NCBI RefSeq assembly: GCF_003334785.1
Contig: NZ_QOWV01000022.1
Direction: 5' to 3' (one strand)
DNA: 54,561 nt
From: Escherichia coli
GTDB taxonomy: Bacteria; Pseudomonadota; Gammaproteobacteria; Enterobacterales; Enterobacteriaceae
In this document: positions 1 through 54,561 of the stretch, piece by piece
How the letters are laid out: every line of letters starts with the position of its first letter
Numbering within the stretch: position 1 is the first letter of the stretch
Made by a program: the position numbers and the translations under genes
The notes under the pieces: generated by a model
Told to the model about the DNA's origin: nothing
Databases searched by the model: none
The model's input: the letters and a program-made list of their open reading frames with translations, nothing else

Positions 1-1
1 G

Positions 2-352
2 CGCAATGTCCGGGCAAAATCAGGTTTAAACCGTTCGATACTGGATCAGGGCTGGTATGAAATGCGCCGCCAGCTTGAGTACAAGCAGCTCTGGCGTGGC
101 GGTCAGGTGCTTGCTGTTCCGCCAGCGTACACAAGCCAGCGTTGCGCGTGCTGTGGTCATACAGCGAAAGAAAACCGCCTGTCACAAAGTAAATTCAGAT
201 GCCAGGTATGTGGATATACAGCGAACGCCGATGTAAATGGCGCTCGTAACATTTTAGCGGCGGGGCACGCCGTTCTTGCCTGTGGAGGGATGGTGCAGTC
301 AGGCCGCCCGTTGAAGCAGGAACCCACCGAAATGATTCAGGCGACAGCCTGA
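2..352 (+). CDS. IS200/IS605-family TnpB (OrfB)-like protein, C-terminal part only; 5' end lies before the window start
   Basis: Frame is open from nt 2 (..[29 protein letters not shown]..). The C-terminus carries a CxxC..CxxC zinc finger (CACCGH..CQVCGY) followed by ADVNGARNI, typical of the TnpB RuvC-III/Zn-finger region. Family assignment from memory. Confidence 0.55.
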
Positions 353-391
353 ACGTAGCAGGGATCCTCGTCCTTCAGGGCGTGGAGGATG

Positions 392-1063
392 TCAACAAAC
401 AGGTTGAATTAACTCCGCGCCCTGGTTTTTGACATTACCTACCGCGCGCGATACCGGGTGCCAGGTGAACTGGTTTGCTGGCACACAGCCGTTGGTAGCA
501 ATTTCTGATGCTTCTTTACCGCCAATCTCTTGCCGCATCCATTCCTGTGCAGCTTCTGGCGACAGAACCAGCGGGCGGCGGTCATGAATATCTACCAGAC
601 CCTGGTCTGCTGCTGCAGTGACAATTAAAAATCCTTCGGCTTTGTCACCGCGCTCAAACGGTGTGCTACCTATCGCGGCCATAAAAACAGGTTGTCCATC
701 AGCGCGATAGATAAAATAAGGCTGTTTTTTGTCGCCTTCTTTTTTCCACTCAAACCAGCCATCGGCAAAACAGATTGCCCGACCATGTTGCCAGAGCGGT
801 TTAAACATACGACTGGTGGCCGCAGTTTCTACGCGGGCGTTAATCAGCGGCGGTTTATCCCACCATCCGGGAGCATATCCCCAGAAAACCGGATCCAGAT
901 GAAGGTGTTCATCACGTTCACTGAGCAGAAGAACTTTGGTTCCCGGCGCGACGTTGTATCTGCCAATGGGTTCGGGATCGTAGGGAATATCGCGTTCAAT
1001 ATCTTCCGCGAGAAGCGCAAGGTAATCTTCACGCGTTTGGGATTGGGCAAAGCGTCCACACAT
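392..1063 (-). CDS. yedK: SOS-response-associated peptidase (abasic-site processing protein) YedK
   Basis: 223 aa beginning MCGRF (catalytic Cys2 of the SRAP family); position next to yedF/yedE matches E. coli synteny. Confidence 0.85.
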   Translation of the reverse strand: MCGRFAQSQTREDYLALLAEDIERDIPYDPEPIGRYNVAPGTKVLLLSERDEHLHLDPVFWGYAPGWWDKPPLINARVETAATSRMFKPLWQHGRAICFADGWFEWKKEGDKKQPYFIYRADGQPVFMAAIGSTPFERGDKAEGFLIVTAAADQGLVDIHDRRPLVLSPEAAQEWMRQEIGGKEASEIATNGCVPANQFTWHPVSRAVGNVKNQGAELIQPVC

Positions 1064-1169
1064 AGAAACCTCCTGAGATCATACTGAAAAGAATAGGAGA
1101 GGGGGCGGGTAAAATCTATGTGTCAGAGGCAACGATGTTCCCGCTGTGGGCCACAGCGGGAATGAGGGA

Positions 1170-1403
1170 TTACTTCTGAATTAAATAACGAATGGTCGGC
1201 CCGTCTTGCTGAATATCCAGCACCGTATAGCCGTGATTACGCGCATCCAGTGGAATATTATTGATCGACTGTGGACAGTCGCTCACCACTTCCAGGATTT
1301 CCCCTTTTTTTAACTGCGGCATCGCCTCAAGAGTTGCGACTGCCGGATAAGGGCAGGGTTCACCCACCATATCAAGGCGGTAATCAGGAACGATATTTTT
1401 CAT
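1170..1403 (-). CDS. yedF: TusA-like sulfurtransferase-family protein YedF
   Basis: 77 aa with the CPxP motif (GEPCPYP); 4-nt overlap with upstream yedE as in the E. coli yedEF operon. Confidence 0.8.
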   Translation of the reverse strand: MKNIVPDYRLDMVGEPCPYPAVATLEAMPQLKKGEILEVVSDCPQSINNIPLDARNHGYTVLDIQQDGPTIRYLIQK

Positions 1404-2605
1404 GCGATCTCCTTAGCAGTCTGCGGTGCCGCACGGCGGAAGAAGCGTTTTTCCCAGCCGATAATCAACATCAGCGCAGTAAACAACAGCAAATATGTCA
1501 CCAGCAGGCCACCCATCGGGCCAAAGGTTTTCAGCAGGTTGATTTTGTCCCAGTCGGTGGCCAGCGCCGGAGCGAAATCATCCCAGTAATACGCCAGAAT
1601 CGTTGAGCCGATCACGTTGCCCAGACCGACCCACCAGTAGTGCACCTGGCCTTCTACCGCGCGGTACATCCAGCCGGTTTCGCAGCCGCCTGCCAGCACG
1701 ATGCCAAAACCAAACAGTAAACCACCAATTACCGCGTTTGGTCCCGCCCACATGATTTTGGGTTCAACGCCTAACTGTACGTAACTGAAGATCCCGATGG
1801 CACTCACCGCCATACCAATAATGATTGCTTTCGCCATATGGGTACGTCCGGTGATCCACATATCGCGGAACGCTGAAGTAAAGCAGATTTGCGCACGTTC
1901 AATCAGTAAACCAAAGCCGACGCCAAACAGCATTGCCAGCCCCAGTTTGGGTTGGTTCATCGCCGTGAGCAGCGCCCAGCCCAGCATGCCGAAAAAGACC
2001 AGCATCCCGAGACGAAAACGACGCCGCGCCTGATCCGGTTTTTGCGTCAGCGGTGAGGCGGCAGAAACTTTCTGCATTTTCACGGGAATACGGAAGATGG
2101 GCAGCAGGGTAAAGCGCGCGCCAAACCATGAACCAATGGCAGTGGCGATGGCAAAGAACCAGGCATGCAGCGAGAACTGAGGAATGCCGGTAAAGAACGC
2201 CGCCAGGTTACAGCCCATTGCCAGACGCGCGCCAAAACCGGCGATAATGCCGCCAATAATGGCCTGCATAATGCGGATACGGCTGCGCGGCATGCGCAGT
2301 TTGACATTGTTGGCCCACAGCGCTGCGGCAAAGCAGCCGCCAAACATGCCGAGGATCATCATCCCGTCGATGCGGGTTAATGGCGATCCTTCCAGATGGA
2401 TAATTTTAAAATAACCCCACTCTTCAGCATGGACGCCAAACAGCTGCAGGAGCTGACCGCCCCAACGGGTAAATTCACCCGTGACAGCCCAAAAGGTGCC
2501 AGTAATGCCAAAATAGTAAGTGGAGAGAATACCCGCCGCGATGACCGCAGGGATGGGTGCCCAGAATTTAATCAACCAGGCGTGTTTGAATTGCTGCCAT
2601 GACAT
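1400..2605 (-). CDS. yedE: YedE/YeeE-family inner-membrane transporter (selenium/sulfur compound transport)
   Basis: 401 aa, highly hydrophobic multi-pass membrane protein; synteny with yedF. Confidence 0.8.
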   Translation of the reverse strand: MSWQQFKHAWLIKFWAPIPAVIAAGILSTYYFGITGTFWAVTGEFTRWGGQLLQLFGVHAEEWGYFKIIHLEGSPLTRIDGMMILGMFGGCFAAALWANNVKLRMPRSRIRIMQAIIGGIIAGFGARLAMGCNLAAFFTGIPQFSLHAWFFAIATAIGSWFGARFTLLPIFRIPVKMQKVSAASPLTQKPDQARRRFRLGMLVFFGMLGWALLTAMNQPKLGLAMLFGVGFGLLIERAQICFTSAFRDMWITGRTHMAKAIIIGMAVSAIGIFSYVQLGVEPKIMWAGPNAVIGGLLFGFGIVLAGGCETGWMYRAVEGQVHYWWVGLGNVIGSTILAYYWDDFAPALATDWDKINLLKTFGPMGGLLVTYLLLFTALMLIIGWEKRFFRRAAPQTAKEIA

Positions 2606-2788
2606 GAATGTAGCCTCTGAACTCAGAAGGTTTGAAACAAGAATCGCGAATCATACATCATGCAAATTTATTTTCGGGGTAATAATTCACAAAAATAATA
2701 GTTAGATCAAATTTCTCTCTGAACCTGGAAAGGCTGGCGACATCAGGGCTTTAATGCCACAATCCTCTTTTCTTCTCATGCAGGACGA

Positions 2789-3205
2789 ATGATGAAAAAA
2801 CTCGCAATTGCAAGCGCGCTCATGTTGCTGGCGGGCTGTGCCGAAGTCGAAAACTATAACAATGTCGTGAAAACCCCCGCGCCGGACTGGCTGGCGGGCT
2901 ACTGGCAGACCAAAGGGCCGCAACGTGCGCTGGTCAGTCCGGAAGCGATAGGCAGCCTGATTGTCACTAAAGAGGGCGATACCCTGGATTGCCGTCAGTG
3001 GCAGCGGGTGATTGCCGTGCCGGGCAAGTTGACATTGATGTCTGATGATCTCACTAACGTTACCGTAAAACGTGAGCTGTACGAGGTTGAGCGTGACGGT
3101 AACACCATTGAGTACGATGGTATGACGATGGAGCGTGTGGATCGCCCGGCGGCAGAGTGTGCCGCCGCGCTGGATAAAGCGCCGTTACCGACGCCACTGC
3201 CGTAA
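2789..3205 (+). CDS. yedD: Lipoprotein YedD
   Basis: 138 aa with signal peptide and lipobox (LLAGC); position between yedE and amyA. Confidence 0.75.
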   Translation: MMKKLAIASALMLLAGCAEVENYNNVVKTPAPDWLAGYWQTKGPQRALVSPEAIGSLIVTKEGDTLDCRQWQRVIAVPGKLTLMSDDLTNVTVKRELYEVERDGNTIEYDGMTMERVDRPAAECAAALDKAPLPTPLP

Positions 3206-3213
3206 TGAAATCT

Positions 3214-3231
3214 CCCCGGCTTGCCGCCGGG
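3214..3231. terminator. Hairpin (CCCCGGC-ttgc-GCCGGGG) between convergent yedD and amyA; likely bidirectional terminator
   Basis: Perfect 7-bp inverted repeat read directly in the sequence between two convergent stop codons. Confidence 0.5.
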
Positions 3232-3238
3232 GATGAAT

Positions 3239-4726
3239 TTAAATCACCTCTTCGATAACCCACACGCTGACGCTGCCGCCGTTGCAAAAGAAGGTCGCTT
3301 CGCCGTTTTCGTCGGTCACTACGCTCTCTTGCCGATTCCCCAGAAAATCACGCCAGGTTTTATTGCCGTAATTCTCTCCCAGATGAATGGTTTTTTCGCC
3401 ATCATCCCCGTTCGACATGACCACCACGCAGCCGGGATATTCGTCAGTGCCACTGCGGCTAAAGGCAATGCAGTTCGGATGGTCGAAAAATAATGTCTGT
3501 ACACCGTGGGCGAAACGCTGACGGGCGAGAATTAACTCATCAAGCTGTTCGATTATTGGCATATCTATCGGATAGGTTTGCCCGTCACCACCGACATCTT
3601 CGTAATGCGCACCGTAGAGGTCCGGATAGAACACCGAAGGAACGCCATTTTCCCGCAACAAAATTAGAGCATACGCCAGCGGTTTAAACCACGGTTCGAC
3701 CGGTGCTTCGAGGGCTTGCAATGGTTGGGTGTCGTGATTGGCAACGAGCGTCACGGCGTGGAAAGGATCGGCTTCCACTAATGTACCCGTGAAAATCTGC
3801 GTCATGTCGTAGTCGCGCCCCATGCGCGATGCTTCATGGAATTTCATCTGCAGCGGCGCATCGAACAGCATGGTTTTGCCTTCCACTTGATCAATATACG
3901 TTTGCAGTTTATCGACTTCATGCGACCAATACTCCGCCACAATAAACAGCGGCTTTGGCGCAACTTCCTGTACGTGTTCGATCCACTCTTTATAAAACCA
4001 CGCCGGAATATGTTTGACCGCATCAAGACGAAAACCGTCGCATTGCGTTTGTTCCATCACCCAGCGCGCCCAGTATTTAATCTCTTCCGTCACGGCATGA
4101 TTGCGAAAATCGATATTCTCGCCCATCAGATAATCGAAATTACCTAATTCATCATCAACCTGATCGTTCCAGCCTTCGCCGGTGTAGTCGTTAACAATTT
4201 TAAATATGCCATCTTCATCAGGGTTTTCGATATGGTCGATACCGCTAAAACATTTGAAATCCCAGATAAACTGTGAGTATTGCCCGGCACGGGCGGGGAA
4301 GGTGTAACGCGTCCAGCCTTCGCACTCAATGATTTCTTCATCAATTTGCGTACGGTCGTCAGCATTTACACGCTGCACGCGAATAGCTTCTTTTTCATCC
4401 GCGCCCATTTTGTGGTTGACTACCACGTCCAACAGCACCGCAATGTCATTACGTTTCAGAGCATCAATGGCGGCCAGCAGTTGTGCTTTATCGCCATATT
4501 TAGTAGGGATGCTGCCTTTCTGATCAAACTCACCTAAATCAAATAAATCATAGGAGTCGTAGCCGACCGAATACCCGCCCGATGCGCCTTTATAGGCGGG
4601 CGGCAACCAGACCATATTGATACCAATATCATTAAAACCGTCGGCGCGCTCGGCCAGTTCAGGCCAGAGCTTACCGCCTTCCGGGTAATACCAGTGAAAA
4701 CATTGTAACAGCGTGGGATTACGCAT
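3239..4726 (-). CDS. amyA: Cytoplasmic alpha-amylase (GH13)
   Basis: 495 aa, [16 protein letters not shown]-terminus and GH13-like motifs ([16 protein letters not shown]); synteny downstream of fliT. Confidence 0.9.
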
Positions 4727-4803
4727 TCTTCGACTCCATTCAAGGGGAACATTAGAAGCGTAGCCGTAATCGGATTATTCGCGAACCATTAGCTCGTTAA
4801 GAT

Positions 4804-5169
4804 TCACGAGAAGTTATCTTGCGGAGCCAGCACAAAGCCGCCCTGATCGCCATAGGCACTTAACACCGATTTTTGCACCGATGACTGACCGACCAGTTTC
4901 GCCAGTTCATCCATACGAATCTGTAATAACTGCTTTACCTTGCTTTCGTTGTCGAGAATCAGGCGCAGCATCGGGCGGAGCTGCTCCTGCATCGTGGTGG
5001 ACGGGGCAACCTCTTCAGTCAGGTGTGCTATCTCCTGCACCGCATTCACATACGCCATTTCGCTGGCGATGAGTTCGTCCCATTGTTCTTCCGTTGCCAG
5101 GCGTAACATGAGCTGGCTTTTTTCGACGAGTTGTTGCCAGGCGAAATACAAATGCGGTGCATGGTTCAT
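4804..5169 (-). CDS. fliT: Flagellar export chaperone / FlhDC anti-activator FliT
   Basis: 121 aa, last gene of the fliD-fliS-fliT arrangement; start overlaps the fliS stop. Confidence 0.85.
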
Positions 5170-5579
5170 CAGACTGGGTCCTGAATCAAAGAAGGGGAGA
5201 GTAACGACTCTTTCCAGGCATCGGCAATATTACGCATTAATGCTTCCACTTCTTCGACTGCGGAGACATCGTTGCGTAAATTGGCTTGCAGCAAGCGCCT
5301 GACCATATAGCTATAAAGAGCAATCAAGTTTTGGGTTAATTCGTCTTTGCTCTCTTCATCAAGACTCACCCGAAGTCCGTTCTCAATGATGTTGATCGCT
5401 TTTGACAAAGAGACGCCTTTGCCTTGCTGATTGTTGTCCTGCATAAACAGGCGCGCTCTAACCAGTGCGCTCAGCACTCCATCAAATAGCATGGTGACCA
5501 GCTGCTGCTGGCTGGCGCTCATTACGGCGCTTTCGACGCCAATTTGTGCATAGGCCTGGGTGCCTTTTGCCGCGTACAT
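5169..5579 (-). CDS. fliS: Flagellin-specific export chaperone FliS
   Basis: 136 aa, position between fliD and fliT. Confidence 0.9.
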
Positions 5580-5603
5580 GACCTGTCTCCCGATGAATAA
5601 TGA

Positions 5604-7010
5604 TTACTTGGAATTACTGTTGTTTTCGAACTGCTGCGTTAAGTAGCTGCTGGTGCTGTTTAACGAGGTCATTAAAACGTCCAGTTGGGTAAATTGTTCT
5701 TTGTAGCGCGCGACCTGCGCATCAATGCGATCGCTGGCGGCGTTGTAGTCTTTAGTTAATTTATTCAGTGTCTTACTAACGCCATCGGTAGCGGCTTTAA
5801 TAATGCCCGTTGTCGAAAGCCAACTGGTCAGGTTGCTGCCAATGGTGGTTGTGATGCCGGTTTTTTTACCATCGCCAACAATCAATGCACCTACGCCGCT
5901 GGCATCTTTTTTCAATGCAGCGGTGAGTTTGTCGGCATCCAGTTCCAGTTTGCCATCGCTGGGATCGGTCGTGATACCAATCTGCGCCAGCGTTTTATAG
6001 TTGGAAGAACTGACGGTATTACTCAGCATCGATTTCAACTGCGTCTGAATCGTTCGCAGCGTGGAGTCGCCGAGTAGTGCGCCATTGCTAGAATTCTGGC
6101 TATCAGCTCCCGCATCTACGGCGGTGTATTTGGTCAGGCTGCTGAAGGTATCTATTAGCGAGTTATAGGCATTCACCCAGTCTTTAATCGCCGTTTGCGC
6201 TTTGGAGGTGTCCTGAGTGATGGTCAGCGTCTGGTTGCCTGTGGTGACATCGTTCAGGTTCAGGGTGATGTTTTCCAGCGCGTCGCTGATGGTGTTGCTG
6301 CTGTTCTCAATGGCGACGTTATTGACCGTCAGCTGTGCATTCTGGGCGGCGACCGAGACCTCCATGCCGTTGCTGCTGGCACTGGCGTCATAGCCCATAA
6401 AACTTTGTAGCGCATCATCACCGCTGACCGAGAGTGTCATCGCATTGTCAAGGCCGGTGTCATTTGATGTGACTGACAGACGATATTCACCGTTACCCAC
6501 GTTAATGATGCTTGCGCTTACGCCTGCTTTTGCGTTGTTGATAGCATCACGGATCCCGCTTAAAGACGAGTTAGCCGCGCTGATATCAATGGAAATCGGA
6601 TCTTTGTCGCCGCCTTGTTGAATGGTGAGTTTGCTGTCGCTGGTGGCGATCGCCGTTTTTGTATCATCTCTGGTGGTGCGCGTGGTCAGGGTTTGCGCCT
6701 GCGCCAGATGGGTGACGCTGATGGTGTATTTCCCGGCGATGGCGTTACCCGCGGTGGTGGCACTGAACGCGGTGGTGCTGCTGGTGGTGCTGGTGGCGGA
6801 AAAAAGATCGGCTTTAGACAATGCAGTATTGGCGGTCTGGAAAGTCGTCAGCGCGCTTTTCAGCGTACCGTAGGCGCTAAGTTTAGCGGTAAACGACGAT
6901 TGCTGATTTGAAATAGGGGTTAGCGTCGCTTTTTGCGCGGCGGTGAGGCTATCAAGGATTGAACTTAAATCCAGGCCTGACCCGACTCCCAGCGATGAAA
7001 TACTTGCCAT
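5604..7010 (-). CDS. fliD: Flagellar filament cap protein FliD
   Basis: 468 aa, Ser/Thr-rich with conserved termini; divergent from fliC as in enterobacteria. Confidence 0.9.
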   Translation of the reverse strand: MASISSLGVGSGLDLSSILDSLTAAQKATLTPISNQQSSFTAKLSAYGTLKSALTTFQTANTALSKADLFSATSTTSSTTAFSATTAGNAIAGKYTISVTHLAQAQTLTTRTTRDDTKTAIATSDSKLTIQQGGDKDPISIDISAANSSLSGIRDAINNAKAGVSASIINVGNGEYRLSVTSNDTGLDNAMTLSVSGDDALQSFMGYDASASSNGMEVSVAAQNAQLTVNNVAIENSSNTISDALENITLNLNDVTTGNQTLTITQDTSKAQTAIKDWVNAYNSLIDTFSSLTKYTAVDAGADSQNSSNGALLGDSTLRTIQTQLKSMLSNTVSSSNYKTLAQIGITTDPSDGKLELDADKLTAALKKDASGVGALIVGDGKKTGITTTIGSNLTSWLSTTGIIKAATDGVSKTLNKLTKDYNAASDRIDAQVARYKEQFTQLDVLMTSLNSTSSYLTQQFENNSNSK

Positions 7011-7053
7011 GCGATTTCCTTTTATCTTTCGACACGTAAAACGAATACCGGGG

Positions 7054-7080
7054 TTATCGGCCTGAATTGCGCAAAGTTTA
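7054..7080 (-). promoter_or_regulatory. sigma28 (FliA) class-3 promoter for fliD-fliS-fliT
   Basis: On the minus strand reads TAAACTTT-N11-GCCGATAA, a perfect match to the sigma28 consensus, about 45 nt upstream of the fliD start. Confidence 0.7.
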
Positions 7081-7172
7081 CGTTTAATTGTTTTTTTTAA
7101 TAGCGGGAATAAGGGGCAGAGAAAAGAGTATTTCGTCGACTAACAAAAAATGGCTGTTTGTGAAAAAAATTC

Positions 7173-7199
7173 TAAAGGTTGTTTTACGACAGACGATAA
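7173..7199 (+). promoter_or_regulatory. sigma28 (FliA) promoter for fliC
   Basis: TAAAGGTT-N11-GACGATAA (one mismatch to consensus in the -10), about 75 nt upstream of the fliC ATG. Confidence 0.65.
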
Positions 7200-7275
7200 C
7201 AGGGTTGACGGCGATTGAGCCGACGGGTGGAAACCCAAAACGTAATCAACGACTTGCAATATAGGATAACGAATC

Positions 7276-8538
7276 ATGGCACAAGTCATTAATACCAACA
7301 GCCTCTCGCTGATCACTCAAAATAATATCAACAAGAACCAGTCTGCGCTGTCGAGTTCTATCGAGCGTCTGTCTTCTGGCTTGCGTATTAACAGCGCGAA
7401 GGATGACGCCGCGGGTCAGGCGATTGCTAACCGTTTTACTTCTAACATTAAAGGCCTGACTCAGGCTGCACGTAACGCCAACGACGGTATTTCTGTTGCG
7501 CAGACCACCGAAGGCGCGCTGTCCGAAATTAACAACAACTTACAGCGTGTGCGTGAGCTGACTGTTCAGGCGACCACCGGTACTAACTCTGAGTCTGACC
7601 TGTCTTCTATCCAGGACGAAATCAAATCTCGCCTGGAAGAGATTGATCGTGTTTCAAGTCAGACTCAATTTAACGGCGTGAATGTTTTGGCTAAAGATGG
7701 GAAAATGAACATTCAGGTTGGGGCAAATGATGGACAGACTATCACTATTGATCTGAAAAAGATCGATTCATCTACACTAAACCTCTCCAGTTTTGATGCT
7801 ACAAACTTGGGCACCAGTGTTAAAGATGGGGCCACCATCAATAAGCAAGTGGCAGTAGGTGCTGGCGACTTTAAAGATAAAGCTTCAGGATCGTTAGGTA
7901 CCCTAAAATTAGTTGAGAAAGACGGTAAGTACTATGTAAATGACACTACAAATAGTAAGTACTACGATGCCGAAGTAGATACTAGTAAGGGTGAAATTAA
8001 CTTCAACTCTACAAATGAAAGTGGGACTCCTCCTACTGCAGCGACGGAAGTAACTACTGTTGGCCGCGATGTAAAATTGGATGCTTCTGCACTTAAAGCC
8101 AACCAATCGCTTGTCGTGTATAAAGATAAAAGCGGCAATGATGCTTATATCATTCAGACCAAAGATGTAACAACTAATCAATCAACTTTCAATGCCGCTA
8201 ATATCAGTGATGCTGGTGTTTTATCTATTGGTGCATCTACAACCGCGCCAAGCAATTTAACAGCTGACCCGCTTAAGGCTCTTGATGATGCAATTGCATC
8301 TGTTGATAAATTCCGCTCTTCTCTCGGTGCCGTTCAGAACCGTCTGGATTCTGCCATTGCCAACCTGAACAACACCACTACCAACCTGTCTGAAGCGCAG
8401 TCCCGTATTCAGGACGCCGACTATGCGACCGAAGTGTCCAACATGTCGAAAGCGCAGATCATCCAGCAGGCCGGTAACTCCGTGCTGGCAAAAGCCAACC
8501 AGGTACCGCAGCAGGTTCTGTCTCTGCTGCAGGGTTAA
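7276..8538 (+). CDS. fliC: Flagellin (H antigen)
   Basis: 420 aa; conserved N-terminus ([17 protein letters not shown]) and C-terminus ([12 protein letters not shown]) with an AT-richer variable central domain. Confidence 0.95.
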
Positions 8539-8581
8539 TCGTCCTAACCTGATTAACTGAGACTGACGGCAACGCCAAATT

Positions 8582-8682
<101 letters not shown>

Positions 8683-8712
8683 CATAAAGCGCAATTTGTC
8701 AGCAACGTGCTT

Positions 8713-8737
8713 CCCCGCCACCGGCGGGGTTTTTTCT
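8713..8737 (+). terminator. Rho-independent terminator (CCCCGCC-accg-GCGGGG + T-run)
   Basis: GC-rich hairpin followed by TTTTTTCT, read directly. Confidence 0.6.
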
Positions 8738-8824
8738 GCATGGAATTTACCGGTAACCCCCAAATAACCCCTCATTTCACCCACTAATCGTCCGATTAAA
8801 AACCCTGCAGAAACGGATAATCAT

Positions 8825-8832
8825 GCCGATAA
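8825..8832 (+). promoter_or_regulatory. GCCGATAA sigma28-type -10 element upstream of fliA (autoregulated promoter candidate)
   Basis: Exact GCCGATAA 26 nt upstream of the fliA start; no good -35 at canonical spacing, so this is tentative. Confidence 0.3.
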
Positions 8833-8857
8833 CTCATATAACGCAGGGCTGTTTATC

Positions 8858-9577
8858 GTGAATTCACTCTATACCGCTGAAGGTGTAATGGATAAACACT
8901 CGCTGTGGCAGCGTTATGTCCCGCTGGTGCGTCACGAAGCATTGCGCCTGCAGGTTCGACTGCCCGCGAGCGTGGAACTTGACGATCTGCTACAGGCGGG
9001 CGGCATTGGGTTACTTAATGCCGTCGAACGCTATGACGCCCTACAAGGAACGGCATTTACAACTTACGCAGTGCAGCGTATCCGTGGCGCTATGCTGGAT
9101 GAACTTCGCAGCCGTGACTGGGTGCCGCGCAGCGTGCGACGCAACGCGCGTGAAGTGGCACAGGCAATAGGGCAACTGGAGCAGGAACTTGGCCGCAACG
9201 CCACGGAAACTGAGGTAGCGGAACGTTTAGGGATCGATATTGCCGATTATCGCCAAATGTTGCTCGACACCAATAACAGCCAGCTCTTCTCCTACGATGA
9301 GTGGCGCGAAGAGCACGGCGATAGCATCGAACTGGTTACTGATGATCATCAGCGAGAAAACCCGCTACAACAACTGCTGGACAGTAATCTGCGCCAGCGG
9401 GTGATGGAAGCTATCGAAACGTTGCCGGAGCGCGAAAAACTGGTATTAACCCTCTATTACCAGGAAGAGCTGAATCTCAAAGAGATTGGCGCGGTGCTGG
9501 AGGTCGGGGAATCGCGGGTCAGTCAGTTACACAGCCAGGCCATTAAACGGTTACGCACTAAACTGGGTAAGTTATAA
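8858..9577 (+). CDS. fliA: Flagellar sigma factor sigma28 (FliA)
   Basis: 239 aa with sigma70-family regions 2 and 4; synteny fliA-fliZ-tcyJ. Confidence 0.9.
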   Translation: MNSLYTAEGVMDKHSLWQRYVPLVRHEALRLQVRLPASVELDDLLQAGGIGLLNAVERYDALQGTAFTTYAVQRIRGAMLDELRSRDWVPRSVRRNAREVAQAIGQLEQELGRNATETEVAERLGIDIADYRQMLLDTNNSQLFSYDEWREEHGDSIELVTDDHQRENPLQQLLDSNLRQRVMEAIETLPEREKLVLTLYYQEELNLKEIGAVLEVGESRVSQLHSQAIKRLRTKLGKL

Positions 9578-9622
9578 CGTCAGTAAATGCCGCACTTTAA
9601 CTTTGACTACCAGGAGTTCTTA

Positions 9623-10174
9623 ATGATGGTGCAGCACCTGAAAAGACGGCCATTAAGCCGCTATCTTAAAGACTTTAAACACAGCCAGACCCATTGCGCG
9701 CATTGCCGTAAATTACTCGATCGCATTACCTTAGTTCGCGACGGCAAAATAGTGAATAAAATCGAGATTTCCCGCCTGGACACGCTGCTTGATGAAAATG
9801 GCTGGCAAGTGGAACAACAGTCATGGGCGGCATTGTGCCGATTTTGCGGTGATTTACATTGCAAAACGCAGAGTGATTTTTTCGATATTATCGGCTTTAA
9901 GCAATTTCTTTTTGAGCAAACTGAAATGAGCCCAGGTACGGTGCGTGAATATGTCGTTCGTTTGCGCCGTTTGGGGAATCATCTACATGAGCAAAATATT
10001 TCCCTCGATCAGCTGCAGGACGGTTTCCTTGATGAAATCCTCGTCCCGTGGCTGCCCACCACCAGCACCAACAATTACCGCATCGCATTACGGAAGTATC
10101 AACACTATCAGCGTCAAACGTGTACCGGACTTGTGCAGAAATCCTCCAGCCTGCCTGCTTCTGATATATATTAA
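9623..10174 (+). CDS. fliZ: Flagellar regulator FliZ
   Basis: Likely start at MMVQHLKRRP (183 aa); the six-frame ORF extends upstream to 9587 but the shorter form matches the known length. Confidence 0.8.
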   Translation: MMVQHLKRRPLSRYLKDFKHSQTHCAHCRKLLDRITLVRDGKIVNKIEISRLDTLLDENGWQVEQQSWAALCRFCGDLHCKTQSDFFDIIGFKQFLFEQTEMSPGTVREYVVRLRRLGNHLHEQNISLDQLQDGFLDEILVPWLPTTSTNNYRIALRKYQHYQRQTCTGLVQKSSSLPASDIY

Positions 10175-10261
10175 ATAAGAATAAGATGTAGCGGAGTTGT
10201 TTTTGTGTTTACAAACAATGGCTCTACACTGCAAACAGACATAACAACATTCGGGGTGAAT

Positions 10262-12153
<1,892 letters not shown>

Positions 12154-12167
12154 CTCCGGGAACGCTC

Positions 12168-12836
12168 ATGCAAGAAAGTATACAACTGGTTATTGATTCC
12201 TTGCCGTTCCTGTTGAAAGGGGCTGGGTATACCCTGCAACTCAGTATCGGCGGCATGTTTTTTGGCTTACTACTCGGGTTTATTCTCGCGCTGATGCGCC
12301 TGTCGCCAATCTGGCCCGTGCGCTGGCTGGCGCGTTTTTATATCTCTATTTTTCGTGGTACGCCGCTCATCGCACAACTGTTTATGATCTATTACGGCCT
12401 GCCGCAGTTTGGTATCGAATTAGATCCCATTCCGTCAGCAATGATTGGTCTGTCGCTGAACACTGCCGCCTATGCCGCCGAAACGCTGCGCGCCGCCATT
12501 TCTTCTATTGATAAAGGTCAGTGGGAAGCCGCTGCCAGTATTGGTATGACGCCGTGGCAGACCATGCGTCGCGCGATTTTGCCACAGGCGGCGCGGGTGG
12601 CGTTGCCGCCGCTGTCGAACAGCTTTATCAGTCTGGTAAAAGATACGTCGCTGGCCGCGACAATCCAGGTGCCGGAGCTGTTCCGTCAGGCGCAGTTGAT
12701 TACCTCGCGCACGCTGGAGGTGTTCACCATGTACCTGGCGGCTTCGCTCATCTACTGGATCATGGCGACTGTGTTATCGACGTTGCAGAACCATTTTGAG
12801 AATCAACTTAATCGCCAGGAGAGAGAACCCAAATGA
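12168..12836 (+). CDS. tcyL: L-cystine ABC transporter permease TcyL (YecS)
   Basis: 222 aa hydrophobic permease; synteny between dcyD and tcyN. Confidence 0.85.
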   Translation: MQESIQLVIDSLPFLLKGAGYTLQLSIGGMFFGLLLGFILALMRLSPIWPVRWLARFYISIFRGTPLIAQLFMIYYGLPQFGIELDPIPSAMIGLSLNTAAYAAETLRAAISSIDKGQWEAAASIGMTPWQTMRRAILPQAARVALPPLSNSFISLVKDTSLAATIQVPELFRQAQLITSRTLEVFTMYLAASLIYWIMATVLSTLQNHFENQLNRQEREPK

Positions 12837-13585
12837 GTGCCATTGAAGTTAAGAACCTGGTGAAAAAATTCCACGGTCAGACGGTGCTGCACGGTATCGA
12901 CCTCGAGGTAAAGCCGGGCGAAGTGGTGGCAATTATCGGTCCGAGTGGTTCCGGCAAAACCACATTGCTACGTAGCATAAATCTGCTGGAACAACCGGAA
13001 GCGGGAACGATCACCGTTGGCGATATCACTATTGATACTGCACGTTCATTAAGTCAGCAAAAATCGCTGATTCGCCAGTTGCGTCAGCACGTCGGGTTTG
13101 TCTTCCAGAACTTTAATTTGTTTCCGCATCGTACGGTGCTGGAAAACATTATTGAAGGGCCGGTGATCGTCAAAGGCGAACCGAAAGAAGAGGCCACGGC
13201 GCGCGCTCGCGAGCTGCTGGCGAAAGTTGGGCTGGCCGGTAAAGAAACCAGCTATCCACGTCGTTTGTCTGGCGGTCAACAGCAGCGTGTTGCGATTGCG
13301 CGTGCGCTGGCAATGCGTCCTGAGGTGATTTTGTTTGACGAGCCAACGTCAGCGCTGGATCCAGAGCTGGTGGGCGAAGTCCTGAACACAATCCGCCAGC
13401 TGGCGCAGGAAAAGCGCACGATGGTGATTGTGACGCACGAAATGAGCTTTGCCCGGGATGTTGCGGACCGGGCGATTTTTATGGACCAGGGGCGGATAGT
13501 CGAGCAGGGGGCAGCAAAAGCGTTATTTGCCGATCCCCAGCAGCCTCGCACCCGACAGTTCCTCGAGAAGTTTCTGCTGCAATAA
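12833..13585 (+). CDS. tcyN: L-cystine ABC transporter ATP-binding protein TcyN (YecC)
   Basis: 250 aa with Walker A (GPSGSGKTT), ABC signature (LSGGQQQR) and Walker B (ILFDEPTSALD). Confidence 0.9.
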   Translation: MSAIEVKNLVKKFHGQTVLHGIDLEVKPGEVVAIIGPSGSGKTTLLRSINLLEQPEAGTITVGDITIDTARSLSQQKSLIRQLRQHVGFVFQNFNLFPHRTVLENIIEGPVIVKGEPKEEATARARELLAKVGLAGKETSYPRRLSGGQQQRVAIARALAMRPEVILFDEPTSALDPELVGEVLNTIRQLAQEKRTMVIVTHEMSFARDVADRAIFMDQGRIVEQGAAKALFADPQQPRTRQFLEKFLLQ

Positions 13586-13814
13586 TAAGAAAAAATCAGC
13601 CCCGACGATTCACCTGTCGGGGCGGGACGCCATTTCAAGCGTGATAAAACTGCTTAACAAATCAGCATAACTCATTAATAACATAAGAGAATGCGATGGC
13701 TTGCAAAAGTAATTCATTGCCTGAATAATATAAATTATATATAAATCTTATTTATGTGATAGTTTGAATTATCATTATAAATGATACTCACTCTCAGGGG
13801 CGTTGCGGTTTACT

Positions 13815-14537
13815 ATGCAGGATACGGATTTTTTCAGCTGGCGTCGCACGATGCTGTTGCGTTTTCAGAGGATGGAGGCCGCAGAAGAGGTCTACCATGA
13901 AATAGAGCTTCAGGCTCAGCAGCTGGAGTACGATTACTATTCGTTATGTGTTCGCCACCCGGTACCATTCACGCGACCTAAAGTGGCTTTCTACACCAAT
14001 TACCCTGAGTCGTGGGTTAGTTATTATCAGGCAAAAAATTTTCTCGCAATTGATCCTGTGCTGAACCCTGAAAACTTTAGTCAGGGCCATTTAATGTGGA
14101 ATGATGACTTATTCAGCGAAGCACAGCCATTATGGGAAGCCGCGCACGCACATGGTTTACGCCGCGGTGTCACTCAGTATTTAATGCTGCCAAATCGGGC
14201 GCTGGGCTTTTTGTCCTTTTCCCGTTGCAGCACGCGCGAAATACCCATTCTTAGTGATGAACTGCAATTAAAAATGCAGTTACTGGTGCGCGAAAGTCTG
14301 ATGGCTCTGATGCGTTTAAATGATGAAATAGTGATGACGCCAGAGATGAATTTCAGCAAGCGCGAAAAAGAAATTCTGAAATGGACGGCGGAAGGGAAGA
14401 CATCAGCAGAGATAGCGATGATTTTGTCAATCTCTGAGAATACGGTCAATTTCCATCAGAAAAACATGCAGAAAAAAATCAATGCACCAAATAAGACCCA
14501 GGTGGCCTGTTACGCGGCCGCTACTGGCTTAATTTGA
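13815..14537 (+). CDS. sdiA: LuxR-family quorum-sensing regulator SdiA
   Basis: Start at MQDTDFFSWRR gives 240 aa; autoinducer-binding N-domain plus C-terminal LuxR-type HTH (EILKWTAEGKTSAEIAMILSISENTV). Confidence 0.9.
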   Translation: MQDTDFFSWRRTMLLRFQRMEAAEEVYHEIELQAQQLEYDYYSLCVRHPVPFTRPKVAFYTNYPESWVSYYQAKNFLAIDPVLNPENFSQGHLMWNDDLFSEAQPLWEAAHAHGLRRGVTQYLMLPNRALGFLSFSRCSTREIPILSDELQLKMQLLVRESLMALMRLNDEIVMTPEMNFSKREKEILKWTAEGKTSAEIAMILSISENTVNFHQKNMQKKINAPNKTQVACYAAATGLI

Positions 14538-14564
14538 TCGCTTTTCTTTCTGCGTGCCAGATGC

Positions 14565-14600
14565 AAAAACCGGCTGAAAGGCACGCTCTCAGCCGGTTTT
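14565..14600. terminator. Bidirectional terminator between convergent sdiA and yecF
   Basis: AAAAACCGGCTGA...TCAGCCGGTTTT: hairpin with an A-run on one side and a T-run on the other. Confidence 0.6.
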
Positions 14601-14603
14601 ATA

Positions 14604-14828
14604 TTACTGACGGTAGGCTTGTTTAATTTGCTTAACCGTTTTGGAAAATACTGCAGCCTGGGTTTCGTCTTCGATCAGCGCAAGCTGTTTTTCCATCTTT
14701 AACATCACGCGGCCCGCGTCAGCTTGTCCCATCGCCTGCAGCATCAGCGTCAGCATCGCTTTCAGGCAGGAGACTTCATTTGCCAGTTCTTGATTATTCT
14801 CGGCAGTAGAAAAATCAGGCGTACTCAT
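14604..14828 (-). CDS. yecF: Small protein YecF (DUF2594)
   Basis: 74 aa; position between sdiA and uvrY. Confidence 0.75.
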
Positions 14829-15286
14829 TTATTTTCCTCGTCATGTTGCAATGAAAATTTGCGGTGAAAAATGTTAAGGCGGCGGAGTATACCATAAGCT
14901 TTGCTAAAAATAGCAGTGGTTGTTTTTTGAGCGTGATATCGGCAGTGCTATAAAATACGTTAATATAATGACCAATAAATATTTTTATCATGAATGTTTT
15001 TTGCCCGTATTGTTCGGGTTAATTAATGTTACATATTCAGCGGGCTGATTTTCATTTTTGCTGAATAAAGTCAATTTTTGTCACATTTCATCGTAGGGCT
15101 TACTGTGAAACGATCCGGTAAGCCGTTGGTGACGGGCGTGACCATAACTGTGGACAATCGAATTGACAAAAACGAGAGAAAAATCGAATACCCACCATTT
15201 TTAACGTTTCAAAGTTGCAATAAAAACCGCTAATATACGAATGACTAACTATCAGTAGCGTTATCCCTATTTCTGGAGATATTCCT

Positions 15287-15943
15287 TTGATCAACGTTCT
15301 ACTTGTTGATGACCACGAACTGGTGCGCGCAGGGATACGACGCATTCTGGAAGATATAAAGGGTATAAAAGTCGTCGGTGAGGCATCGTGCGGTGAAGAC
15401 GCCGTTAAGTGGTGCCGGACAAATGCCGTTGACGTGGTGCTAATGGACATGAGTATGCCGGGCATTGGCGGTCTTGAGGCGACGCGTAAAATCGCGCGTT
15501 CCACAGCTGATGTCAAAATCATCATGCTTACCGTCCATACAGAAAACCCTTTACCAGCGAAAGTCATGCAGGCCGGTGCTGCGGGCTACCTCAGCAAAGG
15601 CGCGGCTCCGCAGGAAGTCGTGAGTGCGATTCGTTCTGTCTATTCAGGGCAGCGTTACATTGCTTCTGACATCGCTCAACAAATGGCGTTAAGCCAGATC
15701 GAACCAGAAAAAACAGAAAGCCCATTTGCCAGTTTGTCTGAACGTGAATTGCAGATTATGCTGATGATCACCAAGGGCCAGAAGGTCAATGAGATCTCAG
15801 AACAGCTCAATCTCAGTCCGAAAACGGTGAACAGCTACCGCTATCGTATGTTCAGTAAACTAAACATTCATGGCGATGTTGAGCTGACTCACCTGGCAAT
15901 TCGCCATGGTCTGTGTAATGCGGAGACATTATCAAGTCAGTGA
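15287..15943 (+). CDS. uvrY: Response regulator UvrY (BarA/UvrY two-component system)
   Basis: 218 aa; receiver domain ([14 protein letters not shown], phospho-acceptor Asp context [10 protein letters not shown]) plus LuxR-type HTH; overlaps the uvrC start. Confidence 0.9.
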
Positions 15944-17772
15944 GTGATCAGTTTGACGCAAAAGCGTTTTTAAAAACCGTAACCAGCCAGCCAGGCGTTT
16001 ATCGCATGTACGATGCTGGTGGTACGGTTATCTATGTCGGCAAAGCGAAAGACCTGAAAAAACGGCTTTCCAGCTATTTCCGTAGCAACCTCGCTTCGCG
16101 CAAAACCGAAGCGCTGGTCGCCCAGATCCAGCAAATTGATGTAACGGTTACTCACACAGAAACCGAAGCGCTGTTGCTGGAACACAACTACATCAAACTC
16201 TATCAGCCGCGTTACAACGTTTTGCTACGCGATGATAAATCATATCCTTTTATCTTCCTGAGTGGTGATACCCACCCGCGTCTGGCGATGCATCGTGGTG
16301 CGAAGCATGCCAAAGGTGAATATTTCGGCCCGTTCCCGAATGGCTATGCCGTACGTGAAACACTGGCGCTACTGCAAAAGATTTTCCCCATTCGCCAGTG
16401 CGAAAATAGTGTTTATCGCAATCGCTCGCGTCCGTGTCTGCAATACCAGATAGGGCGCTGTCTGGGACCGTGCGTTGAAGGACTGGTGAGTGAAGAAGAA
16501 TACGCTCAGCAGGTCGAGTATGTGCGCCTGTTTTTGTCTGGCAAAGATGATCAGGTGCTTACGCAACTCATTAGTCGTATGGAAACTGCCAGCCAGAATC
16601 TGGAGTTTGAAGAAGCTGCACGTATTCGCGACCAAATTCAGGCGGTGCGACGCGTCACCGAAAAACAATTCGTTTCCAATACCGGCGACGACCTCGACGT
16701 TATTGGTGTGGCGTTCGATGCGGGCATGGCTTGTGTCCACGTATTGTTCATTCGTCAGGGCAAAGTGCTCGGCAGCCGCAGCTATTTCCCGAAAGTGCCT
16801 GGCGGTACGGAACTGAGCGAGGTGGTAGAAACCTTCGTAGGCCAGTTCTATTTACAAGGCAGCCAGATGCGCACCTTACCGGGTGAGATCCTGCTCGATT
16901 TTAATCTTAGCGATAAAACGCTGCTCGCCGATTCCCTTTCAGAACTGGCGGGACGCAAGATTAATGTTCAAACCAAACCTCGCGGCGATAGGGCGCGTTA
17001 TCTGAAACTCGCGCGCACCAATGCGGCGACGGCCTTAACCAGCAAACTTTCGCAGCAATCTACCGTTCACCAGCGACTGACCGCGCTTGCCAGCGTGTTG
17101 AAATTGCCGGAAGTGAAGCGGATGGAGTGCTTTGACATCAGCCATACCATGGGCGAACAAACCGTCGCTTCCTGTGTGGTGTTTGATGCTAACGGCCCGC
17201 TGCGTGCGGAGTATCGGCGCTATAACATTACAGGCATCACGCCGGGCGATGATTATGCGGCGATGAATCAGGTGCTGCGTCGGCGTTATGGTAAAGCCAT
17301 TGACGACAGTAAGATCCCGGATGTGATCCTTATCGACGGCGGCAAAGGCCAGCTTGCGCAGGCGAAAAATGTCTTCGCCGAACTGGATGTCTCATGGGAT
17401 AAAAATCATCCGCTGCTACTTGGCGTTGCCAAAGGAGCAGATCGTAAGGCTGGGCTGGAAACGCTGTTCTTTGAGCCGGAAGGTGAGGGATTTAGTTTGC
17501 CGCCAGATTCACCCGCGCTGCATGTTATCCAGCATATTCGCGATGAATCACATGATCACGCGATTGGCGGGCACCGTAAAAAACGGGCGAAAGTCAAAAA
17601 TACCAGTTCCCTGGAAACCATTGAAGGCGTCGGGCCAAAACGTCGGCAAATGTTGTTGAAATATATGGGCGGTTTGCAAGGTTTACGTAACGCCAGCGTC
17701 GAGGAAATTGCAAAAGTGCCGGGTATTTCGCAAGGTCTGGCAGAAAAGATCTTCTGGTCGTTGAAACATTGA
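15940..17772 (+). CDS. uvrC: Excinuclease ABC subunit C
   Basis: 610 aa; N-terminal GIY-YIG nuclease motif ([18 protein letters not shown]) and C-terminal helix-hairpin-helix region. Confidence 0.95.
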
Positions 17773-17828
17773 TGTCTCTGTAGCAACATAGGGGTAATCT
17801 TACTGACAACAGATAGTTACCCGTCATT

Positions 17829-18377
17829 ATGCAATTTAATATCCCTACGTTGCTTACACTGTTCCGTGTCATCCTTATCCCATTCTTTGTATTGGTCTTT
17901 TATCTGCCTGTCACCTGGTCGCCGTTTGCCGCCGCGCTCATTTTCTGCGTCGCGGCGGTGACTGACTGGTTCGATGGTTTTCTGGCACGCCGCTGGAACC
18001 AGAGTACCCGGTTTGGTGCTTTCCTTGACCCTGTCGCAGATAAAGTTCTCGTGGCTATCGCCATGGTGCTGGTAACCGAGCATTATCACAGCTGGTGGGT
18101 GACCTTACCGGCGGCAACGATGATCGCCCGTGAAATTATTATTTCTGCGCTACGCGAATGGATGGCGGAGTTGGGTAAACGCAGTAGTGTGGCTGTCTCT
18201 TGGATTGGGAAAGTGAAAACCACTGCCCAGATGGTAGCGCTGGCCTGGCTGCTGTGGCGTCCGAACATTTGGGTTGAGTACGCCGGTATTGCACTTTTCT
18301 TTGTGGCTGCGGTACTGACTCTGTGGTCAATGTTGCAATATTTGAGCGCTGCGCGTGCAGATTTGCTTGATCAGTGA
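17829..18377 (+). CDS. pgsA: CDP-diacylglycerol--glycerol-3-phosphate 3-phosphatidyltransferase
   Basis: 182 aa membrane protein with CDP-alcohol phosphotransferase motif ([16 protein letters not shown]). Confidence 0.9.
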
Positions 18378-18528
18378 TCGTTTCGGCGCAATTTTCAGCA
18401 AACGATCAAAAGTGGTGAAAAATATCGTTGACTCATCGCGCCAGGTAAGTAGAATGCAACGCATCGAACGGCGGCACTGATTGCCAGACGATAATAAAAT
18501 CAAGTGATTAACTGATTGCTTGATGAAT

Positions 18529-18604
<76 letters not shown>

Positions 18605-18657
18605 GTTTAAAAGACATCGGCGTCAGCGGATGTCTGGCTGAAAGGCCTGAAGAATTT

Positions 18658-18731
18658 GGCGCGTTAACAAAGCGGTTATGTAGCGGATTGCAAATCCGTC
18701 TAGTCCGGTTCGACTCCGGAACGCGCCTCCA
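18658..18731 (+). tRNA. cysT: tRNA-Cys (GCA)
   Basis: GGCGCGTTAACAAAGCGGTTATGTAGCGGATTGCAAATCCGTCTAGTCCGGTTCGACTCCGGAACGCGCCTCCA. Confidence 0.9.
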
Positions 18732-18743
18732 CTTTCTTCCCGA

Positions 18744-18830
18744 GCCCGGATGGTGGAATCGGTAGACACAAGGGATTTAAAATCCCTCGGCGTTCGCGCT
18801 GTGTGGGTTCAAGTCCCACTCCGGGTACCA
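18744..18830 (+). tRNA. leuZ: tRNA-Leu (UAA), long variable arm
   Basis: GCCCGGATGGTGGAATCGGTAGACACAAGGGATTTAAAATCCC...GGGTTCAAGTCCCACTCCGGGTACCA; the T-stem differs from the K-12 sequence as I recall it by two compensatory changes. Confidence 0.85.
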
Positions 18831-18871
18831 TGGGAAACATCAGAATAATCAAAGCAATAAGCAGTGTCGTG

Positions 18872-18896
18872 AAACCACCTCCGGGTGGTTTTTTTG
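18872..18896 (+). terminator. Rho-independent terminator of the tRNA operon
   Basis: AAACCACC-tccg-GGTGGTTT followed by TTTTT. Confidence 0.7.
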
Positions 18897-19072
18897 TGCC
18901 TGAAATTCATGTCCTGTGCATATCCTGTGCGCACGGGGTGCGATGAGCTGCAATCTTCAGCCTGGCAATGCCGAATCGAACGTGTCGCTTCCAGCATAGA
19001 GAACCAGGCCGCTTTGCCTGTTTTCCGGTACGCTTCCGGGAAGGGGGGGCCCGCTGAGCAAGCTGTAATGCT

Positions 19073-19813
19073 CTAGCCACCCTGAGTACAAAGTTGCTTA
19101 ATTCGTGCAATCACCTCATCTCTGTACTTCTGGTGTCCGCGCATAGCCCGTGGATGGGCAATTCTGAAACAGATTGCATTACCTGTTTTGAACTCCCATA
19201 GCTTCCCCGGAATGACTGAAGAAGTCTCATAACCGCCTAGCTCAGTAAGCACCTGTTTTATGATGTAGTCTGTTCTCCGGGCTCCAGATGCAAAGATGAT
19301 GAAATCAGGCTCAAGGTGTTTAATTTGTACCGCCAGTAGCTTCAGCGAGGCTAATATAACTTCCTGCACTTCATTTTGAGGGCGATTGAGAGGGGTCAGT
19401 CCGTCGTAATCCCACGCCAGTAGATTGGCATACACGATAGCCTGGGGAGGAATATTAAGCTCCCGGGCCAGTCTGAAATGATATTGCGTGAAGCGGCTAC
19501 GTGATTTGAGGTTGGCGGTGCCATAATTTTGTACCGGAAGATGTTTCCTGTAACGATCTACAGCTTCTTCAACCACTTGCCCGATGGTGACGTCAGGTAT
19601 AAGTCCCAACACCCGTGATATCGTATTCTTACCATTCAGCGTATTCCAGCCTGCGGTTTCACGTCCAACCAGCATGATTTTTACCGGTGAATGCCAGTAT
19701 TCTTCAAAGGGTACGGGTAAAAATACGCCTGAGTATTTATCCTCATTCAGGTTAAATGACTGGGCGTTAACTTCCTGCAATATCCGTTTGTACGCGTCTA
19801 ATAGCTTTTCCAT
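19073..19813 (-). CDS. Uracil-DNA-glycosylase-like superfamily protein (pipolin-type UDG candidate)
   Basis: 246 aa; KIMLVGRETAGW resembles the UDG family-4 motif A (GE.PG) and IAHPRAM a C-terminal HP motif; lies between tRNA-Leu and the integrase. Fold assignment is my inference. Confidence 0.45.
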   Translation of the reverse strand: MEKLLDAYKRILQEVNAQSFNLNEDKYSGVFLPVPFEEYWHSPVKIMLVGRETAGWNTLNGKNTISRVLGLIPDVTIGQVVEEAVDRYRKHLPVQNYGTANLKSRSRFTQYHFRLARELNIPPQAIVYANLLAWDYDGLTPLNRPQNEVQEVILASLKLLAVQIKHLEPDFIIFASGARRTDYIIKQVLTELGGYETSSVIPGKLWEFKTGNAICFRIAHPRAMRGHQKYRDEVIARIKQLCTQGG

Positions 19814-19893
19814 TCTTCAATACTGCCCCGTAATAAAAACACCTTCAGATATATATTATCTCCATGATATCAATCAGATACATGAGGATAAAT

Positions 19894-21111
19894 ATGCAAA
19901 AATCCTTCCGATTCACCAATTCATCCATCAAAGCCCTTCCGGCAAACACAGATACCCGATCTACAGAGCTAGAGGTATCTGATACCGAAGTTATTGGCCT
20001 CAAATGTCTCTCAGGTCGAACGGGTAACAAACGTTTCCTCCTGCGCTACACATTCCACGGTACCAAAAAAAGTATCAGTATTGGCAGATTCCCTGAAATT
20101 GATGTGGGGACAGCTCGCCAGATAGCTCGCCGTCATAAGGAGGCGATTGCACTTGGAAATGACCCCAAGGCAGAGCGCGATAATTATCGTGCGATGCCAA
20201 CGCTTAGTGAGTTTTTTCACCAGACCTATGTTCCGTTCATCAAGCGCCATAAAAAGTCCTGGGATAAGGATGTTCAGCGTTTCACGCAATACATTGAACC
20301 TCGTCTGGGAAAGATACGTTACTGCGATCTCAGGGCCAGAGAGATACAACAGGTGCTGTTTGACATGCTGGAGGGGCGTATTCACGGGCAGCAATATGCG
20401 CCGTCTACCTGTAACAGAGCCCTTGCTATTCTGAAAACGATGGGGCGTTATGCGTTGCGACAGGATGTGCTGGAAAAGAATGAAGCCGATAAGATCCCTT
20501 TACTGAAAGAGAATAATCAGCGGACGCGCTTTTTTGATGCTGATGAGATCAGGCGCATTCTTGACGCTGCTACCCAATATCCCAACAAAGCTGCCGGGGG
20601 ATTGATAGCCATGTTGTTGTTAACCGGTACACGCAAATCAGAAATGCTTAATGTCAGGCATGAACATATCGACCGGGCCAATCGTACTCTGTTCATTCCT
20701 TATACAAAAAATGGTCGCAGTCGGACGGTATATCTAAGCGATGCCGCATTATCGATTATTGATGCTATCCCACGAGTTGGCAGTAATCCGTATCTGTTCG
20801 CCATTAAGGATAATGGAAAACCGATATCGGAACCCCGGTGGGCATATGAAAAAATACTGGCACAGTGCGGTATAGACAAGAATGAAGTCTGTTTTCACAC
20901 CACACGTCATTCTGTTGCCTCTTTACTGGTTTCGAGTGGTCAATTCAGCCTGTATGACGTTAAAGCACAACTGGCGCATGCGAGTATTCAAAGTACGGAG
21001 CGCTACGCGAAATTGACACCAGAGCGTATGCGTCAGACCGGGCAGGGCGTAACTGACCTTCTTTTGAACACCGTTACTGCCGGTAACAATGATGATTTTA
21101 GCACCCCTTGA
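19894..21111 (+). CDS. Tyrosine recombinase / integrase (P4-like, N-terminal Arm-type domain)
   Basis: Start at MQKSFRF preceded by GAGGA. C-terminal catalytic region has HTTRHSVAS (His-x-x-Arg) and a Tyr in ERYAKL. Same orientation as and just downstream of tRNA-Leu. Confidence 0.85.
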   Translation: MQKSFRFTNSSIKALPANTDTRSTELEVSDTEVIGLKCLSGRTGNKRFLLRYTFHGTKKSISIGRFPEIDVGTARQIARRHKEAIALGNDPKAERDNYRAMPTLSEFFHQTYVPFIKRHKKSWDKDVQRFTQYIEPRLGKIRYCDLRAREIQQVLFDMLEGRIHGQQYAPSTCNRALAILKTMGRYALRQDVLEKNEADKIPLLKENNQRTRFFDADEIRRILDAATQYPNKAAGGLIAMLLLTGTRKSEMLNVRHEHIDRANRTLFIPYTKNGRSRTVYLSDAALSIIDAIPRVGSNPYLFAIKDNGKPISEPRWAYEKILAQCGIDKNEVCFHTTRHSVASLLVSSGQFSLYDVKAQLAHASIQSTERYAKLTPERMRQTGQGVTDLLLNTVTAGNNDDFSTP

Positions 21112-21120
21112 ACGTGGAGT

Positions 21121-21378
21121 ATGAGTATGCCGTTAAAATGTCCTAAGTGTGGTAGCCGAAATACAGTGACAGAAACTGCCGGAAATATAGCAAAGGTGAC
21201 TCGCGATGACCGGTTTCTGACATCGACATCCGGTTATATTAGCCCGGAGCAATTACCAGAATTGCTTAAAGAAATCATCAGGGCGATACAACGTCTCTTT
21301 AGATTCCTTGAACAGCGTGAAAGGAATAATGCGCCAGTGCTGATCTGCAAGGATTGTGGATATTATGAAAGAATATAG
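21121..21378 (+). CDS. Small zinc-ribbon protein (CxxC..CxxC)
   Basis: 85 aa with CPKCGS near the N-terminus and CKDCGY near the C-terminus; GGAG ribosome-binding site upstream. Confidence 0.5.
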   Translation: MSMPLKCPKCGSRNTVTETAGNIAKVTRDDRFLTSTSGYISPEQLPELLKEIIRAIQRLFRFLEQRERNNAPVLICKDCGYYERI

Positions 21379-21471
21379 ATGACCACTGAAGGCAATTCCA
21401 GATTCTTTAGCCTGTCTATGTAACCCCGATACTTAAAACGTATCGGGTTTTTTGTTTATGAGGATTATTCA

Positions 21472-21843
21472 ATGAAATTTGTCTCGAACTGGCAAGACCT
21501 GCCGTCGCTCCTTCTTCCGGAGTCAGTAATGAGTCTGTTGAAAACAGAGCTGGTACTCCCATTTGAAGATGAATACTCTGCAATGAGTTTCTGGGATGAA
21601 GTCGGGGTGACATTAATATATGTCGAGCCCGATGATGTACCTGAAGATATTAAAACGCAGGTATTAAATGTGATTCATCAGTTAATTGCAAATCCAGAAT
21701 TTGTAGTCCGTCTGACAGATGACTATTACCTGATGCTTTCTGTTACGGAAGATAACGGGAACGGTATTTATCTGTTATTTCACCCCGATTGCCCTCTGAA
21801 GGGTATTGATTTATTAATTTCTATGGCCGAATCACGCTATTAA
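21472..21843 (+). CDS. Hypothetical protein (123 aa)
   Basis: ORF with GAGGA ribosome-binding site 7 nt upstream; no motif recognised. Confidence 0.5.
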   Translation: MKFVSNWQDLPSLLLPESVMSLLKTELVLPFEDEYSAMSFWDEVGVTLIYVEPDDVPEDIKTQVLNVIHQLIANPEFVVRLTDDYYLMLSVTEDNGNGIYLLFHPDCPLKGIDLLISMAESRY

Positions 21844-21868
21844 ACACAAGCAAAACCAGGAACGCAAA

Positions 21869-22402
21869 ATGAGTAAATCAAAATTAGTTAAAAATAATGT
21901 TGAGTCAGTTTCGAAGGAGATTAAAAATGAGGCAGAGGTTATTCATGAAAATCTCAGTGCAGATGAACAAACATTATCTGATGTAAAAGACTATCAGTTG
22001 CTCATTGAAACAGGCCAGGCAGAAAAAATCAGTCCTAAGGCAAGTGGTATGCTGACATGGCAACTGGCGATATCAGAGGTGGACAATGAACTTTATCTTC
22101 GTCTGGTGGCAAATGGCTGTGGAGGGTTGTTCTCTAAGGACTGGATCTCACTTTCAAAGATTGCAACTGTTCTGGAAACACAACCTGCTACCGGCTTCTC
22201 ATCCGGAGTATTCAGGCCGCTATTCAAAGGGGCAAGCGCCAACAATGCAGGTTTTCTGGCTGCAGTTTTACGCTCCCCGGATATATGTCTGCTGGAGGCA
22301 CATCCAGAGAAGTTATTTACTCATGTATTATACCCGGACTGGAGGGAGCGGTTGAATAAACTTAATACGATCAGTAGCCAGGAAAAGATTACAGAGGATT
22401 AA
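21869..22402 (+). CDS. Hypothetical protein (177 aa)
   Basis: ORF in tandem with its neighbours on the same strand; no motif recognised. Confidence 0.5.
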   Translation: MSKSKLVKNNVESVSKEIKNEAEVIHENLSADEQTLSDVKDYQLLIETGQAEKISPKASGMLTWQLAISEVDNELYLRLVANGCGGLFSKDWISLSKIATVLETQPATGFSSGVFRPLFKGASANNAGFLAAVLRSPDICLLEAHPEKLFTHVLYPDWRERLNKLNTISSQEKITED

Positions 22403-22474
22403 TTTATTTCCTGCACTGTTATACAACCAGAAATCACCACACACCACTATTTACTTTCTAAAGGAAAATTTATT

Positions 22475-22909
22475 ATGCAAACCCAATATGCCTTAAAACA
22501 GGCAGGATTAACTCTGCCTGTGACTAAAGAATTTCAGCAGCATATTACTACGCTTCTGGCAAATCAGGTTTTACAAAAAATAACTGAGGCAGTGGTTATT
22601 AATTTCCGTGATCCGGACTACAGTGCAGAATCCGGCGGATTTCATCCGGTTGAAATGCGGTTTATCCGTCAGGATAACGAATGGTATTTCGATTATGTCA
22701 CAGACTTTAGTTACATGGGACGAGTCTACCCGGAACTGGAAAAGGAAATGGACTTTTGTTGGTCAGGTCAATACGTCTTCCATTATCTGATTGGGGATAT
22801 TTCACTGGCAGCAGAGAGGAATGAACTCTGGTCCCTGTGGGAGCGTAATTTTATGGAGTATCTCTCTATGGGGATTTACCGGGTAACGGTAACTGTGGAA
22901 AGTTGTTGA
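22475..22909 (+). CDS. Hypothetical protein (144 aa)
   Basis: ORF with AAGGAAA ribosome-binding site; no motif assigned with confidence. Confidence 0.5.
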   Translation: MQTQYALKQAGLTLPVTKEFQQHITTLLANQVLQKITEAVVINFRDPDYSAESGGFHPVEMRFIRQDNEWYFDYVTDFSYMGRVYPELEKEMDFCWSGQYVFHYLIGDISLAAERNELWSLWERNFMEYLSMGIYRVTVTVESC

Positions 22910-23081
22910 CCCGTTATGAACAGGAAGAAAGCGGACGGCTTTGTAATCTACTGCATGTGGCGTGCATCACAGCATGGAGATGATGTCTCTTTTTCCTGGC
23001 TGTTCGCATAAACAAGTGCAGACACGGGGGATCTCAGATCCCTCGTGGTTTTTGCCCCCTATGGAGCATTCTCCTGTAGCA

Positions 23082-23125
23082 GGGTGATAACGGTTAATCC
23101 ATTACCCCAACGACAGTATTACACC
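23082..23125 (+). repeat. Copy 1 of a roughly 45-bp direct repeat (core ATTACCCCAACGRCAGTWTTACACC)
   Basis: Core matches 33888..33912 at 23 of 25 positions, and GGGTGATA lies at identical spacing upstream in both copies. Confidence 0.7.
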
Positions 23126-23210
23126 GGTAATAAATGTTTATGAATACAGTCAGTTATGTGGGTTTTGAGGTGGGCTATATCATCGTTGACGATAACTGAA
23201 GGTTTTACAG

Positions 23211-23438
23211 ATGTATAAAACTCGCGGTGAAAGGATAGCAGAAAGGCTGTGCTGGATATTACTTCAACTGTATACCGGTAATACGGTATCGGTTAATGAT
23301 ATATGTCAGCGTTTCGCGGTCAGTCGCCGAACCGGACAGCGTGATTTGTTGAGAGTTGAAACTGTAACGGAAACTATTTCACCTGGAAGGGTAAGGCTGG
23401 CAAGTTTGATAAGGGAACGAGTTAGACGAAATTTTTAA
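23211..23438 (+). CDS. Small HTH protein resembling the N-terminal DNA-binding domain of WYL-type regulators (possibly a truncated remnant)
   Basis: 75 aa; ERIAERLCWILLQLYTGNTVSVNDICQRFAVSRRTGQRDL parallels the N-terminus of the WYL regulator at 24400..25302; no WYL domain follows. Confidence 0.4.
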   Translation: MYKTRGERIAERLCWILLQLYTGNTVSVNDICQRFAVSRRTGQRDLLRVETVTETISPGRVRLASLIRERVRRNF

Positions 23439-23519
23439 TCGAATCCATATCAATTCTATAAAATATGAAACTTAACGGGAGTAAATATATACTCCCGTTA
23501 TAATGCAACCTTTTTTTAA

Positions 23520-24338
23520 CTACTCAAATGATATTAATTTAGGTACGACAGTGTTTTTATGATGTGTTGAATTTGCAAGATTAATAATATCATGAAATGA
23601 TTTCATGTCGTCGTCAGTGATTTCTACGGCTGGATCAGCTAAATCGGCACAGGTAACATTTAACCAGTGTGTTAATGAATCAATCCTGTTTGAAGTAATA
23701 TATTCAGTGTGACCAACATTCCACTTCCAGTTGATTATCCGAGCAGGTCTGAATCTCACCTCCCGAACCCCAATTGGTGTTACTGACTCAACGAGAGGGT
23801 ATATCGTGTTAAGTACTTTATCATGTTCACTGTAGATATTTAAATGCCCCATTTTTGAACCGTAAGCCATTTTCATTATGTTCTCTGTATAACTTGTTAT
23901 TGGGGTGGCTCCGGCCATAGAGATTGTTAAGAGAATATTATCATTTTTAATATAGGGTAATGTATTGTTTATTAATCGAGTCCCTAAAGAATGACCCATT
24001 ATGATCACATTACGCTTTTCTTTAACGTATATCTCGTTTATTACGTGTGCTAATTTTTCTCTGTTATTAACTGCTGCTTTCGTTGCATTATACCAGGCCT
24101 GACGCGCTTTAAATGGGATGGAGATTGATGACAATAAAGGAGATGTTCTCAGGGGGAAGAGAGTATATAACCCCCACTTGTTCGCTATGTCAGAACTTAA
24201 TATGGATAGTAGATTTGCCGATTCCCATTTATAGTATCTGACATCAAGGCCACACCCTGCTTTAATTCGGTTAAACCATGATATATCATTTTCGGTCAGA
24301 AACCCTGATACAACAAGAAGAACCGGGCATTTTTTCAT
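23520..24338 (-). CDS. Alpha/beta-hydrolase-like protein with GHSLG nucleophile-elbow motif (lipase/esterase-like)
   Basis: 272 aa, AT-rich; VIIMGHSLGTR fits the GxSxG serine-hydrolase motif; immediately downstream of and co-oriented with the WYL regulator. Confidence 0.55.
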   Translation of the reverse strand: MKKCPVLLVVSGFLTENDISWFNRIKAGCGLDVRYYKWESANLLSILSSDIANKWGLYTLFPLRTSPLLSSISIPFKARQAWYNATKAAVNNREKLAHVINEIYVKEKRNVIIMGHSLGTRLINNTLPYIKNDNILLTISMAGATPITSYTENIMKMAYGSKMGHLNIYSEHDKVLNTIYPLVESVTPIGVREVRFRPARIINWKWNVGHTEYITSNRIDSLTHWLNVTCADLADPAVEITDDDMKSFHDIINLANSTHHKNTVVPKLISFE

Positions 24339-24399
24339 GGTAACTCCATTTTTTAGCTTACAAAAATAGCACTTAATGAAAATTATATTATCCGTGTCA

Positions 24400-25302
24400 T
24401 TACGGGGCGTTACTTGGCTGGGTGTAACGTTTCAGTGCGGATTGTATATCTTCAGCAAGTTGTTGACGGATTGAGGCCGGTTGTATTACTTCGACATCCG
24501 GTATCCAGTATTTCATTAAAGGCATTATCTGATCTGTGTGTGTTACACGTGATATCACCAGTAAATCGCCAGACCGGGAAGTATGAATTATTTCCTGTCC
24601 TGGCAATAGATGACGGTGGGTAAACCACGGAGCAACATGTGCGGAAACTGAAATAAGAACTTCGATAAGGTCTTCGCTATACCAGATACCATCTGTCTTT
24701 TCTATTTTTTCATTAATTTCGGGGATTATCCTGAAAGAGATATTACTCATGCAAACGTCTTTGACAGATGAGATAACAAAGCTTTTTAATGTACTGTCAT
24801 GGGCGGCAGCGAGATACCACAATCCGTTGTCATTAACCAGTCTGTATGGCTCAACAGCCCGAAACTCTTTATCTTTGTAATTAAAATTTACTTTCTTCTG
24901 TGACAGGATGGCATAGGATAATACATTCAGAATTGACATGAATGATCCGCAGTTTTCGTATGGACGTTGTTTTATCAGAAACGGGTTGTTTTTCGTGTTA
25001 CCTAACAAAATACTCAGTAGTCTGTCATCCCAGCGAGGGAACAGCCCTTCAATGCCCAGGATGCGCGTGAAATGACGTAAATCAGCATTGCTGCGTTGAC
25101 CGAGAACACCGTCAGACAGGCGATAGCGACCATTTTGTCGAATCAGATTAAGATAGGACAGGCGCTGAGTAAGATCACGACGGATAGTTTTTTCGCAAAC
25201 GTTAAATTCCTCAGATAACTCCCGGACGGCTAGTGACTCACCATTGTTCAGGCGAGTTAATATCAATCCGAGTCGATATCCAAGTTTATCGTGCTTACCC
25301 AT
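24400..25302 (-). CDS. WYL-domain transcriptional regulator (HTH + WYL)
   Basis: 300 aa; N-terminal HTH ([21 protein letters not shown]) and a central literal WYL motif ([12 protein letters not shown]). Confidence 0.75.
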
Positions 25303-25681
25303 TCGTTTATCCGGTTAATGCCAGCGAAGAGGATATTTTCAGCAAAGTAACGGACAGGATGAGTCCACTTTTACTGTGACGGAGAAAAAAATTAACTCAT
25401 TAATTATCAATATATTAAAGCATTGCTGGAATCATCGAATAACATGTGGACTCATCCTGTCCATGTGTATTTTTACGTTCAGGGTGATAATTATTATCCT
25501 GACCTGTACATGACCTGTTTTTGCTGCATATTTGACCATGCACTTTTGCCATCAAGTCGGAGAGGCAGGGGGGAACGTAAGATCCGAAGGTTAGAGAGGT
25601 TATCAGCAATTACAATGATGATTAATATTTTCATAATATCGGAGAACATCATATTAGTTGAAATAACATAAAGGTGGTTCT

Positions 25682-26008
25682 ATGTATTTACATATCAGAA
25701 AGTATCAACTCGTAAATGCGAGATGGCGTGATGTCATTGATCTGACAGATTATGAAGAAACAATCAGTCAGGTTGTCGGTACATTATTTGGAAATGATTT
25801 TATTGAGGTCAGCGTTGAAACAAATTGTTTTATTCTGACAGTAAACAGTACAAGCAGTAAAATACCACACGGCATACTGGTGAATATGGGGAAAAGGCTG
25901 GCTGCTAATCTCCAGAGTATCACCTGTCATGCCATGCGGATCTATCATGTAAATGGCCATCCTGACGCGCGGCAGTTATTTCACTGTTTTGATGCCGATT
26001 GCCTGTGA
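25682..26008 (+). CDS. Hypothetical protein (108 aa)
   Basis: ORF with a strong AAGGTGG ribosome-binding site 5 nt upstream. Confidence 0.45.
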   Translation: MYLHIRKYQLVNARWRDVIDLTDYEETISQVVGTLFGNDFIEVSVETNCFILTVNSTSSKIPHGILVNMGKRLAANLQSITCHAMRIYHVNGHPDARQLFHCFDADCL

Positions 26009-26056
26009 TTAAGCCCCCAACTTCTGTTAAAGGAGTTGGGGGAGATTTAACGGTTA

Positions 26057-28657
26057 TCAGACTGGAAGACAGAATGTCGGATATTTACGGGCTATGATAT
26101 CCATCAGTGACTTCATTCGCGGTGTTACAGAACTAAATTTCATTTGGGGTATTTTTGCTCTTACCGCATTTTTTACATCAGTCACCGTTACTGAATAGCC
26201 TTCTGACGTCAGCCATTCAGCAACCTCTTTACAGGAATAACTTTTTTTATCTTTCAGCATAAGCCCCCATTGGCACTGAGTCAGCGCCCGGAGAAATAGT
26301 CTGACTAAAATATCATCACTACGTTTGCTTCCGACTTTTAGTTTCATATCAGAAAATACCGTCCGGCAATAGAGAAAATCACACCAGTCATCCCAGTCAG
26401 CCAGGGTCTTCAGTGTATGCGTTTGCCGCCAGTCGTCGAAAAGAGAGCGTTGCTGCAGAGCCTCTTCCATATTATCCCATGGGCGGGAAGACATCAGTAA
26501 ATGCCCTTCATTCATGGCGGGCTGTACGGGCTGGCGTTTGAAATCGAATTCCAGATTAAGACGGATATCCTGTTCCCGGGATACCAGATCGCTTTCCGAC
26601 AGCCACATCTCACGCGTTGATATCAACGTACTTCGGGATAACGTCTGACCGGGTAAACGATTAAGGTAAAGATCTACCATATAGTCGTTATAGTCACTGC
26701 GTGGAATATCGGCAGGAGGTTTGACGCCAGCCCTGGCATGAACAACAGGTTTTCCCTGAATAGCTCTATAGGTTAACTGCCCCCGGGTTTTCATGGCGAT
26801 AAGCTGGCTGACCTCATGCTTACATGTCAACATTGATGAACCCGGATCAACAATATCGCACAGCGACTGGAAGCGGGAAGACAGTGGACCGCTCATGTTT
26901 ATCTTGTTAAGTGGGCAATTTGTCAAAAAGCCATCGGTTGTGACGCTGACAACCGATGAATCAGAAGGCAAAGCATTCATGAGTTCCCCGGCAACGGCGC
27001 GGATAAATCCCGTCACATGCGCAGCAAAGAATGGCTGAGTAACCGATGATGGTGGGAGGGATCTGTTTAATCCACGGGCAGTATCAAAGGCGGTTTTGGC
27101 GCGAAGGCCCTGAGCAAGTTTGCCATAAAGCGAGTTGCCAATTTCTTTCCAGAATTTCTCCTCCAGAGAACCTTTAATATGGCGATTACGGTTCTCACGG
27201 ACCTGTTGAACAAAGGGAAGAAACACCGATGTTGATTCGCTGTTATGTGGGGAGGTGTCACAGATCCAGGGGACGATGATCCCATTATGGATCGTCATCT
27301 CTGCCCCGAGCGACAGAGCAAGTTCGATTTCAGGTGCCGTTGCCCATGATTCGCCACTTAATGGAAAGAATAACCCATATTGATCGGTCCGAACCGGCAG
27401 GCTGGGATAGGGAACTGATTCCGGGAACCGAAATGTGACAAGCGCAAATCCCATCACATGCCCACAGTAATCGTCCGGATTTTTACTGAGGCGGATGTTT
27501 CCGTAATCGGGTATGAGGATATCTAATAGCCCGGTGGTATACGCTCCAGCCAGATCGTAGTCATACCAGTGATCAGACGGTGTAACCCCCATCATAAAAC
27601 ACTCATTGCGTCCGCCGTGGTAACAGTTGATCGGGAACGTTTCAAACAGCTCTCTTGAAGGAACACTGGCGGGGTTTTTAATCGTCCGGAATGCCTGTTT
27701 CTCCGTGAGCCAGAGTTCACGGGTTTTAATGTGTGTCCCAAGGCAGACTTCGGGAGACATATTGTTTTCTTTAAGTGTTTTGGTGAACCGTGAAACTGCC
27801 ATCGCCCCGATGGTGGCGGGGACACGATCAATCATCAGCTCCCGGGCGCAAAAATTGCGAACCTGTAAAGCATAACGAACCGCAATCTCGGCATCCCGCA
27901 GAGCATAGGCTTCAAACCCTGCTCTGTCCCCCAGAAGATATTCACGCATATTGGTTATGGAATAAGGTGCAGGAATGGTGAGTTTGGGAAGACCCAGTAA
28001 TTCACCACATTCAGCCAGACCCATACCCCCGGGAGTGATAAGCAGTGTATCGATGAAAGCTACGTTACTGCAACGCGGAGGGGAAGTTCGTTTGTCAAAC
28101 ATTATCTGTTCAGTCTTTACGCGACGTTCCTGCTGTTCATCAAAATCGATACCGTAACGATTTTTGAAGCTGCTGACAGTACCGCGTATTCCTTTCAGAA
28201 GAATTTTGTAGTCTGACCAGAAATTGGCAAAGGAGGCGATATCCGCACGAATGAAATGCGCATATATATTAATAATACCGGGCCATTTTGTAATCACACC
28301 CGTTTCAAGAAGCGGTGTAATCGTTTGACAGAGAAAGTCCTTAAAAGACAGCCGGGATTTTTTCTGTGAGTCAGGTGGATAGATAATGTTCGATATACCT
28401 GTATTATCGGGTAAGACAACATAACTCTGATATGACAGAATATCATTCTGTCGTGTTTCAGGGTTGAAAACATATTCGGTATCAAAACCGATATGGAGCG
28501 TCAGGTCGTTTGAAATCACAGACACGTTTTTTGATGCAGGTGGCATCACAGGATAATCATCAAGCGTTTTAGGTCTTTTACGATTGAGCGCTGGCTCTGA
28601 AGTCACGGACTGATACCCCGAGGCGGCAGCGAGGATATCCTGCAAATTATGGCTCAT
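26057..28657 (-). CDS. Family B DNA polymerase, primer-independent type (piPolB-like), with 3'-5' exonuclease domain
   Basis: Start at MSHNLQD (GGAG upstream). Exo I-like FDTEYV, candidate motif A region YDYDLAGAYTTG, motif B KEIGNSLYGK (Kx3NSxYG) and motif-C-like VTTDGF. Assignment from motif recognition, not a search. Confidence 0.7.
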   Translation of the reverse strand: MSHNLQDILAAASGYQSVTSEPALNRKRPKTLDDYPVMPPASKNVSVISNDLTLHIGFDTEYVFNPETRQNDILSYQSYVVLPDNTGISNIIYPPDSQKKSRLSFKDFLCQTITPLLETGVITKWPGIINIYAHFIRADIASFANFWSDYKILLKGIRGTVSSFKNRYGIDFDEQQERRVKTEQIMFDKRTSPPRCSNVAFIDTLLITPGGMGLAECGELLGLPKLTIPAPYSITNMREYLLGDRAGFEAYALRDAEIAVRYALQVRNFCARELMIDRVPATIGAMAVSRFTKTLKENNMSPEVCLGTHIKTRELWLTEKQAFRTIKNPASVPSRELFETFPINCYHGGRNECFMMGVTPSDHWYDYDLAGAYTTGLLDILIPDYGNIRLSKNPDDYCGHVMGFALVTFRFPESVPYPSLPVRTDQYGLFFPLSGESWATAPEIELALSLGAEMTIHNGIIVPWICDTSPHNSESTSVFLPFVQQVRENRNRHIKGSLEEKFWKEIGNSLYGKLAQGLRAKTAFDTARGLNRSLPPSSVTQPFFAAHVTGFIRAVAGELMNALPSDSSVVSVTTDGFLTNCPLNKINMSGPLSSRFQSLCDIVDPGSSMLTCKHEVSQLIAMKTRGQLTYRAIQGKPVVHARAGVKPPADIPRSDYNDYMVDLYLNRLPGQTLSRSTLISTREMWLSESDLVSREQDIRLNLEFDFKRQPVQPAMNEGHLLMSSRPWDNMEEALQQRSLFDDWRQTHTLKTLADWDDWCDFLYCRTVFSDMKLKVGSKRSDDILVRLFLRALTQCQWGLMLKDKKSYSCKEVAEWLTSEGYSVTVTDVKNAVRAKIPQMKFSSVTPRMKSLMDIIARKYPTFCLPV

Positions 28658-28703
28658 AGTTAACTCCGAAAAAATGCCGGGAGCTGTGTCCCGGCATAAA
28701 GAA

Positions 28704-29342
28704 TCAAGATTTAATAACATTTACTACAGATTTGAAAATATCGGTTTTGCGTGATTCATCATCTGCATGGATAAATGAAACGAGGTTCCTGCCTGCTTTA
28801 ATCAGGATGCCACGTTGCGTCTTTTCCACAGATGGGGTGACGCGTGCAGATAACAGACAATTTTCATGTAACTGAAGAAACTTTTTTGAGGCGTAGCCGC
28901 CATGCAGTCGGGCTTTAATTTCATTATACATATCATCAAGAGAACCGGGTTCTCCTGATTCACTCAATACCGGATAGCCCTTCTTATCAAAAAGGCTGAG
29001 GATAGATTTACCATCATGTTCGAACAAGGTAACACCGTAAATGTATTTCATTCGAAAGGTGAGGGCGTCGGTGGTGTAGATCTCCTCCTGACAACTGAAA
29101 TTTTTGAGACGCCTGGCTAATTCATTAAAAACAGCACGAGCAGTAGCCGTGTCCTGCAGGGTGTAGGTATAAAGTACGAAGCCATCTGTGCCGATGAGCT
29201 TTACTAAGTTGTCCATAATCGTGATAGCGAGAACTAATGCAAAGGACAGATATTTTTCATCGTTGTCTACAGCTGTGCTTGCTGATTCGGGAATAATGTT
29301 CAGTGCATTATTAGCGTTATTTTCCGTGTTCTTAGTAACCAT
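28704..29342 (-). CDS. Hypothetical protein (212 aa) in an operon with the excisionase-like gene and the polymerase
   Basis: ORF between the Xis-like gene and the polymerase, same strand, short gaps. Confidence 0.5.
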   Translation of the reverse strand: MVTKNTENNANNALNIIPESASTAVDNDEKYLSFALVLAITIMDNLVKLIGTDGFVLYTYTLQDTATARAVFNELARRLKNFSCQEEIYTTDALTFRMKYIYGVTLFEHDGKSILSLFDKKGYPVLSESGEPGSLDDMYNEIKARLHGGYASKKFLQLHENCLLSARVTPSVEKTQRGILIKAGRNLVSFIHADDESRKTDIFKSVVNVIKS

Positions 29343-29532
29343 TTATATCACCTTTAAGTTTGTTTTGACGATGTGCATTTTCCCACTCAACAATATCGTC
29401 AAGAGAGAATCGTATAGCCCGCCCAATTCTGATGAAGGGCGGGAGTTTTCCGGGGTTGCGCGATATATCTGACGCAACCGTGGATGCAGAAAGATTAAAT
29501 CTTTCTGCGAACTGCTTAATGGTTAAATACAT
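29332..29532 (-). CDS. Excisionase / AlpA-like HTH DNA-binding protein
   Basis: 66 aa; LTIKQFAERFNLSASTV..IRIGRAIRFSLDDIVEWE is typical of the Xis/AlpA/MerR-like HTH family. Confidence 0.6.
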   Translation of the reverse strand: MYLTIKQFAERFNLSASTVASDISRNPGKLPPFIRIGRAIRFSLDDIVEWENAHRQNKLKGDINGY

Positions 29533-29674
29533 AAACCTCCGGTTTCAGAGAATAAGAAGCCACGCGGATTTAATATCAATCCACATTCTGTGATGACTTA
29601 ATGCAGGGCCCTGCAGAAGCATGCAATGACAATACCGTCCTTAAACGAGTGTTGCATCAATCACGAATCACAGA

Positions 29675-30811
29675 TCATAGGTTCATTTTTGTGTCATAAC
29701 TTTCTATGACCTGAGAAACCACTGCGTGTGATGTCGCTGCATTGTGAAAAGCGTAGCGACGGGTCGCCGTGAGTGAATGGTGATTTAGCAGATGGGAAGC
29801 GATTGCAATATCCCCGGTCGCCTGTAGTATCCGGGTGGCAAAGGTACGGCGCAGGTCATGCATCCGCAGGTTATCAATGTTGGCATCCCGACAAATACGG
29901 GCAAAGGTTGCACGCGGATATGCCAGAGGGCGGGCATTGTCGGTTAGTTGTGGAAAAATGTAAGTTTTGCTGAGCATCAGGTCCTGCTGGCACTGGACAA
30001 CTGCAATGGCTGGAGGTGCAAGTGGGCAGGTGAAAGGGTGTCCGGACTTTGTATCAGGCAGTATGAGTTGATGCATATCCGGGTGCCAGTACTCCCATTT
30101 CAGGGTACATACCTCACCAATACGCATCCCCGTATAAAGAGCAAGCAATATAGAATCAGCTGCCGGTGTTTGCAGCGCTGTTGCCGCGTCAATAAAGCGC
30201 GGGATTTCTGTCGCTGACAGCGTGCGATAGCGAATGTTATTTTCTTTCAGATAGCGGACATGTGACATCGGGGAATGTGTGATCCATCCAGCACGTACTG
30301 CCAGAGAGCATATTTTGGACAATATTGCGAGGATTCGGTTTACTGTTGACGGACGTAATTTTTCCCGTAAGCCAGCAGCATATTGTTCCAGTTCTCCTGC
30401 CGTGATGTCGCGAAGTTGCCGCTTGCCCCAGAACGGGCGAACGTAGAGGTTGAGTTTTGACAACTCTGACTGAGGACTCTTTTTATACAACTGCAAATCC
30501 GGTAGCCACAGGTCATTGATGGCCTGTTCCACAGTGAATCGACGGGACTGAACCGCAAGACGATTTTTATCAGCAAGCAGTTTCATCACATGCTGACGGG
30601 CATCCTCAACGCAGAGCTGAGGGAACTGACCCAGGGTTTCATATATACGCTGATTGTTTATAGTGGCACGAAAGGCCAGCGTGATCCGATTGGGATACAC
30701 CAGAGCACGCAGGTTTTGGCAGTGAATATCACGGTATTCCTGACAACCCGTGAGGGGATGTGGAAGTTGGTGAATTGATTTGTTGCTGAAACGCAGATCC
30801 AGAATAGGCAT
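29675..30811 (-). CDS. Tyrosine recombinase (XerC/phage-integrase family), second recombinase of the element
   Basis: 378 aa; catalytic-domain motifs RIGEVCTLKW, HDLRRTFATR, and a Tyr in TRRYAFH. Confidence 0.8.
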   Translation of the reverse strand: MPILDLRFSNKSIHQLPHPLTGCQEYRDIHCQNLRALVYPNRITLAFRATINNQRIYETLGQFPQLCVEDARQHVMKLLADKNRLAVQSRRFTVEQAINDLWLPDLQLYKKSPQSELSKLNLYVRPFWGKRQLRDITAGELEQYAAGLREKLRPSTVNRILAILSKICSLAVRAGWITHSPMSHVRYLKENNIRYRTLSATEIPRFIDAATALQTPAADSILLALYTGMRIGEVCTLKWEYWHPDMHQLILPDTKSGHPFTCPLAPPAIAVVQCQQDLMLSKTYIFPQLTDNARPLAYPRATFARICRDANIDNLRMHDLRRTFATRILQATGDIAIASHLLNHHSLTATRRYAFHNAATSHAVVSQVIESYDTKMNL

Positions 30812-30954
30812 CGTATTTCTCCTGTAAATGACACTGGAAAAATACGATGTGAGGTTATAGTCTGCCAGTTACAGCTTTCACAGTTCATCAGGTGAAAAAA
30901 CGCAGACTCGGATATAATGGCAACACAATTCCATGTCGCCATTATATTAAGAAA

Positions 30955-32085
30955 CTACAGTTTCATGATCTTGTTCGCTATTTTTTCGAAGTAAACCTCA
31001 TTCTTAAGAAGAGTGATATTGTTTGTTTGAACACCCAGACCACTGGAGGTTGACTGGAAGTTGAGTGAACCACTTATCACTGTGGACTTTCCTGATAAAA
31101 AGGAAATCAACTCCTTGGAAGATGGTGCCCACTCAGGGTTTAAGAGTAATGCAATATAGATATATGTCTTACGAAGCAATTGTTCGATATCTTTTTTATG
31201 CCCTGTAGTGTTTTGCTTACCTTTAATGCAAATAGATTTGATTATGAACTCATCAGGGCTGGTTAAAGGCGTTTTAAACTCACTCAGTGATTCATCGTTA
31301 CGAATGACTTCATAAGGCAGCATAGATAAAATGATCAATGCAATCATTTTAGGATGATAAAGGTAGTTATCACGAATGATTTTTCCTGCCTTCATTGTAT
31401 TGAGCGTTGTTTGAATAAATACAAAGTGATATTCAGAGCAAAAGTAACAAAACACAAGCCAGGATAGGTCAATGGCTGGAATGTTAATATCCTTAGGTAG
31501 TTTGTTTAGCCAGTATTCAGACTTCAAAAAGGTCCTGATTTCAACAGTATATTCATGCATTTTTGCGCTGAAATCAAGCATTGCTACTTGACCTGATTGT
31601 TCCGTAACTGTGTGGTCTATAAATGTTAGTGTATTGCACATTTTATCCAGCGTGTTTTGAAAACAAGAAAGGAGTTCGGCATTATTATTACCATTAACCG
31701 CAGATGAAAGTTCAGTTTTAATAAATGCATCCAGTAGCATACAGATTTCTTTCGGAATTACATTTTTACGGGATTGCTGTGAATAGAAATGTACTGCCAG
31801 TAAATTAAAGGCAGTGCACTCCTTTTTTAACCATTGTTCGAGCACTGGGACGTGCTGAAAAAAATTGATATGCTTAGCAGTAGATGCTGATGGAGATAGT
31901 ACATGAAGAATATCTACAGCAGGCTTCATTTGCAATATTTGATCGGATTCGGTAGTCGTCATTAGTTCCAGTAATTGCTGTTCAGAAAATAGTTTAGACA
32001 GGTGATCAATGTCTTTTTGGTATTGATTAAGTTTTGTTAAATTCCCCGGTATACGGGTTACATTGTTTTTCATTTTCTCGAACAT
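30955..32085 (-). CDS. Hypothetical protein (376 aa), AT-rich ORFan
   Basis: Long uninterrupted ORF in roughly 30-35% GC DNA; no motif recognised. Confidence 0.5.
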   Translation of the reverse strand: MFEKMKNNVTRIPGNLTKLNQYQKDIDHLSKLFSEQQLLELMTTTESDQILQMKPAVDILHVLSPSASTAKHINFFQHVPVLEQWLKKECTAFNLLAVHFYSQQSRKNVIPKEICMLLDAFIKTELSSAVNGNNNAELLSCFQNTLDKMCNTLTFIDHTVTEQSGQVAMLDFSAKMHEYTVEIRTFLKSEYWLNKLPKDINIPAIDLSWLVFCYFCSEYHFVFIQTTLNTMKAGKIIRDNYLYHPKMIALIILSMLPYEVIRNDESLSEFKTPLTSPDEFIIKSICIKGKQNTTGHKKDIEQLLRKTYIYIALLLNPEWAPSSKELISFLSGKSTVISGSLNFQSTSSGLGVQTNNITLLKNEVYFEKIANKIMKL

Positions 32086-32846
32086 AATTTTATCCTCGTT
32101 TAAATTATTACACTGATTTAAAAAGTAGCATGTCGTGTTAGCGAGGTAATCCTAAAACGTGAATGGCAGCAGGGGCAAGCTTGAATCTGCGTAAGGATAT
32201 GGCTTAAATTTAATGGTGTAATCAGTGAGTTAGAGGCTTATAGCCATTTAAATACAATAAGTTATGATGATATGTGGCGGGTGTAAATCGGTTAGTTTTT
32301 ATGTTTAAAATATGAGCGTTGTGAGATTTGAGATATGATGGTTTTTAAATTACATACAAGTTACCCCTGATGATCAGTATTAATACCAGAATGATACATG
32401 CGAGCAGCACCCAATCCTGTACTATTGATGATGACTATACAAGGCTGAAACTTTTAGTCGTATGTTGCCAGGAGGATTAATGTCCACAAGGCCCAGATAG
32501 AATGATTTCTCAGATATTAAAGTTGAAACTTATTAACTATGTGAGAGGCTGATATTTATTCAGTCTCTCATTTGTTTTTATCGTTTTAAAGTTAAAAGGA
32601 AATAAATAATGCCTTCCGCCGATGAATCAATGTGCTGATTTCCCTCAAATCAGCCTCAATACTACCAACATCACCAAAGACTTCACCTCTAATCTCACTT
32701 CGATTTTTCATGAAATTGGTGCTTAATAAGCTTTCTTTTTTTAATGCCATTAATTTTGGTTTTATATCGTTATAGAAATGCTTACGGCTTACCCTGATGC
32801 TATGAATCGAGTAGTAAACTGTTTTATACATCAAAAATATAAGTAA

Positions 32847-33824
32847 CTAGCCGAGAAGATATTCTTTTTCAATGTATTTATATTGAGAGGATTTTTCGCG
32901 TTTCGCCAGGTAGAAAACATGAGGTGCGATGATGGTGGGGATAAAATCCAGTGCTGGAGAGGTTTTGGTTTTTTCTGTTTCTCTTCCGGATTGAAGATGT
33001 TGAAGTACAGAGTATGCAATGCTTAAAATTATGGCGTTACTTATATTATTAATTGCAGTTGGGTAAATATGCAGATTGCTTATCAATTCTGAAAGGCAAA
33101 GTAAAACACCAGTGATGTTGGGTTTTCTGCCAGAGATTGTGGTGCTGTTGAAAATGTGACGATTCTTACGACTTATATTGACAAGTTTATGAGTGCAGAA
33201 CTCTATATGTTCGACGATTTTATCTTGACTATTTTTAATGTATTTTGAAATGTTAGTGATCCGGCCATTCAACGTTAGTTCATCAAGCAATATATCATTT
33301 TTAATATTGCGAATTTCATCGCAATGTTCACATTGAGAAACTATCTCATGTAATACATAACTCGAAGTATTGCGGGGTGACGTTGATATGTAATCTAAAA
33401 TAGAAGGCTCGATTTTGATTTTTTGTTTGTATTTTTTAATGCACTGTTTGATTGTTTTTTGTAGAGTATTTGAGATGTGTTTTTTATATTCTTTTAGAAA
33501 ATCTTGCTCTAAAAAGAGTGAGGAGAAGATCAACTGCTGGCGAGATAATTTAATCTCAGGCTTGATCAATTTAATCCGAAAAACTCTTCCCTCCAACTCA
33601 TAGCTGAACATGGAAGATAAGTCATAGTGGGGTGATAAATGTTCGAGTAACGACATTCGTGTATTCATTAGCCGCTTGAATTTATGGTCAGCATACATAA
33701 GTGTTTTTTTTATTTGCTCATCGTAAAGTGGGCCGATAACGCAATTAGCAATACTCATACTATCCGGAGACCTCCAGTCAACAGGGGAATCACATTGACG
33801 GCCACCATTACAATCAAAGGGCAT
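32847..33824 (-). CDS. Hypothetical protein (about 300-326 aa), AT-rich ORFan; start uncertain
   Basis: Long ORF; first ATG at 33824, alternative ATG at 33758 preceded by GGAGG. Confidence 0.45.
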   Translation of the reverse strand: MPFDCNGGRQCDSPVDWRSPDSMSIANCVIGPLYDEQIKKTLMYADHKFKRLMNTRMSLLEHLSPHYDLSSMFSYELEGRVFRIKLIKPEIKLSRQQLIFSSLFLEQDFLKEYKKHISNTLQKTIKQCIKKYKQKIKIEPSILDYISTSPRNTSSYVLHEIVSQCEHCDEIRNIKNDILLDELTLNGRITNISKYIKNSQDKIVEHIEFCTHKLVNISRKNRHIFNSTTISGRKPNITGVLLCLSELISNLHIYPTAINNISNAIILSIAYSVLQHLQSGRETEKTKTSPALDFIPTIIAPHVFYLAKREKSSQYKYIEKEYLLG

Positions 33825-33868
33825 CAACGTTGCCGATTATGGATCATGTCAGCTTCACACACCAGAAT

Positions 33869-33912
33869 GGGTGATATATGGATCATCATTACCCCAACGG
33901 CAGTTTTACACC
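33869..33912 (+). repeat. Copy 2 of the roughly 45-bp direct repeat, about 220 bp upstream of hsdM
   Basis: See copy 1 at 23082..23125. Confidence 0.7.
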
Positions 33913-34130
33913 ATGGCTAATATGGATGCTATCTTACTAAGATAATTGGTTTTTAGCGAGTGACGAGCCAGGTTGTGTCAGTCTGTCTCATGTCGATATT
34001 ACGGGGATGATGCAAACCTGAATGCTGCGATATTGGCGTGTCAGGGGAGGCATCTTACGGTATCATTTACCGCAATTTTTAAGATGCAAAGCCCTGCATC
34101 GCTAGCTTTTTCTTTAGACCAGGATGATTC

Positions 34131-35654
34131 ATGAACGACAAAATCAGTCAGGACACGATCAACAAAGCCCTGTGGGCCGCGTGTGATACGTTCCGTGGCA
34201 CCATCAGTGCTGATACCTATAAAGACTTTATCCTTACCATGCTGTTCCTCAAGTACATTTCAGATGTCTGGCAGGATCACTATGACGAATACAAAGAACA
34301 GTATGGCGATGCGCCGGAACTGATTGAAGCGATGATGGCCAACGAGCGTTTTGTACTGCCAAAAAGTGCCAGCTTTTATGCGCTGTACGAACGCCGCCAT
34401 GAGCCGGGTAACGGTGAGCGTATCGATCAGGCTCTGCATGCAATCGAAGAAGCCAACGGAACCAAACTGAAAGATGCCGGGAAAAGCGTGTTCCAGGATA
34501 TTTCGTTTAACACTGACCGCTTGGGTGAAGAAAAACAGAAGAACACCATCCTGCGTCAGTTGCTGGAAGACTTCGCCGGTGAAGATCTCAACCTGAAGCC
34601 AAGCCGTGTAGGTACGCTGGACGTTATCGGTAATGCCTACGAATATCTGATCAAAAACTTTGCCGCCAGCGGTGGGCAGAAAGCCGGGGAGTTCTATACC
34701 CCGCCGGAAGTTTCGGACCTGATTGCAGAACTGCTCGATCCGCAACCGGGTGATACCATCTGCGATCCAGCCTGTGGTTCCGGTTCATTATTGATGAAGT
34801 GTGGGCGTAAAATTGTCTCCGGGCATGATAGTCGTAACTATGCATTGTTCGGTCAGGAAGCGATCGGTTCTACGTGGTCGCTGGCGAAAATGAATATGTT
34901 CCTGCACGGGGAAGACAACCATAAAATCGAGTGGGGCGATACCATTCGTAACCCGAAGCTGCTCGATAAAAATGGCGACCTGATGCTGTTTGATATCGTG
35001 ACCGCTAACCCACCGTTCAGCCTCGATAAGTGGGGCCATGACGAGGCCGAGAACGATAAGTTTGGCCGTTTTCGTCGCGGTGTACCGCCGAAGACTAAAG
35101 GAGATTACGCTTTTATCTCGCATATGATCGAAACCCTGAAACCGGGAACTGGCCGTATGGGCGTAGTTGTGCCACACGGTGTGCTTTTCCGTGGCTCCAG
35201 CGAAGGTAAAATTCGCCAGAAACTGATCGACGAAAATTTGCTGGATGCGGTAATTGGTCTGCCGGAAAAACTGTTCTACGGTACGGGGATTCCGGCTGCG
35301 ATTCTGATTTTCAAAAAGCAGAAAGTTGATGACAAGGTGCTGTTTATCGATGCCAGCCGTGAATTCAAGGCAGGTAAAAACCAGAACCAGCTCAGCGCAG
35401 AAAACATCGAGAAAATCGTCAAGACCTACCGTGATGGCGATAACGTCGAGAAATACGCCTATCTTGCCAGCCTGAAAGAGATTCAGGACAACGATTACAA
35501 CCTTAATATTCCACGTTATGTTGATACTTTCGAGGAAGAAGACGAGATTGATTTACTGGTCGTGCGTGCTGAACGTGAGCAACTGAAGGTGGAACTGGCG
35601 AATCTGGAAACGGAGATGGCGGGTTATCTGAAGGAGTTGGGTTATGGTGCCTAA
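34131..35654 (+). CDS. hsdM: Type I restriction-modification system methyltransferase subunit
   Basis: 507 aa; AdoMet-binding DPACGSGSLL and catalytic NPPF (TANPPFS) of N6-adenine methyltransferases; followed by hsdS. Confidence 0.9.
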   Translation: MNDKISQDTINKALWAACDTFRGTISADTYKDFILTMLFLKYISDVWQDHYDEYKEQYGDAPELIEAMMANERFVLPKSASFYALYERRHEPGNGERIDQALHAIEEANGTKLKDAGKSVFQDISFNTDRLGEEKQKNTILRQLLEDFAGEDLNLKPSRVGTLDVIGNAYEYLIKNFAASGGQKAGEFYTPPEVSDLIAELLDPQPGDTICDPACGSGSLLMKCGRKIVSGHDSRNYALFGQEAIGSTWSLAKMNMFLHGEDNHKIEWGDTIRNPKLLDKNGDLMLFDIVTANPPFSLDKWGHDEAENDKFGRFRRGVPPKTKGDYAFISHMIETLKPGTGRMGVVVPHGVLFRGSSEGKIRQKLIDENLLDAVIGLPEKLFYGTGIPAAILIFKKQKVDDKVLFIDASREFKAGKNQNQLSAENIEKIVKTYRDGDNVEKYAYLASLKEIQDNDYNLNIPRYVDTFEEEDEIDLLVVRAEREQLKVELANLETEMAGYLKELGYGA

Positions 35655-36837
35655 GGGGTGGAGTGAAAGTTATCTTGGTGAAGTGGTTACATATAAAAAA
35701 GGCTATGCATTTAATTCATCATTATATGCAGAGGAAGGGATACGGATTGTTCGAATTTCGGACACAACTAGGGACTCCATCCATTCTGACAACCCTGTTT
35801 TTATTGCTGGCGGGAATGTCGAAGGTTTAGAGCAATACAGTCTTTTCGAAAACGATATAATACTCTCTACTGTGGGATCTCGACCACATTTACTGGACTC
35901 CATGGTTGGTAAAGCTGTAAAGGTTCCGCGCAGTGCACATAATAGCTTGCTTAATCAGAATCTTGTTAAACTCATACCGAAGAAAACAAAAATAACAAAT
36001 GAGTATCTTTTTAGCATGCTTAAAACAAAGGAATTTATACAATTCATCTCAAACTTGGTTCGTGGTAATGCAAACCAAGTCTCTATAACTTTGGCTGATC
36101 TTTTTAAATATAAATTCATCTTACCTTCCCTCCCCGAACAAAAGAAAATCGCCCAAATCCTGTCAACCTGGGATAAGGCGATTTCGGTGACGGAAAAGCT
36201 TCTCACCAACAGTCAGCAGCAGAAAAAAGCCCTGATGCAGCAATTACTTACCGGGAAGAAACGGTTGCTGGATGAGAATGGGGTGAGGTTTATCAAAAAA
36301 TGGGAAAAAACCACTTTAGGGGATATCGCAAAAATCACAACAGGTAGCTCTAATAGACAGGATTCAAGCTTGGATGGAAAGTATACTTTCTTTGACCGTT
36401 CTGAGGATATTAGAACTAGCAGTATTTATCTATTTGATGGAGAGGCAATTATAGTTCCTGGAGAAGGGCAGAGATTTGAACCAAAGTATTTCATTGGTAA
36501 ATTCGATCTTCACCAAAGAACCTACGCCATAATGGATTTTGCAAGCCATTCTGGGAGGTTTCTTTTCTACATGATTGATTATCTTAAAGTTTATTTTCTT
36601 AACCAAGCTGTGGGGTCAACTGTAAAGTCTTTACGACTTCCAATGTTTCAAAAAATGACCTTTGAAGCACCGGAAATTGAAGAACAACAAAAAATCGCCG
36701 CCGTCCTCTCCGCTGCCGATGCAGAAATCTCCACACTGGAGAAAAAACTCGCCTGCCTGAAGGGTGAGAAAAAAGCCCTGATGCAACAGCTGCTGACCGG
36801 TAAGCGTCGGGTGGTTGTTGATGTGGATGCCGCGTAA
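35644..36837 (+). CDS. hsdS: Type I restriction-modification system specificity subunit
   Basis: 397 aa; two target-recognition halves separated and followed by the conserved repeats KKALMQQLLTGKKRL and KKALMQQLLTGKRRV; start overlaps the hsdM end. Confidence 0.85.
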   Translation: MVPKGWSESYLGEVVTYKKGYAFNSSLYAEEGIRIVRISDTTRDSIHSDNPVFIAGGNVEGLEQYSLFENDIILSTVGSRPHLLDSMVGKAVKVPRSAHNSLLNQNLVKLIPKKTKITNEYLFSMLKTKEFIQFISNLVRGNANQVSITLADLFKYKFILPSLPEQKKIAQILSTWDKAISVTEKLLTNSQQQKKALMQQLLTGKKRLLDENGVRFIKKWEKTTLGDIAKITTGSSNRQDSSLDGKYTFFDRSEDIRTSSIYLFDGEAIIVPGEGQRFEPKYFIGKFDLHQRTYAIMDFASHSGRFLFYMIDYLKVYFLNQAVGSTVKSLRLPMFQKMTFEAPEIEEQQKIAAVLSAADAEISTLEKKLACLKGEKKALMQQLLTGKRRVVVDVDAA

Positions 36838-37520
36838 TGAAACTGACCAAAAACGCCCCGCTGACTGAGCGTGAAATCGACTGGCTGGAAGAGGTGCTGA
36901 TGAAGTATGGCAATGATGACTCGGTGCTCTGCTTCTCTGAACTGGATGGCTTTCTGACGGCGATTGTCTCCGGCCCGAATATGATTTCCCCGAATATCTG
37001 GCTCAGTGCCCTTTGGGGGCGGGGTGATTACCACCCTCGCTGGACCACTGAAAAAGAGATGACGCGTTTTGTGGGGCTGTGTTTTCAGCATATGAACGAT
37101 ATCGCTGGCTGCCTGTATGAGGCCCCTGAACAGTTTGAACCGATTTTCAATGGACGTGAGGTGAAGGGGAAGACATATACCATCGTCGAAGAGTGGTGTT
37201 TCGGGTATATGAAAGGCCGGTCTCTGGATGACTGGTCAGCCTTGCCAGAGGCCTTACGTCCCTCGCTGGAGGCGATAGCCCTTCATGGTATCGAAAAGAA
37301 CTTCCCAGTGGTTGAGAAAATGTCACCTGTTCAATTTGAACAGAGTATTACTCTCATTCAGCCTGCGGCACTGGCGCTTTACCAGCACTGGTTGTCGGTG
37401 AGAATGTCAGAGGCATCATCCCGGCCTGTTCCCGTGAAGGGGGCAGAAAAACTGCCCGGTCGTAATGACCCGTGTCAGTGTGGCAGTGGTAAAAAATTTA
37501 AAAAGTGCTGCCTGCACTGA
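36837..37520 (+). CDS. YecA-like protein (UPF0149 domain with C-terminal SEC-C metal-binding motif) embedded in the hsd operon
   Basis: 227 aa; C-terminal GRNDPCQCGSGKKFKKCC is a SEC-C motif; overall resemblance to E. coli YecA as recalled; start shares the hsdS stop (ATGA overlap). Confidence 0.65.
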   Translation: MKLTKNAPLTEREIDWLEEVLMKYGNDDSVLCFSELDGFLTAIVSGPNMISPNIWLSALWGRGDYHPRWTTEKEMTRFVGLCFQHMNDIAGCLYEAPEQFEPIFNGREVKGKTYTIVEEWCFGYMKGRSLDDWSALPEALRPSLEAIALHGIEKNFPVVEKMSPVQFEQSITLIQPAALALYQHWLSVRMSEASSRPVPVKGAEKLPGRNDPCQCGSGKKFKKCCLH

Positions 37521-37542
37521 CAAAGCGGAAGGGGGCTTGCTC

Positions 37543-39327
37543 ATGGCAGTGAACAATCTGGATCGTTCCCGGTGGTACATGGGAAATGTTCTCTGGTTCG
37601 GAGGCTACAACAGCAAAACGGATCGGGAGAATAACTTTGGCTTTCTCTTATCAGAGAATGGTAATGAGCTGTTTTTTCATAAGAATGAGATAAGCCGGAA
37701 CTATACACCCGCTGACAATACACCGGTGCTGTTCAGGGAAGGTACAGGTAAAAATGGTAAGCCTACGGCTTTTAATGTTCACATTCTTGATAAAACAGAT
37801 GAGGAGACGGCTGAGCTCCTTATTGAATATCTCCGGGCTATTATTGAGGAGGGCGTTGATTTCGCTCGTTGGCGTTATCGTGACTGCGTTATTAATTTTC
37901 TCACTCAGTCCTTTGGCGAAAGGGCTATAATTCGGTTAGTTACCAGTGATATAGCTGCTACAAAAGTCTTGCCGCTATTTTTAAAATCACGTAACTACGA
38001 TAACCAGTTTGCACTTTTCGCCTCTGATAAGAATTTTGATGATTTGACCGCACAACAAATATCTCCTGCGGTCATGCCTTCGTCATTTATCGATAATAAC
38101 ATTGATCAGTTCGCTGTTTGGGTGAAAAGGTGTTCTGCGGCTACGGATTGCCAGGGGGCTTCAACATCGGACATCATCAATGAATTACTCAGCCATATAT
38201 CTATAAGTGCTATTCTCTACCTGGCATTTTACGATTGTATAAGCAGCGAGCGGATTCTTGAACATCGGCATGATGATATAGAGAATTTTGTTCGACGTAG
38301 TTTCACGAAAAATAAAATGGATATACAACCATTTGTCCGTGATGCCTATCAGCAGAAATTCTCATCGAGAGAGCAATTTTATAAACATTCCGTGATTAGT
38401 CCTTTTGTCAATAAGTATTTGATTAAACAGAAGATGTTCAGGAAAGATTTCAGTTTTGTTAATGATATTGAGTCGAATACTGAAATTTCTTCTGACCCTG
38501 AATACTTTATTCTGAGTAAATTGTTACCGCTGATTGGGCGTAACGATGAACAGTCCGTTCTGAGTATTATTCTGCATGAGATATGGCAGGGAGTGTTGTC
38601 GGGTAAAATCCCGGTAAGCCATCCTTCTGTTTTCAAATTGTTCCCACAGTGTAGCTCATTGAAAATTCGTTCCCGGAATTTAAAATTATCCTGTGAGGCA
38701 TTTCACTGGAATGCAAAACAACCTGACGGAACGATAGAGAAAAAATTCCTTTGTCGTTCGAAAATCTGCCATGATCCGCAGGTACTGCCCGACCTCAGTC
38801 GGGATTACATCGACTTCACTATTTATGACTGGCTTGCCCACTATGGCATGACCTATCTGATTGCAGGCGAACCTTCTAAGCGGGATTTCCCAATTAAACT
38901 GGCTGGGTATTTCAATCGTATCAGAGAATTACATTCCCGCTTGCATTGCCGAAGTTGTGGGGTGCTGATGGTTCCAGATATGAAATATGCTCGTGTGGAA
39001 GTCAGCGTCTGGGATACAAAGTCGAAAGGATTTGTGAAAAAACCTTTCCAGGCCGCGTATCGCCTGACCGTCTTTAAATGTGCCAGTCATTCGTGCGAAC
39101 AGTTTGGTATCGGGCATTACATTAATCACTGTATTGGTTACAAATGCAGCGAAATAATTGACGCCAGGGATTTGCATGAAAAATGTTCAGAAGGACGATT
39201 TATTTGTGCATCCTGTGGTTCCTGCTGTACGACGCATCAGGAGAAATTTGGTAATGTAAACAAGGGCGAAACAGAACAGGTCAAGTACAATCGCCTTTAT
39301 CGGGACTCGCCGTTCTTTTCATCATAA
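37543..39327 (+). CDS. Cold-shock-domain (OB-fold) protein with large uncharacterised middle region and Cys-rich C-terminus, embedded in the hsd operon
   Basis: Start at MAVNNLD (AAGGGGG upstream). N-terminus GNVLWFGG..NFGFL..ELFFHKNEI..KPTAFNV parallels CspA (GIVKWFN..GFGFI..DVFVHFSAI); C-terminus has several CxxC/CxxxxC clusters. Confidence 0.6.
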   Translation: MAVNNLDRSRWYMGNVLWFGGYNSKTDRENNFGFLLSENGNELFFHKNEISRNYTPADNTPVLFREGTGKNGKPTAFNVHILDKTDEETAELLIEYLRAIIEEGVDFARWRYRDCVINFLTQSFGERAIIRLVTSDIAATKVLPLFLKSRNYDNQFALFASDKNFDDLTAQQISPAVMPSSFIDNNIDQFAVWVKRCSAATDCQGASTSDIINELLSHISISAILYLAFYDCISSERILEHRHDDIENFVRRSFTKNKMDIQPFVRDAYQQKFSSREQFYKHSVISPFVNKYLIKQKMFRKDFSFVNDIESNTEISSDPEYFILSKLLPLIGRNDEQSVLSIILHEIWQGVLSGKIPVSHPSVFKLFPQCSSLKIRSRNLKLSCEAFHWNAKQPDGTIEKKFLCRSKICHDPQVLPDLSRDYIDFTIYDWLAHYGMTYLIAGEPSKRDFPIKLAGYFNRIRELHSRLHCRSCGVLMVPDMKYARVEVSVWDTKSKGFVKKPFQAAYRLTVFKCASHSCEQFGIGHYINHCIGYKCSEIIDARDLHEKCSEGRFICASCGSCCTTHQEKFGNVNKGETEQVKYNRLYRDSPFFSS

Positions 39328-39396
39328 GTCTTCGTTCATTTTGAGTATGTCCGTAAGGACATACAGTTTCACCTCTTAGCCAAGAAGGATTACCGG

Positions 39397-42300
39397 GTGG
39401 ATAAGCACTACCAACCTAAATTCCAGGAAGAATACAGCGCCAAAATTCCGGCACTGACGTTACTGACCAGCCTCGGCTGGACGTTTTTATCTCCGAAACA
39501 GATTATGGATTACCGGGGCTATAAACAGGATGAGGTGGTGCTGCGTCCGGTTCTGCGTGAAGAGCTGTCGAAGCGTTCCTTTATGGCGGGTGGCAAAACC
39601 TGCCAGTTATCGGAAAAAGCACTGGATAACCTGATATCACAGGTCTGTTCTCCGGCGCTGAATGAAGGGCTGCTCAAAGCCAATGAACGGATGTATAACC
39701 ATCTGCTCTACGGTATCGCCGTCACGGAGTTTGTCGATGGCAAGAAGGTCAACCCCACCATTGCGCTGATCGACTGGGAACATCCGGAAAATAACCAGTT
39801 CCATTTTACTGAAGAATTTACGGTATTGCGGTCAGGTGGTGTTGAAACCCGGAGGCCAGATATTGTCTGCTTTGTTAATGGTATCCCGCTGGCTGTTATT
39901 GAAGCGAAAAGCCCGGCAGGCCACGGCAAGAAAGGACCAACCATTGACGAAGGGATATCCCAGAGTATCCGCAACCAGCTCAACGATGAAATCCCGCAGC
40001 TGTTTGCTTACAGCCAGATATTACTATCGATTAACGGGCATGACGGGCGCTACGGTACCTGTCATACACCAATGAAATTCTGGGCGGCATGGCGCGAAGA
40101 AGATATTACCGATGCGCAGATGTATGCTCTGCGCAACCATCCTTTATCGACTGAACAAATTCATGCGTTGTTTGATCATCGTCCATCAGCCGATCTCAAC
40201 TGGTACCAACAGTTAATCGCCGCCGGTGAACTGGCTGTCAGTGGACAGGACAAACTGCTCATCAGCCTGCTTTCGCCGGAACGTCTGCTGGAGATGACCC
40301 GCTTCTTCACTCTGTTTGATAAAAAGACCGGGAAAATTGTCGCCCGCTATCAGCAGGTGTTCGGGATAAAAAGACTGCTGGAACGCATCAGTACCCGCAG
40401 ACCAGACGGGGGCAGGGAAGGTGGGGTGATCTGGCATACCACGGGGTCAGGTAAATCTTACACCATGGTGTTCCTCAGCAAGGCGCTGATTCTTCATGAC
40501 AGCCTGAAGCGGTGTCGTATTGTGGTGGTGACGGACCGTATCGATCTTGAAGAACAGCTCAGCAATACCTTTGCATCCGGCGGCGAGTTGGCCGGGAAAA
40601 AAGACAAAGCCAATGCAATGGCAACATCCGGGCAGATGCTGGCGAAACAGATTGGCTCCGGTAAAGAACGCATCATTTTCACCCTAATCCAGAAATTTAA
40701 TTCAGCGACAAAACTTCCTGAATGCGTCAATACCAGCCCCGATATCATCGTTCTGATTGATGAAGGACACCGTAGCCAGGGTGGTGAGAACCATGTGCGA
40801 ATGAAACTGGCACTGCCGAACGCCGCCTTTGTGGCATTTACTGGTACGCCATTGCTAAAAGAAGATAAGACCACCAATAAATTCGGACCGATTGTCCACG
40901 CTTATACCATGCAGCGAGCGGTAGAAGATAAAGCCGTTACACCTTTGCTGTATGAAGAACGTATTCCCGACCTTGAGGTTAACGATCGGGCAATAGATGC
41001 CTGGTTTGATCGTATTACCGATGGGTTAAGCGAAGCGCAAAAAGCCGACCTTAAGCGTAAATATGCCCGTAAAGGTGAGGTCTACAGTGCAGATGACCGC
41101 ATCCGGCTGATCGCACTCGATATCGCCACACACTTCTCGAAGAATATTGATGAGGGGCTGAAAGGCCAGCTTGCCTGCGACAGCAAGATTTCCGCCATCA
41201 AATATAAAAAGTATCTTGATGAAGCCGGGTTGTTTGAGTCAGCAGTAGTTATCAGCCCGCCGGATACCCGGGAAGGGAATACTGAGGTGGATGAAAGCAA
41301 ACTGCCGGAAGTGACGAAATGGTGGAAGGATAATGTCGGCACGCAGGATGAGTCTGTGTATACCCGCAATATCATCAGTCGTTTCGATACCGATGAGAAG
41401 CTCAAATTGCTGATAGTCGTTGATAAACTGCTCACCGGGTTTGATGAGCCGAAGAATACCGTGCTGTATATCGACAAGCCGCTTAAGTCCCACAACCTTA
41501 TCCAGGCGATTGCGCGGGTGAACCGACTGCATCCACTGAAAAAGTTCGGTCTGCTGATTGATTATCGCGGTATTCTGGCTGAGCTGGACACGACTATCGG
41601 CAAATATCAGGACCTCGCCTCCCGAACTCAGGGCGGATACGATATCAAAGATATTGACGGGCTGTACAGCGCCATGAGCTCTGAATACAAGCGTCTACCG
41701 CATCTGTATAACCAGCTGTGGGCCATATTTGCTGGTGTCAAAAACAAAAATGATACTGAGCAGTTACGTGCGGTACTGGTGCCTAAAATGGAAGAACGTG
41801 ACGGAGAGATGGTCGATATCCATCAGAAAACCCGTGATGATTTCTTCGAGGCGTTAACGGCCTTTGCCGGATGCCTGAAAGTGGCACTGCAGTCCGCTAC
41901 CTTCTTCACCGACAAGAGCTTTACGGAACAAGACCGAAATCTCTATAAAGAAACCGTAAAACAGATGTCCAGCCTGCGCCAGTGGGCGATGCAGGTAAGT
42001 GGAGAGCAGGTCAATTATGACGACTACGCCGAGCAGGTGAAAAAACTGCTGGATAAGCATGTCACCGGCGTTGAGGTTCGTGAACCGGATGGCGTGTATG
42101 AAGTCGGTAAAATGGGCAAGAGCGAAAAGCCCGAAGAGTGGGACAACAATAAAACCCGCAATGAAACCGACATCATTAAAACCCGTGTGACAAAGATGAT
42201 TGAGCAGGAGCTGCGTGATGACCCGTATGCTCAGGAAGCCTTTTCAAAACTCCTGCGTATGGCTATTGAAGAGGCTGAAAAACTGTTCGACCATCCGTTG

Positions 42301-42681
42301 AAACAGTATCTCTTGTTCCGTGAATTTGAAGAACAGGTTGAAGCCCGTAAGCTCAGCGATATCCCGGATGCACTGGCGGTAAACAAGCATGCTCAGGCGT
42401 ATTACGGTGTATTTAAAAAAGAGCTACCTGAGGTTTTTGCGGTAAACGACGTTCAGGTGCAGGATAAGTGGACGAAGCTGGCTTTTGAAGTGGACAACAT
42501 TATCGTCAAAGCGGTGGCAGAAAACTCTCTGAACCCCCAGGACATTGAGAAAGTCGTTAAGACAAGTCTGCTACCACTGCTGTTTACGGCCTGCCGGGAA
42601 ATTGGTGCCGGAATGAATCAGGTTAACCGTATTGTGGAAACCATCATCCAGATACTGCGCGTTGGTTTGATGAAATCATGA
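39397..42681 (+). CDS. hsdR: Type I restriction enzyme endonuclease/helicase subunit
   Basis: 1094 aa, GTG start with AAGAAGGA ribosome-binding site; helicase motif I (HTTGSGKS) and motif II (LIDEGHRSQ). Confidence 0.9.
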   Translation: MDKHYQPKFQEEYSAKIPALTLLTSLGWTFLSPKQIMDYRGYKQDEVVLRPVLREELSKRSFMAGGKTCQLSEKALDNLISQVCSPALNEGLLKANERMYNHLLYGIAVTEFVDGKKVNPTIALIDWEHPENNQFHFTEEFTVLRSGGVETRRPDIVCFVNGIPLAVIEAKSPAGHGKKGPTIDEGISQSIRNQLNDEIPQLFAYSQILLSINGHDGRYGTCHTPMKFWAAWREEDITDAQMYALRNHPLSTEQIHALFDHRPSADLNWYQQLIAAGELAVSGQDKLLISLLSPERLLEMTRFFTLFDKKTGKIVARYQQVFGIKRLLERISTRRPDGGREGGVIWHTTGSGKSYTMVFLSKALILHDSLKRCRIVVVTDRIDLEEQLSNTFASGGELAGKKDKANAMATSGQMLAKQIGSGKERIIFTLIQKFNSATKLPECVNTSPDIIVLIDEGHRSQGGENHVRMKLALPNAAFVAFTGTPLLKEDKTTNKFGPIVHAYTMQRAVEDKAVTPLLYEERIPDLEVNDRAIDAWFDRITDGLSEAQKADLKRKYARKGEVYSADDRIRLIALDIATHFSKNIDEGLKGQLACDSKISAIKYKKYLDEAGLFESAVVISPPDTREGNTEVDESKLPEVTKWWKDNVGTQDESVYTRNIISRFDTDEKLKLLIVVDKLLTGFDEPKNTVLYIDKPLKSHNLIQAIARVNRLHPLKKFGLLIDYRGILAELDTTIGKYQDLASRTQGGYDIKDIDGLYSAMSSEYKRLPHLYNQLWAIFAGVKNKNDTEQLRAVLVPKMEERDGEMVDIHQKTRDDFFEALTAFAGCLKVALQSATFFTDKSFTEQDRNLYKETVKQMSSLRQWAMQVSGEQVNYDDYAEQVKKLLDKHVTGVEVREPDGVYEVGKMGKSEKPEEWDNNKTRNETDIIKTRVTKMIEQELRDDPYAQEAFSKLLRMAIEEAEKLFDHPLKQYLLFREFEEQVEARKLSDIPDALAVNKHAQAYYGVFKKELPEVFAVNDVQVQDKWTKLAFEVDNIIVKAVAENSLNPQDIEKVVKTSLLPLLFTACREIGAGMNQVNRIVETIIQILRVGLMKS

Positions 42682-54561: not shown

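Follow-up and report, generated by a model that had tools for sequence, protein, structure and literature searches.

The window is a stretch of Escherichia coli DNA of 54,561 nucleotides (contig NZ_QOWV01000022.1), and it opens inside a gene of the TnpB type. Frame 2 of the plus strand contains no stop codon from base 2 until the TGA at 350-352 and encodes 116 residues; yedK follows on the opposite strand, running from 1063 to 392, and beyond it lie yedF, yedE, yedD and amyA. A sequence-only reading had proposed a TnpB-type ORF with a zinc finger and a RuvC-III segment at the start of the window, with yedK next to its end, and both proposals were borne out. The Cys codons of a CxxC...CxxC zinc finger lie at 143-145, 152-154, 200-202 and 209-211, and the third RuvC aspartate (RuvC-III Asp) is encoded at 230-232, within an ANADVNGA motif. 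The window holds the end of the RuvC domain and the TNB part only, and of the RuvC D-E-D triad just this third Asp; translation of this last third of the gene showed no defect. Of the 116 residues that the window has in common with the full-length homologue of K-12, InsQ (402 aa), 3 differ. InsQ matched the Pfam families HTH_OrfB_IS605, OrfB_IS605 (7.8e-35) and Cas12f1-like_TNB (6.9e-23), and aligned with the structures of ISDra2 TnpB of D. radiodurans (PDB 8BF8, 8EXA, 8H1J), homologous over residues 3-376 (E=1.9e-54).

Table 1. Features at the yedK locus and tnpA copies used for comparison (window positions unless a locus is named).
Feature	Position	Strand	Basis or detail
3' end of IS609 tnpB/insQ	2..352	+	residues 287-402 and stop; translation, RefSeq annotation of identical genomes, Pfam/PDB matches of the full-length homologue
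Predicted omega-RNA scaffold, five helices	257..395	+	14-locus alignment, RNAalifold, pair counts with controls
Right-end subterminal imperfect hairpin (H5)	365..386	+	UUCA loop 374-377; T368/T383 mismatch; compensatory change in 4 of 8 pairs
TCAA, right cleavage site, last four bases of IS609	392..395	+	other IS609 copies, empty yedK sites, 14 loci
yedK (SOS response-associated peptidase)	392..1063	-	ORF list, annotations, sequence comparison
Predicted guide segment, CAAACAGGTTGAATTAACTC	396..415	+	empty-site sequences of K-12 and UTI89; published mechanism
tnpA copies compared (all outside the window)	L001 4739-5170; L002 1568-1993; L021 940-1371	- (L001)	

An IS609 copy inserted at the stop codon of yedK

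At least 28 complete E. coli chromosomes are 100% identical to window 1-420, and in them RefSeq labels the ORF beside yedK 'RNA-guided endonuclease InsQ/TnpB family protein'. One of these, NZ_CP024141 (L001), served to extend the sequence upstream (window position = L001 position minus 6000) and revealed a divergent tnpA/tnpB pair. The element is about 98% identical in nucleotide sequence, over about 1720 bases of a 1.8-kb stretch, to copies at the ydcO (K-12), TetR and yfeD loci, part of which are annotated 'IS200/IS605-like element IS609 family transposase'. The IS609 of K-12 (insQ/ydcM beside ydcO; 98% identity over the whole element) has in common with the copy at yedK the divergent tnpA and tnpB, the left and right hairpins, the TTAT left flank and the TCAA right end. 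A first homologue search with InsQ had returned near-identical E. coli proteins only, with no diversity, among the 120 listed, and a scan of the window found no other IS609 ends. We conclude with high confidence that window 1-395 forms the right-hand end (395 bases) of a chromosomal IS609 of the IS200/IS605 family, including its guide-RNA scaffold, and that the copy is likely a decaying relic. It is a known and ordinary element, already annotated as an insertion sequence in public genomes, and nothing in it departs from the known model of its class.

The boundaries were located by comparison of occupied and empty sites. Other IS609 copies matched L001 from 4678 to 6395-6397; in a query across the junction, they matched up to window 395-397, and yedK of element-free strains matched from 396. 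Empty yedK sites (K-12, UTI89) read ...CTCCAGGCTTAT/CAAACAGGTTGAATT... (in short GGCTTAT/CAAACAGG; slashes mark junctions), and the occupied site reads GGCTTAT/CCGGTGCGCCGTAAAACCCC...GGAGGATGTCAA/CAAACAGG, with the ends of IS609 as TTAT/CCGGTGCG...GGATGTCAA/CAAACAGG. IS609 is thus inserted 3' of a TTAT that overlaps the yedK stop codon, with no target duplication. TTAT formed the left flank of five of six independent insertions and TTAC that of the sixth. Among the 14 TnpB loci aligned below, 13 finish with GGATGTCAA and the Rhizobium locus with TGCCAA; all 14 diverge directly after. In a listing from six species, TTAT and TCAA are the cleavage motifs that occur most often in elements carrying TnpB (PMC9956272).

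IS609 has subterminal imperfect hairpins at both ends and no terminal inverted repeats. A right-end hairpin of the IS200/IS605 type had been suggested as a check, and it was found together with the TCAA cleavage site (Table 1); the matching left-end hairpin lies at L001 4698-4717 and likewise has a TTCA loop. As in IS608 of H. pylori, insertion is 3' of a tetranucleotide without target duplication, the imperfect hairpins are subterminal, and cleavage at TCAA on the right falls about 9-10 nt 3' of the hairpin foot (386 to 392-395 in the window) (PMC3201880). The two elements differ at the left, where the site is TTAC in IS608 and TTAT in IS609 at yedK and the distance from site to hairpin foot is 19 nt and 16 nt, respectively; the divergent orientation of tnpA and tnpB in IS609 is a further difference from IS608.

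Because IS609 sits at the last codon of yedK, the stop codon and one extra Cys of yedK come from the element. Minus-strand 392-394 is the TGA stop, supplied by the transposon, as are the last two bases of the added Cys codon. With the insertion, YedK has 223 aa and ends in IQPVC; at empty sites it has 222 aa and ends in IQPV.

Some features of the neighbourhood were noted. Upstream of the window, L001 1926-4600 carries emrE, ybcL and ybcM, which separate fliE from the IS609 copy; an AT-rich stretch comes after these genes and includes a 20-bp tandem duplication near L001 4078-4118. At the corresponding position K-12 has yedL and pseudogenes instead. In K-12, emrE, ybcL and ybcM belong to the DLP12 prophage. 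Within the window, a tRNA cluster, Gly(gcc)-Cys(gca)-Leu(taa), occupies 18529-18830, and beyond it about 20 kb (about 20000-40000) are low in G+C, down to 0.36 at 32-34 kb. Window 1-25000 is covered to at least 80% by only 335 of 5426 genomes. The region beside the tRNA genes is probably a variable island.

Decay of the copies at the yedK site

The source genome of the window is absent from the genome collection, whose closest member is 98.9% identical over 25 kb. To judge the state of the copy we compared four relatives, namely the three closest over 25 kb and L001. In all four, tnpB is 1175 nt long and marked 'frameshifted', and tnpA is marked 'internal stop'. Relative to K-12, L001 has lost 34 bp between CAGC repeats after residue 224 (K-12 insQ bases 673-706), upstream of the window. 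This deletion, which the IS609 of K-12 does not carry, shifts the frame before the RuvC-II Glu (IVIEDL), so that the frame reaching the window is uncoupled from the start of the gene. The sequences of the other three relatives fit the same deletion because their tnpB genes have the same length of 1175 nt. A TGA at codon 96 interrupts tnpA in L001, L017 and L018. The same stop (GR-stop-LRR) occurs in yedK-site copies and in the ydcO-site copy of K-12, and the yedK-site copy of one strain has TTA (Leu) at this codon; the common stop points to gene conversion among copies or to their spread from a stop-carrying master copy.

From these relatives we infer that the genome of the window would carry the same frameshifted tnpB and stop-containing tnpA. 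Since the four closest or identical relatives all have both lesions, tnpB here is probably a pseudogene and the copy most likely an immobile, decaying relic, albeit with an intact RNA and transposon end. The alternative that the source genome has an undeleted tnpB and a working tnpA, and thus an intact, currently mobile IS609, draws on the defect-free tnpB part inside the window and on two other genomes with insertions at yedK: L019, with an intact 402-aa TnpB, and L021, with an intact tnpA. The frameshift and the tnpA stop in four of four best-matching genomes speak against it, as do about 377 records whose identity to the deletion junction is at least 99% (a rough count, since split matches get joined), and we regard a mobile copy as unlikely.

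Other copies at this site have decayed differently. The complete RuvC D-E-D triad in one open frame is broken in the four closest genomes and kept in L019. L020 has a 100-bp deletion between GTGGAG repeats that removes the equivalent of window 282-381, most of the RNA scaffold, and in L021 an in-frame loss has shortened TnpB by 130 residues. In L020 (O157:H16), at about 2500-2626, the deletion fuses the tnpB frame into the right end, and tnpB and yedK are annotated as overlapping.

The full right-end/yedK junction is present at the same base in at least 668 of 5426 complete genomes. Such a wide occurrence, together with a predicted guide antisense to the 3' end of yedK and the flagellar genes that flank the locus, could be read as domestication, in which the host would have retained TnpB and its omega RNA for RNA-guided control (TldR-like or antisense) of yedK or of the flagellar genes nearby. 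However, decay by a 34-bp frameshift, a 100-bp scaffold loss and a 130-residue in-frame loss, all unrelated in type, is not the pattern of a selected function; the intact proteins keep the RuvC Asp and are 98% identical to mobile IS609 copies; and the site is empty in most E. coli, including K-12 and UTI89. We consider domestication extremely improbable. The alleles at yedK look like an old insertion that has decayed along several routes, which argues against a host-selected function.

A conserved, covarying structure over the 3' end of tnpB

A guide-RNA region had been proposed at about 250-390, with a search for conserved RNA structure and comparison with other TnpB loci as the means of checking it. 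We aligned the last 166-208 bases of the elements at 14 TnpB loci, whose proteins are 40-99% identical to InsQ, from E. coli, Salmonella, Klebsiella, Enterobacter, Providencia, Shigella, Pseudomonas, Rhizobium and Streptomyces; the diverged loci were drawn from a tblastn search of plasmids. RNAalifold predicted 32 pairs, 11 with compensatory change. Its long-range pairs (columns 35-40 with 204-222) showed zero compensatory change and were rejected. The structure taken into the tests, RNAalifold minus the long-range pairs plus one hairpin added by hand, has five helices: H1 (257-262/268-273), H2 (279-283/316-320), H3 (287-294/303-309), H4 (336-342/347-353) and H5 (365-372/379-386). The 5' end of the scaffold may extend upstream of 257.

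In this structure 88.3% of cells were paired, compared with 80.0±0.9% in shuffled alignments. Change on both sides occurred in 17 of 33 pairs (6.8±1.5 in shuffles), a number reached by none of 500 shuffles; when partners were slid by 1-3 columns, 4-11 pairs had double change. The clearest example is G262:C268, which has become A:U in 7 of the 14 loci through a synonymous change at the third position of two codons (GCG to GCA for Ala, CAC to CAT for His). Hardly any variation occurs in the motifs GCCTGTGGAG and GAAGCAGGAACC over the 14 loci, and H4 is kept among closer relatives only (68% of cells paired). Between the window and the K-12 copy, three bases differ over 226-395, and all five helices are kept. 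The proposed region thus proved to contain a conserved structure at 257-386, with 17 compensatory pairs over 14 loci, in an element that ends at 395.

The conservation of H5 is by itself no proof of an RNA role, because a DNA site for TnpA would be conserved either way; H1-H3 lie inside the ORF, 75-140 nt from the element end, where a TnpA site is not expected. As DNA, hairpin 365-386 is presumably the TnpA binding site, and as RNA, the last stem of the scaffold. Folded as a single sequence, window 196-395 was weakly better than shuffles (z = -1.9), and the case for the structure therefore rests on the alignment. Conservation of third codon positions along tnpB was dropped as evidence; it is raised over the whole 3' half and is not RNA-specific, and it may reflect recombination between elements; mosaic elements confound this signal.

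The hairpins at 336-353 and 365-386 are GC-rich and fall into the 39 bases that separate tnpB from the convergent yedK, where the insertion has replaced the native 3' flank of yedK. They might therefore be mainly a two-way terminator that gives rise to the RNA-structure signal. Neither hairpin is followed by a T run, however, and no terminator-like site was found on either strand of 1-600; moreover, the hairpins are conserved, with constant spacing to the TCAA end, in loci whose downstream genes are unrelated, and H1-H3, inside the ORF, are too far upstream to belong to a terminator. This explanation appears highly improbable to us.

An omega-RNA scaffold would account for the arrangement of the whole block. 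The block lies on the tnpB strand, overlaps the 3' end of the gene, extends 43 bases beyond it and stops at the right transposon boundary. The omega RNA of ISDra2 likewise overlaps the gene end and ends at the right end of the transposon, with its guide taken from the flank. The end of the conserved block at 257-395 coincides with the point from which the flanks of the loci diverge, as would be expected of an omega-RNA scaffold. Sense overlapping transcripts with a UUCA-loop hairpin have been described at tnpB 3' ends, including in RNA-seq data of E. coli K-12 (PMC4615843). No sigma-70-like promoter was found in window 1-1200; the RNA would therefore depend on transcription of tnpB from outside the window.

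No Rfam family reached its gathering score in the window copy or the related loci. Below threshold, the window copy scored 21.9 with HgcC (RF00062; threshold 50) and 28.1 with RAGATH-18 (RF03064; threshold 44.9), and the best scores among the related loci were 30.4 bits for HgcC (E=0.0022), 29.5 for RAGATH-18 and 26.6 for sot0042 (RF02656; matches in three loci, 18.6-26.6 against a gathering score of 88). HgcC matched at the same relative position, the last ~125 nt, in the window copy and 8 of 13 further loci (21.9-30.4), its 3' hairpin and tail corresponding to CCuCGuCCUUCAGGGCGuGGAGGAuGUCA of the window, at a score below gathering. RAGATH-18 matched the 279-322 stem in two loci (28.1-29.5), its closing stem corresponding to CCUGUGGAG...GAAGCAGGAA, again below gathering.

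Like the predicted RNA in the window, all three families are RNAs at or beside TnpB genes. HgcC and sot0042 are archaeal, unlike the IS609 RNA of E. coli, and HgcC and sot RNAs have in common a UUCA-loop hairpin at the 3' end of archaeal tnpB (PMC4615843). RAGATH-18, the guide-RNA core of IS607-type TnpB (PMC11061315), lies outside the ORF and is reported only with IS607-type TnpB, whereas the RNA in the window overlaps tnpB and is of the IS605 type. We treated these matches as resemblance, not membership. The near-invariant core of the IS605-type RNA, found at window 279-322 and at the same place in L005, resembles the closing stem of RAGATH-18, and IS605-type and IS607-type guide RNAs may have an old core motif in common.

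Among the related loci, L011 (2315-2597; a Shigella sonnei IncI2 plasmid) has a Sok antitoxin RNA match just downstream of its TnpB element. The match, cut by the end of the locus, scored 54.8 bits, just under the threshold of 59; it marks an ordinary hok/sok locus of the plasmid, with no relation to the IS609 RNA.

Predicted guide, target and fate of the RNA

In insertion-free strains, the sequence that follows the scaffold at the occupied site sits directly 3' of TTAT; this sequence runs antisense to the final codons of yedK. With a guide length of ~16-20 nt, assumed from other TnpB systems, the predicted guide CAAACAGGUUGAAUUAAC... would target exactly the empty yedK site of K-12 and UTI89. 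TTAT is inferred to be also the TAM of the nuclease, so that the predicted TnpB target is TTAT+CAAACAGGTTGAATTA (NTTAT+CAAACAGGTTGAATTAAC). The TAM of ISDra2 TnpB is TTGAT, as compared with the predicted TTAT for IS609. The K-12 IS609 lies in the ydcL-ydcO spacer and the window copy at the yedK stop codon; their insertion sites differ, and so, therefore, do their guides. We found nothing specific in the literature on a TAM or RNA of IS609. IS609-type TnpB has been purified and assayed in nuclease screens (PMC12781874), and in the text of that report we found no cleavage result specific to the IS609 type.

These features can be placed in the donor-joint cutting and retention model of the family (10.1101/2023.03.14.532601). 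IS609 would have inserted as single-stranded DNA 3' of TTAT at the yedK stop codon. TnpA would excise the top strand and rejoin the flanks, so that TTAT again adjoins the old right flank. In an intact element, a through-transcript would be trimmed to the scaffold plus about 16-20 nt of flank and bound by TnpB. TnpB with this RNA would cut the rejoined empty site (TTAT plus flank), and recombination or repair with the sister chromosome would restore IS609. The occupied site should be spared from cutting because the TCAA that precedes the guide sequence there differs from TTAT at two positions.

A decayed copy at yedK may still make omega RNA, which an intact InsQ from another IS609 copy could load and use to cut incoming empty yedK alleles (TTAT+CAAACAGG...). 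We consider this very unlikely. If it were true, recombination would be biased toward the occupied allele, and the dead transposon would be maintained as a drive element; the guide could also, as a side effect, be an antisense RNA against the 3' end of yedK.

The comparison fixes the exact right boundary of this IS609 copy at 395 and shows that the stop codon and last residue of yedK are transposon-derived. A further result is a secondary structure, backed by covariation, for the guide RNA of IS609-type elements, an RNA that Rfam does not cover at gathering score. The decay states at one fixed site may offer a small natural data set on the death of TnpB elements.

Follow-up and report, generated by a model that had tools for sequence, protein, structure and literature searches.

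The AT-rich interval at 7600-8300 of the window (the whole stretch of 54,561 nucleotides of Escherichia coli DNA analysed here) is almost certainly the hypervariable middle of fliC, the flagellin gene, in a strain that carries the H10 flagellar antigen. The region that bears the serotype difference is the only part of the gene that does not align with its K-12 counterpart, and it is embedded between conserved ends at the canonical fliC locus. An H10 flagellin gene with an AT-rich variable middle is a correct observation, and one that is already known and ordinary. The AT-richness itself turns out to be a general trait of the hypervariable part of fliC.

The fliC gene and its locus

The open reading frame under study has an intact frame, encodes 420 amino acids followed by a stop codon, and ends with QQVLSLLQG (Table 1). 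In Pfam, Flagellin_N (PF00669) matches residues 5-140 (E = 9e-46), Flagellin_D3 residues 187-262 (9e-13) and Flagellin_C (PF00700) residues 333-418 (E = 9e-32). A phmmer search of the PDB with full-length FliC yielded the filament subunits of E. coli O157:H7 and K-12 as best matches (~3e-137). On every sequence criterion tested, the product belongs to the FliC/FljB-type flagellin family.

The surroundings are those of E. coli fli region III. On the minus strand the gene order is yedK-yedE-amyA-fliT-fliS-fliD; on the plus strand it is fliC-fliA-fliZ-tcyJ-dcyD-tcyL-tcyN-sdiA...uvrY-uvrC-pgsA, followed by the tRNAs Gly-Cys-Leu. The gene is found in the canonical fliC position, divergent from fliDST and upstream of fliAZ, with the layout annotated in K-12, UMNK88 and RM10740; fliA is intact at 8858-9577. 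Over positions 1-19000, the window has 100% identity with E. coli VE-F10 and with one further complete genome; the closest genomes are VE-F10 (NZ_AP027946) and NZ_OZ121069.

Table 1. Features of the fliC gene and its flanks in the window
Feature	Position	Strand	Description	Basis
Candidate sigma-28 (FliA) class-3 fliC promoter	7173..7199	+	TAAAGGTT - 11 nt - GACGATAA	Sequence match to consensus
fliC CDS	7276..8538	+	Flagellin, filament subunit, H10 allele	ORF, Pfam, PDB phmmer, genome matches
Conserved N-terminal part	7276..7767	+	aa 1-164, D0 + D1 helices	K-12 alignment; AF2 helices 7-35, 45-100, 106-129
Hypervariable region	7768..8265	+	aa 165-330, H10-specific, predicted surface-exposed outer domain(s) (D2/D3)	No K-12 blastn alignment; Flagellin_D3; AF2
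Conserved C-terminal part	8266..8538	+	aa 331-420, D1 + D0 helices + stop codon	K-12 alignment; Flagellin_C
fliC 3' UTR	8545..8735	+	Counterpart of K-12 small RNA FliX, REP-like palindromes	blastn
Intrinsic-terminator-like hairpin	8713..8739	+	CCCCGCC-ACC-GGCGGGG then TTTTTTCTGC	Consensus scan, pattern match

The candidate promoter upstream of fliC was recognized by comparison with the sigma-28 consensus, TAAAGTTT-N11-GCCGATAA. The fliD-fliC intergenic region in which it is found differs from that of K-12 at 4 of 265 positions. A scan for sigma-70 promoters gave no excess over shuffled sequences, as expected because fliC uses sigma-28. On the other side of the gene, the K-12 annotation places the ncRNA fliX directly downstream of fliC, and blastn aligned K-12 fliX with 191 nt of the window at 99.5% identity (8545-8735). 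This FliX counterpart is conserved though the upstream coding cores are unrelated. A search of the whole window with Rfam returned three tRNAs only, with no curated RNA family at fliC and FliX undetected. The hairpin listed last in Table 1 coincides in position with the end of the FliX counterpart, and is likely to mark the end of the fliC transcript. Given the canonical locus, the sigma-28-type promoter, the intact frame and the terminator, fliC is very probably the expressed flagellin of the strain.

The earlier note on this DNA gave K-12 flagellin a length of about 498 residues, which is accurate: fliC of K-12 MG1655 has 1497 bp and encodes 498 aa. A deficit of 78 aa relative to K-12 FliC is all that could be adduced, and nothing specific, for a non-functional flagellin, be it a pseudogene, a fliC disrupted by an insertion, or another flagellin locus subject to phase variation. 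We give this reading practically no credit, since natural fliC alleles span 349 to 605 aa, the identical protein occurs on at least 1000 contigs, and the gene harbors neither internal repeats nor mobile-element genes. A pseudogene or second flagellin locus was rejected on account of the intact frame, the complete terminal domains and the canonical place between fliD and fliA.

Other features of the window deserve mention. A low-GC (36-50%) genomic island occupies 18900-54561, directly after the tRNA Gly-Cys-Leu cluster (18529-18827), and from its gene content it looks like an anti-phage defence island. It encodes a tyrosine integrase (19864-21111), a second tyrosine recombinase (29675-30811) and a type I restriction-modification system (hsdM, 34131-35654; hsdS, 35644-36837; hsdR, 39397-42681) in which a PADLOC 'PDC-S12' gene is embedded (36837-37520). 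Two adjacent genes (44088-45542 and 45535-47577) have N-termini that match the PADLOC HEC-06/Orf5/SspE models, and a Hhe anti-phage helicase of 1809 aa (47752-53181) scores above the NCBIfam cutoff. For a number of large ORFs of the island, such as 26057-28720 (886 aa) and 37465-39327 (620 aa), no family was matched. The island is absent from UMNK88, 14EC029 and RM10740, where yecA-tyrP directly follow tRNA-Leu. At the opposite side of the locus, from fliE to yedK, UMNK88 and 14EC029 (L002/L003, 3464-5077) carry a degenerate IS200/IS605 tnpA, a frameshifted TnpB pseudogene and emrE-ybcL-ybcM. An intact TnpB is found at the same fliE-yedK site in C8, and the window begins just inside that area (~1-390).

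A discrete H10 core between conserved ends

When the gene was aligned with the K-12 locus using blastn, collinear homology ended at 7767 and restarted at 8266. The stretch in between, a non-homologous core of 498 bp (aa 165-330), faces a core of 732 bp in K-12, and blastn found no alignment between the two. The interval 7600-8300 singled out in the earlier note thus comprises the core together with diverging sequence from the D1-coding part, ~170 bp to its left and 35 bp to its right. Divergence from K-12 builds up toward the core: mismatches per 100 bp rise through 0, 5, 8, 14 and 19 between 7282 and 7767, and on the other side 19 mismatches within 8266-8365 are followed by 1-4 per 100 bp. 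In total, 46/492 nucleotides of the N-terminal part differ from K-12 and 1/492 from RM10740; for the C-terminal part the figures are 22/273 and 2/273. The claim that fliC keeps conserved D0/D1 termini is borne out by the alignment of both ends with K-12 and by the presence of Flagellin_N and Flagellin_C. Identification of the AT-rich middle as the variable H-antigen region also stands, as it coincides with the sole stretch that cannot be aligned with K-12, located between those two domains.

Structure prediction agrees with this layout. The AF2 model has long terminal helices and an all-beta middle (aa 176-325) with block pLDDT values mostly of 78-92; mean pLDDT is 76, and only the D0 termini have low values, as is usual when a monomer is modelled. 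A Foldseek search with the model gave 7sn4 (E. coli O157:H7), 9go6, 9gnz and 1ucu (Salmonella FliC) as top matches, with E values of ~1e-28 to 1e-30. When the 166-aa core alone was searched against the PDB with phmmer, no match was found at E ≤ 0.01, and hence no solved close relative of the core. The full-length PDB hits are therefore driven by D0/D1. Residues 1-164 and 331-420 fold into the D0/D1 helical core, which, as in any enterobacterial flagellin, would serve export, FliS binding, filament polymerisation and recognition by TLR5. The all-beta middle of 166 residues (aa 165-330) probably forms an outer domain of D2/D3 type on the filament surface, carrying the serotype-specific epitope; its surface exposure and antigenicity are predicted from homology and from the model.

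The FliC of Salmonella enterica (1ucu, 1io1), the paradigm of the D0-D1-D2-D3 arrangement, has the same overall architecture, and phmmer pairs residues 2-262 of the H10 protein with Salmonella residues 1-281. The outer region of the H10 protein is, however, ~60-70 aa shorter, and our own reading is that the shortening is mostly at the expense of D2b. K-12 FliC (H48, 498 aa, filament 8cxm) shares with the window the locus, the promoter region and the FliX-bearing 3' UTR. Its D0/D1 ends align gaplessly with those of H10 with few residue differences, but its core has an unrelated sequence and 78 additional residues. At the DNA level, the K-12 fliC ends are 8-9% diverged, compared with ~0-2% in flanking genes.

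The serotype can be read from close relatives. The gene differs from that of UMNK88 by a single nucleotide (N69Y; 99.9% identity), and UMNK88 is an O149:H10 strain of ST100, phylogroup A (PMC8281228). The protein is identical to the FliC of RM10740 (WP_000079743.1), with 3 synonymous nucleotide differences, and RM10740 is O121:H10, B1/ST641 (PMC9729726). From these two matches, we conclude that the allele is H10 by sequence, the label resting on the published serotypes of two strains, which may be in silico calls. The same protein (UniProt Q9L9M3) is found in 14EC029, STEC17-190 and C8. The H10 genes of UMNK88 and RM10740 have the same length, 1263 bp, and the same locus, with 0-3 synonymous or single-residue differences. 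Hence, the proposal that the strain carries an H type other than that of K-12 proved right: the centre is clearly not identical to that of K-12 H48, as 7768-8265 cannot be aligned with the 732-bp K-12 core.

Among complete E. coli genomes, at least 25 contain a fliC that is 100% identical in nucleotide sequence over the 1263 bp, and a full-length match was found in 227/5426. Sensitive blastn with the core alone detected it in 228/5426, of which 226 had at least 95% identity and 2 had 80-90%; no relatives of the core at 65% to 80% identity were found among the 5426 genomes. Genomes of the H48 type were matched only with the conserved 5' end of fliC as query. Such a distribution is what Hu and Reeves (PMC7018530) have described for discrete 'HVR forms'. 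H10 is a discrete and probably old allele class, whose core has no detectable resemblance in DNA sequence to that of K-12 H48.

Some irregular cases were also detected. H110 (NZ_AP027783) gave a 71% partial match to the H10 core in 2 places, and a few genomes carry a diverged, partial or duplicated H10 core, one of them annotated only as 'flagellin'. Most hits of the core in a word-indexed protein search were fragments of genes, including a 105-aa 'hypothetical protein'. Diverged or partial H10 cores may represent fliC genes that have been disrupted, or variants within H10.

Outside the species, relatives of the core are scarce. The distant ones came to light only when 1.84 billion representative proteins were searched exhaustively with HMMER, which produced nine hits only. 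Among the full-length flagellins in this set, identity in the core is 42% in one of Citrobacter freundii (422 aa), 41% in one of Pantoea sp. (432 aa) and 35% in one of Cobetia sp. (426 aa). The fliC of Pluralibacter gergoviae (P0035) is closer: it encodes exactly 420 aa and aligns with H10 without gaps, with 61% identity in the core and 91-95% in the ends. Its locus (L009, with fliC at 6001-7263) is syntenic, amyA-fliT-fliS-fliD / fliC-fliA-fliZ-tcyJ..., and its flanks are ~76-82% identical in nucleotide sequence, but the core is too diverged to count as H10. The sequence comes from a metagenomic contig on which the neighbouring proteins match P. gergoviae proteins exactly. Two further contigs (L008 and L010) are linked with the P. 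gergoviae-type fliC entry.

Probable exchange of the H10 cassette among E. coli lineages

The earlier note had considered exchange by recombination probable, and the pattern of SNPs across strain backgrounds lends support to this idea. We compared 15-19 kb of the window with three H10 strains on another background (STEC17-190, C8 and RM10740, phylogroup B1). Relevant observations are the following:

(i). Overall, ~1.0-1.3% of sites differ between the three strains and the window. In fliD the differences amount to 32-33/1407 nt (2.3%), and in fliC to 1-3/1263 nt.

(ii). Against STEC17-190 and C8, an SNP-free tract extends from 7413 to 8596. The expectation for fliC is ~14-17 differences, which yields a Poisson P of ~1e-5 to 1e-6. 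Other SNP-poor tracts of 1-1.5 kb are present in the same pairs, however, and fliS, fliA and uvrY are nearly SNP-free; as the chromosome is locally mosaic, the Poisson test overstates how special fliC is.

(iii). K-12 presents the opposite situation. Its flanks are 97-100% identical to those of the window (0-2 differences in the fliA region, 4/411 in fliS), whereas its fliC has diverged by 8-9% in the ends and has an unrelated core.

The same cassette is therefore found on divergent backgrounds and different cassettes on similar ones, a combination predicted by homologous recombination whose crossovers fall within the conserved ends or close to them. This agrees with the accepted model of serotype switching, in which recombination occurs through crossovers in the conserved ends (PMC7018530). 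Exchange of the H10 fliC by recombination is thus supported by the comparison of genomes; we infer its history from the SNP pattern, which gives neither direction nor date. In mechanistic terms, homologous recombination of this kind would carry H10 from one E. coli lineage to another as a cassette.

The fliD gene (5604-7010) is unusually diverged for a core gene, with differences of ~2.3% from K-12 and 2.3% from RM10740; K-12 and RM10740 differ from each other by 1.7% in this gene, and the adjacent fliS shows 0-4 differences. The fliD allele is unlinked to the H10 fliC: the B1 strains carry WP_000146784.1 and UMNK88 carries WP_000146770.1. The UMNK88 fliD is a single nucleotide away from that of the window.

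One might argue that no exchange is needed, and that an H48-like ancestor within E. coli gave rise to the H10 core through accelerated divergence by point mutation, driven by diversifying selection that immunity or phages exert. The gradient of mismatches toward the core (5, 8, 14, 19 per 100 bp) could indeed resemble decaying constraint. Such an origin is, however, extremely improbable: the cores differ in length (498 and 732 bp) and have no alignable similarity, intermediates are lacking among the 5426 genomes if the 2 at 80-90% identity are set aside, the identical allele occurs on backgrounds whose fliD differs by 2.3%, and a collinear H10-like core exists in another genus. We consider the point-mutational origin effectively refuted by the unalignable cores, the absence of graded intermediates and the finding of the cassette on diverged backgrounds.

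Composition of the variable middle and its possible origin

The middle third of the gene had been described as AT-richer than the rest, which is correct: GC content is 41.1% in 7600-8300, compared with 50.6% in 7276-7599 and 54.2% in 8301-8538. The core proper (7768-8265) has 40.8% GC, distributed as 46/45/31% over codon positions 1/2/3. The contrast is concentrated in the third position, where G or C is found in 52/166 codons of the core (31%) and in 140/254 codons of both ends pooled (55%; Fisher P = 2.2e-6); GC1 and GC2 change little between the core and the ends. In neighbouring genes GC3 is 46-64%. When all 498-bp segments of the part of the window that is core chromosome (18.9 kb) were ranked, the core was among the lowest 2.5% in GC; other equally AT-rich segments of that length lie in and around the sdiA-yecF region.

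As the contrast between core and ends sits mostly at synonymous positions, amino acid content is not the explanation, and amino acid composition was rejected as the cause of AT-richness. In-situ hypermutation was also considered and rejected. The related claim of a middle rich in Thr, Asn and Lys holds in part. Threonine is about twice as frequent in the core as in the ends (12.7% and 6.7%), albeit with borderline significance (P = 0.054), and lysine is raised, but not significantly (8.4% and 4.7%; P = 0.15). Asparagine is not enriched (8.4% in the core, 10.6% in the ends). Measured against 15 neighbouring genes, it is rather the flagellin in its entirety that is rich in Asn and Ser.

We then asked how other alleles behave. 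Ten more fliC genes from diverse complete genomes represented nine distinct alleles of 349-605 aa, and eight of the nine were compared, alongside those of the window, K-12 and P. gergoviae. In 12/12 fliC alleles compared, K-12 included, GC3 of the middle (25-45%) was below that of both ends (52-78%). The K-12 H48 core has a GC3 of 26%, and the shortest allele (349 aa) is less extreme, with a middle GC3 of 45%. Because low GC3 in the middle is found in every allele, K-12 too, AT-richness is no sign of a differing H type. It is generic to the hypervariable regions (HVRs) of fliC and not specific to the strain; the difference in type from K-12 is told by non-alignability and length.

The comparison with P. 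gergoviae has a bearing on the cause. The H10-like core of this species has 41% GC and a GC3 of 35%, between ends with GC3 of 62% and 78%, in a locus of 58% GC; the core thus has 41% GC in this background as well as in one of 50% GC. An AT-rich core in so GC-rich a locus argues against the fading trace of one recent import and favours a persistent cause. A tentative interpretation, which we hold with less than even confidence, is that the H10 HVR lineage is common to enterobacterial genera and that the AT bias of HVRs is independent of host GC, suggesting a process intrinsic to the HVR over a foreign residue. Suppressed recombination between forms would remove GC-biased conversion and codon selection in HVRs; alternatively, the persistent cause might be a continual flux within a pool of AT-rich HVRs.

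A different explanation is that the AT-rich core was imported fairly recently from a low-GC donor outside E. coli, and that its foreign signature has not been ameliorated. A GC3 of 31%, compared with 55% in the ends and 46-64% in the neighbours, is what such an event would leave, and the H10 core does have relatives in other genera (P. gergoviae, 61%; Citrobacter freundii, 42%; Pantoea, 41%). Hu and Reeves place the origin of HVRs outside the species (PMC7018530), which also speaks for import. Yet the same low GC3 appears in 12/12 fliC alleles, a universal and persistent pattern that a one-off event does not account for. Furthermore, the P. gergoviae homologue is only 61% identical, which denotes a long separation, and nonetheless remains at 41% GC in a 58%-GC locus. 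Finally, no low-GC donor was found among the 1.84 billion representative proteins. We therefore regard recent import as unlikely.

Mutation in bacteria is AT-biased, and recombination and GC content are linked. On these grounds, low GC3 could be kept in place by population genetics: if recombination between forms is impossible, the core would escape GC-biased gene conversion and codon selection, and would drift to an AT-biased mutational equilibrium. The concentration of the contrast at third codon positions is in line with this explanation, as are its universality among alleles and its persistence in a high-GC host. Hu and Reeves, moreover, saw recombination only within HVR forms and cited Muller's ratchet (PMC7018530). 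There are difficulties, however: alleles do recombine as whole cassettes, the middle GC3 of 45% in the 349-aa allele is not obviously predicted, and selection on mRNA, translation speed or amino acid usage could contribute. In our judgement the explanation is plausible, but short of an even chance. It concerns composition only and is compatible with the reading of the gene as an H10 flagellin.

That reading has practical value, since it gives the source strain an H type and is useful for typing and epidemiology. Some 4% of complete E. coli genomes carry H10, which is common in porcine ETEC O149:H10. In biological terms, the gene illustrates the long-established architecture of flagellin, with conserved ends and a hypervariable surface middle, together with serotype switching, and it opens no new question. 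The H10-like form that crosses genera and the host-independent AT bias of the HVR are mildly interesting by-products.

Follow-up and report, generated by a model that had tools for sequence, protein, structure and literature searches.

Phages and genomic islands reportedly integrate into tRNA genes and regenerate the interrupted gene with a copy borne by the element, and the anticodon loop is said to be one of the sublocations at which such integration takes place. Where the identity of attL and attR begins at this loop, tyrosine recombinases that target tRNA genes are expected to exchange strands within it and to use the anticodon stem as the inverted core sites. Other examples in Escherichia coli are the islands with P4-like integrases at leuX, selC, pheV and asnT, which include pathogenicity islands and the HPI. 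These share with the island described here an integrase made of Arm-DNA-bind_3 and tyrosine catalytic domains, a tRNA target and variable cargo. Their repeats typically measure about 16-25 bp and extend from the T-loop as far as the tRNA 3' end, whereas the repeat of the leuZ island starts at the anticodon loop; P4-like pathogenicity islands carry virulence cargo, as opposed to the anti-phage defence genes of the leuZ island.

In its main features the leuZ locus is like the classical cases of tRNA-gene integration, with an intact tRNA gene at attL, an integrase gene beside attL, an empty site in other strains and a partial tRNA copy at attR, the latter being read here in the relatives CFSAN061762 and 203740. 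It also has in common with anticodon-loop integrations an identity block that takes in the tRNA from its anticodon loop to its 3' end. What sets it apart from the classical cases is the length of this block (~130 bp): another ~72 nt follow the tRNA and include the whole 3'ETS-leuZ spacer and the operon terminator. The mechanism is ordinary, textbook tRNA-gene integration at a gene already known as an island and prophage site. Particular to leuZ here are the long identity block, with spacer and terminator, and a T-stem allele of a foreign genus that acts as a marker. A 'leuZ-associated island' has been listed for APEC O78 (PMC4313913), and prophages at leuZ have been recorded in Shiga-toxin-producing E. 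coli O121:H19 (PMC8767318); the site is the same in both records, but it is only listed there, and our literature search on leuZ islands returned only listings of the site.

The stretch of E. coli DNA analysed here, called the window, is 54,561 nt long. Its upstream part is E. coli chromosome, with uvrY, uvrC and pgsA followed by the tRNA genes, and leuZ is the final gene of the pgsA-glyW-cysT-leuZ cluster (Table 1). In K-12, leuZ is followed by 3'ETS-leuZ and then by yecA, which lies directly 3' of leuZ at the unoccupied site of both K-12 and MB53, while the window has foreign DNA in this place. It is very probable that a defence island integrated at leuZ has rebuilt the 3' part of the gene with its own copy, which comes from a foreign genus. 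In this account, an island that exceeds 35 kb and brings anti-phage defence genes and a tyrosine integrase of its own would have inserted into leuZ through site-specific recombination between its attP and the chromosomal site. The attP would hold the leuZ sequence from the anticodon loop onwards, followed by the spacer and terminator. Strand exchange on the 5' side of the T-stem, with the 7-nt anticodon loop as the most likely place, would then leave at attL a chimeric but working gene, host-derived in its 5' part and island-derived in its 3' part, and the 3' part native to the host would move to attR beside yecA. The U50-A64 pair of the island copy is the normal leuZ allele of Citrobacter, Kluyvera, Pseudocitrobacter and other genera that host this island family.

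Table 1. Features of the leuZ locus and the adjoining island in the window.
Feature	Positions	Strand	Remarks
glyW	18529-18604	+	
cysT	18658-18731	+	
leuZ, tRNA-Leu(UAA)	18744-18830	+	ARAGORN; Rfam tRNA model, 57.6 bits; K-12 alignment
att identity block, attL copy	18775-18902	+	~128 nt; direct repeat in relatives with the same island
Interval holding the strand-exchange site (inferred from variant partition)	18775-18803	+	ATTTAAAATCCCTCGGCGTTCGCGCTGTG; 29 nt
T-stem 5' strand base	18804	+	linear position 61, standard position 50; T in the window, C in K-12
T-stem 3' strand base, partner of 18804	18818	+	linear position 75, standard position 64; A in the window, G in K-12
3'ETS-leuZ spacer and operon terminator, island copy	18831-18897	+	K-12 annotates 3'ETS-leuZ at the homologous place
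Island body within the window	18903-54561		comparison with relatives; right end and attR lie outside the window
246-aa protein, first island gene	19073-19813	-	PHROG 29550, function unknown; no NCBIfam match
Tyrosine site-specific integrase, 415 aa	19864-21111	+	Pfam; PHROG 1 integrase, 8e-54
Hhe, anti-phage protein	47752-53181		4070 bits against the PADLOC Hhe model

Alignment with leuZ of K-12 MG1655 gives exactly two mismatches, both in the T arm, which reads GTGGG-TTCAAGT-CCCAC in the window and GCGGG-TTCAAGT-CCCGC in K-12. The original prediction had described these two changes, C-to-T and G-to-A, as paired with each other, and had quoted the K-12 sequence; the alignment confirms the substitutions and the quoted sequence alike, and places both changes in the standard pair 50:64. 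Positions 18804 and 18818 face each other as the second pair of the 5-bp T-stem, where U-A replaces C-G (hereafter the T/A allele). The same cloverleaf is predicted for both alleles, with minimum free energies of -35.1 and -36.6 kcal/mol. By our own rough estimate, two random substitutions in an 87-nt tRNA would fall in the same pair and restore pairing in ~0.2% of cases. Since the exact allele recurs in 122 genomes, sequencing error is excluded as its source. On its sequence, leuZ in the window is a chimera, of which positions 1-31 belong to the host and position 32 to the CCA end is supplied by the island.

The departure from K-12 does not end with the tRNA. The trailer at 18831-18900, which the original prediction had overlooked, carries a G to C substitution at 18838, an A to C substitution at 18841, a 2-nt deletion (AA) in an A run near 18847 and, in the terminator loop, a T to C substitution at 18881. 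Past about 18902-18907, shortly after the terminator, there is no further similarity to K-12. The terminator consists of the stem ACCACC/GGTGGT followed by a T run and has the loop UCCG in the window, UUCG in K-12 and UACG in most Citrobacter copies.

The relation between this segment and the island can be read in two relatives. CFSAN061762 carries a 29-kb version of the island at leuZ, and its attL matches window positions 18744-18905 at 100% identity. It has a direct repeat of ~131-133 bp (locus L003, 515-645 and 29719-29851), which begins at ATTTAAAATCCC in the anticodon loop and ends with GTGCCTG, the far copy lying just upstream of yecA. The block spans the last base of the 5' strand of the anticodon stem, the loop TTTAAAA, the rest of the tRNA to its 3' end, the spacer, the terminator and the closing GTGCCTG. 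Upstream of the repeat, attR reads ...CGTAGA and the tRNA ...AAGGGA; identity of attL and attR begins at linear position 32, one base ahead of the 7-nt loop. The two copies vary at both T-stem bases, at two trailer substitutions, at the 2-nt indel and in the terminator loop, and at every one of these positions in CFSAN061762 attL has the base of the window and attR that of K-12. Strain 203740, whose Hhe region is 99.7% identical to the window, has the exact T/A leuZ and an attR just upstream of yecA that is of K-12 type at all variable positions.

In both relatives, the displaced native 3' fragment that the original prediction had proposed to look for downstream of the island is therefore present as the K-12-type attR. 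The expectation that attR would fall past the window also held: when a second copy of the T arm or terminator was sought in the 54,561-nt window with up to 3 mismatches allowed, the attL copy was the only one present, and in 203740 the alignment with the window ends ~0.65 kb before the start of attR. The window lacks attR because it ends inside the island, and its own attR presumably resembles those of the relatives. As to extent, the island was correctly named as the supplier, although the supplied part had been put too small as the 3' end of the gene; it runs from the anticodon loop at 18775 past the terminator to 18902.

All differences between attL and attR lie 3' of 18803 and are completely partitioned, which places the crossover 5' of the T-stem base 18804. 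There is no polymorphism inside 18775-18803, so the crossover is bounded to these 29 nt, and within them strand exchange most likely took place in the 7-nt anticodon loop at 18776-18782. A different route to the same gene would be homologous recombination, in which transduction or conjugation delivers a foreign leuZ segment and the integrase plays no part. The near-identical flanks shared between genera make such an exchange physically possible, and mosaic trailers do exist, for example in MB53 and TUM9754; yet the foreign-type stretch stops exactly at the start of the island DNA, and the displaced native copy begins exactly at the anticodon loop, at the other island end. This arrangement is the signature of site-specific integration, and an import by homologous recombination is extremely improbable.

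Among complete E. coli genomes, the exact allele of the window is found in 122 of 5425, and nearly all others are 97.7% identical to it, which is the value of the K-12 allele. That the T/A pair is an ordinary leuZ polymorphism of E. coli, unrelated to the island, was considered as well, as compensated polymorphisms do occur in tRNA stems and as only 122 of ~554 island genomes have T/A, with the result that the island does not predict the allele. The original prediction had named the same two substitutions in strains with no insertion at this locus as the observation that would speak against it. This was addressed with a chimeric query, in which the island-type 3' part of the tRNA and trailer were joined to the K-12 flank on the yecA side, and against which T/A beside the native flank would score at least 97.8% and rank top. 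None of the 5402 E. coli genomes with a full-length junction has T/A in the copy adjoining the native yecA flank; among the best 60 of the 5402, all have 96.9%, the K-12-type value, except MB53 with 98.2%, and none falls between. With no genome that combines T/A and the native flank, T/A was not found at any unoccupied leuZ site of E. coli. In addition, the displaced copy is C/G in the island carriers CFSAN061762 and 203740, and the pair travels together with four more differences in the trailer. An ordinary polymorphism is very improbable in the face of these observations, and it is the partition between attL and attR, together with the linkage in the population, that supports the original reading of a 3' part supplied by the island.

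Of the 122 T/A genomes, six were inspected singly in addition to the window, and the others were covered indirectly, through the chimeric query alone. All seven (the window, TUM1881, CFSAN061762, ECCRA-119, DX6, SCPM-O-B-8794 and 203740) have DNA of the island family beside leuZ; six of the seven were seen to have both the 246-aa gene and the integrase, 203740 having been checked for the cargo match and attR only. The converse does not apply, in that the left junction of the island is present in 554 of the 5425 complete genomes (~10%), and ~430 of the 554 carriers (about 78% of the copies) have a C-G T-stem with an island-type trailer, as sampled in TUM9754, EC21Z-063, 99COLEC and VE-F10. The T/A pair is therefore not a general mark of the island. 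Since most island copies have C-G with the island-type trailer, the att copy of the island is polymorphic in the T-stem, and this polymorphism may be due to different donor lineages or to short-patch conversion from attR. Strain H1 (NZ_CP010160.1; locus L008, 3001-3087), with an island of the same family, has another compensated pair, G52 to A and C62 to T, and its T-stem GCGAG...CTCGC is unique among the 5425 genomes.

MB53 (NZ_CP073939.1; locus L004, 2955-3240) was considered as an island-free T/A genotype and rejected, because its T-stem is the native C-G. It has no island and a K-12 flank, and its trailer is island-like, with C, C and the 2-nt deletion plus one additional G to A change. 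This trailer may be a scar of island loss through homologous recombination between the ~130-bp att repeats, or alternatively a plain polymorphism.

When one genome per bacterial species was scanned for exact matches, the T/A T arm was found in 29 DNA stretches, one from E. coli and 28 from other genera. The latter are Citrobacter (C. werkmanii, C. youngae, C. koseri, C. braakii, C. portucalensis, C. freundii and unnamed species) as well as Pseudocitrobacter, Kluyvera, Yokenella, Raoultella, Enterobacter and Buttiauxella. In three Pseudocitrobacter genomes a T/A leuZ is followed by yecA within ~160 bp, with no insertion, and C. koseri, C. braakii and K. intermedia have T/A in the full gene as well as in the displaced fragment. 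From the insertion-free Pseudocitrobacter genomes and from T/A at both copies in the latter three species, it follows that T/A is the native allele of those genera. The same island is present in C. koseri and Buttiauxella warmboldiae, where the integrase is 93-94% identical.

A compensatory pair could also have arisen anew in the island-borne or attL copy, without inheritance from another genus, and the different compensated pair of H1 indicates that such changes do arise in the island copy. Against this, the identical T arm is native to leuZ of many other genera, and the island is common to those genera at 93-98% protein identity, which makes inheritance the simpler explanation; a new origin is quite unlikely. 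The T-stem pair is best read as an inter-genus polymorphism, apparently imported in the attachment site of the island, that did not arise in this strain. When a native donor of the trailer was sought, the island-type trailer AAACATCAGAAT was seen solely beside islands; at the Buttiauxella noackiae locus, the sequence available to this search is cut after 10 nt.

The trailer has a role of its own, as 3'ETS-leuZ is reported to be a sponge for the small RNAs RyhB and RybB (Lalaouna et al. 2015, as cited in PMC6191717). The window has the same transcript segment 3' of leuZ as K-12, with the core and then the terminator kept. The predicted RyhB/RybB pairing core, AATCAAAGCAATAAGCAGTGTCGTG, which was assigned from our own reading of the sequence and from duplex prediction, does not differ between the window, K-12 and nearly all other genera listed, and the spacer differences from K-12 (two substitutions and the 2-nt deletion) all lie 5' of it. 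RNAduplex gives nearly equal predicted energies for the RyhB and RybB duplexes with the K-12 and window spacers; as the program over-extends these duplexes, the result is informative solely on the near-equal energies. The putative sponge of the window differs from the known 3'ETS-leuZ in that its segment is the copy of the island, altered 5' of the core and with a UCCG loop. In the window, the whole host 3'ETS-leuZ sponge and terminator is exchanged for the version of the island. It is unlikely that the T-stem variation is non-neutral, such that selection or conversion from attR to attL adapts the sole UUA-reading tRNA, or the buffering of RyhB and RybB, to a new host.

The first island gene, between attL and the integrase gene, encodes a 246-aa protein with 95-98% amino acid identity to its counterparts in Citrobacter koseri and Buttiauxella warmboldiae. 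The integrase has an Arm-DNA-bind_3 domain at residues 17-106 (7e-14) and a Phage_integrase domain at residues 223-387 (1e-23) in Pfam, and its homologues in relatives are annotated as site-specific integrases. This is a P4-like layout of an N-terminal Arm-DNA-bind_3/DUF4102 domain and a C-terminal catalytic domain, but against the NCBIfam P4-type model PRK09692 the protein reaches only 26.4 bits, where the cut-off is 434; it is accordingly a predicted integrase of P4-like architecture and not a close member of that group. We infer that this integrase probably catalysed the integration.

The cargo at 34131-53181 comprises a type I restriction-modification system, two DUF262 proteins and Hhe. 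At the restriction-modification positions, annotation in relatives includes an embedded YecA-family gene and an M48 peptidase, and a 620-aa ORF at 37465-39327 is without a PADLOC match. Between the integrase and this cargo lies a block at 26057-32085 with an 887-aa ORF, a 212-aa ORF that overlaps its start, and then ORFs of 378 and 376 aa. The counterparts in CFSAN061762 are annotated as a family-B DNA polymerase, a hypothetical protein, an HTH regulator and a further tyrosine recombinase, and the 887-, 378- and 376-aa ORFs have no PADLOC match; the block may be a nested mobile element. In the last ~90 nt of the window (54472-54561), alignment to the closest relative, 203740, is lost inside a fragment of an IS3-family transposase, which suggests a further insertion or rearrangement at the right end of the island.

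A free attP was sought in plasmid and viral collections, and none was present in those searched; as a result, the att copy belonging to the island is read from attL only. The plasmid matches are chromosome-like replicons or unrelated, with the exception of one Enterobacter soli plasmid, and two IMG/VR matches are attR junctions in other hosts as opposed to attP. The 32.6-kb Enterobacter soli plasmid (NC_015969.1) carries at 32394-32525 a partial, 86%-identical fragment that runs from leuZ position 33, in the anticodon loop, to the terminator, and this fragment looks like an attP for leuZ on an extrachromosomal element.

These results give a precise left boundary for a defence island that is present in ~10% of complete E. 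coli genomes. The island travels from one enterobacterial genus to another and deposits a foreign tRNA allele, which records that history, and the T-stem pair and trailer variants can be used for typing leuZ island lineages and for spotting past occupancy, as in the scar-like trailer of MB53. The general understanding of tRNA-gene integration is unchanged by the leuZ case.

Other elements have also been seen at this gene. In an ST131 isolate (locus L007, 3001-4234), a siphovirus-like prophage with another integrase is inserted at leuZ with an attL of K-12 type, and divergence begins directly after TTTTTTTGT. In one IMG/VR contig (L043, 563-900), an attR of the island is followed by sequence resembling the left end of the ST131 phage, which suggests tandem occupancy of the leuZ site.

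Follow-up and report, generated by a model that had tools for sequence, protein, structure and literature searches.

What is the function of a gene that lies between the tRNA attachment site and the integrase of a mobile element that carries its own DNA polymerase? The question is raised by a stretch of 54,561 nucleotides from Escherichia coli (contig NZ_QOWV01000022.1, hereafter the window), in which a sequence-only reading had placed a 246-aa minus-strand gene at this position, had seen the motifs VGRETAGW and AHPRAM of its product as uracil-DNA glycosylase (UDG)-like, and had proposed the protein as a repair partner of a primer-independent polymerase. The arrangement itself is not new, since a UDG beside the pipolin integrase has already been published: the 2020 survey of E. 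coli pipolins found a type-4 UDG to be "very frequent" and syntenic with the recombinase at the tRNA-Leu att end (Flament-Simon et al. 2020, PMC7385651), ExplorePipolin (2022) colours UDG as a common pipolin feature (PMC9710591), and Mateo-Caceres et al. (2024) name "integrases, DUF2787 and UDG" among the pipolin genes (PMC11551731). Judged by its position, the published type-4 UDG is almost certainly the same gene. These three papers treat it by annotation only and address neither the absence of iron-sulphur ligands nor the family outside pipolins that we describe here, and the pipolin literature that we found holds no experiment on the UDG-like protein.

A pipolin gene between leuZ and the integrase

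The left part of the window is chromosomal and carries uvrY, uvrC and pgsA, followed by tRNA-Gly, tRNA-Cys and tRNA-Leu(taa), while the DNA to the right of tRNA-Leu is an island of lower G+C content. The island matches an annotated island of strain CFSAN061762 that encodes a "DNA polymerase type-B family protein", a gene that is piPolB, the primer-independent PolB of pipolins, and pipolins are known to integrate at the tRNA-Leu of this site (PMC5695915, PMC7385651). The features by which a pipolin is recognised are present, namely piPolB, two tyrosine recombinases and an att repeat overlapping tRNA-Leu (Table 1). The limits of this repeat were defined from CFSAN061762, where a second copy of 130 nt, 94.6% identical, lies at the far island end just upstream of yecA (locus L002, 7319-7448). 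Neither a repeat search nor BLAST found a second copy within the window, because the island here runs past position 54561 and the distal att thus falls outside; the island is longer than in CFSAN061762, and the two sequences diverge after about position 43433.

Table 1 Features of the window and loci of the ADP-ribosyl glycohydrolase in relatives
Feature	Position	Strand	Basis
tRNA-Leu(taa), leuZ; integration target	18744..18830	+	ARAGORN; tRNA-Leu annotation in NZ_CP042901
tRNA-proximal att repeat: 3' part of tRNA-Leu and about 70 nt including the leuZ terminator hairpin	18775..18902		direct repeat in CFSAN061762
UDG-superfamily glycosylase-like gene, 246 aa, ATG start	19073..19813	-	ORF
Motif B equivalent, A219-H220-P221-R-A-M, directly after a beta strand	19142..19159	-	H220, P221 in 69/70; aligned to YHPAA of 4zbx in a significant domain
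N130, candidate base-recognition Asn, C-terminal end of strand beta2	19424..19426	-	N in 68/70; DSSP strand 126-130
Motif A equivalent, V49-G-R-E52-T-A-G-W56, directly after strand beta1	19646..19669	-	G50 70/70, E52 69/70, W56 68/70 in alignment A2
Short AT-rich divergent intergenic region, common to the glycosylase-like gene and the integrase	19814..19894		sequence
Tyrosine recombinase, IntSXT-type integrase of the pipolin core	19864..21111 (RefSeq start equivalent to 19895)	+	PHROG integrase 7.6e-54; annotation 'site-specific integrase'; type named in PMC11551731
Remaining att-proximal core: 85-aa zinc-ribbon-like ORF, two orphan ORFs, DUF2787, DUF726, WYL regulator	21121..25302		core described in PMC11551731
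piPolB, primer-independent family-B DNA polymerase, pipolin hallmark	26057..28720	-	annotation; PHROG DNA polymerase
Second tyrosine recombinase, IntP2 type	29675..30811	-	PHROG integrase; annotation
ADP-ribosyl glycohydrolase in loci of relatives	L039 10765-11877; L041 2145-3386; L042 3144-4385; L063 8376-9605; L065 8361-9605

Given the extent of the att repeat, the 246-aa gene is internal to the element, with 170 nt between it and the end of att, and lies, as the earlier reading had it, on the minus strand between the tRNA attachment site and the integrase. The two genes are transcribed divergently, 50-81 nt apart, and a promoter and terminator scan of the region between them gave no match to the sigma-70 consensus. 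The protein is identical or near-identical to WP_032236380.1, a RefSeq 'hypothetical protein'. Comparison with ten enterobacterial copies yields a dN/dS of 0.10-0.19, the start methionine is common to the homologues, and the view that the ORF is not a gene is ruled out by this ratio together with conservation across genera. Among 5426 complete E. coli genomes, 532 carry the gene, and in 356 the whole stretch from the tRNA through the gene to the integrase is found at a coverage of at least 80%, so that the arrangement is more than chance. A word-indexed search retrieved 186 homologues at E<=1e-3 and an exhaustive search 474 cluster representatives, some of them labelled "Uracil-DNA glycosylase-like domain-containing protein" in UniRef. 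The family is encoded on 29 plasmids and in none of 50,697 phage genomes.

Several other features of the island were recorded. The 85-aa ORF (21121-21378, plus strand) contains two CxxC pairs, starts 10 nt past the integrase stop and is unannotated in the RefSeq record of a near-identical island; it is kept at 65-96% identity in pipolins of E. coli, Enterobacter, Citrobacter, Buttiauxella and Franconibacter. The type I restriction-modification (R-M) operon (hsdM, hsdS, hsdR; 34131-42681) has two extra genes between hsdS and hsdR, one YecA/YgfB-like (36837-37520), the other a 620-aa ORF (37465-39327) that is absent from CFSAN061762 and has as a relative a 594-aa gene, 'cold shock domain-containing protein', in strain M160133. 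The part of the window that departs from CFSAN061762 (43462-53181), beginning after an IS1 fragment (43462-43840), holds two adjacent DUF262 proteins (44088-47577; PADLOC HEC-06/Orf5/SspE-like N-terminal domain) and the 1809-aa anti-phage helicase Hhe (47752-53181; PADLOC Hhe, 4070 bits).

Fold, motifs and family assignment

Taken alone, the 246-aa sequence has no Pfam match even at E<=10, no PDB match by phmmer, a meaningless 14-bit match as its only one in NCBIfam, and the unnamed family phrog_29550 as its only one in PHROG; a profile of 32 sequences likewise found nothing in the PDB. An AlphaFold2 model from 32 homologues (pLDDT 90, pTM 0.89) shows a single alpha/beta/alpha domain with a central parallel beta sheet, as in the UDG superfamily (PF03167 clan), and in a Foldseek search of the PDB all 50 best matches are enzymes of this superfamily, the first being 4ZBY, the family-4 UDG of S. 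tokodaii (E 3.4e-6, TM 0.48/0.57). Vaccinia D4 is also among the structural matches. A profile of 70 sequences, reaching down to about 22% identity (alignment A2), retrieves the S. tokodaii family-4 UDG from the PDB at E 9e-6, with A-H-P-R aligned to the motif-B H-P-A-A, and the Pfam UDG profile run on these 70 relatives matches 29 at E<=0.1 and 3 at E<=1e-3, the query itself having no match.

G50, E52 and W56, N130, and H220 and P221, each kept in 68-70 of the 70 relatives, correspond in position to motif A of UDGs, to the base-reading Asn with which beta2 ends, and to motif B. The alignment of motif A to the VGEAPGE segment of S. tokodaii UDG is sub-threshold in HMMER, and N130 is the probable counterpart of N82 in that enzyme (role of N82: PMC11078745) by its secondary-structure position rather than by alignment or superposition. 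Because fold matches, the 70-sequence profile match and the conserved motif positions agree, we place the protein in the UDG superfamily with high confidence. The two motifs of the earlier reading, which can be read directly at residues 49-56 and 219-224, thus prove to be the family's versions of motifs A and B, and its call of a UDG fold, which an unrelated fold in the structure comparison would have overturned, is borne out, with families 4 and 5 and UdgX as the nearest.

Which member of the superfamily it is can be answered by comparison. By both sequence profile and structure the closest family is family 4 (UDGa; T. maritima 1L9G, T. thermophilus 1UI0, S. tokodaii 4ZBX/4ZBY), whose enzymes have a [4Fe-4S] cluster that the pipolin family lacks: the four Cys of the cluster are absent, only the C215 column is conserved, and the proteins of the close-family alignment A1 contain 1-3 Cys each, with 2 in the query. 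The family-4 motif A, G-E-(A/G)-P-G, here reads G-R-E-T-A-G-W, with the Pro replaced and one extra residue before the Glu; about 50 additional residues separate motif A from beta2, and a distinctive, conserved N-terminal segment, D25-x-Y-S-G-x-F-L-P, is present. Compared with UdgX of M. smegmatis, the protein has neither the Fe-S ligands nor the KRRIH-type loop with the covalent-linking His, and whereas family 5 (UDGb; T. thermophilus 2D3Y) has no polar catalytic residue in motif A, the Glu of the pipolin family is almost invariant. The family is thus a separate, Fe-S-free branch of the superfamily, closest to family 4 and UdgX.

Association with piPolB and the wider family

Within E. coli the link between the glycosylase-like gene and piPolB runs in one direction. 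piPolB is found in 296 of the 5426 genomes. A query spanning the glycosylase-like gene through piPolB matches exactly 532 genomes, the same number as for the gene alone, with the whole stretch intact in 251, and therefore any genome with part of the core, including every piPolB-positive one, has the glycosylase-like gene: all 296 carry it, and at least 236 genomes have it without piPolB. The piPolB-less cases that we inspected (L003, L004, L005) are decayed pipolins at the same site, one with a truncated integrase and foreign genes, one with an IS3 insertion into the glycosylase-like gene and one with an IS1-mediated deletion, and we accordingly rejected the excess of 532 over 296 as a decisive refutation of a link to piPolB. 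In strain 746 the glycosylase-like gene is intact in a decayed island from which both piPolB and the integrase have been lost. As side observations, a common E. coli class that includes many human isolates has the gene cut by IS3 at codon ~214, and pipolin decay at leuZ in E. coli forms a graded series, the att-proximal glycosylase-like gene being retained last.

Copies at 80% identity or more show the tRNA-Leu, gene, IntSXT arrangement, plus piPolB wherever the flank reaches. A "solo" copy in Pectobacterium brasiliense has no integrase and no piPolB and adjoins genes for an Mrr-type and a PD-(D/E)XK nuclease (L059/L060, 11148-13561), whose proteins are 95-97% identical to distal cargo of an E. 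coli pipolin (L002, 2961-5371); this locus resembles the remnant of a pipolin that has collapsed and that is shared between genera, a further reason for not taking the excess of 532 over 296 as decisive. Among Enterobacteriaceae, then, the pipolins have the gene fixed at their att-proximal end, and it tends to remain last as islands decay.

Outside Enterobacteriaceae, copies at 38-61% identity occur in Stutzerimonas, Marinobacter, Pseudoalteromonas, Halomonas, Halopseudomonas, Methylotuvimicrobium, Nitrincola, Salinivibrio, Photobacterium, Proteus and others. We searched 44 loci from species-representative genomes, and further contigs of individual homologues, with the pipolin core proteins of the window, over flanks of up to +/-10 kb. 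None of the 34 sequence-distinct non-enterobacterial loci holds a homologue of the pipolin piPolB, IntSXT, DUF2787 or WYL proteins within these flanks, and no Vibrio or Aeromonas pipolin is among the loci that encode the family. The proposed partnership with the primer-independent polymerase therefore finds no support as a property of the family, the link in E. coli being one-way.

What the relatives do have is a partner of a different kind. In 21 of the 34 loci (25 retrieved loci, some of them repeats) an acidic protein of 109-113 aa is encoded immediately upstream, often overlapping the start codon, and in Marinobacter, Halopseudomonas, a Pseudomonadaceae MAG and abundant marine contigs an ADP-ribosyl glycohydrolase lies directly beside the pair; the E. 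coli copy has neither. These glycohydrolases are homologous, with 50% identity between lineages, and lie upstream of the pair in some loci and downstream in others. Among the neighbours of the relatives are a complete type I Zorya system, BrxR and a WYL regulator; type I R-M systems, accompanied in one case by Mrr and in another by a Dcm-like methyltransferase; a NERD/UvrD-type helicase cluster; and IS elements and integrases. The genes of the relatives make up a conserved module of two or three in surroundings of the defence or mobile type, although such surroundings are not universal, the neighbours of some relatives being ordinary chromosomal genes.

Possible roles of the glycosylase

A precedent for such contexts is provided by three UDG-superfamily enzymes from defence islands, Brig1, Brig2 and Brig3, which protect bacteria by excising modified phage bases. 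Brig2 acts against phages with hypermodified thymidines, and of its homologues, which number more than 500, 41% lie close to defence genes or mobile elements; Brig3 excises 5hmC, and its gene overlaps that of the accessory protein BapA in an operon, with an ADP-ribosyl glycohydrolase gene coming next. Like the pipolin family, the Brigs are divergent members of the superfamily on mobile or defence islands, and since the best structural match of Brig1 is also 4ZBY, a top match to family 4 does not separate repair from defence enzymes. Compared by published description, the module around the relatives of the pipolin gene is strikingly similar to the Brig loci: an ADP-ribosyl glycohydrolase is present at the Brig1 and Brig3 loci and beside some of the relatives, the overlapping two-gene operon of Brig3 and its accessory protein has its likeness in the small overlapping partner, and the proximity to Zorya/BrxR or R-M is a Brig-like setting. 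There are also differences. The Asn position is Glu in Brig1 and Asp in Brig3 and has kept its Asn in the pipolin family; motif A of Brig3, again as described, is N-P-S-x-x-E instead of G-R-E-T-A-G-W; and BapA is a two-barrel ASCH-like protein encoded downstream, but the gene of the 109-aa partner, a small alpha/beta protein, lies upstream, and the E. coli copy has no such partner.

With these likenesses in mind, we lean, tentatively and with slightly less than even confidence, towards an accessory or defence glycosylase of the Brig type, borne by the mobile element and acting on uracil or 5-substituted uracil in foreign DNA. The reality of the gene, its fold, the conservation of its motifs, its distribution and its gene neighbourhoods are shown, while catalysis, substrate class and a part in defence are inferred. 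The protein would be a monofunctional DNA glycosylase of the UDG superfamily. Judged by UDGs of solved structure, motif A (G50-x-E52-T-x-G-W56), N130 as the Asn of beta2 and motif B (H220-P221) would together make the pocket into which a pyrimidine is flipped from the DNA. There, E52 would activate a water molecule, N130 would read a Watson-Crick face of the uracil type and the departing base would be stabilised by H220, resulting in an abasic site. The target may be uracil or a 5-substituted uracil, such as a hypermodified thymine, in invading phage DNA, and the defence enzyme would then have become fixed at the att-proximal end of enterobacterial pipolins. Pipolins are now described as defence islands, and the one in the window carries the type I R-M system, the DUF262 pair and Hhe. 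However, the gene sits in the conserved att-proximal core instead of a variable cargo module and is present in all 296 piPolB-positive E. coli genomes, a pattern as compatible with maintenance as with defence; it has kept the classical Glu/Asn/His set, as expected of a true uracil glycosylase; no PADLOC 2023 model matches the protein; and several relatives have the ordinary chromosomal neighbours noted above.

The view of the earlier reading, which is also implicit in the literature, is that the protein is a genuine UDG serving the replication of the element. It would remove uracil, whether from misincorporated dUMP or from deaminated cytosine, and especially in single-stranded intermediates, from pipolin DNA, and piPolB would tolerate or bypass the abasic sites left behind. 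The strict co-occurrence with piPolB in enterobacterial pipolins speaks for this, as does the published ability of piPolB to bypass abasic sites, but the association with the polymerase is confined to Enterobacteriaceae, with none in the 34 loci beyond them and no Vibrio or Aeromonas pipolin among the carriers, and intact copies outlast piPolB and the integrase in decayed islands such as that of strain 746. A plain repair UDG would, moreover, have no need of the dedicated small partner that accompanies the ancestral form, nor of the ADP-ribosyl glycohydrolase that is often found with it. E. coli also already possesses Ung and Mug. We therefore consider this role unlikely, if the most serious competitor, and the protein is probably not a dedicated repair partner of piPolB.

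One could also speculate that the protein, as a glycosylase or DNA-binding protein, protects the element, whether through excision of adducted bases or through action against a system of the host or of a competitor, and the recurrent ADP-ribosyl glycohydrolase neighbour does suggest the handling of ADP-ribosylated DNA bases. We regard this as improbable: the E. coli copy stands without partner and glycohydrolase, the fold match of the partner is weak, and the study of Brig3 found that defence did not require the glycohydrolase next to it (10.64898/2026.02.25.707755).

More improbable still is a protein without remaining catalytic activity that serves piPolB as a DNA-binding or processivity subunit, as D4 does the vaccinia polymerase, or serves the integrase as an architectural factor at att; the appearance of D4 among the structural matches and the place of the gene beside att, divergent from the integrase across a short spacer, would suit it, but the conservation of E52, N130 and H220 in 68-69 of 70 relatives down to about 22% identity argues for retained chemistry, and most family members have no adjacent integrase or polymerase.

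Returning to the defence glycosylase, a more specific version, which we offer as a conjecture and hold to be rather doubtful, is that the pipolin gene represents the partner-less enterobacterial branch of an unrecognised gammaproteobacterial antiviral system made up of the 109-aa protein, the UDG-fold enzyme and sometimes the ADP-ribosyl glycohydrolase. Because the uracil-type Asn is kept, such a system might, unlike Brig1 and Brig3, excise uracil-derived, hypermodified thymines, and the partner could be an inhibitor, an immunity protein or a specificity factor. If so, the pipolin core would hold a fixed base-excision defence gene beside a polymerase able to bypass abasic sites.

The published annotation is thus to be corrected in that the pipolin protein is not a canonical family-4 UDG but belongs to a separate, Fe-S-free branch of the superfamily, and the resemblance of the relatives' two- or three-gene module, in its defence-type neighbourhoods, to the Brig loci provides a lead to its function. 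If the protein proves to do no more than excise uracil, piPolB replication would gain its first enzymatic accessory. Should it be an antiviral glycosylase, the reading of the pipolin core would change, and base-excision immunity would extend to a common E. coli island, present in about 10% of complete genomes.

Follow-up and report, generated by a model that had tools for sequence, protein, structure and literature searches.

The integrase-proximal gene block of an Escherichia coli pipolin: a probable two-unit arrangement and a candidate life-cycle role for its conserved triad

The window analyzed here, a 54,561-nucleotide stretch of Escherichia coli DNA, runs through E. coli uvrC, pgsA and the tRNA genes for Gly, Cys and Leu and then enters a pipolin, a type of self-replicating genomic island. 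The integration site is tRNA-Leu(taa) (18744-18830), and beside it, on the + strand, lies the gene for a P4/SXT-type tyrosine integrase (19894..21111), which matches the phrog_1 integrase family (E = 8.6e-54), is named "site-specific integrase" by PGAP in near-identical E. coli loci, and is known as IntSXT in the pipolin literature. On the - strand, an 887-aa ORF (26057..28720) encodes a putative piPolB-like family B DNA polymerase, the pipolin hallmark, in which the exonuclease and polymerase motifs FDTEY, NSLYGKLAQG, TTDGF, and KTRG can be read; its counterpart in a near-identical locus is annotated "DNA polymerase" by PGAP. The island also carries a WYL regulator and a second integrase, with a type I restriction-modification (R-M) system and Hhe as cargo. 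Its assignment as a pipolin draws on the piPolB-type family B polymerase, recognized by sequence; on a tRNA-gene site adjoining an IntSXT-type tyrosine recombinase; and on the DUF2787 gene, two genes for orphan proteins and a WYL gene lying between integrase and piPolB. Flanking att-like direct repeats were looked for: within the window the 3' end of tRNA-Leu occurs only once, and the distal end of the island probably lies beyond it. An Rfam scan of 18400-26100 returned tRNAs only.

The same arrangement is well-represented among E. coli genomes. Loci 98.8% identical to this one share the tRNA-Leu site, the integrase, the DNA polymerase, the second integrase, and the gene order, and the four-ORF block that follows the integrase is present in 341 of 5426 complete E. 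coli genomes, on the chromosome every time. The pipolin core has been defined as piPolB, IntSXT, IntP2, DUF2787, WYL, and two orphans (PMC11551731; PMC7385651, Table S3), and the gammaproteobacterial core described by Mateo-Caceres and Redrejo-Rodriguez in 2024 (PMC11551731) and Flament-Simon et al. in 2020 (PMC7385651) has identical genes, order, and tRNA-Leu site, of which the block in the window is a member. It is almost certain that the block is the E. coli pipolin core with a two-unit architecture. It is already known, in that its genes were catalogued in 2020 and 2024 and occur at 98.8% identity in many public E. coli genomes. Those two studies give no function to the core genes and take piPolB as the hallmark.

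The block comprises four tandem ORFs on the + strand, placed as in the initial annotation directly downstream of the integrase: ORF1 (21121-21378, 85 aa), which begins 10 nt past the integrase stop at 21111, ORF2 (21472-21843, 123 aa), ORF3 (21869-22402, 177 aa), and ORF4 (22475-22909, 144 aa). Each has a Shine-Dalgarno-like sequence. Those of ORF2 (GAGGA, 21460-21464) and ORF3 (AGGA, 21858-21861) are spaced 7 nt from the start and that of ORF4 (AGGA, 22462-22465) 9 nt. The GGAG of ORF1 (21116-21119) lies 1 nt before the ATG at 21121 and 7 nt before an in-frame ATG at 21127. Because of this spacing, and because the PHROG match of the protein starts at residue 3, the true start is probably 21127, giving a product of 83 aa. 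Absence of a coding signal had been named beforehand as the result that would overturn the block. In pairwise Nei-Gojobori comparisons with diverged E. coli alleles, dN/dS is 0.20-0.28 for ORF1, 0.13 for ORF2, 0.17 for ORF3, and 0.07-0.19 for ORF4; all four are real genes under purifying selection (dN/dS 0.07-0.28). The suggested check of conservation in related islands was likewise borne out, with homologues of the block reaching other orders at 30-50% identity.

The description of the four genes as a single operon-like block is less well founded. Between ORF1 and ORF2 lies a predicted hairpin resembling an intrinsic terminator (21425..21453, + strand; hairpin 21425-21447). Five of its 8 pairs are GC, and the T-run TTTTTTG comes next. 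The stem is kept across alleles, and is longer in one of them, while the loop varies. Divergence along the block is mosaic: in one allele ORF1 has a dS of 0.94 where ORF2 and ORF3 are near-identical, in another the reverse holds, and recombination breakpoints are located between ORF1 and ORF2. A marine pipolin has no ORF1, and its ORF2 starts 14 nt past the integrase stop. A single four-gene operon would have no terminator between its genes and a shared history, neither of which is predicted from the sequence here. A four-ORF operon is thus doubtful, because the conserved terminator-like hairpin separates ORF1 from ORF2; the genes probably form two units, one of integrase and ORF1, which are probably co-transcribed, and one of ORF2-4.

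ORF1 is the zinc-ribbon protein that had been noticed among the four, a split ribbon with the motif CPKC...CKDC. It has no PGAP annotation and matches phrog_32727 (E = 3.5e-33), and it probably corresponds to the "Znf/thioredoxin_put" group_58 of PMC7385651. The gene is intact even in a 64%-identical allele, where a 15-nt indel is in frame and all four Cys are kept. It is limited to enterobacterial piPolB-type loci and absent from non-enterobacterial islands, and is best described as a gene added in the enterobacterial lineage of pipolins alone.

ORF2 is acidic (pI 4.05) and is the first gene of a conserved triad completed by ORF3 and ORF4. Its structure model is confident, and the predicted fold has no known relative. 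As candidates, an SMI1/KNR4 (SUKH) immunity protein was rejected for want of a profile or structure match, and a RelE/ParE-type toxin, which would have to be basic and show a significant match in fold, was rejected too. In ORF3, residues 1-38 form a disordered N-terminal tail, and the folded domain is modeled with three beta strands ahead of a winged-helix-like unit; the protein contains the invariant motif GASANNAGFLAAVLRS. The model weakly suggests a winged-helix-like protein, in which case the closest known systems would include the winged-helix DNA-binding proteins of mobile elements, namely excisionases or recombination directionality factors, MarR/PadR-type regulators, and TubR/AspA centromere binders. 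PDB sequence and profile searches with ORF2 and ORF3 found no match. Paralogy among ORF2, ORF3, and DUF2787 was considered and rejected, hhalign probabilities being below 1%.

The initial annotation held that none of the four genes has an assignable function, and this stands for all of them, but ORF4 does have a family. It matches Pfam PF10980 (DUF2787) over its full length (E = 2.4e-40, model positions 2-126 of 126), is named "DUF2787 family protein" by PGAP, and has a pI of 4.7. Two homologues have crystal structures: VC0508 (PDB 2W56, E = 9e-27) and VC1805 (2V1L, E = 4e-24) of Vibrio cholerae, located on VSP-II and VPI-2, respectively. Both are full-length homologues that have the motif NFRD..YS.E.GGFHPVE in common with ORF4; like it, they are encoded on integrase-bearing islands and are without known function. 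VC1805 is a monomer with a p32/Mam33-like beta-sheet core, and through sequence homology to VC1805 the same fold may be attributed to ORF4. In about 30 columns of the DUF2787 family, conservation reaches 90% or more, and many of these columns are polar. The invariant residues include N43, R45, Y49, H57, E60, D77, E87, K90, and D93, and so many invariant polar positions point to an enzyme or a specific ligand site more than to a scaffold. Islands of Salmonella, Providencia, and Pseudoalteromonas carry DUF2787 without ORF2 and ORF3, so that the family must also have a role independent of both; there it adjoins RadC and a Cys-protease-like gene.

Downstream of ORF4, a second predicted terminator-like hairpin (23023..23057, + strand) stands 114 nt past the gene, with 11 pairs followed by GTTTTTG. 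It is invariant in nine elements and probably marks the end of the triad transcript. The spacer after ORF4 was also tested as a decayed LRAT gene, which was ruled out. Identity over the 220 nt past ORF4 is 0.78-0.85, compared with 0.74-0.84 at third codon positions of the adjacent DUF2787 gene, and because it is no higher than the latter, constraint on this stretch is unproven; a 31-aa ORF within it is interrupted in two loci. Beyond the hairpin lies a gene for a 75-aa helix-turn-helix protein (HTH75, 23211..23438, + strand), unannotated in RefSeq, which matches phrog_13105 (E = 5.8e-8) and the HTH of WYL regulators in PADLOC. The N-terminal HTH of the WYL regulator is a paralogue of HTH75, which is also 43% identical to the N terminus of a Vibrio WYL protein. 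Its amino-acid identity is 76%, against 40% at third codon positions, and it follows DUF2787 in piPolB-type and DUF927-type islands alike; on these comparisons, HTH75 belongs to the conserved module of the triad. The HTH-WYL regulator itself (24400..25302, - strand; PADLOC WYL models, E = 3e-21) is a conserved partner: of the 30 fetched loci with an ORF3 homologue, 20 have it together with the triad.

The ORF2-ORF3-DUF2787 order is fixed across Vibrio, Aeromonas, Colwellia, Shewanella, Pseudomonas, and others, and the genes often overlap, by 8 nt between ORF2 and ORF3 in DUF927-type islands and by 4 nt in Aeromonas and Pontibacterium. Among 26 species-level loci, ORF2 is directly upstream of ORF3 in 22 and DUF2787 directly downstream of it in 22, the exceptions being IS insertions, contig ends, or divergent variants. 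Integrases 45-51% identical to that of the window precede the triad in distant islands. The replicase, in contrast, varies: 8 of the 26 loci encode piPolB, and 10 have DUF927 instead. The DUF927-type islands, without piPolB, have the HTH gene, WYL, and a 108-aa ORF as well as the triad. In a Pseudomonas plasmid island, an ORF3-like gene adjoins VapE and an integrase, and some triad islands have no detectable replicase within 10 kb. The published accounts (PMC11551731; PMC7385651) describe the core genes as without homologues in distant mobile elements, whereas here the triad is found in DUF927-type islands also. The distribution identifies the triad as an old operon that follows the integrase, usually with WYL, whichever replicase is present (piPolB, a DUF927 primase-like protein, or VapE), and its genes, on the same comparative grounds, behave as island backbone and not as cargo. 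An origin in phages was rejected: none of 50,697 phage records matched the block at the DNA level, and none encoded a protein matching ORF3 or DUF2787. Of 72,556 plasmids, 2 encode ORF3 and 15 encode DUF2787, and the three contexts inspected were all integrase islands.

One idea on function is that the triad proteins are accessory factors of piPolB replication, such as an origin-binding factor or clamp-like or chaperone partners. Co-conservation of the triad with piPolB in pipolins, and the winged-helix-like domain and charged tail of ORF3, would be in keeping with it, but the triad also accompanies DUF927 or VapE, or stands without a detectable replicase within 10 kb, and it adjoins the integrase and not the polymerase. 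We regard such a role as highly improbable.

Pfam, NCBIfam, PHROGs, and PADLOC, applied to ORF1-4 and their distant homologues, gave only function-unknown PHROG families and DUF2787. The initial suggestion of regulators or of defense or anti-defense accessory genes is neither confirmed nor refuted. PADLOC-DB 2.0 in particular holds no defense model that matches ORF1-4 or their distant homologues, only the neighboring WYL and HTH genes being recognized.

The explanation that we favor overall, at a probability of roughly 45%, is that the block is the backbone core of the pipolin, arranged in two units, with a triad complex that serves the life cycle of the island. The three triad proteins would form a complex in which ORF3, with its disordered tail, acts as a winged-helix-like adaptor and in which ORF2 and the p32-like DUF2787 protein are two acidic partners that bind a protein or ligand. 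Under the WYL and HTH regulators, such a complex might control or execute induction, excision, or transfer of the island and would not be exchangeable defense cargo. The winged-helix-like model of ORF3, the acidity of ORF2 and DUF2787, and the conserved HTH and WYL genes beside the triad point in this direction. Set against it are the lack of any family match that bears on function, the invariant polar residues of DUF2787, and the occurrence of that family without ORF2 and ORF3. Furthermore, the slot adjacent to the triad is often occupied by a membrane- or lipid-directed gene (LRAT, glycine-zipper, YkvA, or DUF726), a pattern more typical of effector swapping in defense or addiction systems. 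The life-cycle role of the complex, taken by itself, is put forward tentatively, at somewhat less than even odds.

A second view is that the island backbone encodes, in the triad, an abortive-infection or addiction (toxin-antitoxin-like) module. Its three proteins, ORF2, ORF3, and DUF2787, would then act as sensors or restraints of an effector directed at membranes or lipids and varying with lineage, be it an LRAT-like hydrolase, a glycine-zipper peptide, a YkvA membrane protein, or the DUF726 hydrolase of E. coli, with the WYL and HTH regulators in control, by analogy with the BrxR/CapW-type regulators of known defense systems. The partner in or beside the operon does change: LRAT directly follows DUF2787 in 11 enterobacterial loci, marine elements have a homologous glycine-zipper peptide of 51-64 aa in that place, the operons of Vibrio, Aeromonas, and Pontibacterium include YkvA/DUF1232, and in E. 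coli a DUF726 gene shares the orientation of the WYL gene. A small acidic first gene that overlaps the next is reminiscent of type II toxin-antitoxin pairs, pipolins have been described as defense islands (PMC11551731), and WYL regulators have been linked to such islands (PMC11551731, citing Picton 2022). The likeness to WYL-regulated defense operons of the BrxR/CapW type extends to the conserved HTH-WYL neighbor and the defense cargo on the island. As differences, the WYL gene of the window runs convergent with the triad instead of lying upstream, a search near the triad for its candidate operator (a 17-nt inverted repeat, 25352-25462) found no copy, and the triad has no match to a known defense family. 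Among triad members and partners, a marginal LeoB match of one glycine-zipper peptide (E = 0.003) is the sole PADLOC match. Moreover, the genes are a non-exchanged core and not cargo, they are absent from phages and near-absent from plasmids, the usual further homes of defense and toxin-antitoxin systems, and in E. coli pipolins the triad operon contains no effector gene. On balance, this view is the principal rival of the life-cycle reading, though an unlikely one.

Anti-defense has a weaker claim. On entry of the island into a new cell, the acidic ORF2 and DUF2787 proteins might neutralize host restriction or other immunity, as mimics or inhibitors, with ORF1 as a Lar-like zinc ribbon for restriction alleviation. 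The acidity is consistent across the families (median pI 4.4 for ORF2 and 4.8 for DUF2787), the island in the window and several relatives carry type I R-M, and elsewhere DUF2787 adjoins RadC and AlpA in integrase islands. CP4-57-like islands have ArdB/KlcA-type anti-restriction genes in the slot beside RadC/AlpA. Against this, the many invariant polar residues of DUF2787 are ill-suited to a simple DNA mimic, the genes sit beside the integrase of a resident island and not in a leading or early-entry region, and homologues are missing from the 50,697 phage records and almost missing from plasmids, where such genes are common. The Lar matches of ORF1 (PF14354, i-E 0.015; TIGR03655, E 0.021) come from the CxxC knuckles plus some residues beside them, and a Lar-like reading was rejected because the TIGR03655 score is far below threshold, at 15.1 bits versus a cut-off of 39.6. 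We consider an anti-defense or establishment role distinctly unlikely.

Why the core genes matter can be seen from the biology of these islands. Pipolins have spread between enterobacteria, yet they have no known transfer machinery, and the small conserved core is the only place in which such a transfer function could reside; the roles of the core genes therefore bear directly on pipolin spread. The unit of interest is ORF2-ORF3-DUF2787 with the small HTH gene, rather than the four ORFs first singled out, and it goes with the integrase and WYL, not with piPolB. If true, the induction or mobilization reading would explain how islands spread without conjugation or capsid genes. More speculatively, and on the improbable side, the triad, the HTH gene, WYL, and a lineage-specific membrane- or lipid-directed partner might make up a self-contained system common to pipolins and DUF927- or VapE-type islands, whether for abortive infection or addiction, as a new system of that kind, or for induction and mobilization of the islands; ORF2 would then represent a new fold. 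As to the polymerases found alongside the triad, that of the window is 34-97% identical to those of other triad-bearing islands, and one distant island of this kind encodes a polymerase of the PF03175 (DNA_pol_B_2) family.

In the window, the chromosomal genes uvrY-uvrC-pgsA are followed by tRNA-Gly, tRNA-Cys and tRNA-Leu(taa) (18529-18830), and the island that lies 3' of the tRNAs has a lower G+C content. At the 98.8%-identical locus of strain MB56, the annotation after the tRNA begins with a gene for a hypothetical protein (-). Next come genes for a site-specific integrase, a pair of hypothetical proteins and DUF2787, then minus-strand genes for a DUF726 protein and an HTH regulator, and one more hypothetical gene. 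A minus-strand run encoding DNA polymerase, a hypothetical protein, an HTH protein and the second tyrosine recombinase precedes type I R-M genes. This gene order matches the published architecture of E. coli pipolins (PMC11551731, PMC7385651), and the island is an E. coli pipolin.

Downstream of its P4/SXT-type tyrosine integrase gene (19894-21111, +) lie ORF1 (21121-21378), ORF2 (21472-21843), ORF3 (21869-22402) and ORF4 (22475-22909), all on the + strand. The initial annotation had placed the four reading frames here, each with a plausible ribosome-binding site; the coordinates were confirmed in the sequence, and a Shine-Dalgarno-like site is present before each. The GGAG of ORF1 is better placed for the second in-frame ATG (21127) than for the first (21121), and the PHROG match of ORF1 begins at residue 3. 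Comparison with diverged E. coli alleles gave dN/dS values of 0.20-0.28 for ORF1, 0.13 for ORF2, 0.17 for ORF3 and 0.07-0.19 for ORF4, pointing to purifying selection on all four. ORF1 is left unannotated by PGAP; a 64%-identical allele is still intact, with an in-frame 15-nt indel and all four cysteines kept. The block occurs in 341 of 5426 complete E. coli genomes, every time on the chromosome, and its DNA has no match among phage records. Decaying E. coli copies exist: strain M9 (locus L010) has a stop codon within the DUF2787 gene and a split WYL gene, and two other strains (matches H11 and H13) carry IS1 inside the block.

ORF1 yields zinc-knuckle matches only, and its assignment to the Lar family was rejected on scores far under threshold. 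ORF4 is a DUF2787 protein by full-length profile match, homologous to the V. cholerae island proteins VC0508 (2W56) and VC1805 (2V1L), the latter of which is monomeric with a p32/Mam33-like core. Some 30 columns of the DUF2787 alignment are at least 90% conserved, many of them polar, a possible sign of catalysis or of binding to a specific ligand. Comparison ruled out that the ORF2, ORF3 and DUF2787 families are mutual paralogues.

The operon-like reading of the four-gene block is doubtful. A sequence scan revealed a terminator-like hairpin with a T-run at 21425-21453, 18 nt upstream of the ORF2 start codon, of which the stem is retained between alleles and the loop varies. Divergence among alleles is mosaic, so a recombination boundary is placed between ORF1 and ORF2: one allele combines an ORF1 dS of ~0.94 with nearly identical ORF2 and ORF3, and in another the pattern is reversed, with ORF1 nearly identical and ORF2 and ORF3 at a dS of ~1. 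ORF1 was found, within the annotated locus set, only in enterobacterial piPolB-type loci, and in a marine pipolin lacking it ORF2 starts 14 nt past the integrase stop. The arrangement is read as two predicted units, the first made up of the integrase gene and ORF1 and the second of ORF2-ORF3-ORF4; no convincing promoter candidate was found for the latter, and transcription may possibly read through the first hairpin. The same scan placed a second hairpin 3' of ORF4, at 23023-23047. This hairpin is invariant across nine elements, and RNAalifold predicts an enclosing helix in which a single compensatory change (GGAGA/TCTCC to GAGGA/TCCTC) occurs. The spacer as a whole (22910-23140, +) shows no more identity than the third codon positions of the neighbouring gene, and a 31-aa ORF within it (22916-23011) is disrupted in two loci, so that constraint on the spacer is no more than a possibility.

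Homologues of each member of the triad ORF2-ORF3-DUF2787 reach well past E. coli: 114 for ORF3 (Enterobacterales, Plesiomonas, Edwardsiella and Vibrio), 173 cluster representatives matched by the ORF2 profile, and DUF2787 proteins across Gammaproteobacteria. A scan with the ORF3 profile, one genome per species, gave 26 loci, which were annotated with profiles and BLAST. In 22 of the 26, the gene immediately before ORF3 is ORF2, and in 22 the gene immediately after it is DUF2787; the exceptions trace to an IS insertion, a contig end or a divergent variant. Eight loci are of the pipolin type (integrase, ORF1 in some, the triad, a 75-aa HTH gene, a variable slot, WYL regulator, 108-aa ORF, piPolB and second integrase). 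Ten, about as many in this sample, have the triad followed by an LRAT-family gene, the HTH, WYL and 108-aa genes, and a DUF927 primase-like gene without piPolB; their hosts include Enterobacter, Kluyvera, Cedecea and Edwardsiella. Enterobacterial islands with this second make-up are L005 and L024-L034 (e.g. L024 4082-14160). ORF2 and ORF3 overlap by 8 nt in the DUF927 type, and 4-nt gene overlaps occur in Aeromonas and Pontibacterium. A YkvA-containing variant is present in Vibrio, Pontibacterium and an Aeromonas plasmid, and on a Pseudomonas plasmid an ORF3-like gene adjoins VapE and an integrase. These findings make the triad the backbone of an integrative-island family, tied to integrase and regulators and not to piPolB. 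A role as an accessory to piPolB (26057-28720, -) is unlikely because the triad also occurs with other replicases.

The regulators beside the triad include a 75-aa HTH ORF (23211-23438, +) that is absent from the RefSeq annotation (PGAP, E. coli) and resembles the N-terminal HTH of WYL regulators, of which it is a paralogue. Kept after DUF2787 in piPolB-type and DUF927-type islands alike, it belongs to the triad module and is under strong purifying selection, with an amino-acid identity of 76% against only 40% at third codon positions. The WYL gene (24400-25302, -) and the adjoining 108-aa ORF (25682-26008, +) are divergent, and the region separating them contains a perfect 17-nt inverted repeat, GGACAGGATGAGTCCAC (25352-25368 and 25446-25462, arms 77 nt apart), that could be an operator; the window holds no further copies. 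The 108-aa ORF is conserved in both island types at 36-93% identity, and family searches gave no significant match, only a marginal one to PADLOC HamB (E = 0.006).

We favour, at a probability of roughly 0.4, a role of the triad in a life-cycle or regulatory complex, because its genes are non-exchanged backbone, are restricted to integrase islands, are flanked by regulators and are independent of cargo and replicase. The main rival, a backbone-encoded abortive-infection or addiction module, is rather doubtful; it draws on the slot beside the triad, repeatedly filled by membrane- or lipid-directed proteins (LRAT, homologous glycine-zipper peptides, YkvA, DUF726) in a variation that resembles effector swapping. 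A PADLOC search returned no match for any triad family. An anti-defence role would suit the acidic character of ORF2 and DUF2787 and the occurrence of DUF2787 elsewhere in a RadC neighbourhood, but is quite improbable given that ORF3 and DUF2787 have 0 matches in 50,697 phage records and are near-absent from plasmids (2 and 15 of 72,556, respectively; the three plasmid contexts inspected were all integrase islands). The block has been catalogued as pipolin core of unknown function (PMC11551731, PMC7385651), so as a finding it is not new. What this analysis adds is the reading of the block as two units, the restriction of ORF1 to one lineage, an HTH gene missing from the annotation, the roughly equal share of DUF927-type islands with the same core, the variable membrane-directed partner and fold predictions.

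The glycine-zipper membrane peptides of marine islands (51-64 aa) are encoded ~170 nt after DUF2787 (L016 8571-8765; L037 11059-11223; L039 11063-11218; L040 1084-1239), and L014 has a similar 79-aa peptide close to its DUF2787 gene. In Salmonella, Providencia and an E. coli plasmid, DUF2787 is found apart from ORF2 and ORF3, and the gene after it encodes a Cys-protease-like protein of 173-179 aa bearing a QGDLD.LCG.Y motif (L011 8509-9042; L013 8506-9027; L045 7456-7995); RadC comes next in Salmonella and the E. coli plasmid, and all three have an AlpA gene further downstream.

A 246-aa ORF (19073-19813, -), situated after tRNA-Leu and before the integrase gene, is 94-97% identical across enterobacterial pipolins; an NCBIfam search gave it no match, and its location makes it a candidate for the type-4 uracil-DNA glycosylase that pipolins are reported to carry often. 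The window contains no attR copy of the tRNA-Leu 3' end. The pipolin cargo comprises a type I R-M system (34131-42681), whose region (34131-43433) embeds a YecA/UPF0149 gene and a 620-aa unknown ORF, the Hhe anti-phage helicase (47752-53181; 2623 bits) and two unknown ORFs of 484 and 680 aa. A fragment of an IS3 transposase occupies 53721-54329.

Follow-up and report, generated by a model that had tools for sequence, protein, structure and literature searches.

Paired intergenic motif of enterobacterial pipolins: a strongly conserved non-coding site with a predicted operator or promoter-proximal role

The pipolin described here carries two near-identical non-coding sequences, which raises the question of whether they serve transcription, recombination, or some other transaction of the element. 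Pipolins are mobile defence islands of Escherichia coli and its relatives. The window, a 54,561-nt stretch of E. coli chromosomal DNA, holds one of them at a tRNA-Leu gene, leuZ (Table 1). An earlier note, made from the sequence alone, had placed a 25-nt motif just upstream of two cargo modules and had proposed either shared operators or promoters, or recombination sites at which cassettes are swapped.

The coordinates and sequences reported in that note were reproduced exactly. The motif reads ATTACCCCAACGACAGTATTACACC at copy 1 (23101-23125) and ATTACCCCAACGGCAGTTTTACACC at copy 2 (33888-33912), with two mismatches, and the GGGTGATA box that had been noted upstream starts 19 nt before both copies. 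The gaps to the downstream genes likewise hold, at 85 nt for the HTH open reading frame (ATG at 23211) and 218 nt for hsdM (ATG at 34131). Each unit is laid out as a GTGATA box, a spacer of ~12 nt, and a 24-nt core with the consensus TTACCCCAACG[A/G]CAGT[A/T]TTACACC. At copy 1, the GGGTGATA box (23082-23089) is followed by a 12-nt spacer and the 24-nt core TTACCCCAACGACAGTATTACACC (23102-23125); at copy 2, the same box (33869-33876) precedes the core TTACCCCAACGGCAGTTTTACACC (33889-33912). An AT-rich tract of 30-50 nt follows each core.

Table 1. Coordinates of the motif copies, the neighbouring genes, and associated signals in the window.
Feature	Position	Strand	Remarks
leuZ, tRNA-Leu(UAA)	18744..18830	+	pipolin integration site; holds one copy of the known ~130-nt att repeat
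YR1, IntSXT-type tyrosine recombinase	19864..21111	+	adjoins the tRNA
Intrinsic terminator of the IntSXT-DUF2787 operon	23023..23047	+	35 nt upstream of the copy-1 box; kept in all lineages
Copy 1 of the 45-nt unit	23082..23125	+	intergenic, DUF2787 gene / 75-aa HTH gene; position and strand unchanged in all related pipolins
HTH75, HTH_11/DeoR-like 75-aa protein	23211..23438	+	first gene 3' of copy 1
HTH-WYL regulator	24400..25302	-	between the two motif copies
Probable degenerate site 3: CAGGGTGATAA box, then ACCTGTAC	25480..25517	+	WYL-orf108 intergenic region
piPolB, primer-independent family B DNA polymerase	26057..28720	-	pipolin hallmark gene; between the two motif copies
Xis, excisionase-like HTH_17 gene	29332..29532	within 29332..30811 (-)	between the two motif copies
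YR2, IntP2-type tyrosine recombinase	29675..30811	within 29332..30811 (-)	between the two motif copies
Copy 2 of the 45-nt unit	33869..33912	+	divergent intergenic region, orf326 (-) / hsdM (+)
hsdM proximal promoter, sigma-70-like, GTGTCA-17-TATCAT	34038..34066	+	~125 nt downstream of copy 2
hsdM	34131..35654	+	first gene of the type I R-M cargo operon; 3' of copy 2

Self-BLAST of the whole 54.5-kb window returned only one significant internal repeat that is not palindromic, the 45-nt pair (84% identity, E = 2e-4), and none of 100 dinucleotide shuffles contained any match to the motif. The outer heptamers of the core, TTACCCC and TTACACC, are invariant. They are direct repeats spaced by 17 nt, a distance that does not correspond to an integral number of helical turns. 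The unit has a single dyad, GGGTGAT / ATTACCC, and the spacers inside it show no relation between the two copies (AACGGTTAATCC versus ATATGGATCATC). The motif is not described in the pipolin literature examined, and a full-text sequence search of the literature returned no relevant match.

The core is near-invariant in the pipolins of 461 out of 5,426 complete E. coli genomes and of eight other named enterobacterial species, with identity at 21-24 of its 24 positions. The motif is therefore neither missing from homologous elements nor randomly placed, the outcomes that the earlier note had regarded as fatal to its significance; in related islands it lies at the same two module borders. This conservation spans one lineage in which piPolB is 70% identical and another in which it is 48% identical. 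Between those lineages, the adjacent gene has reached saturation at its synonymous positions (dS > 1 or undefined), and the flanking intergenic DNA shows ~52% identity or is unrelated, so that retention of the core far exceeds the neutral expectation. The variable core positions (11, 12, 14, and 17) all lie in the spacer between the invariant heptamers, as would be produced by a binding site with two contacts. The GGGTGATA box is kept at copy 1 in all lineages; at copy 2 its presence is limited to some of the left-flank variants. The sites lie strictly between genes, their strand is always that of the downstream gene, and their spacing is fixed in all loci compared (84-86 nt ahead of HTH75, 218-220 nt ahead of hsdM). 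In each of at least four independent rearrangements, the pipolin core was lost and copy 2 stayed joined to hsdM; copy 2 is also kept on plasmid R-M modules captured by IS1. The motif is thus confirmed as a real, non-random, strongly conserved non-coding site, present twice per pipolin.

That most elements hold only two copies, with a third site visibly decayed in some lineages, might suggest a functionless relic of an old duplication or insertion. Such a relic would not be expected to stay 21-24/24 identical beside saturated synonymous sites, or to persist between unrelated flanks, and the conservation pattern effectively refutes this explanation.

The known terminal att repeats of pipolins (Redrejo-Rodriguez 2017; Flament-Simon 2020; ExplorePipolin) resemble the motif in being direct repeats of the same element that show high conservation across E. 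coli pipolins and serve to define module borders. The att repeat differs in being ~130 nt long, comprising the 3' half of tRNA-Leu and ~75 nt downstream, and in flanking the whole element; in strain MDK6L1 its copies lie at positions 159-286 and 34312-34441 of locus L019, with 97% identity. The motif, in contrast, is 24-45 nt long, has no sequence in common with att, and sits inside the element, with IntSXT and DUF2787 preceding copy 1 and the entire cargo following copy 2. Identity with the known att was ruled out on these grounds. In the window, the tRNA-Leu region has no repeat partner, the second ~130-nt att copy lying past the window end.

The paired motif is best read, with a probability of roughly one half, as a shared operator or promoter-proximal site in which TTTACA serves as the -35 element and which a pipolin or host protein binds. 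Of the two possibilities raised in the earlier note, this is the one that the intergenic position, fixed strand and distance, conservation beyond neutrality, and -35-like TTTACA fit best; that a protein binds, that the site has a promoter role, and which protein is the binder are all predictions. The two copies would be paralogous cis-acting protein-binding sites of the enterobacterial pipolin, each heading a rightward transcription unit, namely, HTH75 with its variable neighbours and the hsdM cargo operon. TTTACA, in the 3' part of the core, could act as a -35 element, and the invariant upstream part may be the operator for one DNA-binding protein that would place both units under joint control.

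TTTACA matches five of six -35 positions and is the only promoter-like feature common to all copies. It is followed by a -10-like hexamer 16 nt downstream at copy 1 (GATATT, GAAATT, or GACATT) and 19 nt downstream at copy 2 (TATCTT, TATCAT, or TATCCT). Promoter scores are modest: copy 1 of the window has ATTACA and a poor -10, and the 19-nt spacer of copy 2 is long. A consensus scan found no strong sigma-70 promoter overlapping either copy in the window. Because hsdM has its own proximal promoter, kept in lineage B as GTGTCC-17-TATCAT, it does not require copy 2 to supply a core promoter. Two observations that count against an operator are the heptamer spacing of 17 nt, which is off helical phase, and the occurrence of the motif with the R-M module, free of any pipolin regulator, on ~345 Klebsiella plasmids.

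The leading candidate for the motif-binding protein is HTH75, which is predicted to act both at its own promoter and at copy 2; alternatively, the binder may be a conserved host factor. HTH75 matches Pfam HTH_11 (E = 7e-4) and falls in PHROG 13105, which it shares with the N-terminus of the WYL regulator. It adjoins copy 1 in every motif-bearing pipolin examined. A tblastn search of distant pipolins that lack the motif found no HTH75 homologue, and the distant pipolins in which tblastn detected no homologue have no clear motif. The gene had been called an HTH remnant; with dN/dS of 0.04-0.24 between lineages, it is instead a conserved 75-aa gene under purifying selection. The cargo module said to follow copy 1 is only partly cargo, in that the genes between the HTH and WYL genes differ by lineage. 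The WYL regulator has a candidate operator of its own with a different sequence, an inverted pair of GGACAGGATGAGTCC.

The closest parallels to an operator role are the operators of BrxR/CapW-type HTH-WYL repressors and the C-boxes of R-M systems. These are likewise short, conserved intergenic sites that head defence or R-M operons, and they are bound by a small, often autoregulatory HTH protein encoded beside one site, a role for which the pipolin has a candidate in HTH75. They differ in being palindromic and in overlapping a clear promoter, whereas the heptamers of the motif are direct and any promoter at it is weak or atypical; the palindromic pair in this element appears to be a separate operator belonging to the WYL regulator. 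C proteins are not known from type I R-M systems.

A third site bears on all functional readings. The degenerate remnant in the window, whose CAGGGTGATAA box has an 11-nt match to copy 1, corresponds to an intact site 3 in the divergent pipolin L026. Both lie in the next intergenic region, from the WYL gene to piPolB, and in the window the remnant is upstream of the rightward orf108. In L026, site 3 has no rightward open reading frame downstream and points into the 3' end of piPolB, 61-84 nt beyond its stop codon, which counts against an operator. Site 3 is decayed in the lineage of the window and absent in lineage B. L026 keeps the copy-1 site together with HTH75 at 77% identity, the WYL N-terminus at 82%, and YR1 at 89%, with YR2 at only 33% and Xis at 39%, a pattern that was counted in favour of the operator reading. 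Its sites 2 and 3 have diverged together (39 nt, 77% identity) and bracket the most divergent block, piPolB-Xis-YR2. This joint drift also counts against an operator, since an att-type model would predict it as well.

In such a model, both copies would be att-like sites for YR2 and Xis, or a cassette boundary, and would delimit an excisable or exchangeable 10.8-kb cassette running from HTH75 to orf326 (with WYL, piPolB, Xis, and YR2) nested in the tRNA-Leu island. The assignment of YR2 and Xis draws in part on PMC11551731, in which IntP2 is termed "secondary"; it has no assigned role in pipolins. The direct repeats bracket exactly the YR2, Xis, and piPolB block, which in L026 is strongly diverged between co-diverged sites. 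Unrelated left flanks abut the core at copy 2, and a fall in similarity between lineages A and B, from 81-97% to 52%, coincides exactly with the right edge of copy 1. Like P2/lambda-type core att sites, the motif is a near-identical direct repeat of 24-25 nt on either side of an IntP2-type integrase and excisionase block; unlike them, it lacks inverted integrase-binding arms around a shared 6-8-bp overlap, its inner flanks lack arm-type repeats, and no recombination products were found in the populations searched. Because the spacers enclosed by the only dyad are wholly different between copies and the invariant heptamers are direct rather than inverted, the unit does not have the standard core-type geometry, in which both partners share an overlap region. 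The cores in the window, moreover, differ at two positions, and the copy-1 site of L026 stays canonical even though its YR2 is only 33% identical.

Genome searches lend no direct support to the cassette swapping proposed in the earlier note. A chimeric empty-site query matched 491 of 5,426 E. coli genomes, yet none was a clean empty site; the one near match, strain I4, still has both copies and represents an illegitimate deletion. Neither circle nor tandem junctions were found in the same 5,426 genomes, and JGI metagenome contigs, a collection scanned with no positive control, gave 0 matches to either exact junction pattern. Deletions of the pipolin core proceed via IS elements or by illegitimate joining that uses microhomology, and most mosaic breakpoints fall off the motif, inside DUF2787, at ~34035, or at the hsdM ribosome-binding site. 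Even where the motif is missing, in distant pipolins, the linkage of piPolB to IntSXT and DUF2787 persists (also PMC11551731), so the inner block is not an independent element. An att-like function is consequently considered unlikely.

It is a little less probable that the sites bind a protein for another DNA transaction, such as origin- or iteron-like loading for piPolB-dependent replication, mobilisation in trans through an oriT mimic, or an architectural or partition-type function. The AT-rich tracts would suit such a role, as would the placement of the sites around piPolB and on the opposite strand. Site 3 of L026 lies just past the piPolB stop codon, and in the distant metagenomic pipolin L035 a weak relative of the core (18/24) occupies the same place and strand, although such distant matches are statistically weak, with estimated E values of ~0.1-0.2 for L035 and > 0.5 for L029 and L027. 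With two sites there is no iteron array, and the decay of site 3 in the lineage of the window and its absence in lineage B also speak against this role. piPolB reportedly initiates in vitro without sequence-specific origins, which was counted against an origin. The unit bears a loose resemblance to an oriT in that an inverted repeat precedes a conserved single-strand-like stretch. An oriT or nic region was nonetheless rejected: apart from the captured R-M module, no sequence similar to the motif was found in 72,556 plasmids, and the element has no relaxase.

It is very improbable that the motif acts as RNA, for instance in a leader or an sRNA, or belongs to a small coding sequence. Both copies are on the sense strand upstream of genes and could fall within 5' leaders if transcription started further upstream. 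Against this, no Rfam family matched at E up to 1, predicted folds are no more stable than those of shuffled sequences (z of -0.4 to +0.8), and copy 1 sits just past an intrinsic terminator. A short open reading frame that spans copy 2 lacks a start codon at copy 1, and both polymorphic positions alter the encoded amino acid.

Beside the operator or promoter-proximal role favoured here, a more speculative and rather doubtful proposal is that the paired sites, ancestrally three in number, serve as handling sites through which the piPolB-Xis-IntP2 block becomes a replaceable cassette, either in rare two-site exchange by IntP2 and Xis or as ends or origins of a segment copied by piPolB. If true, this would account for piPolB-Xis-IntP2 diverging more than any other part of otherwise similar pipolins, and the second integrase, so far unexplained, would gain a function.

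The pipolin of the window, a mobile element defined by its primer-independent family B DNA polymerase (piPolB), follows a stretch of E. coli chromosome (fliD...uvrC-pgsA) and three tRNA genes. Published enterobacterial pipolins have a conserved core by the tRNA and variable defence cargo farther out (PMC11551731), and the gene order of the window agrees with this layout. A 45-nt unit, composed of a GTGATA-type box, a spacer of ~12 nt, and a 24-nt core, occurs once before the gene for a 75-aa HTH protein (HTH75; copy 1) and once before hsdM (copy 2). The unit separates the IntSXT/DUF2787 block from the piPolB/IntP2 block, and the latter from the defence cargo; its position is the exact core–cargo boundary of the published "bimodular" model.

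The earlier note described a 25-mer pair with the box GGGTGATA beginning 19 nt 5′ of both copies. This description is borne out by the coordinates, by dinucleotide shuffles of the window (0 of 100 with any motif match), and by self-BLAST of the whole 54.5-kb window, in which the 45-nt pair (84% identity) is the sole significant internal repeat besides two palindromes. Alignment of the flanks of the two copies found no similarity outside the 45 nt. The pair is real and not trivial. The box sequence itself occurs six times in the window, always on the + strand, versus 1.2 expected; six was reached in 1 of 100 shuffles.

Features of the pipolin in the window, of the divergent pipolin L026, and of other compared loci
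Feature	Position	Strand	Content or context
tRNA-Gly, tRNA-Cys, tRNA-Leu(UAA)	18529-18830
hyp246			left of copy 1
YR1, IntSXT-type integrase	19864-21111
Three small ORFs
DUF2787 gene	22475-22909		3′ half at 22600-22900
Terminator
Copy 1, 25-mer	23101-23125		ATTACCCCAACGACAGTATTACACC
HTH75 gene	23211-23438
DUF726 hydrolase, HTH-WYL regulator genes
Inverted pair of GGACAGGATGAGTCC	25352-25366; 25448-25462	+; -	upstream of the WYL gene
Third-site-like sequence	25480-25517	+	CAGGGTGATAA...ACCTGTAC
orf108
piPolB	26057-28720	-
orf212, excisionase-like HTH_17 gene (Xis)
YR2, IntP2-type integrase	29675-30811
orf376, orf80, orf326			last genes before copy 2
YR2-to-copy 2 stretch	30900-33885
Copy 2, 25-mer	33888-33912		ATTACCCCAACGGCAGTTTTACACC
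R-M module with copy 2	33836-43433		plasmid-borne elsewhere
Promoter-like site of hsdM	34038-34066
Two hairpins in predicted hsdM leader	34058-34100
hsdM, hsdS, YecA-like gene, orf620, hsdR, M48 peptidase			right of copy 2, in order
Direct repeat in hsdS	36221-36275; 36767-36821
More defence cargo			DUF262 pair, Hhe
IS66-family element, inside	54472-54561		window end
Further boxes GGGTGATA	25480; 33630; 34748; 46584	+
L026 site 1			between DUF2787 and HTH gene; canonical: GGGTGAT box, then TTACCCCAACGGCCGTTTTACACC
L026 site 3			WYL-piPolB intergenic region; GGGGTGATAAC box, then ACACCCCTAATGGTTTACTACACC
L026 site 2			upstream of hsdM; ATCCCCCTAATGGGTTATTACACT
L018 (strain I4), locus of core loss	9320-9345
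L035 core-like sequence	5939-5962	-	just 3′ of piPolB
L029 core-like sequences	272-295; 4841-4864	-	by piPolB

Of 5,426 complete E. coli genomes, 461 carry at least one motif copy. The copy-1 query is matched over its full length in 318 of these, and in 144 the best match to that query is only 80-90% identical, as is typical of copy 2. When 100,044 species, each represented by a single genome, were scanned for the exact pattern, 14 loci emerged, all pipolin-derived, with hosts in Enterobacter, Citrobacter amalonaticus, C. koseri, another Citrobacter sp., Atlantibacter, Buttiauxella noackiae, B. warmboldiae, Intestinirhabdus alba, and Franconibacter helveticus; a 2.7-kb motif contig labelled Nanosynbacter is probably contamination. 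The search of related islands that had been proposed earlier thus found the motif at the same two places: in every scan locus the core lies on the strand of its downstream gene, with the HTH gene following after 84-86 nt or hsdM after 218-220 nt.

The core, TTACCCCAACG[A/G]CAGT[A/T]TTACACC, is unchanged in lineage B (L003, L004/5, and L015), whose piPolB and WYL regulator are each 70% and YR2 76% identical. In alignments it forms an island of identity. The flanks of copy 1 are orthologous but diverged, the left flank of copy 2 exists in three variants, and its right flank is recognisable but only ~63% identical over 120 nt. The polymorphic core positions (11, 12, 14, and 17) all fall between the invariant heptamers TTACCCC and TTACACC. 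Synonymous sites of the HTH gene are saturated between lineages (dS 1.2-1.7 for L026 versus lineage B, undefined for the window versus the others), and because 21-24 of 24 core positions are identical against this background, the core is under strong purifying selection. Between lineages in which the genes next to it are saturated at synonymous sites, the DUF2787 gene has 93-97% nucleotide identity over its 3′ half and ~73% over its 5′ half, which suggests a recent gene-conversion patch or nucleotide-level constraint.

Published pipolin borders are defined by direct repeats resembling att sites, and one repeat overlaps tRNA-Leu (PMC7385651, PMC9710591). In the complete genome of strain MDK6L1, att spans ~130 nt, comprising the 3′ half of tRNA-Leu and ~75 nt downstream, with one copy adjoining the tRNA and another adjoining yecA 34 kb off; the second copy belonging to the window lies beyond position 54561. 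With att identified and unrelated in sequence, the motif is neither the known att nor tRNA-derived. The terminator hairpin resembles the anticodon arm of tRNA-Leu over 26 nt, but without significance (E 9.3). The pipolin papers examined do not mention any repeat inside the element, and searching full texts for the motif sequence returned nothing relevant. To our knowledge, the terminal att is the sole non-coding feature described to date in pipolins, a recently recognised class of defence islands. The motif is a second cis element, not described before and strongly conserved in the pipolins of enterobacteria, with two copies and, ancestrally, three. It would be one more conserved protein-binding site of a mobile element, which is a familiar class, and not a system of a new kind.

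The third site is found in L026 (GCA_028831165.1), which has a piPolB 48-50% identical, the same gene order, and three related sites in one orientation. The window carries what looks like a deletion remnant of this site, beginning with an 11-mer (CAGGGTGATAA) identical to the copy-1 box. Between CAGGGTGATAA and ACCTGTAC lies a perfect palindrome, GATAAT-T-ATTATC, similar to a Fur box. More distant piPolB relatives were taken from a representative search, as a word-index search returned near-identical proteins only. In five of them (L027, L030, L031, L034, and L035; piPolB 40-45% identical), a clear motif is absent and no significant intergenic direct repeats were found. Weak core-like sequences occur in two metagenomic pipolins with piPolB only 40-42% identical: an 18/24 match in L035, statistically not secure, and sequences of marginal statistics in L029. 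The two that were scored match at 17-18 of 24 positions, one is preceded by GGGTGAT, and the strand is opposite to piPolB. On these matches, the site family might be older than the enterobacterial clade.

Recombination between copy 1 and copy 2 is predicted to leave the junctions ...GGTTAATCC-core-ATGGCTAATATGG... and ...GGATCATC-core-GGTAATAAATG.... An empty-site query (copy-1 left flank, core, and copy-2 right flank) was fully covered by one E. coli genome, strain I4. However, I4 still has both copies, separated by 259 nt. Its deletion fused the HTH gene with the region upstream of orf326 at a microhomology, and the genome is not a clean empty site. The query for the circle or tandem junction found 0 E. 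coli genomes at ≥80% coverage. Exact junction patterns gave 0 matches in JGI metagenome contigs, a result that carries less weight because a positive-control scan was not possible. The pipolin core (piPolB and one or both integrases) has been lost repeatedly while the defence cargo remained at leuZ (I4, L002, L009, and L022), by routes other than the motif: IS30/IS3 in L002 (the lineage behind at least part of the 144 copy-2-only genomes), IS1 in L022, a group II intron and IS3 region in L020, and, in Atlantibacter (L009), illegitimate joining 33 nt to the left of copy 2.

Mosaic breakpoints are scattered (C. koseri, C. amalonaticus, lineage B, L013, and L026). In lineage B and L013, identity falls from 81-97% to 52% exactly at the right edge of copy 1. 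In C. koseri and C. amalonaticus, identity switches from 73% to 93% inside DUF2787. To the right of copy 2, similarity resumes at ~34035 in lineage B; in L026 it does not return before the ribosome-binding site of hsdM. The unit has no inverted binding arms enclosing a common overlap; its sole dyad, GGGTGAT / ATTACCC, encloses spacers completely different between the copies. Arm-type repeats in the inner flanks were rejected, the only shared hexamer (TCAACG) not being conserved in lineage B by eye. L026 site 1 is canonical although YR2 and Xis are only 33% and 39% identical (HTH75 77%, WYL N-terminus 82%, YR1 89%). An att-type role is thus unlikely, keeping some probability because L026 sites 2 and 3 are closer to each other than either is to site 1 and lie on either side of the most divergent block. 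Between YR2 and copy 2 is a hypervariable stretch, with orf376 alleles only 36-43% identical, orf80 and orf326 optional, and an unrelated 513-aa ORF in L026; its ORFs have no match in NCBIfam or PHROGs. In E. coli strain 1409 (L003), an annotated ISCro1 is inserted directly after copy 1, and the sequence beside it is 100% identical to the last 90 nt of the window.

Of the two alternatives in the earlier note, recombination sites and shared operators or promoters, the latter is favoured. From position and sequence, the motif may be a shared operator or promoter element, with a probability of about 0.5. Its sites are strictly intergenic, oriented with the rightward genes, and precede the rightward transcription units of the region (the HTH gene, orf108 in the case of the third site or its remnant, and hsdM). 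When all variants were scanned with a promoter PWM, one feature recurred, the core TTTACA, a 5/6 match to the −35 element, with a −10-like hexamer 16 nt downstream at copy 1 (lineage B and L026) and 19 nt downstream at copy 2. Copy 1 of the window has ATTACA, which is weaker as a −35 element, and a simple consensus scan found no promoter at either copy in the window. It is hypothesized that the unit is a promoter-proximal operator in which the invariant heptamers and the box would be protein contacts beside or overlapping a weak −35 element. In addition, hsdM has a conserved proximal promoter-like site of its own. A sigma-32-like reading (GTGATA-15-CCCCAACG) fails on a copy-2 variant without the box, and comparison with the consensus sequences of CRP, IHF, LexA, Fur, DnaA, TyrR, PhoB, and the LacI family gave no convincing match.

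Some other DNA-transaction site is a slightly fainter prospect than an att-type one; an oriT mimic was rejected, as plasmid similarity was not found. A relic or an RNA element is the least probable reading. RNA-level roles are unlikely because Rfam has no match for the motif, its folds do not surpass those of shuffled sequence, and a terminator precedes copy 1; on these results and the reading of frames, an RNA element and a small ORF were both rejected. Within the predicted leader of hsdM, two terminator-like hairpins with T-runs occupy the promoter-to-ribosome-binding-site stretch and are conserved across lineages; they could be an attenuator.

For the operator reading, HTH75 is the best candidate binder. 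It is present alongside the motif in every pipolin examined, and tblastn found no match for it in distant motif-less pipolins. The earlier note took its gene for an HTH remnant; it is instead a conserved HTH_11/DeoR-like gene with a dN/dS of 0.04-0.24 among non-window lineages (dS being saturated versus the window), and RefSeq leaves it unannotated in several genomes. HTH75 and the N-terminal domain of the WYL regulator are relatives, both assigned to one PHROG. The WYL regulator is less likely as the binder because its own upstream region has a different conserved inverted pair, two perfect copies of GGACAGGATGAGTCC 81 nt apart, with variants at the equivalent place in lineage B (L003) and L026; this is probably the regulator's own operator pair. 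A conserved host protein is an alternative.

Copy 2 has stayed with hsdM in at least four independent rearrangements and in an IS1-flanked plasmid module, a pattern compatible with, but no proof of, some part in expressing the cargo. This type I R-M module (hsdM, hsdS, the YecA-like gene, hsdR, and the M48 peptidase), copy 2 included, is found on ~345 plasmids, mostly conjugative Klebsiella plasmids (L023, L024, and L025). The examples fetched are F-type or IncFIB, the left ends of the plasmid matches lie 27-33 nt before the box, and in L023, examined in detail, the module is bounded by IS1. Within hsdS, a 55-nt direct repeat (76% identity) is presumably the conserved region that type I specificity subunits usually carry in duplicate. 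DNA of pipolin origin can be recognised sensitively by the core sequence, even in islands that have lost the pipolin core and in the plasmid-borne R-M module. The motif also lets the second integrase be checked directly for a substrate, and the 45-nt unit offers a concrete probe for the protein controlling expression of the pipolin core and its cargo.

Follow-up and report, generated by a model that had tools for sequence, protein, structure and literature searches.

The WYL regulator gene and the neighbouring alpha/beta-hydrolase gene described here appear to form an operon of regulator and payload within the conserved module of a pipolin integrated at tRNA-Leu in E. coli. Comparison of the locus across genera suggests that pipolins hold a WYL-controlled payload slot, in which the WYL gene and its operator boxes are retained while the downstream payload changes. 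By analogy with known systems, the WYL-regulated hydrolase operon may serve the pipolin as a conflict or abortive-infection payload. We put this reading forward tentatively, as a possibility somewhat short of probable; an anti-phage defence role of the hydrolase is plausible.

Pipolins are widespread, self-replicating integrative elements that encode piPolB. In the window, by which we mean the whole stretch of 54,561 nt that was analyzed, the island begins at tRNA-Leu(taa), past pgsA, and runs in the order IntSXT, DUF2787, the 75-aa HTH gene, hydrolase and WYL (both in reverse orientation), piPolB, Xis and IntP2. Comparison with a second pipolin locus (L002) places the far end beyond position 54561, and a search for terminal att direct repeats found no second copy of the tRNA-Leu end within the window; the only Rfam matches in the window are three tRNAs. 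The piPolB gene is an 887-aa ORF (26057-28720), annotated as DNA polymerase in RefSeq, with a weak Pfam match to DNA_pol_B_2 (0.0097) and the KTRG motif (...AMKTRGQL...) reported for piPolB (PMC5695915). The core synteny at tRNA-Leu matches the order given in passages of PMC11551731 and PMC7385651. Passages of the former (Mateo-Caceres et al. 2024) list WYL, along with IntSXT, DUF2787 and piPolB, in the core gene set of pipolins from gammaproteobacteria and handle it as a core gene of unknown role; in the same passages there is no word of the hydrolase or the small HTH gene, nor of operator boxes or of a payload slot flanked by that HTH gene and WYL. They do describe a truncated variant that corresponds to the IS1 deletion found here: among the roughly 300 pipolins of E. 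coli, about 110 have lost WYL and half of the hydrolase in this way, yet persist. The cargo half of the element, which follows the core, carries a type I restriction-modification system, two DUF262 proteins and Hhe. The WYL-hydrolase pair lies outside it, in the conserved half, which argues against a defence role, as does the persistence of the IS1-deleted pipolins.

The ORF list agrees with the original prediction of a 300-aa HTH-plus-WYL regulator followed 61 bp later, on the same strand, by a 272-aa protein with a GHSLG motif. The regulator gene (24400..25302, minus strand) comes first in the predicted operon and encodes a DeoR-type HTH-WYL-WCX protein; the 61-bp spacer (24339..24399, minus strand) holds a GGAG Shine-Dalgarno sequence 7 nt 5' of the hydrolase ATG, and the hydrolase gene (23520..24338, minus strand) encodes GHSLG at residues 115-119. 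The 75-aa ORF (23211..23438, plus strand) is convergent with the hydrolase gene, and between the two lies a hairpin (23473..23500) with an 11-bp stem that is predicted to act as a terminator common to both (-17.5 kcal/mol, z -4.2; 0/200 shuffles equally stable). A sequence scan of the 61-bp gap detected no promoter-like or terminator-like site. Because the gap has a Shine-Dalgarno sequence and neither of these sites, and because the strong hairpin is found only past the hydrolase stop, co-transcription of WYL and hydrolase is plausible. The pair is found in about 190 complete E. coli genomes (both genes intact together in 183-190), ETEC H10407 is a natural carrier, and comparison with a diverged lineage gives dN/dS values of 0.24 (hydrolase), 0.38 (WYL) and 0.20 (75-aa HTH ORF); we therefore consider the genes to be real. 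This arrangement, which supports the original prediction of an operon that starts with the regulator gene and continues with an apparently active serine hydrolase, also weighs against another view, namely that the hydrolase is a passenger esterase with an ordinary role in metabolism or detoxification, and that its adjacency to a regulator is meaningless. Both the organization of the gap, with a terminator only past the hydrolase, and the joint retention of the two intact genes make that view improbable, and the distribution of the hydrolase family, described below, points the same way.

Pfam assigns HTH_DeoR (residues 10-61, 5.6e-8), WYL (124-183, 2.5e-9) and WCX (212-290, 1.7e-9) domains to the regulator, which accordingly has the general wHTH-WYL-WCX architecture. 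A single-sequence search against the PDB gave no match. With a profile built from 16 homologues, the nearest solved structures were PafBC (6sj9, 7.5e-11) and DriD (7tzv, 7u02, 8tp8 and 9pfq, 3e-9 to 7e-9), with matches that span the WYL and WCX domains only and a sequence similarity that is remote. DriD from Caulobacter crescentus and PafBC from actinobacteria, which have the same domain order, are ssDNA-sensing wHTH-WYL-WCX activators of non-SOS DNA-damage responses. The ssDNA-contacting residues Y168, Y192, R204 and W206 of DriD (PMC9186387) align by HMMER with Y142, Y163, K173 and F175 of the pipolin regulator, a partial conservation, and the canonical G160-L-W162-Y163-L164 segment (G-L-W-Y-L-A-A) is invariant in the 16 homologues.

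The BrxR/CapW proteins, WYL repressors encoded at the start of defence operons such as BREX and CBASS, offer a second comparison. They resemble the pipolin regulator in their HTH-WYL-WCX domains, their position as first operon gene, their variable downstream content, their inverted-repeat operators in the own promoter (PMC9122601) and their location in defence-rich islands, and CapW also senses ssDNA (PMC11662680). Membership of the regulator in this group was nevertheless rejected: the RWHVR motif, which in place of WYL marks the CapW/BrxR repressors (PMC11662680), is absent, and there is no BrxR/CapW profile match. PADLOC returned generic WYL profiles only, and no BrxR or CapW chain was among the PDB matches of the 16-homologue profile at E<=1. 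Their operator, an 11-5-11 repeat downstream of the -10 (PMC9122601), also differs from the 4-N7-4 boxes of the pipolin, which occur in two distant copies. By profile, motif and operator, the regulator thus appears DriD/PafBC-like and not BrxR/CapW-like, and for this reason the argument that WYL regulators control defence systems, on which the original prediction drew, is not directly transferable.

Two predicted operator boxes lie upstream of the WYL gene. The proximal box (25352..25368) reads GTGGACTCATCCTGTCC on the coding strand, with a GGAC-N7-GTCC core, and the distal box (25446..25462), 96 bp upstream of the proximal one, is its inverted copy, so that the two form a perfect 17-nt inverted pair. 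They are the only copies of the 17-nt box in 54.5 kb, compared with 0.15 expected. In an alignment of the WYL upstream region from five genera, the boxes stand out as conserved islands in otherwise diverged sequence: the proximal 15-mer starts at -64 from the WYL ATG in E. coli, Citrobacter, Serratia, Cedecea and Yersinia, and the box-to-box spacing is 94-96 bp in E. coli lineages and Yersinia versus 83-85 bp in Citrobacter, Serratia and Cedecea, two classes that differ by about one helical turn. The same alignment reveals a conserved CTGAAAATAT element (25333..25342, minus strand) 9-11 nt downstream of the proximal box. The DriD site overlaps the -35 position of its promoters, and its distance from the -10 is fixed (PMC13004042); upstream of the pipolin WYL gene, the proximal box, which keeps a set distance from the conserved A/T-rich element, would correspond to such a site. 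By this analogy, CTGAAAATAT is a candidate -10 region of a promoter without a -35 hexamer, and the proximal box would take the -35 position. The GAC-N7-GTC core is that of the DriD consensus CGAC-N7-GTCG, the site in the own promoter is common to both regulators, and the box of the WYL homologue at locus L008 is exactly CGAC-N7-GTCG. The pipolin regulator differs from DriD and PafBC in its two phased boxes, 83-96 bp apart, and in its context: DriD and PafBC govern a chromosomal regulon with repair or division genes as outputs, whereas the pipolin regulator resides on a mobile element, with boxes found only in its own slot and a lipase-like hydrolase or GTPases as outputs.

The placement of the boxes bears on the main rival reading, in which the WYL protein would be the pipolin's own DNA-damage and life-cycle regulator, reporting ssDNA as DriD or PafBC do and tuning functions such as excision, piPolB replication or damage tolerance, and the hydrolase would serve the element or be a passenger; the enzyme might, for instance, remodel the membrane or lyse the host and so release element DNA. 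Several observations are consistent with this. WYL is a core gene alongside IntSXT, DUF2787 and piPolB, as passages of PMC11551731 report, and in Citrobacter and Serratia it is the next gene after piPolB, in the same orientation; its closest characterized relatives activate DNA-damage responses; piPolB improves survival after MMC or UV (PMC5695915); and no transfer machinery is known for pipolins, according to passages of PMC11551731. However, allowing up to 3 mismatches, the boxes in the window are confined to the WYL promoter, with none upstream of piPolB, Xis or the integrases and a weak intragenic match at 42331 as the sole extra box-like site. The third box present in Citrobacter, Serratia and Cedecea precedes other slot genes and not life-cycle genes, and the IS1-deleted pipolins are common, with piPolB and the integrases intact. 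We regard a life-cycle role as rather unlikely, though worth serious consideration.

The WYL genes of different genera are orthologues (35-70% identity), but what follows them changes from genus to genus, in a slot bordered by the 75-aa HTH gene on one side and the WYL gene on the other. The E. coli payload is the hydrolase, and that of Citrobacter and Serratia is a LeoA/BC-like GTPase. The slot contents outside E. coli include a 135-aa protein together with a 295-aa GTPase that matches PADLOC LeoBC at 7.7e-13, a match confined to the GTPase domain that does not by itself establish membership in the Dynamins system. Three dynamin-like proteins in WYL slots also match the LeoA/LeoBC profiles in PADLOC, so that GTPases resembling the anti-phage Dynamins (LeoABC) system fill the position of the hydrolase in Citrobacter, Serratia and one more distant WYL homologue; the E. 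coli hydrolase is unrelated to them. Because the WYL gene and its boxes are kept while the downstream gene changes between genera, WYL and hydrolase do not constitute a conserved two-gene system, and none of five examined relatives of the hydrolase outside pipolins (0/5) adjoins a WYL gene.

The small gene at the other border of the slot had been proposed to be the remnant of a second WYL regulator. Its product does resemble the regulator N-terminus, as had been noted, with weak similarity (26% identity over about 45 aa, pairwise E 9e-4), and it matches the N-terminus of a PADLOC WYL profile (1.1e-4). Of 26 homologue matches, the full-length ones measure 75-78 aa and come from Citrobacter, Enterobacter, Serratia, Scandinavium and E. 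coli; one other has 87 aa, and the remainder are shorter or partial entries. A 76-aa Cedecea protein shares 43% identity. The gene is present in at least six genera, always directly after DUF2787. Its conserved length, its synteny and its dN/dS of 0.20, indicative of purifying selection, contradict the remnant interpretation and identify it as a stand-alone small DeoR-type HTH protein encoded by a pipolin core gene.

We next consider the hydrolase itself. Its Pfam matches are weak and fall in alpha/beta-hydrolase families (DUF726, 1.1e-6; LCAT, 2.7e-5); the DUF726 match (PF05277, i-Evalue 1.1e-6) is partial, aligning residues 80-203 with model positions 191-316. RefSeq names the protein a DUF726 domain-containing protein, and its AFDB50 neighbours are DUF726 proteins. 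AlphaFold prediction from the single sequence gave a pLDDT of 40.6, and a 29-sequence alignment produced a good model; the fold comparison that had been proposed as a check, run on this model, indicates a lipase-like alpha/beta hydrolase, a generic fold that gives no substrate specificity. In the homologue alignment, the Ser117-Asp173-His210 triad is invariant and G12-F13 is invariant or nearly so; the latter residues may form the oxyanion hole. By eye, the protein has no signal peptide or transmembrane segment. It shares the GxSxG elbow, the Ser-Asp-His triad and the predicted fold with DUF726 hydrolases such as TMCO4, yeast Mil1 and cinquedea, and is distinguished from them by being small and apparently cytoplasmic, not secreted like cinquedea, and devoid of the N-terminal membrane domain of TMCO4. 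Gene-wide diversifying selection on the hydrolase was considered and rejected (dN/dS 0.24). Its raised divergence is accompanied by raised dS, which suggests mosaic recombination among pipolin lineages.

The distribution of the hydrolase is that of a mobile accessory gene. The family is rare, with 79 representatives among 1.8 billion; the gene occurs in about 5.6% of complete E. coli genomes, where it is chromosomal and, wherever examined, always in a pipolin at tRNA-Leu. NCBIfam contains no match. Together, these features indicate that the protein is not a housekeeping esterase, the outcome that had been named as refuting the original prediction, and they further undermine the view of a metabolic passenger, as do the examined relatives, which reside on mobile elements. 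Based on 12 exact-protein look-ups of neighbourhoods across species, a 32%-identical homologue lies in the accessory region of a lambdoid prophage, beside a methyltransferase and RexA/RexB, and other relatives lie in an integrase-linked island and on a Vibrio plasmid. With the pipolin here and this prophage homologue, the anticipated association with mobile elements and defence islands is borne out. Searches by tblastn found no match in phages and one in plasmids, from Vibrio, which is without a WYL neighbour. No PADLOC family matched the hydrolase at E<=0.1, whereas a recognized defence system follows BrxR/CapW, and the one matching PHROGs family, of unknown function, is the protein itself. 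A full-text literature search found no DUF726 protein tied to phage defence by experiment, and literature searches on serine-hydrolase or lipase defence effectors, and on pipolins in papers from 2025 onwards, gave no relevant match. A distant archaeal DUF726/DUF900 relative, cinquedea, is a bactericidal phospholipase, illustrating that such hydrolases can kill bacteria via membrane damage (preprint 10.64898/2026.06.10.730825).

The bactericidal potential of lipase-like hydrolases (preprint 10.64898/2026.06.10.730825) could also be accommodated by an addiction or toxin-antitoxin-like module, in which a toxic hydrolase is held off by a WYL repressor and loss of the element kills the cell. An operon that begins with its regulator gene and has operators in the promoter of that gene does resemble autoregulated toxin-antitoxin loci and repression by BrxR/CapW (PMC9122601). 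Yet a transcription factor is not a labile antitoxin, this regulator lacks the RWHVR motif of the repressor group, and the module is often deleted with the element retained. Moreover, the hydrolase is intact beside a frameshifted WYL gene (L011/L012) and without any WYL gene (L024). Since it remains intact with a frameshifted WYL gene (L012) or with none (L024), strong toxicity under repression is unlikely, and we judge an addiction module to be very improbable.

Under the preferred reading of a conflict payload, the regulator, presumably a dimer by analogy with DriD, would bind both GGAC-N7-GTCC boxes of the promoter from which it is expressed: the proximal one at the -35 position and, on the same face of the DNA, the distal one farther upstream by 8 or 9 helical turns. 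Its WYL domain would sense ssDNA, whether produced by DNA damage or by replication of a phage or of the pipolin, as suggested by DriD, PafBC and CapW, and this signal would switch the operon on. ssDNA-stimulated binding that leads to activation and positive autoregulation seems likelier to us than the alternative, relief of repression. In E. coli, the cytoplasmic hydrolase would then act as a conflict effector that cleaves an ester or lipid, most likely membrane phospholipid, and the stressed or infected cell would stop growing or die as a result, as in defence by abortive infection. A variant of this scheme, to which we give the least credence, replaces immunity by escape: a DriD-type regulator would couple ssDNA, from damage or piPolB replication, to a membrane-active lipase that lyses or vesiculates the host and frees pipolin DNA. 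Lysis or vesiculation would offer an exit route because pipolins lack conjugation and virion genes, and the other payloads, dynamin-like GTPases and small secreted proteins, would then be membrane-remodelling or release devices.

The WYL gene of pipolins can now be placed in a concrete, testable candidate circuit that combines helically phased, DriD-like boxes with a defined promoter region and a genus-variable payload slot. If the circuit serves the element, it would be the first entry point for studying how pipolins detect damage to host DNA. If instead the E. coli payload is anti-phage, DUF726 alpha/beta hydrolases, a family with eukaryotic relatives such as TMCO4, would represent a new family of single-gene immunity effectors, and DriD-type activators, beyond the BrxR/CapW repressors, would gate conflict genes.

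The regulator, the hydrolase and the small ORF that converges on them lie where the original prediction placed them: an ORF listing returned a 300-aa regulator (24400-25302, minus strand), a 272-aa hydrolase 61 bp downstream on the same strand (23520-24338) and a 75-aa ORF convergent with the hydrolase (23211-23438, plus strand), with the sizes, the relative orientations and the gap exactly as described there. Pfam bore out the HTH and WYL assignments of the regulator (HTH_DeoR and WYL) and added a WCX domain, and the serine-hydrolase motif GHSLG was located at residues 115-119 of the hydrolase, whose Pfam matches to alpha/beta-hydrolase families were weak (DUF726, 1.1e-6; LCAT, 2.7e-5). The 61-bp gap contains a GGAG Shine-Dalgarno sequence, neither a promoter nor a terminator was predicted within it, and a strong hairpin (23473-23500; -17.5 kcal/mol, z -4.2) separates the convergent stop codons of the hydrolase gene and the 75-aa ORF; the WYL and hydrolase genes thus look like a single transcription unit.

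The Escherichia coli chromosome in the window passes from pgsA through tRNA-Gly, tRNA-Cys and tRNA-Leu(taa) into an island, and positions 18744-54561 constitute a pipolin, a piPolB-encoding integrative element, at tRNA-Leu(taa) downstream of pgsA. No second att repeat was found within the window, so that the far end of the element lies beyond 54561. In plus-strand order, the island opens with a 246-aa ORF, an IntSXT-type integrase, three small ORFs, DUF2787 and the 75-aa HTH ORF, continues with the hydrolase and WYL genes (both on the minus strand), a 108-aa ORF and an 887-aa family-B polymerase carrying KTRG, the piPolB motif (PMC5695915), and then reaches a 212-aa ORF, an excisionase-like HTH and the IntP2-type integrase that ends the core module (29675-30811). 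The cargo that follows comprises a type I restriction-modification (R-M) system with interleaved YecA-like, cold-shock-domain and M48 genes (about 34.1-43.5 kb), two DUF262 proteins (about 44.2-47.7 kb) and Hhe (about 47.8-53.6 kb). This organization matches that published for enterobacterial pipolins (PMC7385651 and PMC11551731), the latter listing piPolB, IntSXT, DUF2787 and the WYL protein as core genes and assigning defence systems to a separate variable module. By this match, the WYL-hydrolase pair sits in the conserved half of the pipolin, outside the defence cargo.

Several smaller features of the element were recorded alongside. The 108-aa ORF (25682-26008, plus strand), divergent from WYL and lying between it and piPolB, occurs in E. 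coli pipolins, is absent in Citrobacter and Serratia, and matched no family. An 85-aa ORF just past the IntSXT integrase (21121-21378, plus strand) has two CxxC pairs, is zinc-ribbon-like and shows 58-96% identity between pipolin lineages. The type I R-M specificity gene contains a 55-nt direct repeat (36221-36275 and 36767-36821, 76% identical), probably the internal repeat that normally separates the two HsdS target-recognition halves. Elsewhere in E. coli, a 476-aa protein (P0106) joins the N-terminal third of the WYL regulator (99% identical) to a DUF262 domain (PF03235), presumably through a deletion fusing the regulator to the cargo.

That WYL is a core pipolin gene adjoining piPolB, a polymerase with a reported role in damage tolerance (PMC5695915), favors the main rival to a conflict function, namely a regulator working for the DNA-damage biology of the pipolin itself, with the hydrolase as an accessory that benefits the element; we consider this rival somewhat unlikely. 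Of 5,426 complete E. coli genomes, 296 carry piPolB, 183 an intact hydrolase and 190 an intact WYL gene, and in roughly 110 the hydrolase is reduced to its 3' 395 nt. In the one genome of the latter kind that was examined (E. coli HUE1, L022:7001-8150), IS1 stands in place of window 23915-25508, an interval that takes in WYL, the WYL promoter with both of its predicted operator boxes and the 5' half of the hydrolase, and piPolB and the integrases are intact; this deletion probably corresponds to the truncated clade described in PMC11551731. The persistence of pipolins without the WYL-hydrolase module speaks against the regulator serving the element itself.

We next consider the regulator. Used as a single sequence, it had no match in the PDB; a profile of 16 homologues, matching over the WYL and WCX region, retrieved PafBC (7.5e-11) and DriD in several entries (about 1e-9), and no BrxR or CapW chain was returned at E<=1. 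Its WYL motif is canonical (G-L-W162-Y163-L164) and invariant in homologues, whereas CapW/BrxR-type repressors have RWHVR at this position (PMC11662680). In a HMMER alignment, the ssDNA-contact residues Y168, Y192, R204 and W206 of DriD (PMC9186387) correspond to Y142, Y163, K173 and F175 of the regulator, and the DriD Arg176/Arg178 pair aligns next to K145/R148, a tentative reading under which the DriD ssDNA pocket is partly conserved.

The WYL gene is preceded by a 17-nt sequence, GTGGACTCATCCTGTCC, in two perfectly inverted copies (25352-25368 and 25446-25462). The pair is unique in the window, where 0.15 matches would be expected when up to 3 mismatches are allowed, and each of its arms is itself a GGAC-N7-GTCC dyad. 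The DriD consensus is ATACGAC-N7-GTCGTAT, and DriD homologues have CGxC-N7-GxCG in their own promoters (PMC10853764). When we aligned the sequences upstream of the WYL genes in two E. coli lineages, Citrobacter freundii, Serratia marcescens, Cedecea lapagei and Yersinia canariae, whose orthologous WYL proteins are 57-100% identical, both boxes emerged as conserved islands. In five genera the start of the proximal box is at -64 relative to the WYL ATG, with a conserved CTGAAAATAT 9-11 nt downstream. The distal box is 94-96 bp further upstream in one set of lineages and 83-85 bp in another; as these classes differ by one helical turn, the boxes would lie on one face of the DNA, and a second box in phase with the first points to looping or cooperative binding. 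One distal box, CGACAGGTTTTGTCG, found at the locus of the L008 homologue (47% identical), reproduces the DriD core exactly. Where DriD activates a promoter, its site overlaps a missing -35 and keeps a fixed distance from the -10 (PMC13004042). Because the predicted proximal box fits this layout and that of a repressor equally well, we can only infer the sign of regulation (activation or repression).

No further boxes were found in the E. coli window, including before piPolB, Xis and the integrases, and this lack of boxes at life-cycle genes likewise counts against a role in the pipolin's own biology. In Citrobacter, Serratia and Cedecea, a third, GGACAGGTTATGTCC-like box (L013:9250-9264, L014:4601-4615, L015:9247-9261 and L005:11248-11262) lies 5' of a 106/108-aa gene, at -73 to -77 from its ATG and oriented as the WYL proximal box, so that boxes precede both arms of the slot described next; E. 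coli has neither this box nor the 106/108-aa genes. A box-like AGACAGGTTGTGTCA also occurs upstream of hsdM in two pipolins (L001:29145-29159 and L023:1064-1078); it is one base off the Yersinia distal box but, given 3 mismatches relative to the box type of E. coli, may be due to chance.

Look-ups of WYL orthologues and 75-aa ORF homologues brought out the full core modules of Citrobacter and Serratia pipolins, together with a related element in Cedecea and two more distant loci. The flanks are conserved, with DUF2787 and the small HTH gene on one side and WYL, piPolB, Xis and IntP2 on the other, and the slot between them varies. E. coli has only the DUF726 hydrolase; Citrobacter and Serratia have a 135-aa protein and a 295-aa GTPase after WYL, with overlapping start and stop codons, and convergent 106-aa and 130-aa ORFs after the small HTH gene. 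Cedecea has equivalent convergent ORFs of 108 and 130 aa, whose N-termini look signal-peptide-like by eye, and a 149-aa protein after WYL. The locus of the 47% WYL homologue encodes a 326-aa protein, and that of a 35% homologue encodes three dynamin-like proteins along with two small ones. In PADLOC, the 295-aa GTPase matches LeoBC (7.7e-13) and LeoA (1e-8), and a dynamin-like protein also matches LeoA/LeoBC. Since flanks and boxes are kept while the slot genes differ, we conclude that the conserved unit is the regulator with its boxes and that the output is exchangeable. The same pattern of fixed regulator and variable output is seen with BrxR, a recognised defence regulator (PMC9122601), but here it involves an apparently DriD-like protein inside a mobile-element core. 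In the Cedecea element, an inserted gene for a 163-aa LRAT/NlpC-P60-like protein (L005:11497-11988, minus strand) also separates DUF2787 from the small HTH gene and overlaps the start of the latter.

The 75-aa ORF had been proposed to be the remnant of a second WYL regulator, a view that did not hold. It is a DeoR-type HTH weakly similar to the regulator N-terminus (26%, E 9e-4), with 26 homologues, of which the full-length ones (Citrobacter, Enterobacter, Serratia, Scandinavium and E. coli) are 75-78 aa and the others are shorter or partial entries and one of 87 aa; the Cedecea homologue (76 aa) is 43% identical. Every examined copy directly follows DUF2787, and this position, the constant length and a dN/dS of 0.20 rule out a pseudogene fragment and mark a conserved gene, possibly derived anciently from the HTH of a WYL regulator.

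Relatives of the hydrolase are few: when 1.84 billion representatives were scanned exhaustively with HMMER, only 79 reached E<=1e-3, most of them 25-35% identical. In an alignment of 29 relatives, S117, D173 and H210 are invariant, as expected of a classical alpha/beta-hydrolase triad, as is G12 of the G12-F13 pair, which we infer to form the oxyanion hole. An AlphaFold model built with this alignment was confident (pLDDT 82.9, pTM 0.84), and the fold search proposed initially gave minimal lipases, B. subtilis LipA and A. fulgidus lipase, as the nearest solved structures (Foldseek, E about 1e-5). Many esterases and thioesterases score just below, so the fold leaves the substrate unfixed; the AFDB50 neighbours are DUF726 proteins, eukaryotic TMCO4 among them. 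Searches of PADLOC and NCBIfam returned no family, and the PHROGs match is a family consisting of this very protein, with function unassigned.

Outside pipolins, a 32%-identical, 259-aa DUF726 homologue lies in a lambdoid prophage (L017/L018:9001-13405). Its gene comes immediately behind that of the Q antiterminator; an N6/N4 DNA methyltransferase and RexA/RexB come next, and the lysis genes lie beyond them. A second relative is near an integrase, a third is on a Vibrio plasmid and two are in short contigs rich in small ORFs; none of these five relatives has a WYL neighbour. A bactericidal secreted phospholipase from Haloferax, with homologues carrying DUF900 or DUF726 domains (2026 preprint 10.64898/2026.06.10.730825), shows what such enzymes are capable of, yet its relation to the E. 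coli hydrolase is distant. Compared with a lineage whose protein shares 87% of its amino acids, the hydrolase has a dN/dS of 0.24, which indicates purifying selection. That the hydrolase is a plain metabolic passenger is improbable, because the gene is rare, is confined to mobile elements and shows operon anatomy. An addiction module formed with WYL is more improbable still, because the hydrolase is intact beside a frameshifted WYL or without any WYL. A diverged E. coli pipolin lineage (L011:10138-11532 and L012:5559-6463, maybe the same isolate) has an intact, 66%-identical 283-aa hydrolase and a WYL frameshift near codon 147 that may be a sequencing error. A decayed element (L024:3648-5607) has neither WYL nor piPolB and retains, beside an intact hydrolase, DUF2787 and the small HTH gene; its homology to the window ends 20 nt upstream of the hydrolase ATG.

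WYL regulators beside defence genes, WYL as a pipolin core gene and DUF726 as an annotated domain are already known. As far as the libraries and literature searched show, the new points are the probable assignment of the pipolin regulator to the DriD-like type, its conserved predicted boxes with their helical phasing, the payload slot under their predicted control, the occupation of that slot in E. coli by a lipase-like DUF726 hydrolase, and the conserved small HTH partner gene. We tentatively favor, with somewhat less than even confidence, a DriD-type WYL regulator with an ssDNA response that switches on a conflict or abortive-infection hydrolase. A presumably dimeric regulator would bind the phased boxes, respond to ssDNA and then turn on its own operon, the output of which in E. 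coli would be a cytoplasmic lipase-like serine hydrolase acting as the effector, probably on a membrane lipid.

Follow-up and report, generated by a model that had tools for sequence, protein, structure and literature searches.

Maintenance core of a pipolin in Escherichia coli: a primer-independent family B DNA polymerase, a pipolin-specific orphan gene and an intercistronic hairpin

Identity of the element

The 54,561-nt stretch of DNA analysed here (the window) is part of an E. coli chromosome into which a pipolin has inserted, at the tRNA-Leu gene 3' of pgsA, and the polymerase gene within it, judged by its sequence, encodes piPolB, with all published hallmarks at the published residue numbers. 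We are highly confident overall that the region around this gene is the maintenance core of the pipolin at tRNA-Leu, with a putative working, and a putative role of orf212 in it, that are proposed below. The initial annotation had described three ORFs on the minus strand, and these lie where it placed them, at 26057..28720 (887 aa), 28704..29342 (212 aa) and 29332..29532 (66 aa). Its reading of the first as a primer-independent PolB is borne out by the piPolB hallmarks at their published positions and by the location of the gene within a tRNA-integrated element with the published core. That reading is correct and also already known, since the numbering and motifs match those published and the 3.5-kb stretch is carried on the chromosome, at an identity of at least 95%, by 297 of 5426 complete E. 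coli genomes. It thus restates work from 2017 to 2024; with pipolins and piPolB in the literature since 2017, the window adds no new kind of system. What we add is small, and is offered as leads and not as results: how orf212 folds, its linkage to piPolB, and the hairpin.

The pipolin core set is complete (IntSXT, DUF2787, WYL, piPolB, and IntP2 with the excisionase) and is arranged as published (Table 1). Before the island the gene order is pgsA, tRNA-Gly, tRNA-Cys and tRNA-Leu. The att repeat at the tRNA-proximal end has a second copy in the 97%-identical locus L001, at 40712-40844 (94.7%), just before yecA. A second copy of tRNA-Leu/att was searched for within the window and none was found. 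The pipolin extends beyond the window end; both repeats are present in L001, and the distal repeat and yecA fall past the end of the window. The homologue of IntSXT in L006 carries Arm-DNA-bind_3 and Phage_integrase domains. The cargo comprises a type I R-M system (M, S, R) with PDC-S12, two DUF262/HEC-06-like proteins and the anti-phage helicase Hhe. In the sections drawn on here, the descriptions of the bimodular pipolin (Mateo-Caceres & Redrejo-Rodriguez, NAR 2024, PMC11551731; Flament-Simon et al. 2020, PMC7385651) give the same core with orphan genes in between and the same distal cargo of type I R-M, PDC-S12, HEC-06-like and Hhe genes. The corresponding parts of PMC11551731 name the same cargo types, and describe IntSXT near the att site in enterobacterial pipolins and, close to piPolB, IntP2 with an excisionase after it. 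These sections of the two papers mention core 'orphan proteins' but do not describe them, nor do they take up how orf212 folds, its exclusive placement between Xis and piPolB, or the hairpin.

Table 1. Coordinates of the pipolin features in the window
Feature	Position	Strand	Basis
tRNA-Leu (anticodon taa), integration target	18744..18830	+	ARAGORN; RefSeq annotation of 97%-identical locus L001
att direct repeat, tRNA-proximal pipolin end, overlapping the 3' part of tRNA-Leu	18775..18905	+	Copy in L001
Tyrosine integrase adjoining the att site ('IntSXT')	19864..21111	+	NCBIfam tyrosine recombinase matches
DUF2787 protein, pipolin core gene	22475..22909	+	RefSeq annotation; PF10980 on homologues
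HTH-WYL regulator, pipolin core gene	24400..25302	-	PADLOC WYL 3e-21; PF13280 on homologues
Paired 17-nt boxes (GGACAGGATGAGTCCAC), inverted, 77 nt apart, 5' of the WYL gene	25352..25462	.	Arms 100% complementary
orf108, 108-aa orphan, convergent with the polymerase gene	25682..26008	+	ORF
Hairpin between the convergent stop codons of piPolB and orf108	26014..26042	.	12-nt arms, 92% complementary
piPolB, primer-independent family B DNA polymerase, 866 aa	26057..28657	-	Published residues and motifs; RefSeq start
Hairpin ATGCCGGGA-CACAGC-TCCCGGCAT + TTTTT	28669..28697	-	Terminator scan; sequence; folding energy
orf212, pipolin-specific orphan, 212 aa, between Xis and piPolB	28704..29342	-	ORF; homologues; AF2 model
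Xis/AlpA-like HTH_17 protein, 66 aa	29332..29532	-	TIGR01764, PHROG 66, PF12728 on homologues
Second tyrosine integrase ('IntP2')	29675..30811	-	PHROG 1 integrase 4e-52; NCBIfam
orf376, 376-aa orphan, first gene of the module	30955..32085	-	Conserved position; no Pfam match
Defence cargo module	34131..53181	+	PADLOC and NCBIfam matches

The polymerase

The ORF called for the polymerase gene has 887 aa, but translation almost certainly begins at the ATG at 28657, which gives 866 aa. This start is favoured because GGAG lies 6 nt upstream of it, because it is the RefSeq start, and because it is the sole start that yields the published residue numbers. The 17-nt overlap between polymerase and orf212 is therefore an artefact of ORF calling, and the real spacer is 46 nt. 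Numbered from this start, the Exo I motif FDTEYV holds D59/E61, and KEIGNSLYGK, which like FDTEYV had been pointed out beforehand and is indeed present, contains the Pol B motif Kx3NSxYG as KEIGNSLYG at K504-G512. D139 and Y251/D255 are unchanged in four diverged piPolBs, and we read their contexts as Exo II/III-like. The catalytic aspartates, checked for loss, are intact: D368 lies in Pol A (YDYDLAGAY), and D575 in Pol C, where SVTTDG at 571-576 has threonine for the first aspartate (the SxTTDG type). The KxY motif is replaced by KH-X8-KTRG (KHEVSQLIAMKTRG, 613-626), which includes K613.

In the reference piPolB, from the pipolin of E. coli 3-373-03_S1_C2 (Redrejo-Rodriguez et al., Cell Rep 2017, PMC5695915), the SxTTDG form of Pol C was defined as a piPolB trait, the invariant lysine K613 was required for priming, and D59A/E61A were the exonuclease mutations made; the 2017 work demonstrated, for that reference enzyme only, initiation of DNA chains on unprimed template with neither primer nor terminal protein. 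Compared by residue numbers and motifs, it is likewise 866 aa long and has the same D59/E61, D368, K613, H614, K623 and R625, the same SxTTDG and KH-X8-KTRG, and the same host species and tRNA-Leu site.

The match to Pfam DNA_pol_B_2 is weak (E 0.0097), the matches to PHROG DNA polymerases are also weak, and the PDB returned no match to either a sequence or a profile query, even at E 10. In public databases the identical protein occurs on 32 contigs, labelled only 'hypothetical protein'. A search with a piPolB profile, aimed at Vibrio and Aeromonas pipolins, returned near-identical E. coli clusters only. The insertions TPR1 and TPR2 are common to piPolBs and protein-primed PolBs, and in vitro piPolB needs no primer and has no strong requirement for template sequence.

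A colinear module with orf212 next to piPolB

In all recovered orf212 loci the gene order is orf376, IntP2 integrase, Xis, orf212 and piPolB. In this comparison of loci within Enterobacterales, order and orientation are kept in E. coli, Citrobacter, Buttiauxella, Intestinirhabdus, Enterobacter and metagenome contigs. The Xis-like protein scores 24.1 bits against TIGR01764 'excise', under the cut-off of 28.8, and matches the PHROG 66 excisionase/regulator family; its homologues carry PF12728. In the E. coli type the 3' end of its gene and the start of orf212 share 11 nt; elsewhere the two genes are adjacent. The first gene, orf376, keeps its position in the loci that reach far enough upstream (truncated to 301 aa in L006/L007), evolves fast (28-41% identity among diverged full-length loci) and has no match in Pfam; its AF2 model is all-alpha, with a pLDDT of 71.

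The initial annotation had found no recognisable motifs in the 212-aa protein, and searches of Pfam, NCBIfam, PHROG and PADLOC families and of PDB sequences likewise gave no match. The family is small, with 35 clusters among 5.8 billion proteins, and in the searches made its homologues are confined to Enterobacterales. A search of 1.84 billion representatives returned 20 matches, several of them fragments and three spurious; the latter (P0019, P0027, P0031) were discarded as long tandem-repeat proteins that sum many weak stretches. Every full-length homologue that could be placed on a contig adjoins a piPolB gene. An orf212 profile found one near-identical locus among viral contigs, and no match among plasmid records. 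Candidate relatives from Vibrio and Photobacterium are the AFDB entries A0A2T5ERY3, A0A151KS02, A0A066RMF1 and A0A161YZ84. Identities of 31-69% for orf212 and 60-86% for piPolB show that orf212 evolves faster, and its dN/dS is 0.22-0.37. We conclude that orf212 is a real gene under purifying selection, specific to pipolins. With pI values of 5.0-7.1 its proteins range from acidic to neutral, unlike a typical general DNA binder.

Structure prediction, which had been proposed for this protein, gave a confident AF2 model (pLDDT 89.6, pTM 0.82) with three tandem units, each of five strands and a helix and each predicted to be PH-like. Sequence repeats among the three units were not significant (best E 0.16), and the threefold pattern is therefore structural only. 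Foldseek returned weak LytTR-type matches in AFDB50 and BFVD, and no whole-protein structural match outside the family itself. Compared with LytTR domains of the AgrA/ComE class, orf212 has no sequence match to Pfam LytTR or another family, has three units rather than one domain, lacks a receiver domain and is acidic to neutral. No terminal protein was among the listed matches in the PDB, AFDB50 and BFVD, in keeping with the earlier statement that no obvious terminal-protein gene lies nearby. Most likely, we infer, orf212 serves as an adaptor that binds DNA or protein and acts together with Xis/IntP2 or with piPolB, and the role of a replication accessory factor suggested for it beforehand is a possibility.

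The intercistronic hairpin

A hairpin begins 6 nt past the orf212 stop codon and is followed immediately by the GGAG and ATG of piPolB. The stem-loop proper (28697..28674) has a 9-bp stem with 6 GC pairs and a 6-nt loop, followed by UUUUU, and folds at -15.6 kcal/mol (z = -3 to -3.9 against shuffles). In E. coli, the hairpin at 28669-28697 has the form of an intrinsic (Rho-independent) terminator, a GC-rich stem-loop with a U-run. Each of the 8 loci that were examined has a GC-rich hairpin at this position; the stems are of three sequences unrelated to one another, and one compensatory pair was seen. Lineages were analysed separately, the MAFFT alignment of hairpins from all of them being out of register. 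The U-run occurs only in the E. coli/Citrobacter type, and L002, L004, L012, L013 and L015 have the hairpin without it. Termination therefore cannot be the conserved role of the hairpin.

These observations bear on the proposal that the three genes form one operon. The gene arrangement and common strand agree with it; the terminator-like hairpin parts orf212 from the polymerase, and a single simple operon has to be qualified because of this hairpin 3' of orf212, with its U-run in the E. coli type. Promoter scans yielded fewer sites than shuffles, with no signal above chance, and are thus uninformative on transcription units. The case for one operon is purely one of gene arrangement.

Proposed working of the module and alternatives

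In the working that we propose for the maintenance core, the integrase and the Xis-like protein would excise the island as a circle, and Xis and orf212 would be translationally coupled through their 11-nt overlap. Transcription would then pass the GC-rich hairpin before reaching piPolB. In E. coli it resembles an intrinsic terminator, so that polymerase output would lie below that of the upstream genes and be tied to their expression. Needing no primase, piPolB would then copy the excised circle or help where host DNA is damaged; that it replicates the element is a hypothesis. P4-like satellites and phage-inducible chromosomal islands of Gram-negative bacteria are also tRNA-integrated and carry int, an AlpA/Xis-type HTH gene and a replicase of their own on one strand. 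The pipolin module presumably resembles this int-alpA-replicase order, with a family B polymerase as replicase and not a primase-helicase. Compared with those islands, we know of no capsid-redirecting or packaging genes in this element and of no helper phage. Counting against the excision model, excision of E. coli pipolins was undetectable under standard growth in the results of PMC7385651 used here.

A possible reading, although an unlikely one, places orf212 with the recombination genes of the module and not with the replication genes: it would assist IntP2/Xis as a cofactor, directional or architectural, or regulate their expression, and gene order only would link it to piPolB. The overlap or adjacency of orf212 with the Xis-like gene favours this, as does the hairpin, which parts orf212 from piPolB with none between orf212 and Xis, and the best multi-unit structural analogues of the predicted model are LytTR-type DNA-binding regulators. 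On the other hand, the full-length homologues on contigs all adjoin piPolB, with none in plasmid records, and the proteins are acidic to neutral.

Rather more tentatively, and as a reading that we regard as doubtful, orf212 may be a dedicated three-unit PH/LytTR-like partner of piPolB that directs the polymerase, primer-independent and otherwise sequence-unspecific, to a defined start site or activates it only after excision. The conserved hairpin 3' of the orf212 stop codon would then be a regulatory element linking the dosage of the polymerase to the translation of orf212. If true, orf212 would be the first known case of an accessory factor that serves a primer-independent PolB, and would fill the gene slot held by terminal proteins in related protein-primed systems.

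It is improbable, in our estimate, that the module is not primarily replicative and that piPolB, together with orf212, gives the host or the island DNA-damage tolerance or an anti-phage function, as would suit an island that is a reservoir of defence genes. The sole in vivo effect shown for piPolB is that its expression raised survival after mitomycin C and UV (PMC5695915), and the undetectable excision noted above fits this reading, as do the cargo, which here consists entirely of defence genes, and the WYL regulator, of a class tied to damage and defence responses, as a core neighbour. Against it, PADLOC models match none of piPolB, orf212 and orf376, and piPolB is the sole gene common to all pipolins, including plasmid forms that need replication, in PMC5695915 and the sections of PMC11551731 used here.

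That orf212 is a terminal (priming) protein or its descendant, with a polymerase that is protein-primed in vivo, can be dismissed as highly improbable: orf212 lies directly upstream of PolB in all loci, is about 200 aa long like the genes paired with PolB in Tectiviridae and phi29-like phages and evolves faster than PolB as terminal-protein genes do, tectiviral PolBs are the closest phage polymerases (27% identity over the palm) and a 226-aa gene likewise abuts the polymerase gene of Microbacterium phage MuffinTheCat, but the characterised enzyme, whose motifs are identical, needs no protein for de novo priming (PMC5695915), the Pol C and KxY regions are of the piPolB type, the element is tRNA-integrated with direct repeats and recombinases, unlike linear genomes that end in inverted repeats, and the orf212 model is mainly beta and PH-like, with no terminal protein among the listed structural matches and a sequence unlike that of the gene upstream of the tectiviral polymerase (probability 0.1% in a profile comparison).

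Control elements and flanking features

For the maintenance core, the fixed order of orf212 and piPolB, the three-unit model, the intergenic structured RNA/DNA element and the paired 17-nt boxes offer handles on pipolin replication and control. The box pair by the WYL gene, a candidate operator, is also found in L006, L004 and L012. A palindrome lies at 29602-29615. On the other side of the polymerase, orf108 shows 62-98% conservation in E. coli-type loci and L002 and is absent from L004-type loci. The hairpin between the convergent piPolB and orf108 genes is likely to act as a bidirectional terminator, and L006 and L002 have a hairpin of different sequence at the equivalent position.

Chromosomal setting and island boundaries

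Of 5426 complete E. coli genomes, 297 carried the 3.5-kb region at an identity of at least 95%, and it was chromosomal in every case. Window positions 8266-35661 gave a 97% alignment with E. coli strain CAVP776, in which the flank is annotated with fliA, fliZ, tcyJ, dcyD, tcyLN, sdiA, uvrY, uvrC, pgsA, tRNA-Gly, tRNA-Cys and tRNA-Leu; ARAGORN located these three tRNAs in the window. A sequence overlapping the 3' part of tRNA-Leu recurs in CAVP776 directly before yecA and, judged from sequence, the two copies are the direct-repeat pair that delimits the island in that strain. The window holds no second copy of this repeat, the distal att repeat and yecA being absent, and its cargo departs from CAVP776 beyond position 43432, so the island continues past the window end. 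Pipolins are integrative islands bearing the primer-independent family B polymerase piPolB (PMC5695915), and two further reports place those of E. coli at a Leu-tRNA gene (PMC7385651) and between pgsA and yecA (PMC11551731).

The island shows the published enterobacterial pipolin core (PMC11551731), comprising an integrase adjoining the att site, two small orphan genes with DUF2787, DUF726 with an HTH-WYL regulator and, beside piPolB, a second integrase with an excisionase-like gene after it. Cargo fills the distal half and consists wholly of defence genes: the M, S and R subunits of a type I restriction-modification system, which has a PDC-S12 gene embedded in it together with a 620-aa gene (a cold-shock-domain protein by annotation in the near-identical CAVP776 locus), an M48 peptidase, two DUF262/HEC-06-like genes side by side and a 1809-aa Hhe anti-phage helicase (2623 bits, where the cut-off is 2000), with an IS3 transposase fragment at the end. 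The restriction-modification, PDC-S12, HEC-06-like and Hhe cargo types match those named in PMC11551731. At 32847-33827 the longest ORF (326 aa, TTG start) has a 410-aa counterpart in CAVP776 (L001 26536-27768), and the gene in the window may have been truncated or have become a pseudogene.

Features of the pipolin in the window
Feature	Coordinates	Strand	Remark
Three tRNAs	18529-18830		ARAGORN
Repeat overlapping tRNA-Leu	18775-18905
Integrase adjoining att site	19864-21111
DUF2787	22475-22909		RefSeq annotation
HTH-WYL regulator	24400-25302
17-nt boxes	25352-25368; 25446-25462		inverted, 77 nt apart
orf108	25682-26008	+	108 aa
Hairpin, piPolB/orf108	26014-26042
Polymerase, longest ORF	26057-28720	-	887 aa
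orf212	28704-29342	-	212 aa
Xis-like gene	29332-29532	-	66 aa
14-nt palindrome	29602-29615
IntP2 (second integrase)	29675-30811	-
Hairpin after orf376	30912-30947
orf376	30955-32085	-
Possible pseudogene	32847-33827	-	326 aa
Defence cargo	34131-54329
IS3 transposase fragment	53721-54329

Gene models and identity of the polymerase

The initial annotation had described an excisionase-like gene, orf212 and a family B polymerase as one minus-strand operon, and the three minus-strand ORFs were confirmed, with FDTEYV and KEIGNSLYGK in the long one. The ATG at 28657 is preceded by GGAG, 6 nt upstream, yields a product of 866 aa and is the RefSeq choice in a 99.5%-identical genome; from the alternative, upstream-most ATG at 28720, the ribosome would have to read through a perfect 9-bp hairpin. 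An apparent 17-nt overlap of polymerase and orf212 arises only with the 28720 start, so it is an artefact of longest-ORF gene calling. The true orf212-piPolB spacer is 46 nt, and the Xis-like gene and orf212 genuinely overlap, by 11 nt.

In the reference piPolB, the exonuclease residues are D59 and E61 and the polymerase aspartate is D368, the Pol C motif reads SxTTDG with threonine in place of the first aspartate, and KxY is replaced by an extended KH-X8-KTRG with K613, H614, K623 and R625 (PMC5695915). Numbered from the 28657 start, the window polymerase carries D59, E61, KEIGNSLYG at 504-512 and KHEVSQLIAMKTRG at 613-626, with catalytic D368 and SVTTDG (571-576) intact; this full coincidence of residue numbers with the reference enzyme indicates a full-length orthologue without indels. 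The reading as a primer-independent PolB was therefore right, but already published. The identical protein is public on 32 contigs, mostly as 'hypothetical protein', and the copy in the window is unremarkable among E. coli pipolins. Generic family libraries barely detect piPolB: the Pfam match was weak (DNA_pol_B_2, E 0.0097), the PHROG match was to DNA polymerase (E 6e-6), and there was no match in NCBIfam, PADLOC or, by sequence or profile, the PDB. The nearest phage polymerases were tectiviral PolBs, with 27% identity over the palm; these come from small Microbacterium tectiviruses, are annotated 'DNA primase/polymerase' and lack the KTRG motif (phage MuffinTheCat, L017 978-3706).

Four points go beyond the consulted parts of the published pipolin descriptions and offer modest, testable leads on the pipolin's control and the use of its polymerase: the exclusive, fixed position of orf212 beside piPolB, a confident predicted three-unit PH-like model of its product, a lineage-spanning hairpin between the two genes, and a pair of 17-nt boxes conserved ahead of the WYL regulator gene.

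Distribution, evolution and predicted fold of orf212

As had been stated, orf212 has no recognisable motifs: a Pfam search was empty even at E 10, and NCBIfam, PHROGs, PADLOC, PDB sequences and plasmids also gave no match. When 1.84 billion representatives were scanned in full with HMMER, 20 matched; 3 were repeat proteins, discarded as spurious, and most of the others were fragments. The 35 clusters found by profile search among 5.8 billion were, where named to species, all Enterobacterales (E. coli, Lelliottia, Hafnia, Leclercia, Klebsiella aerogenes, Enterobacteriaceae), and were called 'hypothetical protein' wherever a name was given. Contig reach permitting, all contig-placed full-length homologues are flanked by an HTH_17 Xis-like gene on one side and by piPolB (866-869 aa) on the other, with an integrase and an orphan gene of 370-400 aa upstream (only 301 aa, truncated, in loci L006 and L007). 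Gene order was identical, wherever the contig was long enough, in 7 species-representative genomes retrieved via the polymerase (three Citrobacter, two Buttiauxella, Intestinirhabdus and one Enterobacter MAG). Identity to the window in diverged loci was 60-86% for piPolB, 63-90% for IntP2 and 31-69% for orf212, and 28-41% for orf376 where piPolB was 60-71%. By these comparisons, orf212 is a real, constrained gene, yet a quickly evolving one (dN/dS 0.22-0.37; piPolB 0.13-0.20, Xis about 0-0.06); the pI values of its proteins, 5.0-7.1, are acidic to neutral. The conserved five-gene module opens with the orphan orf376, which evolves fast, had no match in Pfam, NCBIfam, PHROG or PADLOC, gave an all-alpha AlphaFold model of moderate confidence (pLDDT 71) and has a hairpin after its stop codon. 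Another orphan, orf108, is convergent with piPolB and is kept in the E. coli type and locus L002 (62% identity). Buttiauxella-type pipolins lack it and have the WYL gene directly after piPolB.

The AlphaFold2 model of orf212 (11-sequence alignment; mean pLDDT 89.6, pTM 0.82) has residues 1-10 disordered and three successive units, each of five strands then a long helix (residues 23-82, 88-149 and 155-211). In Foldseek searches of AFDB50 its own family ranked first, and the best structural matches outside it were four uncharacterised proteins of 153-178 aa (A0A161YZ84, A0A2T5ERY3, A0A151KS02 and A0A066RMF1; E 1e-5 to 2e-3), three of them named Vibrio or Photobacterium; these four may be smaller equivalents of orf212 from Vibrionales pipolins. 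Numerous LytTR-type regulators ranked next. The best named matches in BFVD were all weak, one being a phage 'DNA binding regulator' and the others LytTR-type proteins, and no terminal protein was among the matches listed. We read the model as PH-like units in tandem that weakly resemble LytTR, an architecture that would be compatible with DNA binding or protein binding. It is very improbable that orf212 is a terminal protein, although it occupies the exact gene slot where tectiviruses keep theirs and abuts piPolB as the upstream 226-aa gene of MuffinTheCat abuts its polymerase gene (L017 978-3706): profile comparison detected no sequence similarity between the two, and the predicted fold, the integrated circular life style of the element and the biochemistry of the reference enzyme all speak against it. 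The earlier remark that no obvious terminal-protein gene lies nearby stands.

Operon structure and the intercistronic hairpin

The proposal of a single operon was upheld in part. Because the genes share a strand, Xis and orf212 overlap, spacers are short and the gap from the orf212 stop to the piPolB ribosome-binding site is too small for a promoter, the arrangement favours co-expression, though a terminator-like hairpin lies between orf212 and piPolB. Promoter scans were uninformative. The spacer contains ATGCCGGGA-CACAGC-TCCCGGCAT, then TTTTT, was flagged by a terminator scan and folds at -15.6 kcal/mol, a stability exceeding nearly all shuffles. All eight loci examined have a GC-rich hairpin of 8-9 pairs, 6-15 nt past the orf212 stop, built on three unrelated stem sequences (GCCGGGA..., GCGGGAGAG... 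and CGGTGCC...), with one compensatory change, C:G to U:A, among Buttiauxella-type hairpins. A U-run follows only in the E. coli/Citrobacter type, so that the hairpin itself is the conserved feature. Its action may be at the RNA level, on termination, stability or translation, or at the DNA level. In E. coli some transcripts probably also end at the hairpin, and such partial termination would leave the polymerase less strongly expressed than Xis and orf212.

Other module junctions likewise carry hairpins or palindromes. The genes piPolB and orf108 converge, and the gap between their stop codons contains a hairpin (CCCCCAACTTCT / AGGAGTTGGGGG) that looks like a bidirectional terminator; loci L006 and L002 have one of altered sequence at the equivalent position. 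The IntP2-Xis spacer holds a perfect 14-nt palindrome, TGCAGGGCCCTGCA, with related palindromes (CTGCAGGGCCCGGCAG and similar) there in L004, L012 and L013 and none in L015, L005 or L002. Upstream of the HTH-WYL gene, the 17-nt near-palindromic box GGACAGGATGAGTCCAC occurs as an inverted pair, which is kept at a spacing of 68-80 nt in L006, L004 and L012, where the polymerases are only 70-86% identical; the WYL regulator probably uses this pair as its operator, and the pair may also be an origin-like element.
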